Of a stretch of DNA of 64,000 nucleotides, positions 1-64,000 are shown in pieces; the first letter of the stretch is position 1; every line of letters begins with the position of its first letter. The DNA comes from Podarcis filfolensis (lineage: Eukaryota), in the NCBI GenBank assembly GCA_964270895.1, contig OZ185436.1; one strand, 5' to 3'. The notes beneath the pieces were generated by a model that did not search any database, was not told where the DNA came from, and worked only from the letters and a program-made list of their open reading frames with translations. Position numbers and translations under genes: made by a program.

Positions 1-289
1 ATTCTCCATGGTATCAAATGCTGCAGAACCAACAGGGATAAACTCCCCAACTAGTTTCTGGCACAGATAATCCACCAATGCTGTTTTGGTCCCGAAACTA
101 AGCCTGAAACCAGACTGGATAAGAAACAGATATGACCTCATCAACCCTAAGCAGCATCTTTAGCAAAAGCTTTTCTTTAGCAAAGCTTTGGCTTTTATCT
201 TGGTCCAGCAAACCAGAGGACCAATATACTACTGAGATATTCCCACAGCCCATCCCTTCATTGCCAGCCCTCTTTTGGAGGTTACTTAC

Positions 290-441
290 TGCTCAGCACT
301 GATGTATTCACTCTCGATGGGCATGCACGTCACTTTGCCAACCCACACACCCAAGCGTACGTCCTCAAACTTCAGGCCCAGGTTCTCTCCAGTGATGGTT
401 AAGCGAGTACCGCCCTGCCGGGGGCCTGTTTCAGGTGTCAG
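290..441 (-). CDS. PLXNA1: Plexin-A1 coding exon (start of IPT3): [51 protein letters not shown]
   Basis: 152 nt, acceptor tttcttcctag|CTG, donor GAGCA|gtaagt, phase 0/2. [29 protein letters not shown] and ESEYISAEQ fit PLXNA1 rather than PLXNA2/3/4 as recalled. Confidence 0.96.
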
Positions 442-2957
442 CTAGGAAGAAACAAACCAGACTGTTATTGGATTCATTAGGCCATTGTCAACAGTTTGCT
501 TACATGCCATAACAACTCAGCAGCTCACCCAACATTTATATATCTAGGGCAAATTTAAATATCTACAGCTCCATGCAGGTTAGAAAATAAACATATAATC
601 AGGTAAACTAAAATGAAGATAGCAAATGCTTAAAACCCAGACAGGTGTTCTGAATAGGTTGCTGTCTTCCAAGCAGTGATAATAATCCACCTTTCCCACC
701 TCAACCTGTTGACAAAACATCCACTTCTCTGCTCCCCACAGTACTGCCACACAAACCAGGTATTGTTTTACACCAACTATTCACCATCTGCATGGTGGTA
801 AGAACTTTGGTATTATTAAGGACAACCAGTGCGATATTTCAGCTTTGCCCTGAAGGACCAAGTCCCAGTCATTCCCTTTCAACCACAGCAACTAGAGAGA
901 AGGCATCTGGGCCGTGCACACAGCGAAAATACATTTTACATTTCTGGAAAGCACTGGGAGTTTCATTGTGCTGGAGCACAGCAAAAAGAAAATAACACCC
1001 ATGCATCTATCCACCTGTGAATAAGCTTCAGGACACCTAAACCACATGTTTGGAATGGCTGGACTGTTGATCCTGCTAATATTCAAGCAGGTGGCTCCAA
1101 GGTATCACAATGGCTAATGTATGTAAGCTGTTGATTCACTCTGGCTCACTCTGCAGTTATGGTGATATGAAAATGGAAACAGTAAAAGTTTTTTTCCCCA
1201 TAGGATGGCTTGCTAATGGTCTCAACAACGGACTATCCTTCAGAATGGCACAGAACGTCCCACTTTTTTTTTACTTTTTTTTGGCATTCTGCATATCCTT
1301 GGCAAGGGCAGTGGACACTTGCAGAGAGGCTATTTTTCTTTCATGCTGTGAGTTAACAGAGGAAAAGTAATCTCTCCAGAGCCCTCCCCACCAAGGGAGA
1401 CACCAGTTAACCCCTGTAAAGTGGATCCTCTCTTTCCCTACCAACTCTGGTGTATCCCAGCATGTGAAGTTTCTGACAGCACCAGCTGGGGAGGGAGGGG
1501 AGCCCCAGTGAGCACGATATGCCTCATTTGTTAAGATGATTCCCAATAAAGCGGACAGGTGTGGCTTGACACACACTGCGTGATGACGGATGAGCAGTGT
1601 GGCACGGGCCCACCATTGCCACTAACAAGGCAATTATGGGCAATTTTACACCACATTTTGCTGCCCCCCTGGTGCTCAGCACACACCTGCAAGTGATAAG
1701 ACGATTAATGGGCATGCAGGTGGAGAAAGCTCTGTGCTGGGTCACTGGCAACCCCAAGCCAAGGGAAGTGGGCTCCAGGAGAAAGAAGCCTCAGCATAGT
1801 CATTGTTGATGCACTGAAATAGGCCTAGCAAAACCAACTGCAGATTGCTTACCTGACCAGTCAACATTAAAGCTACTGGTCCCACTGTTCCTGCTGGCTC
1901 TGCATACAGCCTAAACTTTCTAAGCTGGTGGGAAGTAGCAACCATGCCTGAGAACACATCCCCATTATTTGCTTAAATCTGCATCCTGCCAGCTTCCAAA
2001 TGTTCAGAAAGGATCTCATGTTTAAAAATAGACCGAAGGCATCAAAATATCATCAAGACAAAGCCACTACAGGCCTCCCATTGCTGCTTCCAACAGAAAA
2101 GCCTTATATTATCTACAGATAATGCACAGGCTCTGGCAAACCTCCAGGAGCAGGGATTTCTATAATTATGAGGCAGCCACAAAGTTACCTCACTACACGC
2201 TCTTGCACAGATTGCATTGTTAGGAAGGCACAGACTGTGTTGATTTTAACAGTAAAGATGTGTCATAAGATGGGAAAGAGATTTCTAAGGCATGTGTGGG
2301 CCAAACTTCTTAGTTCCAAGCCAGTATCTTCTATTGATGCTGGACAACTAGTAAGGCACCAATGGAGATCTTGAAACATAAACGTAATGAGAAACAGCCC
2401 CCCAAAAATTCATGCCTGAGGCCGATAATCCAAATGGCAACTCTGCTGCCACCACCGATGGTGGTAAAATATATTAATAAAATAGCTGGGGGTGGGGGCA
2501 GGAATGGCTGCCTTTTAATGTTACCCCAAACTATGCTGCTTCAGGCAGACAGCCCTACCATGTCTAACAATAGGGCCACAGACTTGAGCGAAAATACATA
2601 TCAGTCCTGCAGTCCCCATGCTATCTCACTGTGTATCAGGTATCTCTTCTGAATATTTGTCAAGGAGGGTAACAGCATGCAGAGTGCACTACAATAATAA
2701 GATGGCAAAAGGCTGCTCATGTATGATGCAACTCTTTTCTAGCTGGGGAGATCTCAGCCTCTGTAACACTACGCTCCTCCAGTAGCCACCCCTAAAGACA
2801 GGCAAAATTTCTGTTAGGCCTGTACTCTCAGAATCACAGGTCCTCAGACACTGCTCGCCTCCAGAACAGGGCCCTTTCATTCTACAATATGGGCCATAAT
2901 TTGGAACAGACAGACTTGGTAGAGGAGAAGTAGCAAACCAACAGAGAGCTATTTCCT

Positions 2958-2976
2958 CCAGCCCCAGGGGGCAGTG
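2958..2976 (+). promoter_or_regulatory. Possible CTCF site
   Basis: CCAGCCCCAGGGGGCAGTG matches the CTCF core CCAGGGGGCAG but mismatches upstream positions. Motif match only. Confidence 0.3.
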
Positions 2977-4575
2977 CAAACGTAAAGAACATCTCCTTCA
3001 ACATACCTGACCAAGGCATCAACATGAGTCATTAAAACATAACACTTTATTCATTTATTCATTTCATTCTCCGACTCTTGCCTCACAAACACCATCCAAG
3101 TCTCATTAACAAAGCAGCAAAAGGAGGCTACGTTGGAGAATTACCAGCAGCCAAGGCACAAAGAGGCTGTAGCATGCCCAAAGCCAACTTGGATTAGGTA
3201 TCCAAAGCCCACAAACCCTGGCTCCCTTCTCTGCTCCCTGACTTGCAGGCTGCTCCACGAGTTAACTTACAAGCAGGCCTAGGGCAATCACATGCTATGC
3301 CTCAGAATTTATACAACAGTCAAACCGATTTGAGCTTTGGGGGTTTGCTGCTCGCCTAAATTCAATCCAATCATCTGCTAAAGTCCTGGATCAGAACTCA
3401 TTAAGGCAGCTGCTGCAGCAGGCAACCCAAGTCATTCTTTCCTAAATTGGGCTCCTCTGGGATACTTGGTGAGCCGTGGCTGTTTGTTTGGTATTGTTAA
3501 ATTAGTGTTAAAGGCTGCCGTGGTATGTTAGATTTCCCCTCCACTGCAGCAAAACTGACAAGGGCCACACGTTTGGGGAGCAGCAACTCTGGGAAAAAGT
3601 TGACACTGCTTGACACACTGTGTGGGGAGGTCGCGGCTAAACAAGGCACTTGGGAACCAGAGCTGGCAGGGAAATCTGGCTCTTTCTTGAACCGTCTCCC
3701 CTTAAACACTCACACACAGAGTCACAGAAGCAGGCACTCTCCCACCCCAGCTCCATCCCTGACAAACAACAGCACTCTTTTGCTAATTGGTTTCAGAGCA
3801 CAAACCCTTCAGATCTGCCAAATGAAGTGGACACAAGATATATCAGTGCCCAAAAGATGAGATAATGAATCATCAACTAACCGGTTTGGCCATTTGATCA
3901 TTTCATTTCGGAATGGCCCTCCTGTGCCTGAATGCATATATTCTAGCTGAGAATGTACCACTTAAAACTGGAGCTTTGAAAGCACACAGAAGCGACCTTC
4001 CATCTTCTTGTGCAGCAGCAAAACTTCTATTAGGAGTCTCTGAGATCAGGCTTTCAAAAGTGAAGCGATACTGACATTGGTAGCATGGCTACTTAGAATG
4101 ATGGGTTTGCTTCCCAAGCTGTGTTAAGAAAGAAAGGCACTACATTTGGGCTTGATTCTGGAACATAGCATCATGCCAGGTTGATAAAAGTCTGGAAGGT
4201 CTAATGGAGTACTGACTCGCCACCGTAAAATTAAGGCTAAACTTGTTTATTTGGCATAGTATCATCGTTCTGAGGAGATAAGAACATTGTAAAGCCTTCT
4301 GCCCAGTAACGGTGCTACAGAGTTAGTGAAAGCAAAATGCAAGCTGATAAATTATTTCAGCAGAACATCCAATGGCTCTAGTTTTAACTTAAATGGTGCT
4401 CTTCTGGAACCCTTGGAGTAGAAGGAATCCGAGTGCCAACAGAAAGTTCTCCACCTGTTCCAGACTAATGACCCATACAGTTTAACATTTTCCAGGAGAA
4501 AAGGTTACATATTCTATTTCTTTGTGCATGCTGTGCCCATCATTCATTCCACTGCACTGAAGCTGATCTTATCGC

Positions 4576-4700
4576 AAGGGTAGCCAACGTGGCGCCCTTT
4601 TGGTGCTGTTTAGGTCCAACTCCCATTACTATTGGTTACACTGGTCAAGGCTAATGGGAGCTGGAGCCCAACATCATCTAGAAAGCACCAGGAAGTCATC
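4576..4700. repeat. Palindromic ~130-bp squamate MITE family A (gtgccctcca..actacaactccca..tgggagttgtagt..tggagggcac)
   Basis: Imperfect self-complementary element. Related copies or halves lie at 8120-8260, 15155-15215, 21790-21860, 37437-37570, 54270-54365 and 58575-58740. Confidence 0.6.
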
Positions 4701-5169
4701 AACAATTGTCTGGAGGAGCACCTACGAAGGCTGCATGGCCTTCCAGGCTTCAACCAGAGCAACAGTTGGAAAAAGCACCAATGTTAAGTCCCCAAACTTG
4801 GAATGCATGCATGGAAAGGCACACTACTTGATTTGCCTACACAGGGCTTACAATTAGTGTGACAAGTTCTTAATTTAATTTTAATTATTTAATGATGCAG
4901 AGAGTATCATTAAAACCTAATGCTGGCAAGTGCTCAAAAATTGGCAGGTAAACAAGATGTGCGTTATCAACACCATTTAGTAGCCTTGACACTACATAAT
5001 GGTTTTAGGTTCACAAACCTCTTCATGACAGCCCCACACTTCACATAACAGGGTTCAGTCAGAATTGGTTCTTGAGAGCTTCATACCTTGCAATCAGGAG
5101 TCACTGTGAATATCTTAAATCAAGATTTGGGATTCTAGTACCATACACTTGTCTAAAAGGAGCTGGTGA

Positions 5170-5330
5170 TCCAGGAAGAGATGCAGTTCTTCACACAGTG
5201 AATACTTAAACTACGGAATGTGTTCCCACAGGAAGTAGTAATAGCTACCAACTTGGATGGCTTTCAAAGAGGTTCAGACACATTCATGGAGGACAAGGCT
5301 ATCAATTGCTGTTAGTCACAATGGCTCTAT
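5170..5330 (+). mobile_element. CR1 LINE 3' end fragment
   Basis: ttcttcacacagtgaatacttaaactacggaatg...aacttggatggctttcaaagagg...ttcatggaggacaaggctatcaa resembles the CR1 ORF2 terminus FFTQR..KLWN.LP.E...ATNLDGFKRGLD.FMEDKAIN. Confidence 0.75.
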
Positions 5331-5394
5331 TCTCTCTGGTTATGCCCCTCTCTGTTTAGCTTCTCAATGTGAAATTTGGAGGGTAGAAACAAAG

Positions 5395-5745
5395 GAGGGA
5401 CTTTCTGGTGGCAGCCGTTGACTAAGGAATACTCTCCCTAGGGTAGCTTGCCGGGCACCGACATTGCTGCCTTTTTAGCATCAGGCTAAGACTTTACTAT
5501 TCTCCCAGGTCTTTTAAGATCAGACTTTAAGTCCTGTGGCATATGGTGGCTTTAGCGCATGCATCTGATGGCTGCTTTAGTTCTGTGCTGTCTGTGGCAT
5601 TTTATTGTGCTGGTTTTGTACTTTGCTTTTATGTCTCTTAATCTTACTGTGGGTTTTATTGTAGTGTGGTTTTATTGTTGTGTTTTCAATCTCTGCTTGC
5701 CACCTGGAGAATTTAGTTTATGAGTCATCTCATAAACACAACCCA
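5395..5745 (+). mobile_element. L2-like LINE 3' end
   Basis: Degenerate ...AF.VAA...P.....APTLL.F..QAKTLLFSQ.F*, followed by a T-rich UTR and a gccacctggag...cataaac tail. Confidence 0.65.
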
Positions 5746-7677
5746 CAATCAAATAAATGCCTATTTACAACTTACCACCTTGCTGTAGTATTGTCAAAAT
5801 GATATCCCTTGCTCTACCTTTTCCCTCCACCTCCCCTTTCTTTGTGTTCCTTCTTCTTATTATTTTTTAAGTTTGAAAGCCTGATGGAAGGCTCCCCATC
5901 TCTCTCTCTCTCTCTCTTCTTCCCTCTCTCTTTAATTGATGAGAGCTGCTTTGGAAGAGACCATTTGTCTGAAAAGCGGTATAAAAATATAATAAAATAA
6001 ATAGTATTCGGCCACTGTATTTGAAACATCCTGAGCACCCTAAAGCACTGTATAAATGCTAAGTACTATTCCACTGGAAATCTGTAATATAACTTACGTG
6101 ATTTGAGACGGTAAGACTCCCCTGTCATTCCCCCACCTCCCACCTCCAGTGTTACAGTCATTACTTCTTTTTATAGAAGATGCAGACACTAATTAGGCAG
6201 GCTCTCTCCCATCAGTTTTTGTGGTGGGCTGGGGGCTTCCAAAGAGTGAAGGCCTTGGCAAACGCAGCGCAGGGCCCCACAATGCCAATCAGCAATAAGA
6301 AGCAACTAGCTTTGGGGAGTGCAAGAGGCACTACTCTAATTTCCAGCCTTCAACAGATAAGACACTGAAACCCAAATAGATGAGATACTGTGCTAAGACT
6401 CTGGTAATTAACACCACCAAGGCCTGCCTGGCTTGCAGTATATGGGTAAATAGAACATATCAAATAGAATTACCTGCCAATCCCTGCTAATGCACTTGGA
6501 GCCTGGCCCAACCAACATGTTAACATTAATATACACAATCTTATTAAATGAAGGTCATAGCAGCTGTCAAGAGAAGAGGGATGATAAACAACCAGTCTTA
6601 AGGAAGTGAAAAGATGGGTGGCTAAAAACTGTGAACACAACCGGGGTGGGGGGTGAGGAATCCACGACACACCAAACCTCATCTTCTTCCAGAATCCTAT
6701 TTGCTAGGAATCCTGTGAAATAGGCCAGAATGGGAATCAAGCTTCCACTGTCAACACAGGAGAGAAAGAAAGTGGTATGCAAGCCAAAAAAATATACTCC
6801 TACTACTCTGCCTGTTGTAGTAAGTCGACAGAAAGTCATTCTAAGCGAAATTTCAATATGTATCATCAGTCCTGGAAACAAAGCCCTCTCATAATGCGGT
6901 GAATCTGAGTCCAACCCCTCTTTGGAACGCCTGTCTTCACCAGCACCGGCCAATGAACTTGCACAGGTCACAAGTGTCACCTGATATTATTCATCTCCAT
7001 CCTATTTATGTCTTATTTAAAAGCGTACACTTTGCCTGATTTTCACAACATATATAACAATACCCATTAAGAGCAAAACGTTGACATCGAAAACCTAAGC
7101 CACAGTAACAGATTCCAAAACAACCATGCTTCTATAGATCAAGAATGGCGAAACAGTGACCACTGACCATGATGAGAGTTGTAATCCCAGCAATGCCTGG
7201 AGGGCCATGGTTTCCCCATCCCTGCTATAGATGGAGGAGAACAAGGAGAATCTGGAAGTGGGGGAAATGTCAATTGGGGTTAGGAACAGAAGACAGGATA
7301 GCTCCATCCAACTCTGACCACTGAGCCACATTCCTCTGATTCTCCATTACAATCACTGCTGCATTGCCCCAGCGGCTTATCACAGGAGACACTAATTCTG
7401 CTCGTTACTGTTCATTGAGCACTCACTGGTTGGTGGGAAGAAGAGGCTTTGCACCAGTTATTGGCGTCTGAACAAAGAAAGTGTCAGGAGAATACTACAT
7501 CTTGTATCATATGCTACAAGAACACTGCATACGCTGGTAGCTAGGCCAGCCACGCCTTAAAATACTTCAGAACTGCCCACCACCATGTACCCTCCACCAT
7601 AGGCGATTTCCTATTCAGCACTGAGGATAAAGGAGAAGAAGAAAAACCTCCCCCCTGCTTACCCTTCACAAGCATAC

Positions 7678-7868
7678 CTTAATGATTTTGGGGTCCGCAC
7701 AGCGGCTATTGCCATTGCTGGCATGCATCCAGCTGCTCTCAGAGGCTGGGCAATGTTGGCGCAGGGAACATCGCTTTTCTGACACACACCAGCCACACTC
7801 GAAGCGTGGATCTGCCTTGAGGCACAGCCCACAGCTTTCGCGCAGAGCTGAGCACTTGTATAGGTGAG
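7678..7868 (-). CDS. PLXNA1: Plexin-A1 coding exon (PSI3 domain): [64 protein letters not shown]
   Basis: 191 nt, acceptor ttcttctttcag|CT, donor AAG|gtatgc, phase 1/0. PSI cysteine pattern, within ORF-track entry 7666..7926. Confidence 0.97.
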
Positions 7869-8119
7869 CTGAAAGAAGAAAACACTTACATTCAAAAAGA
7901 AGTTGGGGGGTGGGGTGGGGACACAACTGCTACACAGATTCCCCCTCTGATGGGTAATTGTTGACAATGCCCACTAAAGGACCTCAGGGTCTACCACTTT
8001 CCATATGCTTTGTCGTATCAGGCCAGTTTTGACAGTATTCACTGCCTATATAGTTTTCAGCTTTCACTACTGAATACAGCCAGCAAGGGATTTGTTTATG
8101 ATGCAAATGCCTATCCACT

Positions 8120-8260
8120 AATGAAGGGGTAACCCAGTGGTGCCCTCCACATGCTGCTGGACTACAACTCTCATCATCCCCAGCCTATGGCTATGGTGGC
8201 TGGGGAAGCTGAGAATTGGAATCCACCAATATATGAAAGGCACAACATTGCCTTTCCCTG
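8120..8260. repeat. Palindromic MITE family A copy
   Basis: gtggtgccctccacatgctgctggactacaactctcatcatcccc ... cctttccctg, the same architecture as 4576-4700 and 37437-37570. Confidence 0.65.
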
Positions 8261-8873
8261 TGCTAGGATCTCAGCTGAAAGCCACAATCACAAATTTCAA
8301 GTGGTTTGAACTGGCATAGTTGTCACGGCTTCCCCAAATAACTCTGAGGTTTACGATTTTGTGAGAATTTTGTGAATTTATTTGCGGTGTGTGTGTGTGT
8401 GAAATAATCTTTGCCCATTACAGAACTAACCTAACTATCATGTCCTAAGTTCCTTGCAGCGGGAGCCAGGATCGTAAAGCAGCCTTCAAAGTGATTTCAT
8501 TTTATGTCTAGGAAGTGAACGTGCATTTAAGTCTCAAACGAGTTATTGAATGGCTGGGCATGTTTATAAGGACAGCACAGTACAGAGAAAATGTTTCGGA
8601 GCAAGTATACCGCGTTTGGAGGGTCAAGGCACTTTGATGGGCAGGAGAGAAACCAGTAATCCCCAGACCACCACTTCTAACTTTGCTCTGTGTTAGAAAG
8701 CTTGTTTGCTCAGGCTAGCATAATATTTGATTTTACACCTGTAGGGGTGCACTGGTGTCAATCTGGCCTTGAGGTGGATGGCTCAGAAGTGGAACGCAGA
8801 AGCAGTTCATTGCAGGGAACTCCTGCTGTATCTTGCTAAGGGTGCTCCACCCCACCCGACTTCATCAGCTTAC

Positions 8874-8970
8874 CCTGGATGTTCTGGGGATTGTCAATGA
8901 TGAAGTTCCCATTCCATACCACGGAAAGGTTCACTGGGAGGTCACTGATGCCATTCCCTTCATAGGAATA
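8874..8970 (-). CDS. PLXNA1: Plexin-A1 coding exon (end of IPT2): [32 protein letters not shown]
   Basis: 97 nt, acceptor cctctggcag|TAT, donor CAGG|gtaagc, phase 0/1. Too short for the ORF track, so translated by hand. Confidence 0.96.
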
Positions 8971-9205
8971 CTGCCAGAGGAAACACAAGAGAAAAGAGTC
9001 CATTAGGCACCCTCAGACAGAAAGAAACAGATATACATCAGGAATCAGACCACAGACCACAGGGGGGCTTTGCATTCTTCTGACTCGTTCTAAGTCTGGA
9101 TCTGTGGTTGCCAGGGATGATGACACGTCCCAAGCAAGACACTCTGGTCAAATGCAAAGTCTCCAATATCCAGGGGCCTCCCCCTCTCCAAAAGCAGCAC
9201 TTATA

Positions 9206-9431
9206 CAGTGGTACCTTGGGTGAAGTACTTAATTCATTCCAGAGGTCTGTTCTTAACCTGAAACTGTTCTTAACCTGAAGCACCACTTTAGCTAATGGGG
9301 CCTCCTGCTGCCACTGCGCCACAGGAGCCCGATTTCTGTTCTTATCCTGAAGCAAAGATCTTAACCTGAAGCACTATTTCTGGGTTAGCGGAGTGTGTAA
9401 CCTGAAGCGTATGTAACCCGAGGTACCACTG
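9206..9431. mobile_element. Tc1/mariner-type MITE, 226 bp
   Basis: TIRs CAGTGGTACCT(T/C)GGGT, TA on both sides (9204-9205, 9432-9433), internal repeats of ttaacctgaa(g). Confidence 0.9.
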
Positions 9432-11589
9432 TATTTCCAGTTCCCAGCTGCTTCCTAGAATTCTGCCAAATGGAAGGCCTTTTCTGAGGGAAAGGAATTG
9501 GAATCTGGACTCCAATGCACCTCAAGAACCTCCCCCTGCAAATCTTCTTACTTGCACAGACAATATTGCAAGAGTTTGGATATGCTTCCGTATAGCTCTT
9601 CTGCCTCTCCTATAGCTAGCAGAAACAGAATCACTGGTGGGAAATAAGCAAATCTATTTGAAGTCACGTCATGTGCATAATTTATTTGAATTACAGACTC
9701 CAGCTTCTCTTGGCACAGGAATTAGGTTACCTGGGTGAAGAATTTGTACTTAAAAAAAAAAAAAGCACTGCTGGCATACACTCACTGTGAACTAAGTGGC
9801 TTTCAGAGCCCCTCCAATAGTGTACAGCCCTTGTACAATATTGTCACTATGGTGATATATAATAAAAACTAAACATGCTAATCATTTGATTCTGATTAAC
9901 ATTCAGTGTTCATGTTGAACCTGCTCCTCCGATGAAAGGAGGAGGATTTTCTGGTGAACTGTACAAACTGAGTGACAGTGATATCTCAAACTAAGCAGCA
10001 GCTGGAGTCATCACTCTCTGCTCTCCAGAGCTGGCAATATTAGATTCTGCCTTTCCTAGGGTATAGGGAAATAAAGCTCCCACACAGAAAACATAAAGCA
10101 AGAGCCTAAGGCGGACAATAGCTCTGTGAGGGCAGGGTTGTAGAGGCAGACAAATTTGGGGTTATATCTTCATCAAGCAGCCCCACGAGCCCTTGTCCCT
10201 CCCACCCAGGGAAAAGATACACCCAATCTCTAGCCCAAGCCAAACTTCTGGCAGCCCCATCAATATTCCCTCCACAGTGCCTGCGCGCATGTGGAGGCTT
10301 AATCGATACAGAGACAGGAAGGCAGTCGGAACCTTCCCTGACAGCTAATGACCTCCTTCGGCGAGAGATTCTCCGCTTCTCTCCGGAGAAAATGACAGGC
10401 GTGTCAGGAGAGATTAAATGAAAGATTCATGGCTTGCTGGAGTTTGTTAGGGAGCTATGGACACTGGAGAATCAGCTCTCCCTGTGCCTTGGATCCTCCT
10501 CCCCCCTCCACCCCACCCACCTACCCTCAGCCCATGGCACTGAGTCTGCCTTGATGAGGACACAGAGAAGTGAAAGATGAAGGCAGTGCGTATGGTCCCC
10601 TCCCCTCCCCGCATATCCGTGCCCCCAAGCACCCTTTCTCCACATCCTCCTGCCACTCAAAGAAGGTAGGAGCTTCCACGCCTCAGCTTCCTTCAAAGCC
10701 TATTTTGTGCTTAATTCAGTGATAAGCGCAAAGAAACAGAAGGGACTCTGGTTTTGCATTTTTGATTGAATTCTTTACAGTGTAAAGCATTCAGGTGAAA
10801 GTACAGAACTAGCGTAAGAAACCCACCGGAGAAAGGCCGAGCTCCTGAGAAAAGACCAGGGTGTTTCTCAGAGGACAACCAATCGCAAAATAATCCCATT
10901 ACAAACAGTAGGGCATAACTACTTTACAGATTATATGTTTACATCATGCTCCTTCAATTTCAAAGAGTGCAACATAGGCAATACTGTATATAGTAAGACA
11001 TTCACGGTATATAAGTATGGTCTAATCAGTAAAATTCAGCTGCCCTAACATGACAGTCTATCCTGCACAATAATTTTGAAGGAGAAAATAAGTGTATCAG
11101 CCAAAGTTCCCATTCAGGAACTAATTTCTTTAATATGCTTTTATACCATCCTTCAATAAAAACTCCCAAGGCAGATGATGGTGATTTATATGTATTTGTC
11201 ATTTCCCTAAGTTTTGACTTACAAAAACATTTCAAAACAACTATAAAAACAAAATTCAACCTAGAATGCTCACAATAATATGGATAAAAGAGCACTTCAC
11301 ATTTTAAAAAGGTAATTATTATTTTTGAATTTTTTAAAAATGTAACTTTAGCATTGAAAAAAATGGACTGATGACACAACTGAGCAAAATTTCTGCTTTT
11401 GCACAAGCCATCAATGTTATTCCAAGATCTATGCAAAAGTCCACTGTTCATTTAATGTTCTAAACAAACTGAGCCCTTCCTTCCCCAGCTCCTTGAATTG
11501 TGTGCATGTACATAGAGAGATGGTTTTCAAAGCATCAAACTGCACTTCAGACAAGTTTGCTCTGGATCGTGGAAGGATTCAAATGTACT

Positions 11590-11708
11590 AGGATGTATCC
11601 AGCTAAGCTCTAGTAAGATTGACCCATAGAAATTTGTAGACCTAAGCTAGTCATGCTTGTTCATTTTAAGGGTTAGATCTGAGTATGCCTAACATTGGAT
11701 ACAACCCA
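11590..11708. repeat. Palindromic MITE family B (ggttgtatcca..tggatacaacc)
   Basis: The ends GGATGTATCCA / TGGATACAACC are inverted repeats (10/11). Related copies lie at 33798-33901 and 48229-48338. Confidence 0.65.
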
Positions 11709-14700
11709 GCATTACCTGTGTTTTATCTCCTGGAGACAGTTACTTCATGAGCACCACGACTGGCTATTACCATGATATACTATGACTTAGTATATCAAAC
11801 AAAAAGTTCACTGCCAGGTCCAGCAATTTAATTTACATCATTGACTGTGAATGTTCAGTACATAGGTGAAATGATAACTGAAGGAAACCAGCCGTTAAAC
11901 TGGGGAAGCACCTCTAGAAGAAAATTACATGTTTGTGTATGTACACATATACGTTTAGGAGACTCTCCAGGAGTTTGAAATATGATTTATTTCAGGACTG
12001 ACATGTTTGGGAAGAAAGCTTTGCTCAGGGGCACAGTTTTATAAGCAATTTTCACCAAATGCATGAGGACTCTTACTACTGCAAAACACTGCTAAAAATG
12101 TGCCCCCAAGGATGGATTTGTTCCGAAACACATTGGGCCTGGAATGAACATTATTTCAAACACCTGGAGTCCCTCCTCTCTTATTTTCCATCTTAAAAAC
12201 AGCAACTGATGCACACAAATGCTTTAGGATTTCACACAGCCAATCTTGGGGGGGGGGGAATGCAGCAACCAATTGGAAAACACTTCCATTCAGATAGCCA
12301 CACCCCCTCACTGATTTATCCATTATTGCAATGGCAATGCCACCCGATCCAAGAACACTGGAAACAAGGGAAAAAATTCTGGCCCAGTGGACTTGAATTC
12401 ACAGCTGGGCAACTGAGGAAGGCAGGAGGCGAAATGTTCCGTTCTAAAAAAGTAATCTGTTAGTCACTGTTTATATTTACATCTGTACCTAGATAAACAT
12501 ATACCCAGTACATTCCAAGCAACTTCACACAAATTCCAGAAAAAGAATTTATACAAATGGGCTGGGCAGCGCCGAAACAACCAGAAGTTCAGATAAATGG
12601 GGGTACAGCTACTGTAAGCTCACATCAATAAGGCCTTTACACAGTACAGGAGTTAAATATGGATCACTAGAAGATAACTGACATTCAGATAATATGGATG
12701 AGGGAAGAGTTTCTGTGTACATTTTCCCCTCCCATTCCTTTGTAGCTGTGTCCCACTAAGATTGGCTGAAGAGACCCACTACAGAAATAACCCAAGAAGT
12801 CAGGGAGATTTACATTAAGGAGAAGCACCCATCATTCGGTAAGTGGGAAGTGTGTGGGGAGGGGCGACAGAGAAGGATTTAGCTGTGACGAGCAGCGTGG
12901 CAGAGTAAGTGAAATTGGCATTTTCAATTTGTACTCTGACATGTCTCATTTGGGGCACTGGCATCTCAGGAAGGCATACAGCCTGCAGCTGTCCGAAACA
13001 CTTATTTGCATTTCTCTGCCCTGGCTCCTTTTGGAAATGAGTTACTTCTGATTTGGGTGTGGAGTAGGGGAAAGCGGGGAGAGATTATTTAACCCTCCAG
13101 GTGCCTGCACTGACAAAAGAAACTCACATGTAGGAGAGAGGTGCATTTCTGCAGGCCTGACTTCCTTAGTAAGCGAGATTTGTGGGAGATTGGAAACAAC
13201 ATGTTGCACAGGTTTTGACTGAGTCAAAATGAAACTTCACACTATGAGCCAATAATTTATCAAGACAAAAGTCTCCCACAACCACTGTGCACAATACTGA
13301 TTCCCACATAAATGATCCCAAAGACTGTTAGGTAACTGATCCAGTTCATGCTTTAAATACATATATATATCTGAAATGCTTATACCCCACTTTTCCTCAT
13401 ATAGTTCAAGGAAGCTTGCAAAAACAAAAGACTGTATTAAAAGCAACATAAATGAATAAAACAACTTTGTTCTATCTTTAACAATATTAATATTTTATCT
13501 GCTCTGCTGCTGCTTCACGTTAATGTTTAATTGCTGTGATTGTTTTATTGTAATTTAATTCATCAACATCATCATCATCACTATTTGCCCTCTGAAATAA
13601 GCAGCACTACACTCTTCTTTCCTTGCCATCATTATCTGGCAAGAGAGTGGGTTGTGGGAGAGAGTTGAACCCACAACAATCTTCAAAATCCAGATCTCAC
13701 TCTCATTGTTCTGCCAAAGACTGTGGAACATCAGAACCGAGATAGCACAATATTGCTACAACTAATTCAAGAGTCCCACTTATCTAGAACTCTGGAAACA
13801 TTTCCTGATAGCGTTCTACTTCTGCCTTGTAAACAACACCATTAAAGCAAGCCATTGCAGGGGTAGAAAGAGGAAGCTCAGTTACATCCTGTAGAATGTA
13901 CTGGAGAAGAATCCCAAGATAGCTTATGCACAGAAAACTAGAGCTAGGGTGGAATCCTGACCTCTCATTTTCTGTGTGCAGTGTGGAAGGGGAGTCAGTA
14001 ATATGAGCCTTTACCTGCTGTCTCGATATACCATAGGTTCTACCCTGTCATCTGCTGTTTTGGAGAACTAAGCCCTAATCATTGCAAAGAAGACGAGTGG
14101 CTTGCTTAAAACACACCCAACATGTTTGTGCACATTAAAGAACATGCTAAAAGAGATTAACTTGTCTCTTTCAATTCTTCCATGGACAGAAAGAAGGACA
14201 GAGGGGCACATCTGGGGGGCGGGAAAGAACTAGGAATCTGTCTGCCTTCACAGTTGCCAGTCTCTCCATGACTCAACCGGAGGAAGAACAAGCCAGATTT
14301 TGGGTCTTGCCAACAACAGCCTGAACTATTCCTGGATTTCCTAACACTGTGTATAGGAAGGGAGCCCGACATGCATCCCAAGAGCCAGAGGGGAAGCCAG
14401 GGAAGGTGGGTGTTTTGGAGGAGACAGAGCAGAAAGCAGCCAACAAGCTCGAGCTTTGGCCAGGAGTCTGACACCACATGCTCGAGTTACACAGACAAAG
14501 CCAAACACTTACTCGTGCTTCTACTTTGTTTTTATTTTCTATGCCATTTGATATTTTTAACCCTCTTAAAGGCACATACAGAAAATCTCACCCTTTATTC
14601 AAAGTATATGCAAAGTATATACCCCATAGTACTGTGGCCATAATTGTTGACGCAGATAAGAATCCTCATGCTAATATGTATTGAGACTGAAAGGTATGTG

Positions 14701-17700
14701 TGTGTTTGTGTCACTTGTTTCCTTTACTTAACCTAGATTGTAAATGTTCTACAATATACTGTATAACAAGGGTCTGATGCAATTATTTGCAAGTTACTCT
14801 CACCAAAATCAAAGCAGCTTATTTCCAAATAAACATACAATGAGGTAAGGCTGGCTATAAAAATAGTAATAATGCTTGCTGATTTGTTGTCTTAGTAGTA
14901 GCATGATGCCAATGCTCTTATTTTCTCTCCATCTGAATGTTTATAAATACACATTTCTAAAGATATTTTATCAGTTGAGTTAATAGTTATGACAAAGTGC
15001 TACCTGGATTGGCCTTTCAAATTTCTGCCGTGCTACACTATACATAGACAAAATAACATCTCTGGAATAGCAGGACATAACAGAAGTAGAAGCCATTGAG
15101 GTGTTCTCCAAATGTTCAATGACAATTCCCATTAGCCCCAACAATTAAGGCCAGCGGTTAGGGATGATGGGAATTGTAGTTCACAAACAACTGGACGGCA
15201 CCATGTTGGCTACCCAATTTTCTTGACTTTGGGGGACAGTCACCCCAATACATATACGACCATCCCCACAAACAAATCCTTTCATCATTTCTAGTGGAAA
15301 TGGCTGTCAATAAATCACCATTAACTAATGAGAATAAATATCTACACATCTGAATGAAAATGACTAATGCTGGTTTTTCTCAAGTTAATAGTACTACTTG
15401 TTACTTCAGACCTAATAGTTGAACCGTTGGTACATATACACTATCAAGCTTCCCCGCTTGGCGGTCCAACCCAAGTGTCAGTCTTCTGCCCTGTTTCTTC
15501 TTGAAGAATTTACTAAGCAGATTATCAAAATCAGGATCTAAAGGGAATCAACTGGAAGATATGAATAATCCAAACACTCATAAATTGCATCTGGTGGCAA
15601 GTGCCTTAAGGGGGTGGGGTGGGGGTAGAGAGGTATTGTATTCATAGATGAGTACATCTTTGGAAAGCACCAAGAAGAAGTGCATTTAACCACGCTAGCC
15701 TGAGTTTGACGCTCTGTGCCATTCTCCTACAACAAAAGCTCCTGCACTTGTCTTGCTGATTTGCCAGTCGTGATTGCTACAGATCCCTGACCTCAAGACT
15801 TGGCCGCACTCCAATTATTTTCATTTAAGCTGTATTTATTTGTTGTTGACAGATACCCAGATGGATCTGTGCATGCCTTCAAAGCTCAAAAAGGATTTGT
15901 TTTTACTTTCCGTAATACATATATTTAGATTACAACACTCTGCAATTACGCACCACAGAAATTTACACAGTAACTAATCAACTCTCCCACCTGCCCTCTC
16001 GCAGCCTTCATTGGAGAATGTGAGAAGCAAATCTATTTTATAATCCTCATTTTACACACGAGGGAGTTGCAATAACAATAACAATATATGCAAAGTGAGT
16101 GGTCCAAACACAGGCCTTTGTCACAACGAACACTGAGATGTGCATGGATTTCTGCTCTGTGTACTCACAACAGGCCATTTTGCCTCAACTGAAAGAATCA
16201 GCTGTAAAAGCAGGACAAGCCACCTTCAGTGCAATTATTTTATATAAAATGGGTTTCCAAGAAGCGGCCTGAAGAAGGCTGGGTAATCATATAGTAGTGG
16301 CTTGTCTTGTTTTCATCTGCTAAAATGAATTAAACGGGTGGGTGGGGCGGATATCTCAAATAACTTTCTTGGCATTGTTTTTCTCTTCATTAAATTGCTG
16401 AAATGGCCAGAAGCGTGCAATGGTCAGGTAAATTTGGGGCAGGACCAAATTTGGGGCACGTAAAGCATATATGTTGCATGCAAATGAGAGAAGATTCAGT
16501 CCCTTGGCATCTCTGATTTACTAGCAGATTACGTGGAAGATCCCTGCTTGAGGCTTTGGAGAGCTGCTGCTAGAAAGAGTAGATCAAACTGGACTAAATG
16601 GATTAAATGGTCCTATATTAACTGGAGATGCCAAAAACTAAACGTGGGTCCTTCTGTGTACAAAACAGCTTCTCTACCACTGAACTCTGGTCCCTCCGAT
16701 CTTCATTCAAGATTTTATGGTGGTTTACAAAATTTAAAAGCAAGCTCCAGAAAGCTGGCAACATATTGATATAATACAGTAAGATTAAAATTAATCAATG
16801 GCCATCTTTGGACAATCAGATCCTGGTTTAGCAAGTAAGGATATGCATGAGTTCCATGAACCTGAACGCACCCCCTCTGGACCCTGCATTGGTTGTCCTT
16901 TCACCCATGTGCGGAAACAAGCCAGGAAGCTGCAGCTAACCTTCATTTCCTGTTTCATGCAAGCCAGGAAACTATGGTCAATGGCTTCCAAACAAGCCAG
17001 GGTTCACAAGCCAACTTTCAGCAATGGCGTCACAGCCTGGTCTGTTTGGAAACCTTTGTGTAGAAAAGTCTGTCTCCTGCCCCTCTATTTTCTCTGAGTG
17101 AAGCTAGCATGTGGTTCTTATCAGTTATTCAGCTCTCTCGGATAAAGGTTAGGATGTCTGAAAGAAAGATAGGAGATCCCAAGCAACGCTTTATACTTGA
17201 GATGGCCCAGCTTCCTCTGCTCCCGCCCTGGGAATGTCTAGCATTCTTCACATCCCAGGGAGGGGGGTCAAAACTCTTCTTCCCTGTGAAACATGGCATT
17301 GGCTCACACTAGTCAGAAGGCAGGATCCAATACAGGATGAGAGAGTCCATAAAAACTGAGCTGCCTTATGCAGCTCTGTCTCCCCACCCCACCCTTCATC
17401 AAGGTCCAAATTTTGTCTTCCATATCTCAACAGTAGAGCATAAAAGTATCTCCACAAGCAGCAATCTACACAGAGGCTATAACATGCCTAAACCATGTAG
17501 TCATGCAGACTTCCCATGTGGCTATACAGAGTAAGAGGCTGACAAAACATGGGTGGCACTCTGACAATTTCACTTAGCAGCAGAAAGGACTTTATGTGGC
17601 ATCAAAATTCAATGAACCCAAGGACTCAGGCACATCATAAACATTATTTAATGTCCCTACCAACTTCTTAGCCTATGCTGGCTGTCCTTAATTATGAGTG

Positions 17701-19297
17701 GGCCAAAGTGGATACTAGCTGCCTGCCTGCTTCCATCCTTTGATATAATTTTGTCTCCGTTCTTGACTGAGAAATCCATCACCTGTTGCAAGTCTACCAC
17801 AAATGCTCCTTGTTTCCAAAGTCTACACCAAATATTCAAAACAACTGATCTGTCTTTAAAAATCAGAGGAACACACATATGCAGGTGGACAGAAACTTAC
17901 ACAGATGGGCACACAGCATGATAAGCAAGCAAACAGATGGATGCAGAAGGACACCCAGAGACATAGTATAGATATGGAAACACAGGCAGAGGAAGGAAAG
18001 GAGGAAGAGCATCAGAATCCAGTGCAAAAGATCCACTACAGAGGAACATCACAGGGGGAGGAAAAATAAGATGCTCATGGCATACACATTTTCAGCATCT
18101 TCTTTATTATTAGGCAGGCTAGGCCTTGTTTCTTCAATGTGAAAGCTAAGATGCCCAAGATCTACTAGGCATCCCACCCTCCAAATGTCTGTAATATGGA
18201 ATAAACACCTCATGTTCAAACAGCAAATTCCTTGAAAGATGCTACACTTTTACAGTGTTGTCTCCACAAGGCTCCAAATCAGTCCAGGTTTAAACTCAAA
18301 TGAAGGGATTTGCCTATATCCCCCCAGGATACTTTATTTGGAGTTTTCCAGATTGTTTTCTGATGAGTTTTCTCTTTATCATGTTCCACCAAAGTATCAA
18401 AAACACTTGAAACAAAACACTCAGATGGATGGTTTTGGAAATAGGCTAGAGAAAGTTTCAGTCCACCCCAAAGATAAAAGAAATGAAATGTTTTTACTCA
18501 TTCCCGATTCTCACACTCTTAAGTAATACATGCTATTCCTGACTAACAATAGTCCCTTCAATGTATTTTCCTTATTTATTCTAATAGGGGGAACTCTAGC
18601 AAGACTAGACTGCACCAACTGCACCAAGGAGGGATTTGAAAAAGGTAAGCAATCTCAGCAATTCAATGGATAATTTTATCAACGCTTGCTTAGTGGACCT
18701 ACTCTGAACTTTTATTTCATTCATTCAGAGAAGTACAAAACTGTAAAAATGCTCTCCCCATCACAGTAAGAATCTTATGTATCTAATATTTTTGTTTATT
18801 TTTTGTCAGTCCCATATCCAGAGTGTATGCAATGGCTAAAGAGAAAGGCTCTCAACAAGGAATACGGCCTGTCCGCTAATCTCATAGACTCATAAACAAC
18901 CATGTTACAGTGGGAACATCCACCTTGAACGTATATACTCACACAATCAGCTTCCAACTTCATTTCCCTAGGCTGTTTTCTGCACGAATAGTACAGTTGC
19001 AACTGTGTCCTATTTTTCTATAGTTGATGACCTCAATGCCTTCCCAGCACTATAGGGAGGGCAGTAATGCGCATCATGTCTCGCCGGGGCTCAACTGCAA
19101 TTCATCATTATTTTATCTGCTAGAATTTAATTGGATCCTATCAAACTCTCCTGATACTCCCTTTTCACTTTAAACACTGCTGCAGGAAAGATAAATGTCG
19201 GTGCTGCTTGGAGAGAGAGAGGCTCTCCCCTCCACCAACGTTTCTGGATTTGTAAGATCCAGTGCTATTTCCCTCTCTGTGCCTGGCTAATGCTAAT

Positions 19298-19318
19298 ACA
19301 CACACACACACACACACA

Positions 19319-19352
<34 letters not shown>
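19298..19352. repeat. (CA)n microsatellite
   Basis: Direct observation, one GA interruption. Confidence 0.98.
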
Positions 19353-19354
<2 letters not shown>

Positions 19355-19419
19355 GTAGGTGTGCAGTGCTCATAAAAGGGCCTTGTGTATATGATTTATG
19401 GGGCCCTGTAAATGTACTC

Positions 19420-19551
19420 NNNNNNNNNNNNNNNNNNNNNNNNNNNNNNNNNNNNNNNNNNNNNNNNNNNNNNNNNNNNNNNNNNNNNNNNNNNNNNNNN
19501 NNNNNNNNNNNNNNNNNNNNNNNNNNNNNNNNNNNNNNNNNNNNNNNNNNN
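19420..19551. other. Assembly gap (132 N)
   Basis: Run of N. Confidence 1.
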
Positions 19552-20164
19552 ATTTTACATCTGCTCTCTCCCTGCCTAGCATTTATGTTTCTCCATCACC
19601 GCCTGTAACTCAGCCTCCCTCCCTTATAAATTTGCCTAATTCTAAAACTATACATCTCCCAAGTTCAGCATATTTAGAGCCTCGGGTTTTTATGCAGCCA
19701 TAATGAGATCCCTTAGACTCAGGTCCAAAATGAACAGAAGCAAAGTTTTTAATTGAATATTTATTGGATGTTTAATTTATACTTGTATATTTAATATATA
19801 TTATTTTATATTCATAGGCCTTTGGGATGTAAAATGCTTGGCTGCTGTGAAGAATGGAAGTTCTAGGATGTGTGTTTTTTTAGCTATGCAGTATATTTTA
19901 GTATGTTTTAAAATTACCTTTATTGTGTTTTAATGGTTGTAACCACCCTTGAGAACCTTGCTTGTTTATAGGTTAAAAGGTGCAGTTTGCATTTTTAAAT
20001 GCATAAATAAAAAATGTATGTCATAATCTCTTGGGTGCCTTGCTCTTATACCTTGTGAAACACTAAAAGGACAAGAGAGCCCAAGCACATCCCTCTGACT
20101 CAGCATGCCACCAGTTCCTCCAGCAAAACAAAATAACTTAGGCATATTAAAAGAAGAAGAAAGA

Positions 20165-20572
20165 TCCTACGGGTTTTGAGATCCTCTGGGAAGGCTTTTC
20201 TATGGGTTCCTCCACCTCCACAGCCACATTTGGTGAGGTCACGAGAGGGGGCCTTCTCAGTGGCAACTCCCTGATAGTGACACCAGCCCAGCCTAGCTGT
20301 CTCTCCACCTTCCTTTCGCCAGACAGGCAAATATATCTTTTGTCCAGACAGGCCTTTGGCCACAAACAGGTCTTCTGAGAGCGGTGGTGTACATTTTCTT
20401 TTTCTCTTTTGTCGTTCTGCTATTTAATAGTTTTCAGTGTTGCTTTTAATAGGGCTGCTTTCAATAGGTATAGGCATAGTCATTTAATTAAATTGTTTTA
20501 ATACATGCTGTGAACTGCACTGGGTCCTGCTCTGGGATAAAGGAGGGATATAAAATAAAAATAAATAAATAC
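20165..20572 (+). mobile_element. L2-like LINE 3' end with (AAAT)n tail
   Basis: Reads LRSSGKAFLWVPPPPQPHLVRSREGAFSVATP...QAF, then a T-rich UTR and gtgaactgcactggg...gggatataaaataaaaataaataaata. Confidence 0.7.
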
Positions 20573-21339
20573 ATTTCTGGCAAACAGCAACTTTCCCTCC
20601 AAAGCTATACCCACACTAGGACAGATCAGTGTAAGTGTTTTATCCCATCCCTATAATGAAGGGGAGTGGGGGTGGGGGTAACCGGTAGCCTTGCTGTGAG
20701 GTAGAGGGCTGCTGCAGAATGATAGTTTGGCCTTGCTGATGTCATCGTCCCCCCACTCCCTGTATTTGCCACAATAGCAGAATTCTTAACCTCTACATCA
20801 ATGAAACAATCAATCAATCTAGTTTTAGAATGTCACAAAATGGAGCCAGGAGAGTAGGTACCATTTATCATGGAGATGTCTGGGCACTGTTCAACAGATG
20901 TTTACAGTAGCACTGAAACTGCAGTTTAAGGGATCTCAGTCACAATGGAAGCACTGGTTGACAAGGGGGCAGGGATCACACTCACACAGCAAGGAAATAT
21001 TGATACCAGAATGCTTGGGGAAGCACCGGAATTCCTCTAAGTGATATTTTCAGGGTTGGGGGCACAGTGTTACAGGAGAACTTCCTGAAGAGTCAACCCA
21101 GAAGATGATGCTGGGGGACCTCTGTTCCAGCCAAACTGCCTTTGGCTTACGAGGTTCCATTCCGTATGCCATGTTGTTGTTGTTGTTTTTAAAAAAACTA
21201 CACAAAACTTCTGCAAGAGATCACTTGGAGGCCTGAGGTGAGGGGCCACCAATATGCATGTGGCACGCTGCTCTGCGTCTCACTTCCAACTGCTTGTCCC
21301 AGTAGGTTGTGAAACTCATCAGCCGCTGCTCAAGAGTTG

Positions 21340-21535
21340 GCTTGGGGATAAATGAGAAGAACTTGGAAGCTTAATCTAGACAAGATGGAGGTGCTGTGGG
21401 TGAGGAAACTGGTAAATCTGGGGGGAGGCTTACAACTAGGACAGGATTGCACTTCCCCTAAAGGATGAAATTCACATCTTGAGGGTCTTCACAGGGTTCT
21501 GTCTGTGGAAGCACAGCTAGAGGCACTGCTAGGAC
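21340..21535 (+). mobile_element. L2-like LINE ORF2 internal fragment
   Basis: Reads KLNLDKMEVLWV...LDRIALPLKDEIHIL, resembling the L2 motif LKLNPDKTEVL...LDGVALPLKD.V.SLGV. Confidence 0.6.
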
Positions 21536-23933
21536 TGACTTGTTAGCTGACGCTGCTACCCTAGTGATCCACGCACTAGTGACATACAGGTTAAACTGAA
21601 TACAGCTGGGAAACTTTAACTTGGGCAGAACCTACATGTTGATGAGGATAGGGCAGCTCGAGCATGTAACACTGATCTTGTACTAGTTGAACTGGTTGCC
21701 AGTCTGCACTGTGCTGGGTTTGGAGCTTTAAAGCCCCAGAACAGTCAACCTCAGCTTGGTGCACAGCAGATGTTGAAGAACTCCAACTACTCAGCATGGC
21801 CAGTGCCCAGGGATGGTGTCTGTTATAATACAAAACATCTGGAGGGCACCAGGGTTGGAGAAAGATGTCTAAGACAGCTAATAGTCAGTAGACAAATGCT
21901 TTTTTTAATAGTCATCTAAGCTGGCTAGTTTTCCCCACATATTGTGGAGGAGAACTCCATCCGAGACTTCCATAACTATATAGTCTTGACTCAAAGGGCT
22001 GCAGCACGCGCCACATTCTCAAGCATACACAAAGACGTGCCTGATAAAAATTTGTCCCGCTTTTGTTACCATAAAGTAGAAACATAGGGTATGGACAAAA
22101 AGCTGTTTTCTAAGTTTCATGTCACCTTGCAAAGTTAACCAACTTTGAAAAGTGTGAAGCAATACAATGAAACCAGATGGAGTGGGGGGGGGGGAGCAAG
22201 AGAATAGAGAAAAATTTGGAAAAGTGTGAACATGAAGCTTTTAAAACTGCCTGGCTAGTTGCCTTTAAATGTTAAGAACACTTGTGTCCCTTCTAGGTGT
22301 GAACAGATTCTTGAATTAGAAAGAGAGTTCTAGAATGGTAACTGAGTGTAAAAATGGAGTTCAGATATTGATGTCATTGAAATCTACAATTTCCAGTACC
22401 CAAACTGGAAAGAAAATAAAGATGAAAAAAAGGACTTTGATATGGGGAACATTAATATGTTAAGCAGCTGAAAAAATGTTACAAAAATATATTGGTATTG
22501 CATTCTGCATACATAGAGAGATTTTGATAATTTAGAAGCTAAATCTGGGTCCCTGTAAATTAAATAGACACACAAACAAAAACTGAATGTTGCAGGCAGT
22601 GCAGCTGTACTGGTAGGATCCTCTGCTGAAAGTTGAGACACATGGGGTATAGTCCCAAATATTATTGAAATTCATGGAACTTGAGTGATTAATAGCATTC
22701 TCAAGTCCCTTCCATTTCTGCAGGTCTTGAGGTCAGTTCCCATACTCCACAAACTCTACAGGTTAGCAGAAACATTAGCATTAGGCAACCACCAATCTTT
22801 TAGCAATGTGTGTTTTAGACATCAGTGTTATTTAAAACATGCATTTAATCTGATTATATTTTGCCTTGGGAAAACTGCACACAATCACGGGCAGTGTGAA
22901 TTGCTCTCAGTGCCCTAACTTTTCTTGGATTCTTCCCCCCTTGATTTGGATTCTAATTCCAATGCAGACACCAATTTGCATTGCAAAAGCTGCATTTTTT
23001 CTTTAAGACCTCTCTTTGGCTGCTTCCATTGTTAACAATATGGCTCAGAATTGCTTTCTGTCTGTCCACACAGCAAGGACCTCTAGGCCAATTTTTCTAT
23101 GGAGGCACCTCTATGCTGCTATCATATACATAATAAGGAGACTAGGGGTGACTCCACTGTTTCTTATATAATGGTTCAATAGCTATAATGATGCGCTTTA
23201 AGCAAAATCTACAGTAAGCCACTGGATGGAAGTACGGAACTATTCTGGTAATGCTCCAAGGCACTGCTTTCTTTGGCATCTTTTTGTCAATCGAATAGTT
23301 ATGGCATTGACAGAATTCAAGTTACCTCCTGGCCTTCTAATCCTGATCCAATCTCCCACTTATAGATGAGAATACACCCTCCCTTCATTCAGGTTTTGTG
23401 TTGCTATAGATACAGGATTCCTCTCCCACAGGCTGCATTTCAGATACAACCTTCAAGACCCATTAAGCCAGCGCTTCTGCTGCTGTTCAACCATAGCGTT
23501 TATTGTTAAACAGTGTCCTTCAGTACACAGCATCCCAAATCTCCTTAGAGAGAACTAAGCTCAATTGTGTGCTGAAGTGAAATGGGAGGGTTTAAAGAAG
23601 AGATTTGGAGAGGGAGACCCTGACCCTGAGTGCTCACGTCCTGGTAAATATAATGAGAAGGAGGATACTCAGTACCAACAGCATTCAGCTTTGGAATCTT
23701 AATTTCAAAAGCATGATGGAAATGGGCTAATATAAGGAAGAGATGAAGAAAGACGTACAGGTTTACTTGTAATCTTATCTAGCTAAAAGCCAGGATCTTG
23801 AATAGTGCAGGGGGGGAATATAGGATTAGCTACAGGTTAGAGTATTTTCTTTCTTTCTTTCTCTCTCTGTTTTCAAAATATTAAGTGTTCTTTAAAAAAT
23901 TCTAATAAAAGAGGGAAAGAAGGTGGCAGCAGA

Positions 23934-23936
<3 letters not shown>

Positions 23937-23977
<41 letters not shown>

Positions 23978-23982
23978 AGAGA
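23937..23982. repeat. (GA)n microsatellite
   Basis: Direct observation. Confidence 0.97.
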
Positions 23983-26900
23983 AAGGAGGCAACAGTACAA
24001 AGCTGCAAAGTGGACAAGATAGCCTACAGTAGGTATCAGTGGAGAATAAATTCTCAAGTGATAAATTTCTATCCACTATATGTGCATAAAGCCCAATCCC
24101 TGTAAGGAATATATCACATTATCATTATCATTCTAATACTAGCAAGTTGAGCAAAGTCAAGAAGGCTGACGACTGTGGGGCAGCAGGACATGCTGAATTT
24201 TGCAACTTTCAAATTCCCAAAATGAGGGGTGCTGAAAAGTTGTAATGTGACTTGTGAATTCAATATAAAATGGTACCTTTTAACTGTGTACTTATTTTTT
24301 CTCACCAAAGAAACCCCAAGAAATTTAATACTGCCACACCTAGGAGTCAAATAAAACAGCCGCATGATGCAGTGGTACGACTTCCCCCCTTCCTCTGTAA
24401 TGCTTGCATTTTTTAATTGTCTCCACTGTTTTAATCAGGTTGTTAAGATATACTGTTTTGTTACTGTAATTGTTTTTACTGGTTGTTAACCATCCCAATA
24501 GTATATTAACTAAAGGACAGCATGAATGCAGGTGTGCGCACATGCACACAAAATAAAATAAATATTTGTGAGACAATTCCAAGACTCATGCTTGAGTTTC
24601 CAGTGGTGAAGTGCAGCTGATGTGAAACAAGATATACTAGCAGCTGTCTCCTACTCTTGAAATAGGCCAGAAATCCCCTTCCTTCCCATTTGCTTTCTCC
24701 TGAAGCAGATGAAAATGGCTCCTCTGAAGCATTTACACTGCCTGGGAGCAGATTCTCCCACCCCCTAATCAAGACCATTTCAAGTACTGCAAGCTAGATG
24801 CGATTAGGCTGCGTATATGTTTCAGTAACAGCACTCAGATGGCCAAGAAGGTATTTTGTGTAACTGGTCTCCTGCTGTGCAAATGGCTGCTCAGTTGACC
24901 TCTGAAGAATCCTCTCCAAGCTGGCAATTGGGAGTGGCAAAAGCTGTGTTGCAAAGAAGGATGATCAACCAGCCTCTACAGACTCATTGTCATTGGGCAA
25001 GGGGCAGTCTGCCCTTACAAGCAAAGGTGAGGGAGGACTGTTCTCTCTCTTGCATCCTCCATTTCATCCATCATGGATGTTTCCTTCATTCTGATTCCAG
25101 CAATTTAAGACAGGGCTATTAGCGTACCCCAGCTTAGTCCTGTGGTTTTTAAACTTTCTTTTGCCTTAGCTTAAGCTTTCCAAAGACAGACTGTGTGAGT
25201 TTCCTCAGGCCTAGTTCATATGTTGCCTATATAAGTGCAGAAAGAAGAATCAAGAGTGATGCATGATCATTTGGGGGATCTAAGAGTGCAATTCAACAGG
25301 TGCAAGGGTGGCAGGGAGGAGAGAACAATATTTTGGGGCACTAGTACTTCTTCCCTGGTTTCTACTGATGTGTGAATGCTCCTTCATTTGGGGGTATAAC
25401 TTCCAATCCAAAGCTATTGACTCCAAAACTTACTAGCCGATTAAAGTAAAGCATTGCACTGGCTTCCTATTTGCTTCCATGACCAACTCAAGGTGCTGGT
25501 GCTGACTTCCAAAGCTGTAAACAATTTGGGACCCAAATATCTGAAGCAGCATGTCTACCCATCCTAGCATCCTTGTACATGAAGATCTTCAAACAAGACC
25601 CCCTTCTACAAGTAATCATTAGTTGGTTGAGTACATTGTGTAGGTTTCAAGGGACAGTGTTGATGCTCTCTGCAAGGAAGCTCTACTGGTGCTGATGCTA
25701 CAACCTTTGCATTGTCAGGTTAAAACATTTTTATTTACTCAGGCATTTAAAAAAATATTGTATGGCACCCTGGAATTCACTAGGTCAATGACAGGCTAGA
25801 TTTTTTTTTAAAAAAAATTATCCTCCTTTCTGTAAAGTATAACTTCAGTGTTCCCCCTTTTTTGTTCTGTGTTTTCTTTCCCAGCCCAAATATTATTTGC
25901 TCATTCCCCGCACCCCCTACTTCTAGTTTAGCATTCATTTCACCATTTGATTTTTCTTGTCCTTCTGTTTCCTACTGCTTTGCCTGAGCTTCCTGGATAC
26001 ATAATTACATTTTTAAAAAGCCAGACAACATTTTGGATTCTACCGCCTACTGAACCATTGAGTCTCCACTGTTCCAAATTGCACTGTTTCCCCATCAGAG
26101 GCAACATCAGATAATGTGGAACTAAATATGAACTAGTATTTCTAAAGAATCCTCCTGCTAGAGTTCTCCTCTCCCCCACCCAAAACTTGCAAAGGGTTGT
26201 TGCCAGAGCATAAGAGGGAAATGGTGCTCTCCAAGATCTCTCAACCTTGGTTTACGCCAAGAGAATCCTTGGCACGAATGGGAGGGAGGAAAGGCCCTTT
26301 TCAAGCAAACATTAGCTCTTCCATAACTCTGCAATGTCATTCATGTTGCTTAAGGGCAGAAGTTTATGGAATGCTGCTCACACCAGGCTGCAAATGAGCT
26401 TTCACAGTGCAAGTGATAGAAAAGAAATGTTTAAAAGGATTAAACTGGAAGCTGGAGGAGGAGGGGCTACTCTTATGCAAATGAGTGGAGGTTGGAAGAC
26501 AGCCCAGCGGGTCAGCCAAGGAACGGCATGCCTCTGCAGATGAAAGAACTATTAAGACTTTAGACCTGCTAGTCTTTAATGTTAAGAGTGCCGTGCAAAT
26601 AATTCATCCATTAATGTAAGGCATGTGGAACTTCTTAAGGTTTATCAGGTAAGATCACTGGTCTGGGTTGACTGCAATGAGAAACAAACTCTCCCCTCTC
26701 AACACAGGGGCTATGATAAAGTGGAAGAGGTTATCAGTGAGGAAGTACATATGGCAGGAGCAGCCAGGTAGTGCCATGGAGCCAACCTCCTGACACCAGG
26801 ATTGCAGTTTACGTGACGGTGGTGGCAAGGTTAGAGGGAACCACTGGAGCCAATACTGCACATTCACCGGTGCTACCACACATCCACCCCAGCTCCACAC

Positions 26901-27849
26901 TGTCCCGGTGAGGTGCAGAGACACCAGTCTGGGAAAGGAAACTTTGAGGCAATGCCTCATTCCACCAGCCACTCCTGACCTTTGGAAAGGCTATGGTTGC
27001 AAGGCAGAATTACATAGCCAGAGCTCTGTAAGTAGTAGACAGAAACATTTTAAAACAGATTCTGATTGTCAAGCTACTATAGATTGACTAGCTGCGGAAA
27101 CAGATCCACTATTGTTACGGAGAATCCAGGCTAGGGATTGGATTGCACCAGCTCGTGAGGGGATGGGTGGCATCGACTGAATTAAGCAAAACATAATGAG
27201 CAGAGGAGCAGAAATTGGGGGTGGGGTGGGGGAGAGAGAAATACAATCTGGGAAAGTGTTTGAGGATGTGGGAAGGTGTACAATGCCAGATATAAATCAG
27301 AATTGACTAAATTCTGTTTGCAAAGTTGGATCAGCCCAAGTGTGGGAGAGTAGAGAGAAGGATGGGAGTTCCTCTGGGACACAAGCAAAGCTGGCTCAGG
27401 CCTAGGCAGCTTTCTCTGGCTTTCATAAGCAAATTTCTTTGGAAATGCTCATAAAACATAGCAGAGTCCCCTTGGGTAGCTTTGGCAGAGCAGCGGAGGA
27501 AGGAGGGGATGTTGATCCTGCACAGAACAATTTCACACAGCTGAAGAGAAAGAGAAACAGGAAAAAAGGAAAGTGGATAAACACAACGGCAGAAAGAGGA
27601 TCAGGACTGCTTCCAAGGCCACAGGAGCGCCATGAAAACACACTACATACATTCCAATAAAGCAAGGAAGCAGCACGAAACAACGGGAATGACTGGGGTG
27701 CCGTTTCACCAAAGGAGCTGTGTGATGGGAGGGGAAGACCCAGAATGGACACCTTTTGTGCAGAGAGGGTTGTAAGCATTCCAAGGTAAAAACATGCTCC
27801 TATCCCAAGTCGAGCAGAAAGACAAGCAAGCAGGTACTGGCAAACAAGC

Positions 27850-28032
27850 TACTGGATCTGCTTGGGTGCAATCCCAGAGTTGCTTTTCCCGTTACTGGAA
27901 AGCAACTCTGGGATTGCACCCAAGCAGATCCAGTACCGGCAGCTGCAGGAGCCAATGCAGCTGAGCACTGGCTCCTGTAGCTGCCGGTACTGGATCTGCT
28001 TGGGAAAGCAACTCTGGGATTGCACCCAAGCA
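27850..28032. repeat. Compound overlapping inverted repeats
   Basis: Perfect 37-bp IR (27850-27886 / 27899-27935), 38/40-bp IR (27919-27958 / 27965-28004), and a 28-bp direct repeat (27899-27926 = 28005-28032). Confidence 0.95.
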
Positions 28033-28164
28033 AGGGTAACATGTGATCTCCTCTCAGATACATGCACAGTTGAGGCCAAACATGCATAAGAGGCAAACAG
28101 GGAATTTCTGCTGCGTTTCCCCAAAGCAGCCTTCTCAAAAGATAACTATATTCCAAAGACTCAC

Positions 28165-28365
28165 CGAAGTGTTTTGGCACTGGATGCTGGTGCTGTTAAA
28201 GCGCAGGGCAGTAACACGCTGGGATGTGCCAGGGATATGGAAGATGCACTCGTAATTGCGCTGTCCAGACTGTGGCTGTGGCAGGTTTTTGGCAGTCAAA
28301 GTGATGGGCTTCACCACACCCACAGGGATATATATCTGGGTAGATGGAAGGATCTGTGGGCAGTC
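28165..28365 (-). CDS. PLXNA1: Plexin-A1 coding exon (IPT2 domain): [67 protein letters not shown]
   Basis: 201 nt (67 codons), acceptor ctctctcgcag|GAC, donor TCG|gtgagt, phase 0/0. Lies within ORF-track entry 28135..28434. The [22 protein letters not shown] motif is typical of PLXNA1. Confidence 0.97.
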
Positions 28366-29325
28366 CTGCGAGAGAGGTGGAGGAAAAACAGTCAGCATTA
28401 AGATCTTCAAATTCAGATTGTCATGATTAGCCACAGATCATAGTCTCAAGCAGCACACAGCACAAAGACTTTACCCCACACATAAGAGTTCTACAAGAAT
28501 AAATTGAGCTCTCATAAAATATGCTCCTCAACCAGGTGATAAGAATTGGCTAAAAGCTGACCTCCAATCATATATTCTCAATACAAGCTTCTTGCTCCCA
28601 TCAATCCACCTTAGCTAATGAGTCTTCCAGTTGATTGCCCTCAGATTCTGATGTTCTAAAATCTCTGTCAATTTATCTCCTCTTCATGGCTCTATCTACC
28701 TTGCCAAAGGGAACTCATGTACAGTACTAGACTATTACCTGCCCAATTTCCTCAAGCCCTTTCATAGTTCCAAACCATGGTAAGTGCTATGTTACAAGTG
28801 ATCTGTCACTCACGTTTCTCCAGTCTACGCAAACATTATATTCAGACCTCCCAATAGATGTAAACAGTTCATACGCTATTATGGCTGTGTTCAGATGAAC
28901 TCAAGTAAACACTAGGTATTTCTGAAGAGGTTATTCACAAAAGCCTTTCGTACTTCTGTACTGTTATTTCAGAGTCTGCATTCAGAGCATACCCAAGCAG
29001 CTACATAATTCACGTATAAAAAATAATAATACAGATCATAAAACAGATTAAAGCATAAAGTCCTGCCTTAAGTGAATGAAGAAGTTAGTGGAGATTGCAG
29101 TATTGGTATACACCCAGTCATAATGTCATTGGGCAGGTGTGGACACAGACCCCATCAACAGGACCACCTGAGCCTATAGTGACAATGTTGAGTGTGGGGT
29201 CTAAAGAAGGTTTCTGGGTGTTCTCAACCAAACATACACAGAAACTCTCTTCAAACGTCTGCACTAAATGCACGAAGGTCAAAAGAAGAGCCAATGCACC
29301 CTAGCGCACTGGGAGTGATGCTAAC

Positions 29326-29454
29326 ATGGCTCAGGACCACAATACCTGAAGGATTGCCTCTCTTCGTATGAACCTTTCCATACCCAATTGAAACCCTTCT
29401 TTGTGGGCCTCCTCCACAAGAGGTTGAGGGCGGCAGCACAAGAATGATCCTTTT
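29326..29454 (+). mobile_element. L2/CR1-group LINE 3' region, left part (interrupted by the ATP23 retrocopy)
   Basis: ggctcaggaccacaatacctgaaggattgcctctcttcgtatgaacc reads GPQYLKDCLSSYEP, like the C-terminal end of squamate L2 ORF2. It continues at 30555. Confidence 0.75.
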
Positions 29455-30554
29455 GATCACTACGGTGAGTGACCTACGGTGGCTGGCGAGGCCTCCCAAG
29501 CCATGCTGTTTCTGACGTGCTTGAATGGCTGAAGGAGGCTCCTCTGAGATGCCTCCTCCGGAGCAGCCACAGGATCAGGGGAGCCGCGGCTCCAGCGGAG
29601 AGTGGGACGATGACTTCGGGTATGACCTGTTTCCCGAGAGGAGCCGCGGAGGCGGGAAACAGCAGCAGTCCATGCTCTATAAGGCCATCTTCACCAGGAA
29701 CCACAGGTGCCAGCTGATGCTGCAGATTGCCCTGGAAAGCATATGCTAAACTGCTACTTGATGCTATGAAGAATACTGGCTGCACTGTTTTCAAAGATCA
29801 ACACTTCTCATGTGAAGAGTGTAATGGGTGTGCCAGTGGAGGATTCGATTCTTCAACATCACAGATTGTTCTGTGCCAAAACAATATTCATCACCAGTCT
29901 CATATGAACAGAGTGGTTGCACATGAGCTTCTCCATGCTTTTGACCACTGCCGTGCACATGTGGACTGGTTCAATAATATCAGGCATTTAGCTTGCTTGG
30001 AGATTCAAGCTGTTAATCTTAGTGGTGATTGCTCCCTCCTAAATGAAATAACCCGGTTTAAATTTGGATTGAAGCAGCATCAGCAGACCTGCGTAAAAGA
30101 GAGCTGTTTGCTTCATCTTGGCTGTTCGGAACATCAGCAAAGAGATGGACGAGAAAGCTGTGGATGAAGTCTTTGAATCGTGTTTCAATGATCATGAGCC
30201 GTTTGACAGAGTGCCTCACAGCAGATCAGATGCAAAATATGCACATAGAGATTTCCAAAACCGTGACCGGTACTATGCAAAATTTTAGCCAAAAACTGTT
30301 CATTTCTAGCTACAACATTTGGGGACAATTTTCAAAAGATTAATTGTGAAGATAACTGGAAGTCCACAAACAACAAAGAATATTCATGTTTCCTGTTCTG
30401 TGTTTTGTTTGGTGTACAAATTGGTCTAGCAGTCAAACCCCCCCCCCCAATGTACACATAAAAGTTTATGTGAGTATTCTACTGGAAATTAATTTTGCAA
30501 ATGCTTTGGTTCTCATCCCTGGTTTAATAAATGCTGTTTTGTTAAAAAAAAAAA
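29455..30554 (+). pseudogene. ATP23: Processed retrocopy of ATP23 (mitochondrial inner-membrane metalloprotease, XRCC6BP1/KUB3)
   Basis: Intronless ATP23 reading from ATG 29525 to TAG 30286-30288, including [55 protein letters not shown] and [16 protein letters not shown]. Frameshifts near 29741 and 30099. AATAAA at 30526-30531 and an A13 run at 30544-30556. 15-bp TSD aagaatgatcctttt (29440-29454) / aagaatgctcctttt (30555-30569). Confidence 0.95.
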
Positions 30555-30880
30555 AAGAATGCTCCTTTTCTGCAGTGGCTCCCCATTTGTCAAATGTTCT
30601 CCCCAGGGAGCTTCAGCTGGCTCCTTCATTATACACTTTTAGGTGCCAGGTGAAAAGGTTCCTCTTCAACCAGGCCTTGGGCTGATTAACATCTGATGCC
30701 CTTTTAAATATGCTGTGGGGGGGATTCTTGGTTTGTTTTTATATTGTTTTTATATTGGTGTGTTTTTTATATTGTATTTTTATTTTGTGAACCACCCTGA
30801 GATCTACAAATGGAGGGTGGTATACAATTATTACTACTACTACTACTACTAATACTACTACTACCACCACCACTACTATT
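30555..30880 (+). mobile_element. L2/CR1-group LINE 3' end, right part, with T-rich 3' UTR and (TAC)n tail
   Basis: ...FSAVAPHLSNVLPRELQLAPSLYTFRCQVKRFLFNQALG* (end of ORF 30386..30685), then gtgaaccaccctgagatc...gggtggtatacaat and a (TAC)n microsatellite at about 30832-30879. Confidence 0.8.
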
Positions 30881-32452
30881 ACCTTTATCCCCATGTTAAG
30901 TCCTCATGCCATTACAGATAGAGGGGAAAGGGTGTTTTGTCAGGTGAGATGGTAGCACTTCAGCAGTGAAATTCCCTTCCCCTTGTAGTGTGATTGGCAT
31001 CATTGTTGCTTATTTTTCAGAACCAGGTAAAAAAAGTATATGTTCACTCAAGCCTTTGTTGGGGATTGAATCAATTTTCCAGCTGTAAAGGGGTTGCTTT
31101 CTGCATTGCTGCATGATGCTTTCATTTGATGCTTTCCCTGTTTTATGCGATTTTACTGTTTTGTGAAATTAATGGATATCCTTACTTTATTCTGTGACCT
31201 GCCCTGACATCAGCACTTGACGAAGGGGGGAGGGACACAAACTGAAATAATAAATAAGTAAACAAACCCAAGCTGCAGAGCACCAAGCTGGCACATGAAG
31301 CCTTGCAAACCAAATGATAGCTCTGACTGCAGCTCTCTCAGCATGCCTGACCTAGAAAACTGGCCCTATCCTAGTGCAAAGAAATCACCTCCAGGATTTC
31401 AATGAAGCCAATAATCAATCATGATGAACTTCTCAGAGCAGCATCCAGCCCTGCTAACCGTATTCACTAGTATCTCCCATGCTCCTTTATCTGCAAGGTC
31501 CCCACTAATCACTGGCAACCAATCGCTGCATCAGCCCCATCTCTGGAGGCAAAGGGGCATGCATGATGGAAAGGTTGCAGCTGCACCTGACAGAGACTGG
31601 GTTTATTTGCTGACCCAGCCAAGAGCTCAGCTAGCACCTGAGTCATGGCATAACCTTCGCAGTCTCCTTCAGTGAGTGGCTGTTCAGCACCCCAGCAAAG
31701 CAGACACATAAAACTCTGTACAGCATCCCTTGCTGCTCTCAAGAGGACAACTCTGACCTCCCCAAAGCCAGGTTGCAGAGCACAGGGAGAGAATAAAAAT
31801 AAACAGGACCAGGCAAGAAAACAGCCCTGCATCCCAGGAGGGTACCACTTTGGCAACAATAGCCTGATGCAATCCCCAGGCGAGTCAAACTGGGCCTGGG
31901 GGAAAAAGGCATCCCTGCTTTAAATAATAGGGAAAGGGTGGAGAATAACATGTTTTGAAGCAAACAGTGGTAGGATCAGAAACTTTGCTCAGGAGCCTGC
32001 AAACACATTCACCAGAGACTCCAACAGGGGGCAGACCAGCTCCTTCCCCCAGCCCAACTCACCAGCACCAATTCCAGTAAGCAAACTTGTAACAGAGGCA
32101 GGAACAGCAGAAGTGGGTGTGTCTATTCCAGGAACAGTTTCCAACTACACAAAAACAGGACACCTCAAAGTTCTTTATGGGAGCTCATTAACCCTTGAAC
32201 AATACTTGCTTTGCTCGCTGGATTAAACCACAAACTCAAAGCAGTACAGGAGACACATACCCACACCCTGAGGTTTCAAGTTCTCTTGGGTTTTTGAGGT
32301 TCTAAGAAGGTGAGTTGCACTAATTCCCCCCCCCCAAAGATTCCATGATTTCACTGACATACAGGAAATAAAACTCTTTTTCCTCCTTGGGAATCAAATC
32401 CACTAATTCTGGGGCGTCCTGGGCAAACAGATTAGGTGCACATGCCTAAATA

Positions 32453-32799
32453 AAGGGACCCCTGACCATTAGGTCCAGTCGTGACTGACTCTGGAGTTAC
32501 GGCGCTCATCTCGCTTTATTGGCCGAGGGAGCCGGCATACAGCTTCTGGGTCATGTGGCCAGCATGACTAAGCCGCTTCTGGCAAACCAGAGCAGCGCAC
32601 GGAAATGCCGTTTACTTTCCCGCCGGAGCAGTACCTATTGATCTACTTGCACTTTGAGGTGCTTCCGAACTGCTAGGTTGGCAGGAGCAGGAACCGAGCA
32701 ACGGGAGCTCACCCCGTCGCAGGGATTCGAACCGCCGACCTTCTGATCGGCAAGTCCTAGGCTCTGTGGTTTAACCCACAGCGCCACCCGCGTCCCTCT
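32453..32799 (-). mobile_element. Sauria SINE, full length and young
   Basis: The minus strand starts GGGACGCGGGTGGCGCTGTGGG with a tRNA-like A box (32776-32786) and B box GGTTCGAATCC (32723-32733), and ends ...GGACCTAATGGTCAGGGGTCCCTTTA. Perfect 13-bp TSD acatgcctaaata (32440-32452 / 32800-32812). CpGs are largely intact. Confidence 0.93.
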
Positions 32800-33797
32800 A
32801 CATGCCTAAATACTATAGCCCAAAACACAGAGTGCCTGAAAGGACACACCCAGCATGCGGATACAAAACGTGGGTGCACAGCAAATGGAGGACATGAGCT
32901 AAGAGCCTCTCTCCCAAAACATGCACACATTTTGCTGACTGGCTTTTTGAGACAGACCCTGCTCAATCCTGCTACGTCACATGTTTGGCGTCTACAGGGA
33001 GCCATGTGTCATCCAGCAACAATTTTGCCCCGCTCAAAAACAGGAAACACCTGGTGCTAAGGAGCCTTTCCTAAAGAGTCTCATGGCTCCGCACTCGTGA
33101 TGCTGGGCTGGGAGCTACACAGCAGAAATGGCTCTGACACTGGCCAGGCCTTTCCCAGCTGTTCCCTCTTCCGGAGCAGCCAATTCCAAGGACTAATGAG
33201 AACGCTCCCTTACCCATACTCCACACGTCTGTCATCTCCTTAGCCAGGTCTGCATATTTTCAGCATGTACGTTCATGGATACTGCAAGCAACGGAATTTG
33301 GAACTAATTCTGAGCGCACAGGATGCCAGTCTCCAGTTCGAAAAGCAAGCTGTCAGGCCATATTATTTCAGAGATAAATAGGAAAGCCTCTACATCACAT
33401 CTGCTGAGGTCTCTTCTCGGATGTCCCTCATTTTAAAGGACATCCCTGATTTAGCAAAATTGCACCTGTGTGAAACAGCTGAGAAGATGGGAGGGCTCCG
33501 CTCTGTGCAAAAAACTAACGCACAACTTTTGGGGTCTGTGGTTAACAGATCTCTGAGTGAACAGGAGTTTGCAAGAGAAGAACATTTTTAAAAAGTGAAA
33601 AGTGGGGTGTCCTTTTAGGGGATCATGGAAAGGTATCCTTAGGAATCGGAGTTCTCTACCCATGCTCACCATCCCCTGTCTTTCCCTTATTGCTAAATAA
33701 TGCCAAACAACTCTTACATTTCTTGTCCACAATCAAAACCCTTGCCAAAATTTCTGTAAGTGAAAACATGCGAATGAGCTCAGTTAACTTGCATAAT

Positions 33798-34036
33798 AGG
33801 CTTCTGAATACTAATATTTACTCAGAGTAGACCTAACAGACCTAAGTTAGTAATGGCTATTAATGGGCCTATTTTGAGTAAATGTTAGTTAAGCACAACC
33901 CATGAAATCGATTATTCCAAAATTGTGATTGAATGATAGGAACTTTCAGGCTGCAATCTTATGAAAATTTACAAGGGAGTCAGCCCCAGTGAACCAATAA
34001 GAGGCTTGCCTCAGATACATGCATAGGATTGTGCTC
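33798..34036. repeat. Adjacent palindromic MITEs: family B (33798-33901) and family C aggctgcaatc..ggattgtgct (33948-34036)
   Basis: ctaatatttactcagagtagacc is inverted with ggcctattttgagtaaatgttag, and ggctgcaatc is inverted with ggattgtgct. Confidence 0.6.
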
Positions 34037-37000
34037 TCCACTGCTCACCTATGGGGGGAACCAGGGTAAAGGAGAGCTGAACAGACTCAGTGGTGAAATT
34101 CTCCACAGTAAGCATCTGCCTTCAAAGCACGTGCTCATCTATTCAACATCAAACACTCCCCCACCCTACCTTCAACCTCCTCAAATCATGCTTTTAATTA
34201 GCAGATCATTTTGCTATAATAGCCAATCACATTCTGTTGTCATGCAAAAGTCTTAATTTTTTTAAAAAATTGAAATTCGGGAAATTCAGTACTGAACAGC
34301 AATTATTTTAAAAAATGAAGAATCTGTGGAATTAGGAAATGAAGAAGAACATTCCTGGATGACTTCACATGAGCATGTTTTAACTTTCCCACAGGCAGCA
34401 AGAAAAACCTTCCACGTACTGCTGCTTGCTATCTGTTTTTGTTCCCAGCAGAAATTTGAGAGACAATGAATGAGAAACTATTAAAAAAAGGGTTAAGAGC
34501 CTGTGTGGGCGCTGCACTAAAGGATTTTTCCATTACACCTCTCTGGCCAAAACCCACAAGACACAGACAAGCTTGCAATTTAGCCAGACCAAGGCTTGCC
34601 TAAAATAGCTCCAAGGATTAATCTAACATGCATAAACGAATAGTAGGATGCAAAGGGTAGGATGCATCTCTGGCCCCAGCCCATCCCAAAACGTAAGCAA
34701 GAGGCACTGAAAAGGGGAGTGTGTTGGCATCCTCACCACATTCAGAGGTCCCTCTTTAACCACTTCTCTTTGGAAGCCACATGAAACAAGCTGAGTAAAA
34801 GCCAAGGCCTGTTTGTTCCACCCAGAGCAGTGGGCCAATAAGAACATCAAGTCCAATGGCATTTTGTCTGTTCTGCTTCCCTCCAGAACCAAGAACCGCA
34901 GAGGCAGTATCCAAAGAGGAAGGAAGCAGGTTCAGAGGAGGCTTCTCCAAACATCATGCAACTGGCTGAGGAGGAATAAAAATTTAACACAATGTGATGA
35001 AAATCTTCAGCTGCAGATTGCTGCATATCACACCTCCGTTAAAGACAATGGAGGTGATCAGGCTGTTACTCCCACCCCGCTGCCCATTGGGCAAGTTCAA
35101 CTGAGCATGAGTAGATATAAGGTGTTCACAGCTTAAAAGGCAGCTAAGTTGTGCTTTTTCTCAATTTGGATCAGAGTTGTTTTAGGGGGAGACACATCAA
35201 AATGCAGTATTTTTCAAGAAAAAACAGGACAGACGCAGGATAGGTGTGTGTGAACACTGCTTCCCCAACCAGCAGTGGGAGCACACTGGATGCAGAGTAA
35301 ATGGGAATGTGCATACAGCCACAGTCATGCACTGATCACTGCTTCAGCTACATAAGGTTTAGAATTACATCTGCCAAGGTTGCTTGCTTGCTATTTCTTC
35401 CCTGTGTTGAGTCTTCCTGAAAGACTTGGGCCATACATGCTGCCCCAGCTTAGAAGAAAAAGAATTCAATCACTATATATGTTCTTCCAAGCTAGGTTAC
35501 ACCTGCTTGTTTTTGCATGCCACTATACCATTCACCTCTCTATATATCTATATATCCCAACACTTCTTCTTTTGTATGCCTGTACCCTGTGGATTTAGAG
35601 TTTACCAAGGCTACGGCCCCGTTCCCCATTCCCTGAAGGTACAGGAGCAAGGATTTGGCTTTTTCTTTTCTTTTTTAGGGGAAGGATGCCCCCAACAGCT
35701 CTTACAAACTGCTTAAAAAATGTGGCACTATGCCACTCCTGCTAGCTGTGACTCCCCTTGCTGTTTCAGGTACTCCGCATCTAGCAGCCAATAAATATGA
35801 ACGCTCATCAACATGGGCAGAGTAAAAGAAACATAAATGCTTAATGGCATTTTCTTTTTTAAAAATGCCATTCAAGGCTAAGGGCTTTTCAAAGTCTACC
35901 GCTCTCTTTTGTTTCACAGCCTTTTGGTCTCACAGTTTACAAACATACTGATGAGTGTCTGCTTGTTTCTCAAGCTTACTCCTTCAGCTCTTGGGGGTAC
36001 AAAGGGATGCCCCGCTTGTCTTGCTCATCCATTTCTTCCCAGGTCAACAGGATCAGGCTCACCAGCAACAGCTTCTGCCTTTAATAACAGTTGACAGAGT
36101 TTGACCCGTCGTAAATAAGATAAATCCCTCTTTCCTCCCACGTAAGCAGCCCTTGCAAAAGAAACTGTGCTGCTGGTGGCTGGGTGCTGGATGAGTAACT
36201 GCCAATCTCCCATGGTTCCTTTTCCTGGAGGGCCCAAACTCCCAGAGATGATAAAGGGTGGGGTGGAGGGGAATTAATTGTTCGTTGCTGGAAGCTCGAA
36301 CTCTTCGATGTGGAGCCCGACACTCATCAGCCTGGAGGGGCTGCGAGACAGGAGTCACAGTGGGAAATGACACAGGGAGAGAAGGAAGTGAAAAATACAG
36401 CTGAGGGCACCTCCGCTATGCCAGCACTCACAGCAAAAGATTAGAGCGGGATTCATCTAATGCAACACGGGAGCTGTCAAGCTGGCTGTAGCGCAGCACA
36501 GCACAAAAGGCCTTGTCTAGAGTAATCCATGAAAGCAGAGGACCTAAAACAAACAAGTGCTAGGAGCTAATATGAGGCAGAGCCCAAAGGACATGACTGC
36601 TTCGTACTCAAAGCCAGAGGGGAATATGTGTTAGTCATGAGAATGCAGAATGGCTGGAAAGGTTTAAAATGAGATTAAAAAGCGCATAGGAGTTTAGGGC
36701 AGACTGAAGGAGGAGGTCTGAGGAGAAAGATGAGAGATGCAGCTGCTGATACACACACCTTTTTAAAAAATGACATAGAAGGACTCAAACCTCACTGGCA
36801 GAACTGTGAGGTTCTGCTGCCGTGAGGGGGAAAGAGTTCTGCACGTGTTCAGAGGTGCTCTTTTTATGACTGCTGGCACTCCAAGAAGGGTCTGTGGCTA
36901 AGCGTTGATGAGTCCAGACTCAAACTTCTCAGAGAAAGGAAAGATGAGTACCTATGAAAAGGTGGGAATTGGCATTTATGGACCCAAAATAACTTAAATG

Positions 37001-37436
37001 TTTTAGCTTATCCTTGAAGGTGCTCAGCTTATAAAAAATAAGAGTTAAGGTTAAGAACTATAGTATTTCTATATGACAAAAAGTAATTTTCTTTTTAAGT
37101 AGAACTATCAGGCACTGAAGAAGATTCTGTTGAAATGTCTTTAGCCAAATGGCTATTGAGGAGCATTCATTTCTATAGGTACTAATGGGCATTTGGCCTT
37201 CATAAGAGTACTGTTTTAAGATTTCTTTAGGGGTCATAACCTCCCCCCCCCATCTCCTTTAAATACAACAGGACAGCTGGGAAATGCTTACAAATGAGGG
37301 AAGGGCTGTTGTGCTAGCATAATGTATTCTGTAAGCCCAGAGAAAAGGGAAAGGGGGTACTTTTAGGCAGCCAGTGAAACGTGCAAAGTTACTAGAATGC
37401 AACCTTTCTCCATTTCATTCTGGTCAAGATGTTAGA

Positions 37437-37570
37437 TCCACTGTGGAGAAACTGTGGCCTTCCATACGTGGTTTGATTACAAGCTGCCATCATCCCTGGC
37501 CATGTTGGCTGCGGTTGATGGGGGTTGGGAGTCCAGCCATTTCTGGAGGGCCATGGGTTTCCCATCTCTG
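37437..37570. repeat. Palindromic MITE family A copy
   Basis: actgtggccttcca ... ctggagggccatgggtttcccatctctg, with imperfect terminal and internal inverted repeats. Confidence 0.65.
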
Positions 37571-37866
37571 TGCTGAATTGTGAAGTTTTGCTTACTGGGA
37601 AGAGAAGAGGTGTTTCCTTTGCTTGAATTGCCAAGTGTGTCACCTAGCTGAAACCAGGCAATTAGCCCTATAAAAGGCCTGTTGGGCATATCTTGCACTG
37701 CATACAAGAGGGTCAGAAAAGGAAATAGTGTGCGTGAGAAATTTCTTTGTCACTTAGTGGGATCAACAAGATCCATTTTAAAAAAACTCTCACTTTATAA
37801 ACTGTGGGTTATAAACCTCCAACCTGCAGGTTAAACCTGGTCCTCAGAAGTCTCTCACTGGTCCTG

Positions 37867-37869
<3 letters not shown>

Positions 37870-37917
<48 letters not shown>
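37870..37917. repeat. (CA)n microsatellite
   Basis: Direct observation. Confidence 0.98.
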
Positions 37918-37922
<5 letters not shown>

Positions 37923-39559
37923 TGTTTTTGTCAGGCTAGGATGTTTCTGAATTCTGCTGGTGCCTGTTGGTTTTATGGATACGGAGGGGTGTGTGAGTGT
38001 GTGTAGGTACTAGCCTACCACACAAGGTAACATTTGCATCAAATGTTCCACCTACTTTTGCCTCTAGCTCCACCCACTACCACTGGAATGTGGCCCTCAA
38101 AAGGTTTCCCAAAAACAAATGTGGCCCTTGGGCTGAAAACGGTTTCCCCACTCCTGACTTATAACGGTTCCCTCCACCAGAGTGGAGGGCAATTGCTGTC
38201 AATCTGTATTCTGACACACACAATCTGGAAGGGCGTCCTTATTTCTCTGTTGCGGCAAAAAAGAAACAGAACGGCGGCAGCGAGGTCTGCTGGCCTCTTA
38301 AAGGGCAAGAGCCACAGAGTGGTGTGAGCTCTCTAGGGATTAGACACAGGAGTCCTTTGTGACCCACCAAGTCCTTTTGAAGAACACAAGTCCTTTTGCA
38401 TTCTGCTGACAGGGCTGAATAGCAAAATGCCTCTTAAGATATTGTGCCACTGTTTATGGTCTGTCCACAGTGCTTTCTGTGGAGGCAGAGGTGGATTTTA
38501 TGGTCATCTGAGCCTGCCAAGGGCACACTCATTTTCACAATAGGAGTTAGATATGAATTTCAGTATTTTCCAAATACGGTTTGCCGGATGGCAACATAGC
38601 TACGTGTTCTCAGTTTGCCCTTGGTTCATTGAGACTCGGGGTGGTTTTTCTCCCCTCATCCCACCCAACAAAAGGCAGGAAACTGTTTGAAATAGTGCAT
38701 GCTGCCTAACTTATGGAGGAAGGTGATAATTTACAAGGCAGAAACCACAAAAATAGCCCTGTCGTTTATCAGGGACATCACATACTGGCCTTTGGAACCA
38801 CCAAAAGAAGGTGTCTGAAAGGTCACCTAACTGCAGCTGCAGTTGTTGACATCAAGGCTCTGCAAATCCATCCTGCATCCTCTCTTTGTCCATAGTTCCC
38901 CCTTTGTACATCTTTGTTGGGGTCATATATTTAACACACCCTAACCTCTAAGTGAAACAGTTCTGAGCATCACAGGTAGCTATGAACTATTTTCTCTAGA
39001 CAGAGTGTTTCATGTTTCAACATCTCTCATCAACCACAATTTTAGACTTAGCCTCCAATTTGAAAGCAGATCTCACAATCAGAATATTAACATATCTAAA
39101 TTAGCTACAAATGCCTGTTATGATCAAGTACCATGTTACCCTTTAATGAAACAACTATAACATGGCACTTGCCTTGAGCCAGGTTTGGCTAAGGCTTAAC
39201 TCTCAGGTATGTTCTCAGTGCCATGATTCATCACTAGAACATGTGGAGAACATAATTTCATACATGAATCTATGCTCTTCACATGAAACTCGTTGTATGA
39301 AATGTATGAAAACATACATTTCACTCATTGTTCAGTTATTAACCCCAGTGCCCACATATCTAGAATCAGAGGGGAAAGAGGCCTGCCTTCTAGGAAGACT
39401 TTATCTCCAGCAGCAATATGATTAAAAATTAAGCCCTGATAAGTTGATCACAGCTCTCTACCAGATCACCTTTGACTCCAAATGCACCAAAGTTCTCTGT
39501 ATGCATTCAACTATATTTTAGAGAGCCCTCTACAACTTCATTTAATTTAAATGCTCATA

Positions 39560-39595
<36 letters not shown>
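39560..39595. repeat. (GAT)n microsatellite
   Basis: Direct observation, 12 units. Confidence 0.97.
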
Positions 39596-40163
39596 CCTTC
39601 CCAAAAAGGCAAAAGCCCCTGAGAAAATCAACCAAGTAGAAGGATGGATGGAACTGTTTTGGACAGGCAGTAGAATTTAACTGAAACATTCAGTAGGTGT
39701 TCACAGAATGTCTTTAATTTCCAAAATAATTACAAACTGGGGTTTAAGTCTGTCTCAGAATACTTGTGTCACCCTGATCCTAAACATATGAGGCTGGCTG
39801 TGGTCAGCAAGTGGTGACAGAAAGGAACTCTGTACATGTTAGAAACAATTCTCTTTTTTACTTCTCTTTCTAACTTCATTCTTTCCAAGAACTAAACACT
39901 GGAATTGAAAACAGACTCCGGAGCTACTCTACTTCAAATTATACCTCATTCCTGGGGAGTTATTTTCTTTCAACATGGGATGTCACACTGTACAGAGTTG
40001 ACAGCCCCTGCCTTCACTACTCACCCAGCTCATAGTAGCTAGACAGACAACTAGCCACTGTGGAATAACAAGAATTGCTGCTATACAAGGAATCTTCAAA
40101 ATGTGTAATCCTCCAGAGCAAATGCAAGAAAAGCCAGTAACTGGTTACTTTATTGGGAGGATG

Positions 40164-40213
40164 CATTACATTATATTACATTACATTACATTACATTACA
40201 TTACATTACATTA
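40164..40213. repeat. (CATTA)n pentanucleotide microsatellite
   Basis: 10 units, one of them a TATTA variant. Confidence 0.97.
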
Positions 40214-41985
40214 GTCTAAAAAAAACCTCATTGCAACAAAAAGGCACACAGTGAGATTGTTCTGTTGTCCTGAGTTCATTAGCCAGTGCACTGTATTATT
40301 TTAGCACTCCTTGCTCCTTTGCAATCTAAAAGCGAAACTCTGTCCTTGCCTCTAAGAATTGACACTCAGGATACAAATGCTCATTTCTGCAGGGCAGGTG
40401 ATCTGTCACTTGGAATCACTGATTCTCCTTGACAATTCAAACTCCACATCACATGAACCAAATCAGAAATGAAATAAAGTATGCATTTTAGGAAATGGGT
40501 GGTTTCCTCAGCTCTTACATTAAAGTCATCCTTAAGGACACTGGAGGATTCACCATATATACTGTGGAAATCTCCATGTGTCTCACCTGCAAGGTAGCTT
40601 AGAAAACAATTGAAAAATCTGTCGCAATCATAACTCGGATTTACTGGAGGAACACTCAATCAATGCAGCAGAGAAGGAGTTAAAGATGTGCCTGAGGACT
40701 GAAATGACAGACTAATAAAGATAAGACAGGAAGAGGAAGGAAGGACCCCAGTGAGTGCAACAGTGACCTATCTGAAACAGACATTCTGGCCCGCAGGCTT
40801 CTCTCTTAATGGCTTGCAGACTGACTGTGCAACCAGGGTAAATCAAAAAAAGGTGAAGAAGCAAAATCCTCTTGGTGCGGAAAGATTTCTCTCCACTGAA
40901 GTTTCCAGAGCATCCCGCCACACAAAGGTCTCACAAGCCAGGCCCTTATCTTCTGAACAGCCTGGCTAACGTTTCCAGTCCAAGGGCCTCGCCGTCCCAC
41001 TGCAAACCTTCTGGGGACCACTTGCCCAAGTTGGTGTGGCTGAAGTGTAAAGTGCACATGACTGAGGCCAGCTTGAAAATCTTATTAATGCATATGATTA
41101 ACTGGAATTAATGTTTAAAACATTAATTGAAATTAATTCATTGCCCTGGTATGGTTTGTTACAGTCACCAAAAACTAATACTGCTTGACTTTAATGGTCT
41201 GTAGCAATTATTATTCTCCCCCACAGCACCACCTTTAAACATTAATGAATTAATTGTCATTGCTCCCCCTGCCTGGGGCATAAGGAGAAGGGTGGAATGG
41301 CAACCACTTCAGTACAATTGATAGTCTACAATTCCCTTTATAAAGCACCATCTGTAGGGGCCCTTTTCTACTACCTCTGAACTGAAATTCTCCTCTTTCT
41401 CTGAACATCAGCCTTTGGGTTTGAAGCTTAAAAGCCTCTCCATGAGGTGACAACACCTCCCCCACTTCACTGTGTTGCAGCTCTCCCTCTCACTGGTGAC
41501 CATTGTTCAAATTTCCTCCCCATCATGGTCCTGGGCTGAGAGTCATGAGGAGGAAAACGGCACCTTCCTCACTAATGCACCATTGAGAACCTCTGCATAA
41601 CACTGTCCTCAGTGATGCTCATAGCAGTGATATCATCCAAGCACTTACAGAAATCTCCAAGCGCTCCAGAAGCATTAGTTGCAGCAGAAAGCAGCAGCAG
41701 CTCAATGCAGAGACCCCAGAAAACTGTAGGGCCCTTTGTAATCCCTACAAAGCCCAGCCACTGACAGTTACATGCCCTGTATTGCTCTCATTATGCCTTT
41801 AATTTTTGTCACCACCACTGAAAGCAAAATGTCTTGGGAGGCCTTAGGGGCCATATCTGGACCAGGGGCTGCAAGTATGTCACTGCTATGACAAACTATA
41901 GTTTACAGCTAGAATGAGCCTTGGGCTCATACACTCTCCCCCTTCTCCTTTCATGTAGAGAGCAGGAGGCCCCTGGCAGCATTTA

Positions 41986-42226
41986 CAGTGGAACCTTGGT
42001 TCTCAAACTTAATTCATTTCGGAAGTCTGTTCAACTCCCGAAACGTTTGAAAACCAAGGAGCAGCTTCCAATTGGTGCAGGCACCCCAGAAACAATAGCT
42101 GACAGCCACATCAGACATTCGGCTTCCAAAAAACATTCGAAAACCGGAACATTTACTTTTGGGTTTTCAGTGTTCGGGAGCCGATTTCTTCGTCAACTAA
42201 AGGGTTCAAGAACCAAGGTTCCACTT
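41986..42226. mobile_element. Tc1/mariner-type MITE, 241 bp
   Basis: TIRs CAGTGGAACCTTGGTTCTCAAAC / AAGTGGAACCTTGGTTCTTGAAC, with flanking TA at 41984-41985 and 42227-42228. Confidence 0.88.
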
Positions 42227-42264
42227 TACTTTCATTTCCAATGAATTTTGGCTCGTCATTGCAT

Positions 42265-42400
42265 GTGAACAAGGGATTCTGGTTCATAACAAACTCTGTT
42301 CAGTTTCAAAGCAAGCTAACTTCAAACCATGAATTGTGAAGCTGGCTTGCTAAACTAACCAGAGTTTGTTATAAACCATGACTCTTAGTTCACAGGCAAC
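42265..42400. repeat. Palindromic MITE family D (aagccaacttcaaacca..tgaagctggctt)
   Basis: aacaaactctg..gcaagctaacttca is inverted with tgaagctggcttgc..ccagagtttgtt. A related copy lies at 62845-62985. Confidence 0.6.
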
Positions 42401-43829
42401 AGCACACCAAGATTAACTGAAACTAAAGCCACACTGCTGAAAGCTCTCCTCTCAACCATGTAGCAAGTAAAAAGAGTTGGTGCTAGGAGCAAGGTTATAT
42501 GACGTGTGAGCCCAAGGCTTGCACAAGTTCGTTCCAGCTCATGCAAGTCATGAGAAACAATGGCACAACATGACTTGCTAACCTGTTCTCTGTATCAGAT
42601 TTAAGGAAGTTTTATGATGCTATTCTAAGCACATGTAGTAGTTCATTGGAAAGTAATGGGACTTGCTTCCATAAAGGGTCAAGATGCTTGATTAACATGG
42701 AGAGTAGGTTAAGGTCTGTCTTCTTTTGCTCCACTAAATGCCTGTCCAGCCTTTCTTTTACAACTTCAAAAGGGAGAAAATTCCACCAAGTTTCCAAGAC
42801 AGTTTCTTACACTGTGGAATTTCAGCCAGGCAGGTCTTCCTGTAGATTAGCCAAAATACTTTTAAACCATTACTTCTTATACTATCACAGACAGAACAAT
42901 TCACAGAAGTGAACAGAATGAACAATTATTTGTTCTCTTTCTCCCACAAAGAAGCCTGTTAACCTTTTTTCCACACCTCCAAGCCTTTTCTCCGATCTTG
43001 TTCCATAGCTAAACATACCAAGGTCCTTCAAGCATCTGAAGGAGGAGGAGAGGACAGAGGGTGAAAAAAGAGCTGTGAATGGAGGGGGACACTTTCCCCT
43101 CCTCTGGACCCCCTGGGAAACACAACAAACCTGCTGCACCTGGAACTGGGTGTGGAGAGTGCAGCTGAATGAGACATAGCTGAGGAAGTAGCATCCACCT
43201 TGATACCTGCCCATAAAAAGCAAGTGCAGAGTGAGAAACTAGGGTCATAGTCATGGTTTCCAGGAACTTTTCTCAATGTGAGACTTTTGTGGGTGAGCTG
43301 AGTGTTTGCCTGGATCCTGGGAGAGAACCCAGGGGGCTGAGAAGGAATGTCTGAAGGAAAATGAATTGATACTGATTGAGATATATCAGTAACTTTGTAT
43401 TAATGTAATGTTTTAATATGTAACTGTGCATTTGTAATATTTTGTTTAAGATGTCTGTTGTTGCTTCAGTATTCTGTAAGTCACTTGAAGATACTTTTAA
43501 TATATTAAGCGGTATGGAAAGTAAATAAGCAATAAAAAAAAGCCATCAACTTTCCCCGTATGACCTGCCTTTTATATTCTCTCTTACCCTTGTGGCTCTC
43601 TTAAATCATTTTCCACATTTTTAAACAGTGATGCCCAGAACAAAGCCCCATATACAAATTACCACAGTACAAAACAGGGTGGTGTTATTTTTTACTACCT
43701 GAGCCTTGGATCAGATGCTTTTAAATGGTACAGGTCTTTTTGTATGTAGCATTGTTATGAAAAAAGGGATGGGGGGAGAAACGAGAGGATCCACAATACA
43801 GAGTTGCAAAGGCAGTCTTGGTAACTTAC

Positions 43830-43944
43830 CTCAGACATGTTGACACGCCCTTCCAGAAAGGAACAGTCAGCGGCATTGTGGGTACAAATATGTCGATATT
43901 TACACCAATGGCAAGGGAAGAATCCATTCACACAGGACAGGCAA
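43830..43944 (-). CDS. PLXNA1: Plexin-A1 coding exon (PSI2 domain): (S)[38 protein letters not shown]
   Basis: 115 nt, acceptor ttcttgcag|T (phase 2), donor GAG|gtaagt (phase 0). Translation matches recalled vertebrate PLXNA1 [34 protein letters not shown]. Confidence 0.96.
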
Positions 43945-45734
43945 CTGCAAGAAAAAGAGGTCAAATCAGCATAAATATTTCTGGAACTATCCCATGTAAC
44001 AATTCAATACTTCCGTTGCTGTTGCTGTTTAAGATACAGGATCCCCAGAGTTCCATGTACAATAAATATTGAGAGCATTTATCCCCAAGTCCAGTGCAAC
44101 GTTTCACGAGCAAGACAGAGGCAGGGACAGCTTAACAGTACATGGGAACACTAGACAAAGATGAGAAATGAAAAGCTTGCATTGTCCAACGCAGTTGGAG
44201 AGGTTTTACAGAGCTGAAGAGTGGATTTACAAGTATTTGGATATGGACATACCATACCATAAGCATTATGATGCCCAGAAGCATTTCTCTAAAAGCACCC
44301 AACGTTTTTTTCCAGCAAAACGTTCAGGATGAGCCACAATGTGGAGCCAGGAGGATACAGGGCAGACTAGAATTTTGTGGGACTAGAACTCCCAGATCCA
44401 CCAACTGGAGCCAGGTACAAAGCATGCACACTTAGGACTAGAGAAGCCCGAGCCCAGAAATTTGTTCTGAGTACCATAAACAAACACACTGTCTTGCCAC
44501 ACACAAATTGTTACTGTTGTTAAACAATGGTGAGTCAGAAACCTTCAAATCACCCGGAAATCTACCAGAATATCCTGTACTACCTTCTGCTCACCCCTGC
44601 CTTAGAGCCACAGTGAGGAACTGAGAGAAATGTCAAAGATTTGAATGTCCCCTACTGGGTCATCCATGTCATACCCTGCAGCACTGTCTCCTCAGCACCA
44701 TGCAGGAGCAGCTGAGGTCACTATTGAATCAAAGATGAGAGCATCCCTAGGACTGCGGCACCGCCTCCTACGCCTGCATAAACAGAACGTTACAAACGTC
44801 ACAGCTTAATGCTCTCATTCCTTAATCCCTGTGCCAACCGCCTTCTCCTCCTCCCACATTAGGCCCCATAATACATTCCATGTGGTCAAGTGTGCACCCC
44901 CTGTGACCTCTCCTCCTAACTTGGCAGCGCCAGGATCCTTTCCTCACCATCCATTTGCATGTGGGTTGAATCACAGACTTTGTGAGCTTTATTTTTGGAT
45001 TCATGAAAGGCAATTTTAATGAACAGAAGGAAAAACAAAAGTCCTCCATTGCGGGAAGCAAAATCCTTGAGTCTTAAAGTCGAGTAATTCATAGGAAATT
45101 TATACAGCGAGCAAACGCTTGAGTCAGATTAACATTTTGGGACTGTAAATGTCTTTCATATGCTTATGCAGCCACATACTGCAACTCCCTTCTTTTACTT
45201 CCTCTCCTACCCACTCACACTGTTTGTGTGCGTATCATGTTCCTCCCTTCCCTCTGGTCACAAGTTTTGATCCATGTATTTTCCTGGTGTTCTGATACAT
45301 ACAGTCTTCTCCTTCAATGCCTTGTTTATCTCCCATTTTCTCTAGTTTCTGACCTTGAACATCATTTCCTTAGTTCTTAAGGTCCTGCTCAGCAAATACT
45401 AAGAAGGGCCACGTTTTGAACTGTGCAGCGTTTGAAGCACCAGCATCATTGGCTATGTCAGCTGAGACACAAGTTAGCAATCTAACCAACCCCCTTTTCT
45501 CCAACATGGAACAGCAAGGCAACTTCTGGCAAAGTCTTCTCCTTTGGGGCTCCAGCTGTTCACACTGGAGAAGTTGGATTCAGGAGCTCTTCCCTTTTCA
45601 GTTGTATAGAGACAAACAGAGGTTTCACTATTTTGCTATTAAGGCAAAAATAGTCTTCTTCCTGATTGTGGTGGGAGAAGATTTTGCAGCTAAGCCCAAA
45701 ACAACCTCGTCTCTCCCTCTCCCACACAAAAACA

Positions 45735-45788
<54 letters not shown>
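45735..45788. repeat. (GA)n(GACA)n compound microsatellite
   Basis: Direct observation. Confidence 0.96.
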
Positions 45789-46094
45789 TCTCCCTCCCTT
45801 ATTGGGGCATTTTCCTTCCTCTTTCAATAAGCCTTCTAAGTGGAGATTTTTATCTGTATTTTGCTCTGTATTGGATATGAAATAGTTTTTTATATATGCA
45901 ATTGTTTTAACTGCTCCAATACATGCAATTTGTTTCATACATGCTTCTACTGCACTGTGAAATTGCTTCAAGATACTTAATAAGAAGCGATTCATAAATG
46001 AAATGAAATAACAGCAACAACAAATGTGATTACAATTGTGTGAAGGGGGGGGTAGTTAAGGCCACACTAGCTGTCCCTGTCTCACTGCCTTCCA

Positions 46095-46752
46095 CAATAC
46101 GTAGTGGGGAAACTTTATTACCTCACTGCTCATCCCTAACACTAGACCATTCATGAACAAATGATAGAGCACAGCTCACAATACCAACCGTTGGAAGGCT
46201 TCACTTCTTATACCCCCTCCATTGAGAGAGATCTTCCTGTTTACTCCTACTCTTCCTGTTCCTTAACCAGTTACTGTCCATTAAGAGGACCCCTCCTCTT
46301 CTCCCATGACTGCTAAGCTTAGCAAGGAGTCTTTGGTGAGGGGCTTTATCACAAGCTTTTGGAAAGTCTAACTACGCAGTGTTGACCGGATCACCTCTAT
46401 CTGTATGCCTTCTGAAACTCTCCCAAATAACTCTTAAAGGTCAGTGTGGCAGGACTTACCCTTGAAGAAGTCATGCTGGATTTGTTTCAGTAAGACCTGT
46501 TCTTCTATATACTTGTTAATTCTATCGTTAAATGCTTTCCACCAGCTTTCGTGGAACAGATGCTAAGCTAATTGGCCTGTAGCTTCCAGGATCCCTTTCG
46601 CGCTGTGGACACTGTTCCCAGTCGGTTCAACAACAGTTGCAGGTCCTGGACCCCATTTAAAATTAAATCCAAGGTCACCAGCCTCCCTCTGATTGCTTCC
46701 ATGACCCACTGTTCCAGGGCACAGTCATTCAGGATAGCTAGACAGGTTTCCT
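46095..46752 (-). mobile_element. Degraded CR1 LINE ORF2 fragment (endonuclease segment joined to RT segment)
   Basis: The minus strand gives LNDCALEQWVME..RG..TLDLILNG (endonuclease) at about 46600-46750. It is followed directly by DPGSYRPISLASVP and degenerate RT motifs corresponding to KAFDKVPH, GVPQGSVLGP.LF..F.N.L and KFADD. Many stops and frameshifts. Confidence 0.85.
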
Positions 46753-49700
46753 CTTTGTTATAACAACAAAATAATAACTAGAAGACTGCTTCTCCTGACT
46801 GCAACTCAGCCCACAGCTAATGTGCCCAGTCCACTTTATGTAGCTTTGTGGTGGTGAAATCAGTATGAGTTGAACTGCTAGTTGTGGATGTAGCAAGCAC
46901 AGCTCTGATCAAACATGCACACCACACTTGCTTGTGTCACCAACCTGGTTGTGCGAAGCCTAGAAAAACAGGTATGTGATACTCTTGTAGCACCAATAAA
47001 AAGCAGCAGCACACTTTTCCCACATCTACTTCTGGGACCTCAGTGACCCAATAACTTCTTGTTCTAGAGTTTCATGCTCTATTAACTACTCATGGCAACT
47101 TCTCATAGCCTAACACACATAAAGTATTAATAGGCTGCTTGCTGGAAATCATTTCCATGTTTCATTCACATCTTCACTCCCCCCCCCAAAAAAAAGCCAT
47201 TTTAGTGGTACACACAAATAAATGTATTGAGACACTCCTAATGCAATCCATGTATTCCATGTATATGAAACGGATGTGCTTATCGCCAGAGAAAAATATC
47301 AGAATAACTGGACTATTTGATGACAGACCATAGCACAAAGGAAGAGCACATACTTAAAATGCAGAAAGAGCCCAAAGATTTTAGGTGATGGAATGACCTC
47401 TGGAGAGCTGGAGTACAGTATGTTGGGCTAGATGGTGAACACGTCTGTCTTGGTACGAGGCAACTCCTTGTATTTCTATTATCAACTCAAGTTGCATCAT
47501 TTTGAATAAAGACTGTCATTGCCTGGTTTAGCAAACAAGTCAAGAAGAGTAAATATGGAAAAAGAGTGAACAATCCAACTCTGGGGCAAGAGATGAACAG
47601 TAATTAGAAAAGGCTGGATCTGTGTCTCACATATACTTTATTTATTTTGGTTAGTCTGTACTCTGCCTTTCCATTCAGAACTACCCAAGAACCTAGTGCT
47701 TTCTCCCAGTGTTAACCCCAATGCATAGTCCCTTGATTAAGCATCAGACCAGTAGGGAAATCTGAAGCAGCCAGAAAACAAGCTTCATGTCACCCATGAG
47801 AACAGAAATCTATGGTGAGGATCAGGCAAGGATAACAGAGACAAAACTTTAAAGTTAAGTTTCAACTGGCAGTGTCCTGAACAATGAAAAATACCTATGG
47901 AGTACCTAGCATTATGCCATATCATATCAAAGCTACTGATCTTAATGCCAAGATTCTGTTAGTATCACTGGAATTCTCACATTCTTTGCAGGGAAAGAGG
48001 TGGCTACTTGTTCACCTCAAAATATGAATAACATATTCGTCACACATTCAACTCTGCATGCTACTGCCTCACGGAAGGATTAACATGCAACTTTAATACT
48101 ATATCTGGAGATCTCCATAAGAACTGGCAACAATCCTTGGAATCATTCAATTTATCTGGGTGTAGAGGAAAAAAAGATAATCATAAACTGCTTTGGTGGG
48201 CATGCTACTTTAGAAACACTATATAAACAGGGTTATATCCAGCCAAGTTTTACTCAGAGCAAACCCTTTTCAATTAATGAAGCTAAGTTAGTCATGTCTA
48301 TTAACATCAATGGGTAGGGCTAGCATGGACTACAATCCATAATAAAGAAATAATTGTACCCATGTGGTTGGGCTTAATGCAACCGTGGTCCTCATGTGGT
48401 TGAGAGGGTAATCATGTGAAAATGAAAATGCATCACCCGGCACCAAAATGATCTCAACCCTGTCCATACCCTTTAGTCAACAAGACTGAATAATTCTAGG
48501 TGAAAAACAGGATATATCCTACTGATAAGAAGAAAGATGCAGTCAGCTCTTTCATATACAGAGGTAATTAGACTTCAGAGCTATATTCCCATCTTTGAAA
48601 TGATGAAGAGAAGCTCTTTCTGTTGGGGCTCTCTCATTAAGCAGACAGTAGTCCTATGCAGGTACCACTGCTGCACCAATTAATATCTGTCATTTGTTCT
48701 GAAAGTTTATCATTATATTTTAAAATAAATGTAAAAACAAACAAACTTGGAGCACAGCATGCCTCTGCTCAAAGGAAAAACAACTTTGAGCTCAGTTTAT
48801 CGCCTCAAAGGGATCCAGTGAGATCCAGCGCACAATAAGAAGGCAGGCTCTTCAGTTTTCTGTTATGAGACTAACTTGTTTCAGCCAAGGCTTTACAGCC
48901 TGTTTGAGGGGTTTATCCCCTATATCCATATGTCATTGCTGTCTGTTTATGTTTCAGTGGCAGGTTGTTTTGCAGCATGATACCATCTGCTTCAAGACTC
49001 TCTCTTCCTTGGGTGAGCACAATTTACTCTCATTACTTGCGGGCTAAACATTGTTCTTGATGGCGGAAACAGGAAATGCCCTTTCCCACAATACACTAAA
49101 CGCTAGAGAAGAAAATGCACCCCCGTTCAAACTTGGTTTGTGCCTGTCAAAATAGACTGAAACCCATGCTTGCTTGAAACGACAATAAACACCTAAGTGC
49201 AGGTACAATCCGCAGATCATTCAACACCGGTTCCCATAAGGACTTCATTACTTGTGTCTCTGAGAGGCAAGCAAGGCCAGAATCTGACAGGCAAGCAAGG
49301 CCAGTTATAGTAACAAGGTGCAAATTAATGAGCAGCAAAAGCTGGGGAGGGTACCACACTGGCTAATCTCATCCCTTGATGCTACTGCCTGGTAAAGCAA
49401 CACACACACTGAAATAGACATGTTCAAAGAATGTGGGAAGGAGTTCTCCACACATACCAATGCATGTGCTGGGTGCTCTTCCATGCGCAGAGGGGCCCTA
49501 ATGTGACCAGGGTACCTTCTCACACAAATAACTCTTTAAATGTACCCGGAACATATGGGCATTGTTTGGGGAAGCATGGCTGTATGACCCCCTTTGTGTC
49601 TTTTTCAATGCATGGCAGGGCCTTATAAACCACCCGTTATGAACTCCAGAGCAGAGCTATCCAGATGGAGGACTTGTACCAGCACATCTTCTGCTGAGCT

Positions 49701-52010
49701 GGGATGAAGGACTTCAGTCAGCACAGCCTCAGCTAAGCTGAGACTCAGACAGACATTTGTCCATTATAAACAAGGGTAAGAAAAGCCTTTCGATCAGGCC
49801 AGTGGCATCCTATTCTCACAGCAGCCACCCAAGCCACCTGTGGGAAACTCTCAAGCAAGACCCAAACACAAGAACACGCCCCACCTCCACCCTACAGCCT
49901 CCTGGAACTAGTATGCCCCCAAGAAGAGAGAGAGAATATAGTCATCATGGCCAGAAGCTGTGTACTCTGTTAACAGTAGCCAATAACCCAGCTGATCCTG
50001 ACAAATCTTGGGTTTGGATTGCTCCCTAAGAATCCCAAGCTAAACAAAGGGCTCGTGAGGTTTTATTGGCCAGACAAATCTAAACTGAAGCAGGGTTTTG
50101 CACCTCAGTCACAAAATGGTACTCGGGGTCATGATTAAATTGTTTGTTTGGATTGTGAGCTGCATAGACAAGCGGTTTTAATTTCCACTTTTAATTGACT
50201 ATTATATCTCAGATGCTCTATAAACAACAACAATGACAGCAGCACCTTTAGAGCTTTGGGGCCTATATTTTGAATCAATTAGGGCCACTTTTGTTTCTTT
50301 CCATTCTGCCATCATTAAACAGGTTTCATAGCATTGGAAATTGCCCTCCACGGATCCAGAACGTTGCAAATTAATGATGATTCTTCATCCTCGCACCAAC
50401 CCAAGGACAGGTTAATGTAATTTGGCACTGTTCCAAACATGAGTGGTTTCTTTGGAGCAGCGCTGTAGAAATAGTCCAAACTCCCAAAGCTTCATGGGAT
50501 TTTTTGGGAAAGCGGAGGATATGATGCCATCTAGTGGGAATGAGTGTTAACAAATAAAGGGAAAGATGCATCATGTACAAAATTATGATGCATCAATAAG
50601 CTTCCATGGGCATTCCATACTGAGCATTATGGGACAAACAGATAAAAAGAAGTAACAGTTAAAAGGTTCAAATTATGTATCTTTCATGAAAAAGAACTTA
50701 AGCTAGCAGGTTCTCCTCTCAAAATACCATTCCTGTTCATTACGGGTTCAAGATCTTCAGAAGCTAACTATTCCTACAACTGTGAGGAGAGGGCCACTTA
50801 AGGAAGAAGCAGTAGACTGGTAACTTCTGTAGGTGCTGTGGGATGTTTGCTCCTTAAAAGTCCTGCAGTGGACTCTGCCTCCGTGGAGCTGGGTGTTTAT
50901 TTGTTTTTTGCAGAAGGAATTACTGCACACTGGTAGTTACAACGTGCTCTGGTTTGCAAAAGCTTTTTTGACCCACTAACCTCAATTACACAGTTGGGAC
51001 ACAGACACAGAGTATCCTGTCATACTGCAACTGCTTTGTTCGGTCTACTTACTTCCCAGCACAGTTTTGGCTTCCTCTGCCATTGAGGGGATTCCTGAAT
51101 TGCTCTAGAGTCCCTCACAAAATCATTCTATCTGCTTTATGGCTCTAAACTATATGTGGAGTCTAGAAAACTGCTTCTTGGGCACCTGATCCTATACATG
51201 TTTCTTTCTTCACATTCTCCTGTCTTCCGTTTTGCTGCTCATTAATTTGCATCTCATTCCAATGCCTGTTCAGAATTGCCCCCATCAATTTTCATTTGTC
51301 TACCAAATGCAAAGAGCACATCTCCATGGTATCATTCAGGTTCCATGTATCACATTGCAACTGAGAACATAAGAAGAGTCCAACCTTTTTCTCCAAGGCT
51401 CACTTGCATAAAAAGTAAGGCTGTGGAGACTGTAGTCATCTGACAACTGCCCCATTCAACAATATGGGTGAGCATGTAGACTGACTCAATGGGAATTATA
51501 GGGGTTGCATGCACTGAAACAAAGTTTGTCAACAGATGAAAGGATTTCTAAGCACCTGCTGTTTCTAAGCGTCTTCATTGATAAATTTTAATAAAATCCC
51601 AGGTTTTTGCAGAAGCTTCTTGTAGAAAGTGTAGAACAATCAACAGTTGTGCAAACAAAAGTTACCACCCAGTGTTGAAAGCAGTCCCCTCCCCGCTAGA
51701 AAAACAGATGCTGATACTCACCATAAAGTTGTTACAGTAAGTACCACAACAACAAAAAAGAGGTGCAGGTACTGCATACCCTTCAGTACCCCATAAAAAG
51801 CACTGGTTGAAAGAAAAGTAGATTCAGTACTGATTTTTGTTCCATGTTATAATGGACCTAACCAAGACCGAAACAGCCTCAGAAAATACACAAGTGCGCC
51901 CTTAATTCACAGTCTCTGACTAAAGCTTGAGCCCCAGTTGAAACAGTGCATTTAGAGCGTCATCTTAAACATGTCACCTCAATGACTTCAATGGGACTTA
52001 CTGCCTAGTG

Positions 52011-52498
52011 CAGGGGTCTGCAACCTGCGGCTCCGGAGCCGCATGTGGCTCTTTTACACCTTTGCTGCGGCTCCGGGGCGGATACTAGCGAGGGGAGGAG
52101 GCGCATTGTGCGCCCCGACACTCCCCACTGTGGCGGGCGCTGTACAGGCTGTGACGTCGCATGGGGCTGTGACGTCACACACCGTCCCGACGTCACCTTC
52201 CCGCCCGCCCGCTACATTGTAAGGGGCATGTACGCTGGTCACTGCATTGAAAGGGGGCATGTACGCTGGTCACTGTTTTGAAGGGGAGTGAAGAACACAC
52301 ACACACAAAAAGGTAACTTGTTAATTTAATGTTTATTTCTATGAGGAGGAGTAATTCTGAGGGGTCAAACAAAGAAATAATTTTTAAAAAGTGACAAAAA
52401 AGTTATTTTTATAATGACGAGTTTTGCGGCTCCCAGTTTTTTTTCCTTCGGAAATGGGTCCAAGTGGCTCTTTTTGTCTTAAAGGTTGCAGACCCCTG
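52011..52498. mobile_element. Non-autonomous hAT DNA transposon (MITE), 488 bp
   Basis: Perfect 16-bp TIRs CAGGGGTCTGCAACCT and a perfect 8-bp TSD gcctagtg (52003-52010 / 52499-52506). CpG-rich interior with no transposase ORF. Confidence 0.93.
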
Positions 52499-53856
52499 GC
52501 CTAGTGTGTCTATGTAGGGTTGCAGCTCCAACTGCCTAAAGAAGAGGCATATGTCCTTGAAGCAGGAAATCTTTTAAGCTTAAGGCTACAGCGAACATTT
52601 CCATTATCCAACAAACGGCAAGTGATACTGTGAAGTTAGCAGCATCCCACAACTTAACCACTGGCCATTTTGCAAGCACAACTCTGTGGCCACTTGGTGA
52701 AAGAATTCTGAAGTCAAAGGAAACAGCCCATCTAGGGCAGGATACTTTGGACATAGTCCTACGGTAGCTTCCAGCTTCCCTGCCTCTGTAGCCTGTGGAG
52801 CTGCCACCACTGCCACCACCACCTCCCCCTCCCCATGTGCCTCTCTTACATTTATATTCCTATGGCCTGGAAAAGAACCCTTATCTTCAGCTTTAGAAGC
52901 TGAGAGCACTTCAGTGCTCTGGTGGGGAGTATGAACAAAACAGGAATCCACAGGGGCGAGATAAGCCAGGAGAAGTCTAAGCAAGAAAACACGCAGAGGG
53001 AAGGAAGTAAAATGGGAGAGGGAGGGGATGCGGAAAGCTTTGAAAGCTGACTTGGAAGAAAGAATGAGGACACAAGAGGAAGGTAAGAGCACTGGGGGAA
53101 TAATACGAGTATTTTACATAAGCAATATAAGCAATTTTCGGTTCTGTCGTATTGGGTGCTACAAAGACTCTGTGAAGGGGCGAGGGAGCAGTGCGTTGCC
53201 TGAAGCAACATATCTATATACAAGCCAAGCCAGAGAAGGAAAAAATTCAGAGAGGAAAGGGGCAAGTACTTTTACAAGCATATGTTAAACACGACAGCTG
53301 TACTGGAAAGGAAAATTACATACATGATGCATACTGATGGAAAAAGCATCTGCATAGATGGCTCTGCTGTAGAGGGTTTTAAGGATCTCCAGCGCTTCTT
53401 TTAAGACTATTTTTCCGTAGCGTTTCATTATACCTTACATGTGGCACTGTAGGACCATTTTGGATACTGCCTTGGGATATTTTTAGGTACTTATGAAACA
53501 ATAAGTATCATTGTATTTTCTTCTATTAATTTTCATAGATGGAGGATGAAAGGTCTGATGAAGCCTTAATTAGTGCCAGGAACTAGCAGCAGGAACTAGT
53601 AGCATAATTAGCATGCATTTCATTCCCCCTCTCCCCCCCCCCCAGGATGTCCAAGATGCTGTCCCAGTTGATGTGAGAATATAGATAGTTCTCCTTATCT
53701 TTGCTGGGGATTTGTCCATGTCTCTAAAAAGCAGGGCAAAATTATGCCAAATATGCTACAGAGTATGGTCCCAGCCAATCTGGAACACCATGTGCATACT
53801 GAGAACATCACCGCTGAGTATAAACATAAAAGTCGTGTAACACATCTTTTATTTTA

Positions 53857-54029
53857 CAGTCATACGCTGCGGGTTGTGCGTTTTCAGGTTACGGACGCGC
53901 CAAACCCAGAAGTACCAGAATGGATTACTTCTGGGTTTCGGCGCTCGCGCATGCACATAAGCAGTAAAACGCTGCGGGTTGCGAACATGCCTCCCGCACG
54001 GATCACGTACACAACCCGAGGTTCCACTG
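53857..54029. mobile_element. Tc1/mariner-type MITE, 173 bp, left TIR degenerate
   Basis: The right end reverse-complements to CAGTGGAACCTCGGGTTG and the left end reads CAGTCATACGCTGCGGGTTG. TA on both sides, CpG-rich. It abuts a minus-strand L2-like tail (about 54030-54110). Confidence 0.75.
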
Positions 54030-55540
54030 TATTTTAATTATTTTTATATTTTATTGATTAAATTTGTATACTGCCCTTCACCCAAAGATCACAAGATGGT
54101 TTACACTTTACAACATATACACTTCACAACACTTTACAAACTTTACAACTTTACAAAATATAAAGCATACTAACAAACAGAAACAATAGCCCCATGGAGA
54201 TTTATTATTCTTATACGGTCACTAAGCACATTCTATAAAAAAGGGATATCATATGTTGCATCATTCTGATATTGAACTACAGTTGCCATCATCCCTTGCT
54301 ACTGACCATGCTGATGGGAACTGAAGTCCAACAGCACTGCAAATATTGGAGCAGATTGCCCTCAGGGCCCTTCGAACTCTACAATTCAATGTTTCTATGA
54401 TTTTGGAGGGCACCATGTTGCTTGCCTCTGCTATAGAGTAACATAACCAAAGCAGTAACAGATCAAAACACAAGCTTCTGTCCCTCTTTTCTTGCCCAAT
54501 CCTTTACTCCCTCCTCCAAATCCAACACTGTTAGGGCCGAACACTGCTATGCCAGGTATGCTGGGAAATATAGGTTTTTTCCCCTGAAGTACTAGTGTAG
54601 TTTTTCTAGAGTGACTTGGCCAATGGGAGCAGCCATCTCCCCCCGCCACATGCAAGAACATTTATGGGAATACAACACTACATTGTGACATGGGATCATT
54701 CCCATGAGACATTTGTCCCAAATTTCAAAGGGAGTGCCACTAAAGTAGTCAATCCTTTCCTTAAAACAGTGACAAAGCCTACTTACTTGTTCGAAAAAGG
54801 AAAAAGGAAAAGCTTGAACCTCTGGTGTTTAGAGGTAAGCCCACCCCACCCCTGAACGCTTTTGGATTTCGCACACACATCCTACACTTGGGGGGGGGGG
54901 TTGATATTAACTCAATTAAAAATGGAATCTAAATTCTATCCTGCTTAAACATTTACAAGTAACGCATTTCAGACTAGAAGATATTCTTTGTGTTGCTTGT
55001 GACCTTTGCCCAGATAGCCATGAAAAATCAGCATAAAAATCTTATATAAGAAGTATGTAAATCATATGTATGGCTCTAAGATGCCAGTTCATACTAATTT
55101 TATGCTCTGATTAAAAAACAACAACAATATCAGCATTATCTCATCCAGGCAGAGAGGGTTATTTGTTTTTTGTTTTTGGTAGTGGGAGACTTCAGCAATT
55201 GTTATCACAGGACTGGTTTTAAATCATCTTGTTTAGTTGTAAGTTTGTGGGTTTGTCAGCTGAGCTGCATCACTACAAAATCCAAGGGACAGAAAATGAA
55301 TATAGGCAAGGAGCTTTTCTACTACTCTTTAAAAGTGGTGGAAAACCTAATGGTAACAAAGACATCTTGGGGCAGGGATAGCAAGTTATGTGAACAGTTA
55401 AGAAGTCATTATTCACTTGCCAGGAAACCTTGCAAAGCATACCATGTCTGCCTCTATTTCAAAAGCATTTTTCTTATAAAAATAAATAAATAAATGCACC
55501 AATGTAGCAGGTTTGAGCAGAGACTCAAGAATGTCTTGAG

Positions 55541-55787
55541 TGGAGATGGGAAGGCCTGGGGAAAAACTGGAAAAATTGGGAGGGGGGGACCCAAGTTTTT
55601 TCCTGTTTTTTTTCCAAAGCCATTTTTCCCGAAAAAAATGAGGGGGGCTGTGTGTGGAATATTCAAACTACTGTATATCAAACTGGTTTTTTCAATTTTT
55701 CTGGAAAAAACCGACTTTCAGGGGAAAGGGGGGGAGCGGGTTTCCCCCTAATTTTTCTGTCCCCCCGCCCAGGCCTTCCCATCTCTA
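55541..55787. mobile_element. Non-autonomous hAT-type MITE, 247 bp, with T(A/G)GAGATG termini
   Basis: 20-bp TIRs TGGAGATGGGAAGGCCTGGG / TAGAGATGGGAAGGCCTGGG (1 mismatch) and a perfect 8-bp TSD gtcttgag (55533-55540 / 55788-55795). Confidence 0.9.
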
Positions 55788-58574
55788 GTCTTGAGTAGCC
55801 CCTTCACCAACTCCTGTTGCTGCCACACAGGCTCCAGTCCCCAGTGATGTACGAATTTGACATTCCTAATAAAAACTTAGTAAGAAAAATCTATTTCATT
55901 CAAATGCAGCATCTTCATCCCCACTTCCCCATCTCTAAATTTAGAAACAGTAAGCTACTCTTCTCTTTGGCTACTTTTCCCTGATGTGGTTGCTGGAAAT
56001 ACGGATATCCCTATATCCCAAACCACCCCCAGTGGCTATTCTTCCACTTTCTTGCTTGTTGAATACCACACACACACACACCCCAATCCCCATATTTATT
56101 TCTGTACCAATACAGGCATGGCCAAATGGGCAGCCTACAGGTCGCACCCATCTCTGAACCTCCCAGAGCCAGATGAAAAGTGGCGCATGAGGAACTTCAT
56201 GGGCTGCTTTCTGCTTGGAAGCACCACTCCCTGAGCAATTTCTCTTGGAAAGTTGTTGTTTCCAATTCTGGTAGTGCCCCTCCTAAGGGAAAATGGGACT
56301 CCGCTGTATCCTCTTTCATTTTGCACTGTGCTCAGGTTGCACCCAAGCCCCTCACCATGTGTATCATAGTTTTGGCTTGGGTGGGGACATTCTGAGCCTC
56401 CTTCCCAATAAGTACTGGACACAACAACATAATTGGGCTACCACATAGGGCTGGTCTGACCTGCACCTTCTTTTTCATGCAGCTGGCACGAGAAGACAAC
56501 AGCTTACCCCAAAAAGGCAATTGAGGCACACAAGGGAACCCTATAAGGGACAGTGTATACATGTGGTTTTTAAAAATACCACCAGCACAGTATTTAAATA
56601 GAACATTTCCAATGTCTCTGCATTTTTCTGGCTATTTGCCAAAAGCACACATTTGAAGTGCCTAAAGGAAACAAAATATGGCTTAACTCCTCCAAAGTAT
56701 CTGCACGTGAAGTGCTAGAGACTGGCCACCCTTAGAGACCCGATATTAGGCTCTGGCAGTTCCTCTGTTTCTATAAGCTCACATTAGATACAGCCCTGTA
56801 TTCATACTGATTAATTCTTCCTCCTACAAATCTAGTTATTTGAGCTCTGAGGATTTCTCTTTTCAGACGCACCTCTCCCAGGACATAGTGTATTTATAGT
56901 CTCTTCTTTCTTTTCTTCCTGGGACCCCAGCCTCCTCCGCAAAACATCTTTCTCATCTGCCTTCCTAGCTGGAGAGCACAGCTAGTCTTTAGCAAGGCTG
57001 ATAAAAGACATGAAGCTTAAAGTTCCTTTATCTACAAAGAGGACTCTGTTTCCTGGAGGACACTCTGAAGATGAAGCTTAAGCCTTTAACAAAGAGGATC
57101 ACTACACCTGTGCATTCAGATTCTGGACAAGATGTGATTGAACCAGAGCATCAGAACCCAACTGGATCCTCTTTAAGCTGCCTTCAGTAACCACAAAGTT
57201 ATCTCCATTGGAAGCACTTATAGGAGGACAAAACCATCATGATTTATTTCCCTGAAGATCAGGCTATATTCCCACCCACAAAACAGAATAGTTTGGTAAA
57301 GACAAGAGCAATTGTATGGTTGCTTAATATCTCTGCCATCCCAGCTGTATTATTGTCCTGCAAACTATAGACCAAACAGGGACCGAAGCAAACAAATCAT
57401 GTGATAGCATATGATCAACTTTCTACATGATATGGTGGGAGAGAGAAATCTAATCAAAGTGGGGGTTGCAGAAGATCCTGGCATCTCCGTAAGCACAAGC
57501 AAACTCTGCACACTTCTGTACAGATGCTAAAGAATGAAAATGTGTTTGAAAGAAACACAGGCATACATAGCAAATAGTCTTAGGACATGCTACAGTGCCA
57601 GAACTTAGTCTTACTTTTCTGACTAACAGCTGTCGTTTAACTGGCAACTTTTGTTTGTCATTTGCTTTAACAGTCTTCAATATTGTATTTTTAAATTGTG
57701 GTAACCCGTTCTGGAACCTCTTGTTGGAATGGTGGGCAAGAAATTGAAATCATCATCACCATCATCATTATCATAGCAGCAGCAGCATCAGAGAAACTTG
57801 GTTGCATCTAATCAAGCAGCATCTAATAGTTACGGCTTCATCACACAGGGCGGGGGGAATTCATAACAGGCTTTGCAAAAACATCTTGTGTGCCAAACCA
57901 TGCTTAAAATCAGACAGCTGGTTTCTCTTTTTCCAGGTTTTTAACACACAGCTAGATCATTTCCTACAAACTCCCTACATGTAGCAAAGGTCTGGCCTTG
58001 ACAAACGTCTTGTGGGGTAACCGTGTCACAACAGGCAACAAGCCTTTGGTGGGAACTGGATAATCTGTATTTAGAGGTGTGATAGGAGTCTAAGTCCTAC
58101 CACCATGACAATTCCTCTTACCGAAAGCACAATGCAAGACATGAGAGTTGTTCCACCTCCACCTCTCTTTTTTCAGCATATGGAAAAATTGACAAGCTCA
58201 ACACATAGCACCACACTGGGGGGTTTGTAACCAAAGTGTAACCCTGTCCTCGATTCATGAGGTACTTAGCAAGAAGGACTCAAAGCTGCCCCATTTCCCT
58301 TGACTAATAGCTAGAGCAGGTTTCCCCCCCTCCAAAAGTGACTTAGTTACTGTAAACCTCTCTTTCCTACATCAGTATTCTCCCCCTTTCAGAAGGTATG
58401 CTGGAAATCAGAATTGGATATATAATAACAAAACTCCATGGTGTTTTAACCCAGTTGGCCATATTTTAAAAGGTTTGGAAGTTAAAAATCTTAATTTTAT
58501 CCAGCAAGAGATGCTAACAGTAGCCTGATTCGAACATAATGCTAAAACACGTGCTTAGCATTTAACTATGGTAA

Positions 58575-58740
58575 GGGATGATGTGAATTGTAGCCCCAAA
58601 ACAGCTGGAGACCAAAGGTCGGGAAACACTGGCCTACAGCCACCCATCATCCCATTCTACTGGACATGTAAGCTGTGGCTGCTGGCAGTTGTAGTCCGCA
58701 ACTTCTGGAGGGCATCATATTGGCAACTCCTGTTCTATGA
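58575..58740. repeat. Two partial family A MITE units in tandem
   Basis: gggatgatgtgaattgtagccccaaaacagctggag and gcagttgtagtccgcaacttctggagggcatc are both family A right halves. Confidence 0.55.
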
Positions 58741-58988
58741 GATCTAATAGACTATTTTCTCCTCTACAACTCACTACAATATCTAAAACCAACAAAAGAA
58801 CACCCTTCTAATTGTTCCACTGTGCTACATCTGATACAGACTAGAATTCTCAGGCACTGACCCTATGTCCCAAGAGCTTTTAGAGGTCTGTTGGAATCAG
58901 TTTTGGGGAATCTTCCACAGAACCTGCTACATTCCTTTAAGTTGCTGGCAGTCCTGTGAAATATACAAGGAACCCATGTCTTCCAAAA

Positions 58989-59027
<39 letters not shown>

Positions 59028-59028
59028 G
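58989..59028. repeat. (TG)n(AG)n compound microsatellite
   Basis: Direct observation. Confidence 0.96.
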
Positions 59029-60409
59029 CGCAAGGCCACTTGATACACTGTGCAAGCAGCCAGTTTTTGAAAGTTATTTACCTTGCAAACACTTGGAGGC
59101 TTGGGAGGACTGATGAATACATACTAGGCCAGTTCTTCAGCTGGTGCCAACTAACAGTGCCAGCTTTGTCCAAATTAGACATTTGGATGGTTCTAATTTT
59201 TCTGATTCCCTTTAATCATTTGAACATCACTTATAAAACATTCAGTCTTGAGCAGAGAAGTGATTTGATAACGTTCATGCACCTGGCTGCCCAGATAATA
59301 AAAGTTAAACACAATGCCCAGTGATCAGAAAACTCCACAGAAAGAACATTAGCCTCATTGAGAGGCAAATTGCTCTTGATCTCGATCTCAAAAGCCTACT
59401 AAATGCAAAAGATACCCACTGAGTTGGCCTGCCCATAAACAATGTTTAAATGTAGTGTATCATCTTGCATACTGTCATGTTTCTTGGCAGAAAAAAGAAT
59501 TCTGACACGTGGGAACCACATTTTAAAATGCTTTAAAACTTCTTGACCCTTACATTTTATTTATGATTGATTTCAAATATTTTTAAAACTTCTATCCTGC
59601 CCAGGGTGGGTGCGGGGATTCAAAGCGGCTTACAGAAGTAGCATATACATTATTAAAAAACAAAACCCACACCAAAATCTATAAAATGTATTAAATAGAC
59701 TTAAAAATAACTAATTTACCAAACATCATTTAAAAAAAACAACCCACCAGCAACTAATAAATCAAAACAAAGAAACTAAAGTGAGCACACAGAGACAGAA
59801 ATATTCAACAAATGCAGGAGGCTGCTTTATACAGTCAGGCCACTGGTCCATACAGTTCAGTATTGCCTACACTTAACAGCAGCTTTCCAGGATGCCCCAC
59901 CACTATGCTATGGCAAATAAGTGATCAAACAAAAATGTTCATGTTAATTTATGTTTCCATTTACGTGCACGTTGGTGCTATTGCTTTCTTACATTATCCA
60001 TTTTGTCAGTACTTAATTGAAAACCTCAATAAACAAATATTCTAAAAAAGAAACGGAACAAACTAACCTGTCAGTAACCAACATGCCAGAAGTCATGGGG
60101 ACCCCAGGGGTTCTGTCAAAGACACTGAAAAGCTACCTTTTAGAAACTAAACCTCACAAATAATGGTTTTGCAGCAGCAGGCCAAAAAGGTGGCCGCTAA
60201 GTGCTAACGGGACCATCAGGAAAGTGGCCGTGTCAAAACATGTCCAAGAAACATGTAGCACTTGTAGGTCACAGAAAAAGACCAATCTGCAACTGCACCT
60301 TTTAATACCCACAGAGCCTACACAAATATAGATATATATACACACGCAGTCACATGGCTATTCATGAAAAGTAAGTCTTTTAATGGTTATCAACCACGGC
60401 AACTGTTAT

Positions 60410-60556
60410 GCCTGGGATTCTAGCTGCTGAGGACAAGCAACAGAAGAGTGCTGTTGCCTTGATGCTACGTTAGCAAACACTCAGACACATCTGAATGGCC
60501 GCTGTTTGAAGCACAACGATGGACTGGATGACCTTTGGTCCAGTTAACCACAGTTC
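60410..60556 (+). mobile_element. CR1-type 3' UTR / SINE tail remnant
   Basis: ggccgctgtttgaagcacaacgatggactggatgacctttggtcc...cttacgttc resembles the CR1 3' tail (ggactagatgg...tcttatgttc). Confidence 0.5.
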
Positions 60557-61329
60557 TGCTTACGTTCCCCACTCTGTATGTATAGCACTAGTTATTGCCT
60601 GACAGATAATGAATTGGTCGCTGAAAATGCGAGGCATAATATCACTTAGAATCTGATTTTCCTCCACAAGCCTCCTTTTAGAGATGAGGCCAGACCCTAC
60701 ATTCCTCAGCTTGGAAAACAGGCTAATACGTGTGCATAGTTTAGAAGCCTAGCCAAGATTAACATAGTTTAGGGGGGAGAGAAGTTAAGGCTAAAGAAAC
60801 AGAGCATCTTGTTTGGGTTTTTAGAAAATGTTACAAAAAGACACTACTGGCATTAGTAGGCAACTGTGCTTGGAAAGACACAGGAAGTGTTTTGCTTGAG
60901 CAATTCACTTAGCAACAGGCATGCGGAATTATTTGCAGGCAAGTGCAGTTCCAATCGGATTGCTAACTGGTTGCATCTAGTACATGGTGACTAATATTTC
61001 TTTTTTCCATGATTGGTCTTTGTGAAGACCTTTAAACCCCAAAGACAGCAAGGCAAGAAGGAAACAAAGCAAAAAACCCGATTATAAACAACCACTGTCA
61101 TCAATAGCTCTAAAATGATTTTATAAATATTAATACAACCATAATTTGCTTTTTAAAATAATTCATCTAAAATTAAAATTCAACCTGGCTATAAATCAGC
61201 CTCAGTTCCTGCTTAACTGCAGGTTATTCTGCTTTTTATGTTCTGCATACATTACATTTTTTTAAAAAAGTCTCATCGTGCTTGGCCTGCAATGTTCTAG
61301 TTTAAAGAGACAACTTTTGGTTTTTTTAA

Positions 61330-61880
61330 ACCACATTTACTTTTTTATTGGGTATTTGTGTCAAACTGTGGTATATACCAGGCATATGTATTGGCTCTGA
61401 GTGTACCTCGAATTGTGAGGTGATTTTTTCAGTTTCTAAAAAAAAAAAGGAGGTAAAATCACCTAGCTGCACAATAACCTTTATTTGTCTGAACTCTGGC
61501 AAGATTTTTTTTTTACCAAGGGAAACCTCTCTCATATGTCCCCCTGATTGTCCAGCACCAAAATTAGGGAAGGGAATGCAATTTCTATAGCCCCACCTCA
61601 AAACAGTCAGCCCTTGTAGGAGAACCACTGTGCCTATTTTTCTGAAATTTGGCACACATCATTCCCTCAGAAGGGGCAGCTATGACAACAAATTGAATCC
61701 AGTTCTGGCAGAAAATATAGAAGTTAGAGACTTTTCCATTTTTAAGAAAAAACTCTTTAAAGGTTCCCAGCAAGCAAACACAGAAAACACTGGCTGGATC
61801 TCCCTGAAATTTGGCAGGCTTAACCCACCCTAGAAAGGCTCCATTTTCCTGCAAATTTCACCAACTTATGTGAAAAGGAA
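61330..61880. repeat. Unclassified old interspersed repeat, probably DNA-transposon derived
   Basis: CTGAAATTTGGCA occurs twice (61642-61654, 61804-61816), an inverted gcaaatttca lies near 61852, and there is a 10-bp IR at 61418-61427 / 61455-61464. Confidence 0.4.
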
Positions 61881-62844
61881 AGGAAAGATTATGACTTCTT
61901 TTTAGATCCTGCATTTTAGCCAATGTGGGTGAAAGAGAGCTTCAGATTTAACAGGTCAGACGTGAACCTGAACACCAAATTGAACTGGAACCCTGCCTGT
62001 GCCAAAACTTATCCAACTGTCAAGATCGAACAAACGTGAAAGACTGTGTAAGAAATCTTTCGAAGAAAACCAAGGTAAGAAAACCTTGGTAAGGCAGAAA
62101 ATCTAGCTCAAGAGAATCCTCGCCTCCTCTCTTCCCCCCATCCCCCAGGTGCCACAATCTGCTCTCTGAAGGAACGGCAGGTGGGAATAATTTCCCAGCA
62201 GCAGACTTGGCATCTCCTCCATGTCAGAAAGGGCCTTGATGGGACTTTCCTTTGTGCATATTACAGACTCTGTTGCCCAGATCAGAGTCCTGACTGCTCC
62301 AACCTGCTGTCCAACTTTTATACCCTAGACTAGAGCATGCTCCTGGATAAGAGCATCTTCCCAGCAGACTAGTCTAGGCAGGCCCCCGCAGGCTCTCTTC
62401 CTCCCCCCCCCCCCCCCGCCTTTCCTGACAGACATTTCACCAGCAGGCCTCAATATTGAAATAGCAGGTTTCACTTCTGGTATCTTGGCACCTTTTGGGA
62501 TTCTTCCGTCTCTTGGCTGCTCCTTCCTTTTTAAAGTTTAAAGAATTCATCTTGTGTGAAGAGCTGCCTTTGAAGCCATTTTATGCAGAATAGCTTCAGG
62601 CTACCCCTTCTAATTGTTTGATTATTATTTTCTCCTGCCCATTAATCTTCCCAACCTATCGCACTGTAACTGTATGACTAGAATTATAGGTTACTCAGTA
62701 ATCTGAACTTCAACATTAAATTCCAATGTAATGCTAAATCATAACAAGCCTCAGCAAACCCCGGACTCCTGCACTACCCCCCTTCTCTAGGGCCTGGAAG
62801 CTTTTGCTTCAATTTTTTTACAACTAACTGCTGCTTGTGTCACC

Positions 62845-62985
62845 GGCAACCAGACAAACTGTGGTTAAATATAACTATGGTTTGATGAAACAAGCCAACT
62901 TCAAACCACAGTTTATGAGGCTGACTTATTTCAACTAACCATAGATAAAATAAACCACAGTTTAGGATTTGTGCAATAACTAAAC
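62845..62985. repeat. Palindromic MITE family D copy
   Basis: aaactgtggtt..aaccacagttt inverted ends with a central aacaagccaacttcaaacc. Confidence 0.6.
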
Positions 62986-63692
62986 TGTCAAGAAAGCGTA
63001 AGAAAATTCCCATCTCCTCCTCACAGTCGCACCAGAGAATGGGAGAACACATAAGCACAAAGCTCACTGAAACTTAATTCTCATAATACTGTAATCATGG
63101 ATAGGAAACCCAGGTGTGATGGAGGATGGCCACATGGTTCACTAGTCCTCCCCATTACACCTGTGATGCCATTTTCTCCAAACCACTACATTTGAACACA
63201 GCCCAAGGGTCAGTCAAGTAATTTAGCAAGCCTACAAAGTCACATTTAAAAGTATAGGATGTTTTAGCTCTTTAACGTATGCTCCCTGGGGAGGGGCACA
63301 TCAAAACCACCTTAATCTGTACTTAACCTGCACTCCTATCTGGAAAACAAAAAAGCAATACCAAAACACCTAAGTGGTTAAGATTGTATTTATTGCCCTT
63401 CTGGTTATCTCCCTGGATGGCCTATATTCGAGAAATAGTCTGAATACACAATATTGCTACCCCCCACTCTCTCCTCCTCTCTTTTCCTCTCCTCTATCAC
63501 ACTCTTCCCCCTACTGTGCATTCTCTGTGTGGGATTTAAATGGGCACACCCCTCACCCCCAGCCAGTTACTGGGCTAGCTGGTAAGCACATGATGCCTGT
63601 GCGTGAAGTCATCAGCATGTGCCAGCACCCACAGTCAGCCCAACCCACCCCTGGTTGGGAGCAAGGAGGGCCATCTCATACATGGTGTAGGG

Positions 63693-63919
63693 CAGGGGTC
63701 AGGAACCTTTTTCAGCCGTGGGCCGGTCCACCGTCCCTCAGACCATGTGGGGGGCTGGACTATTTGGGGGGACATGAACAAATTCCTATGCCCCAGAAAT
63801 AACCCCGAGATGCATTTTAAATTAAAGGACACATTCTACTCATGTAAAAACACGCTGATTCCCGGACCGTCCATGGGCCAGATTGAGAAGACCCACGGGC
63901 CTTAGGTTGCCTATCCCTG
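63693..63919. mobile_element. Non-autonomous hAT MITE, 227 bp
   Basis: TIRs CAGGGGTCAGGAACCT / CAGGGATAGGCAACCT (reverse complement of the right end). Subterminal gggccggtcc and gggcc motifs. TSD degraded (gtgtaggg vs gtcaggat). Confidence 0.8.
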
Positions 63920-64000
63920 GTCAGGATGATTCTCCAAAACAGAAACCCATCTTTCATGCATTTTTCTAAATATTTTATTTAAGGGGAAATAATGAACCAT

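What the first reader, a model, noticed from the sequence alone, without database searches (positions are those of the whole stretch)
29440..30569. Full-length ATP23 retrocopy nested in a LINE tail, antisense within a PLXNA1 intron
Seen: the complete mRNA architecture (about 70 nt 5' UTR, CDS, 3' UTR, AATAAA, A13) bounded by a 15-bp TSD with one mismatch. Removing the insert restores a contiguous L2-like ORF2 tail, which gives the order of events: LINE first, retrocopy second. Established: poly(A) plus a ~15-bp TSD with an A-rich start is the signature of target-primed reverse transcription, typically by L1, and retrocopies are much rarer in sauropsids than in mammals. Inference: L1-type (or RTE) machinery captured a germline-expressed mRNA in this lineage. 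The antisense orientation keeps the AATAAA off the PLXNA1 strand. PLXNA1 pre-mRNA carries about 1.1 kb antisense to ATP23 mRNA, a possible endo-siRNA source.
Basis: partly seen in the sequence, partly recalled or inferred. Interest (0 to 1): 0.7.

Follow-up and report, generated by a model that had tools for sequence, protein, structure and literature searches.

The report
Dead ATP23 retrocopy in PLXNA1 intron
This is an ordinary dead processed pseudogene: a reverse-transcribed, intron-less copy of the lizard mitochondrial protease gene ATP23 that landed inside an older LINE fragment in an intron of PLXNA1 and has decayed since.

Summary
Window 29455-30556 (+) is a near full-length copy of lacertid ATP23 mRNA. 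It has a 70-nt 5'UTR, all six exons with the five introns missing, the 3'UTR, AATAAA, and an A13 run where the parental gene continues differently. It is flanked by a 15-bp target-site duplication with one mismatch.

It is dead. A 5-nt deletion at 29739/40 and a 2-nt deletion at 30099/100 break the frame. Half the CpGs of the former CpG-island exon are gone, and substitutions are spread evenly over codon positions.

Public DNA runs show the same insertion, with both deletions, in three closely related taxa. The same runs also hold a separate intron-bearing parental ATP23, of Podarcis type. A P. muralis Ensembl model shares 9 derived residues, so the copy predates that split.

The flanks are one very abundant repeat whose other copies run straight across the insertion point. 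Its coding tail matches the C-terminus of reverse-transcriptase proteins, so it is a LINE. The L2 clade was not tested, and the rejoined frame is not open.

Plexin-A1 exons at 43830-43944 and 28165-28365 (-) place the copy antisense in a 15.5-kb intron.

No retrocopy RNA was seen. The scan has already found another dead retrocopy in this genome. Low interest.

The parts
29440..29454 (.). 5' copy of the target-site duplication (AAGAATGATCCTTTT), made of LINE-tail sequence
29455..29455 (+). One extra G between the TSD and the first base that matches the parent. It is not in the TSD and not in the three parental genes. It is consistent with a reverse-transcribed cap G (inference).
   Evidence: alignment
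29456..29524 (+). 5'UTR of the ATP23 mRNA copy. Similarity to the P. muralis and L. agilis parental genes starts here, 69 nt upstream of the ATG.
29525..30288 (+). ATP23 (Peptidase_M76) coding region, exons 1-6 joined without introns. The frame is broken by a 5-nt deletion at 29739/29740 and a 2-nt deletion at 30099/30100. The HELLH zinc motif is still legible. There are no in-frame stops other than those caused by the shifts.
30289..30543 (+). 3'UTR of the copy, with AATAAA at 30526-30531. Relative to the parents it lacks 1 nt (30317) and 7 nt (30389).
30544..30556 (+). A13 run, the poly(A) tail remnant. The parental genomic sequence diverges here (TGGTTTGG...).
30555..30569 (.). 3' copy of the target-site duplication (AAGAATGCTCCTTTT)
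29270..29454 (+). Left half of the host LINE 3' fragment (decayed ORF2 C-terminal coding tail). Summed contig word-depth in the DNA runs is about 100-200 times the single-copy level.
30570..30823 (+). Right half of the host LINE: the end of ORF2 (stop at 30683-30685) plus its 3'UTR. Depth is about 600-2000 times single copy. It matches the C-terminus of RT-bearing Varanus proteins. A (TAC)n-like microsatellite follows at 30821-30889.
43830..43944 (-). PLXNA1 exon (PSI2 domain; mouse Plexin-A1 residues about 628-671), with donor GTAAGT just after 43830
28366..43829 (-). The 15,464-nt PLXNA1 intron that holds the LINE fragment and the retrocopy. The retrocopy lies about 1.1 kb upstream of the acceptor, antisense.
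28165..28365 (-). Next PLXNA1 exon (Plexin-A1 residues about 667-738), with acceptor ...CTCGCAG and donor GTGAGT

Best explanation
A spliced, polyadenylated ATP23 mRNA was reverse-transcribed and inserted in the germline of an ancestor of the Podarcis wall lizards. The mechanism was target-primed reverse transcription of the L1 type, used in trans. The target lay inside an older 5'-truncated LINE 3' fragment, in the intron between the PSI2 exon and the following exon of PLXNA1. The copy is antisense to that gene.

The copy had no promoter of its own. It became methylated, drifted to fixation and has decayed neutrally. In this species it is a non-coding processed pseudogene with two frameshifts. 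The intron-bearing parental ATP23 elsewhere in the genome supplies the function.

Shown here: the mRNA origin, the separate parent, LINE before retrocopy, the broken frame, and sharing among related taxa. Inferred: the L1 enzyme, the cap-derived G, and the lack of function.
For: 1. mRNA origin. All six parental exons are colinear and all five introns are absent. Similarity starts 69 nt upstream of the ATG and ends at the cleavage site 13 nt after AATAAA. There the copy has A13 and the parents have unrelated genomic sequence.

2. TPRT signature. There is a 15-bp TSD with one mismatch. The nick site on the bottom strand reads TCTT/G, pyrimidine-rich before a purine.

3. Independent reality.
- Contigs from DNA runs of three labelled taxa bridge the 5' junction: X1 record 2 with 0 differences, X2 record 17 and X9 record 26.
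- Contigs from two of them bridge the 3' junction: X2 record 23 and X9 record 31.
- None of these runs carries the CAGTC or AC letters that the parental mRNA has at the two deletion sites.

4. Separate parent.
- The same DNA runs hold a second contig that covers only 29456-29741, with 22-23 differences. It stops at the exon 1 boundary.
- A 1047-nt contig from a run guessed to be RNA, from a fourth taxon (X15 record 10), is the spliced parental mRNA with the frame intact.

5. Decay.
- There are 25 retrocopy-specific CDS substitutions, 6/9/10 by codon position.
- They split 17 nonsynonymous to 8 synonymous, omega 0.56, not different from neutral (p = 0.21).
- Ten are CpG transitions.
- CpG observed/expected in the exon 1 part is 0.54, against 0.94-0.97 in the parents.

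6. Age.
- The P. muralis model P0131 shares 9 derived residues with this copy. There are 10 window-only and 13 P0131-only changes.
- No derived site is shared with the P. muralis parent alone.
- Overall, 34 of 1066 sites are retrocopy-specific, against 13-27 per parental lineage.
- The tree is a near-polytomy.

7. Host LINE and host gene: for the LINE and for PLXNA1.
Against: - The enzyme is inferred only. The nick site (TCTT/G) is not the textbook TTTT/AA, and no L1 of matching age was examined.
- No RNA run of this species was available, so 'not transcribed' is not shown. Contigs show presence, not absence.
- The P. muralis orthologue is modelled by Ensembl as a 246-aa open frame, although without a start codon. 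Some past or lineage-specific coding use cannot be excluded.
- One X1 contig (record 5) carries the retrocopy-type 3'UTR but leaves the window's sequence at 30545. This is unexplained. No X1 contig across the 3' junction was among the rows shown.
Confidence: 0.93

Rival explanations
1. The copy is, or recently was, a functional retrogene: a second ATP23-like protease, or a shortened protein kept by selection.
For: - Apart from the two deletions there is no in-frame stop, and the HExxH motif survives.
- The P. muralis orthologue (P0131) is modelled as a 246-aa open frame without those deletions.
- Omega on the retrocopy branch is 0.56, which is not significantly different from the parental lineages either.
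Against: - Two frameshifts are present in all three DNA taxa laid. The first leaves only 74 residues, ahead of the protease domain.
- Substitutions are spread evenly over codon positions and half the CpGs are lost.
- P0131 itself lacks a start codon. It also carries changes at positions that are invariant in the parents, such as L137F and H143Y next to the zinc motif.
- No retrocopy-type RNA contig appeared in the one RNA-like run laid.
Confidence: 0.03
2. The copy acts as RNA. Because it is antisense in the PLXNA1 intron, the PLXNA1 pre-mRNA carries 1.1 kb complementary to ATP23 mRNA and feeds endo-siRNAs or otherwise regulates ATP23. Alternatively, its U13 plus CAG and its ATTAAA alter PLXNA1 processing.
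For: - The geometry is correct.
- Perfectly identical runs of up to 97 nt remain between the copy and the parental exons of P. muralis and L. agilis.
- On the PLXNA1 sense strand the tail reads T13-AACAAAACAG, followed by ATTAAA.
Against: - No small-RNA or RNA data were available.
- The sequence decays at the neutral rate, with no conserved block.
- Intronic antisense repeats are commonplace. The intron has 15 other AATAAA or ATTAAA hexamers on that strand.
Confidence: 0.03
3. The feature is an artefact: cDNA contamination or a mis-assembly that placed ATP23 mRNA sequence into the PLXNA1 intron.
For: None beyond the general possibility. One X1 contig (record 5) leaves the window at 30545.
Against: - Independent DNA runs from three taxa and several studies hold contigs across the junctions.
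- The copy differs from the parental mRNA by about 5-8% and by five indels, which contamination would not give.
- A TSD is present.
Confidence: 0.01

Closest known systems
L1-mediated processed pseudogenes (retropseudogenes) of vertebrates
   Same: Intron-less, near full-length mRNA copy with a poly(A) remnant after the parental AATAAA. It has a 15-bp TSD, a location unlinked to the parent, frameshifts, CpG decay, and neutral substitution pattern.
   Different: The host is a lacertid lizard, where retrocopies number in the hundreds rather than thousands (PMC3136929). The nick site TCTT/G is only loosely L1-like. The enzyme was not identified.
Parental ATP23 (mitochondrial inner membrane protease ATP23 homolog, Peptidase_M76) of Lacertidae
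   Same: About 92-94% nucleotide identity over the whole mRNA, with the same start, stop and polyadenylation site. The HExxH motif is retained.
   Different: No introns and two frameshifts. It has 25 private CDS substitutions and sits in a PLXNA1 intron, not beside the gene with TPR and RPAP3_C domains that neighbours the parent in Zootoca.
UniProt A0A670IXP6 (Ensembl gene model, Podarcis muralis; P0131)
   Same: Shares 9 derived residues with the window copy that no parental ATP23 has (W27, Q46, L138, L160, Q163, V165, I177, K255, F256). It most likely descends from the same retrocopy.
   Different: It lacks the two frameshifts of the window copy, has 13 private changes, and has no start codon. 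Its DNA and locus could not be fetched.
Squamate CR1/L2-type LINEs (stringent 3' end, microsatellite tail)
   Same: The host repeat's coding tail matches the C-terminus that lies about 160 residues after the RVT_1 domain in Varanus RT proteins. The element ends in a short tandem repeat, not poly(A). Copy number rises towards the 3' end, as expected for 5'-truncated LINEs.
   Different: This copy is only about 440 bp, has no RT domain and a broken frame. The clade (L2 or CR1) was not tested.

Membership tests
Processed pseudogene / retrocopy made by target-primed reverse transcription | All parental introns are absent and the exons are colinear | tested here: met
   Six exons of three lacertid ATP23 genes align end to end. 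GT..AG introns of 100-1800 nt in the parents are missing.
Processed pseudogene / retrocopy made by target-primed reverse transcription | Untemplated poly(A) at the parental cleavage site, downstream of the polyadenylation signal | tested here: met
   AATAAA at 30526-30531 and an A13 run at 30544-30556. The parents continue TGGTTTGG....
Processed pseudogene / retrocopy made by target-primed reverse transcription | Target-site duplication flanking the insert | tested here: met
   15 bp with one mismatch. Chance is about 4e-8 per fixed pair of places.
Processed pseudogene / retrocopy made by target-primed reverse transcription | A separate intron-bearing parent in the same genome | tested here: met
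   X1, X2 and X9 each hold a second contig covering 29456-29741 only, with 22-23 differences, that runs on into unlike sequence.
Processed pseudogene / retrocopy made by target-primed reverse transcription | L1 endonuclease target (TTTT/AA on the nicked strand) | tested here: inconclusive
   The nicked strand reads ...ATTCTT/GTGC: pyrimidine run then purine, but not the consensus.
Functional retrogene | Intact open reading frame | tested here: not met
   Deletions of 5 nt and 2 nt shift the frame. The first stop falls after 74 codons. Both deletions are present in three taxa.
Functional retrogene | Purifying selection (dN/dS well below 1) | tested here: inconclusive
   17 nonsynonymous to 8 synonymous changes, omega 0.56. 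This is not different from neutral (p = 0.21) or from the parents (p = 0.78). The sample is too small.
Functional retrogene | Transcription of the copy | not testable with these tools
   No RNA run of this species was offered. The one RNA-like run laid (another taxon) held only the parental mRNA contig.
Peptidase_M76 (ATP23) | Match to the family profile above the curated cut-off | tested here: met
   129.7 bits for the middle piece and 26.3 bits for the C-terminal piece, against a cut-off of 25.2. The best named relatives are lacertid ATP23.
LINE (non-LTR retrotransposon) ORF2 3' end, as host of the insertion | Homology to the C-terminus of proteins with a reverse-transcriptase domain, colinear across the insertion point | tested here: met
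   There are 23 hits. P0149, P0144 and P0151 have RVT_1 followed by this tail at their C-terminus. P0149 residues 386-403 lie on the left flank and 403-442 on the right flank. Contigs of other copies join the flanks.
L2 clade of LINEs | RT phylogeny or a clade-specific 3' structure | not tested
   No reference L2 or CR1 sequences were at hand. The Rfam scan gave nothing, including for the UnaL2 3' element, which I recall (from memory) to be in Rfam. The microsatellite 3' end fits either CR1 or L2.
PLXNA1 (Plexin-A1) | Exons best match Plexin-A1 over A2 and A4, in order on the minus strand | tested here: met
   Bit scores for Plexin-A1 against the best of A2/A4 are 76 against 60, 125 against 103, and 122 against 100, for exons at 43.9 kb, 28.3 kb and 7.8 kb. 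Residue numbers rise as coordinates fall.

The most novel reading that the evidence does not exclude
The retrocopy was kept as a working ATP23-like retrogene, or as a regulatory antisense RNA against ATP23 carried in PLXNA1 pre-mRNA, for part of lacertid history. It may still be open in Podarcis muralis, with independent loss in the lineage of this window.
Probability: 0.04. Interest if true: 0.4.

Novelty: new member of a known kind. Interest (0 to 1): 0.12.

Why it matters
It matters little in itself. It is a clean, datable example of L1-type retroposition of a host mRNA in a lacertid. It shows that such machinery was active around the early history of Podarcis and the Lacertini.

It gives a presence/absence marker that could help with the poorly resolved lacertid radiation. 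It also warns annotators: the P. muralis orthologue is modelled as a protein-coding ATP23 paralogue, and several Varanus gene models end in the same LINE tail.

Tried and rejected
- BLAST of the rejoined flanks against the window found no second copy of the LINE tail. The repeat nature had to come from public runs instead.
- Pfam gave nothing for the 42-aa LINE tail or for the N-terminal ATP23 piece.
- The ESM Atlas gave only unnamed 49-57-aa clusters.
- Rfam (one chance-level mir-317 match, E 0.79) and ARAGORN found nothing in 28900-31100. So there is no tRNA-derived SINE head and no known 3' RNA element.
- Fetching the DNA of the P. muralis retrocopy model P0131 failed; it is not on record.
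- The ML tree of the CDS with Rhineura as outgroup could not place the retrocopy among the three parents (supports 43 and 67).
- The earlier-findings index has no note on ATP23 in this genome.
- The artefact and retrogene readings were considered and rejected, as set out under rivals.
- Exons of the public parental genes were joined only inside local scripts, for alignment and codon counts.
- The N run at 19420-19551 was left alone.

Full report
**What is in the sequence**

On the plus strand, 29440-29454 reads AAGAATGATCCTTTT and 30555-30569 reads AAGAATGCTCCTTTT. A 15-mer that matches with at most one mismatch at one fixed pair of places has a chance of about 4e-8.

Between the two copies lie, in order:
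- one G at 29455;
- 69 nt of 5'UTR;
- an ATG at 29525;
- ATP23-like coding sequence up to a stop at 30286-30288;
- 255 nt of 3'UTR, with AATAAA at 30526-30531;
- a run of 13 A at 30544-30556.

Pfam Peptidase_M76 matches the reading-frame pieces at E 1e-37 and 7e-6. The word search returns vertebrate ATP23, with lacertid ATP23 on top.

**It is a copy of a spliced mRNA**

I fetched the ATP23 genes of Zootoca vivipara (L001), Podarcis muralis (L002), Lacerta agilis (L003) and, as an outgroup, Rhineura floridana (L004). I derived their six coding exons so that the translation equals the deposited protein, with GT..AG at every intron.

The window stretch aligns to all six exons in order with no intron sequence. 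Identity is 91.6, 93.2 and 94.0%.

Similarity to the P. muralis and L. agilis genes begins at 29456, directly after the TSD plus one G. It ends at the poly(A) site, where the parents read ...GTTAA then TGGTTTGG and the copy has its A run. Two of the 13 A could be parental and two belong to the TSD, so 9 to 13 are untemplated.

The extra G at 29455 is absent from the three parents and from the TSD. It fits a reverse-transcribed cap, but that is an inference.

**It is dead**

In the parental frame the copy lacks 5 nt exactly at the exon 1/2 junction (29739/40). The frame then stops after 74 codons. It also lacks 2 nt at 30099/100. Other than that there is no in-frame stop, and HELLH is still legible.

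The pattern of change is as follows:
- There are 25 substitutions private to the copy in 764 aligned CDS sites, falling 6/9/10 on codon positions 1/2/3.
- 17 are nonsynonymous and 8 synonymous (omega 0.56). This is not distinguishable from neutrality (p = 0.21) nor, with so few sites, from the parental lineages.
- 19 are transitions and 10 are CpG to TpG or CpA.
- The part derived from the parental CpG-island exon has 14 CpG (observed/expected 0.54), against 27-28 (0.94-0.97) in the parents.

This pattern fits a methylated, unselected sequence.

**Independent reads**

A search of public runs found 20 holders in 9 studies, with coded names. I laid four runs on 28900-31100.

- X1 (organism A) matches the window without a difference over 28900-29424 and 29395-29769. 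The second piece crosses the 5' junction and the 5-nt deletion. X1 is therefore this species.
- X2 (organism B) and X9 (organism C) are about 1% apart from the window. Both have contigs across the 5' junction (28900-29769; 29395-29769) and across the 3' junction (30489-30646; 30489-30652).
- None of the three carries the CAGTC or AC letters at the two deletion sites.

The insertion and both frameshifts are therefore real and shared by three related taxa. This rules out contamination or mis-assembly.

**The parent exists separately**

Each of the same three DNA runs also holds a second contig of 1-3.9 kb. It matches only 29456-29741 (exon 1 plus 5'UTR) with 22-23 differences and then runs on into unlike sequence, as an intron and a promoter would. 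Parent-type 3'UTR contigs with the extra T and TGTCGAA are present too.

The parental exon 1 has the codons for K and V (29706 G>A, 29714 C>G). Among the sequences in hand, V there occurs only in Podarcis. So the window most likely comes from a Podarcis species.

X15 is organism D, a run guessed to be RNA. It holds one 1047-nt contig over 29504-30538. That contig has 51 differences, CAGTC and AC at the two sites, and the P. muralis-type G>A at 29580. It is the spliced, intact parental mRNA. No retrocopy-type contig was seen in X15. That is weak evidence against expression and comes from another taxon.

**Age**

The UniProt entry A0A670IXP6 (P0131) is an Ensembl model from P. muralis of 246 aa without a start codon. 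It shares 9 derived residues with the window copy that no parental ATP23 has. There are 10 changes private to the window copy and 13 private to P0131, and P0131 lacks the two frameshifts.

The copy therefore predates the split of this species from P. muralis, and the frameshifts came later.

- Over 1066 aligned mRNA sites, 34 changes are private to the copy, against 19, 13 and 27 for the P. muralis, L. agilis and Zootoca parents.
- No site is shared only with the P. muralis parent.
- The ML tree is an unresolved near-polytomy with a long retrocopy branch.

The source mRNA thus dates from about the common ancestor of these three genera, or from the very base of the Podarcis stem. I could not test Lacerta or Zootoca for the filled site.

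**The host repeat**

- The summed contig word-depth in the DNA runs rises from about 124 (single copy in X1) to 13,000-26,000 over 29270-29417. It reaches 80,000-245,000 over 30528-30823.
- Many contigs from other copies join 29421-29424 to 30564-30566. Between the two sides they carry about 27 diverged letters that correspond to 29425-29454 (tables 5 and 5c). Other copies of the repeat are therefore continuous across the insertion point.
- The 42-aa reading frame after the TSD (stop at 30683-30685) found 23 proteins in the representative library. Three of them (P0149, P0144, P0151) carry an RVT_1 domain with this motif at their C-terminal end. They are Varanus komodoensis 'reverse transcriptase domain-containing' proteins.
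- P0149 aligns colinearly with the window. Residues 361-377 and 386-403 lie on the left flank. These two matches are weak singly. Residues 403-442 lie on the right flank, at E 1e-8.

So the host is a 5'-truncated LINE 3' fragment of about 440 bp, ending in a (TAC)n-like microsatellite. The TSD is made of LINE sequence, which gives the order LINE first, retrocopy second.

The two halves are not in one frame after rejoining, so no open frame is restored. I did not test whether the LINE is L2 or CR1. Rfam and ARAGORN found nothing.

**The host gene**

Minus-strand exons match mouse Plexin-A1 better than A2 or A4:
- 43830-43944 matches residues 628-671;
- 28165-28365 matches residues 667-738;
- about 7669-7929 matches residues 767-834.

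All have canonical splice sites. The copy lies antisense in the 15,464-nt intron 28366-43829, about 1.1 kb from the acceptor. The LINE fragment is antisense too.

On the PLXNA1 sense strand the tail reads T13-AACAAAACAG and then ATTAAA at 30528. The intron has 15 other such hexamers on that strand, so this carries no weight.

**Mechanism and context**

A poly(A) tail, a 15-bp TSD and a pyrimidine-run/purine nick site (TCTT/G) point to L1-type TPRT acting in trans. CR1/L2-type and RTE elements recognise their own 3' ends and do not leave poly(A).

In Anolis, five LINE clades including L1 are active (PMC5389967). Retrocopy numbers track L1 numbers across chordates, with 404 retrocopies in Anolis, 78 in chicken and 4738 in human (PMC3136929). 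A lizard processed pseudogene is therefore expected, not rare. The scan has already followed up another dead retrocopy in this same genome (s1-328081; not checked by me).

**Loose ends**

- One X1 contig (record 5, 2120 nt) has the retrocopy-type 3'UTR but leaves the window at 30545.
- No X1 contig across the 3' junction was among the rows shown.
- At a few CDS sites, all X1 depth differs from the window. The likely reason is that the filter for human-like conserved sequence removed the retrocopy contigs there.
They do not affect the verdict, because X2 and X9 bridge that junction.

**Verdict**

It is an ordinary, dead processed pseudogene. Its interest is low.

Noticed in passing
window 21055-21704 (+), 25448-25561 (+), 5335-5514 (+): Further decayed LINE fragments that match the RT domain or C-terminal region of the same Varanus RT proteins (tblastn E 1e-4 to 1e-9).
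   Followed up: no
window 30528-30556, minus strand: On the PLXNA1 sense strand the retrocopy's tail reads T13-AACAAAACAG, which looks like a cryptic 3' splice site, followed by ATTAAA. No RNA data were available to test any use.
   Followed up: partly
P0131 (UniProt A0A670IXP6, Podarcis muralis): Ensembl models the orthologous retrocopy as a protein-coding ATP23 paralogue of 246 aa without a start codon. It is probably an annotated pseudogene.
   Followed up: partly
P0144, P0150, P0143, P0148 (Varanus komodoensis and other gene models): Host-gene models (harmonin, BioT2, DUF4612, ParcG) end in this LINE ORF2 tail. These are chimeric or exonised annotations.
   Followed up: no
window 29506 (organism B, run X2): A 6-nt deletion in the retrocopy's 5'UTR, seen only in organism B. 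There are also poly(A) length and letter differences at 30544-30546 in organism C.
   Followed up: no
window 30291-30545 (run X1, record 5): A 2120-nt contig with the retrocopy-type 3'UTR stops matching at the poly(A) start and continues for 1865 nt unlike the window. This is unexplained. It may be a graph path through the high-copy LINE tail or a second copy.
   Followed up: no
window 30821-30889: A (TAC)n-like microsatellite directly after the LINE 3' end. The read tool skipped it as a repeat.
   Followed up: no
window 289-441, 8839-9012 (minus strand): Further plexin-like exon ORFs (IPT domains, for example [13 protein letters not shown]) downstream in the gene. They were not checked against solved structures.
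   Followed up: no
L001 1-1435 (Zootoca), L003 1-1371 (L. agilis): In these lizards the parental ATP23 lies head to head with another gene. In Zootoca that neighbour has TPR and RPAP3_C domains. This locus differs from the PLXNA1 locus of the retrocopy.
   Followed up: no
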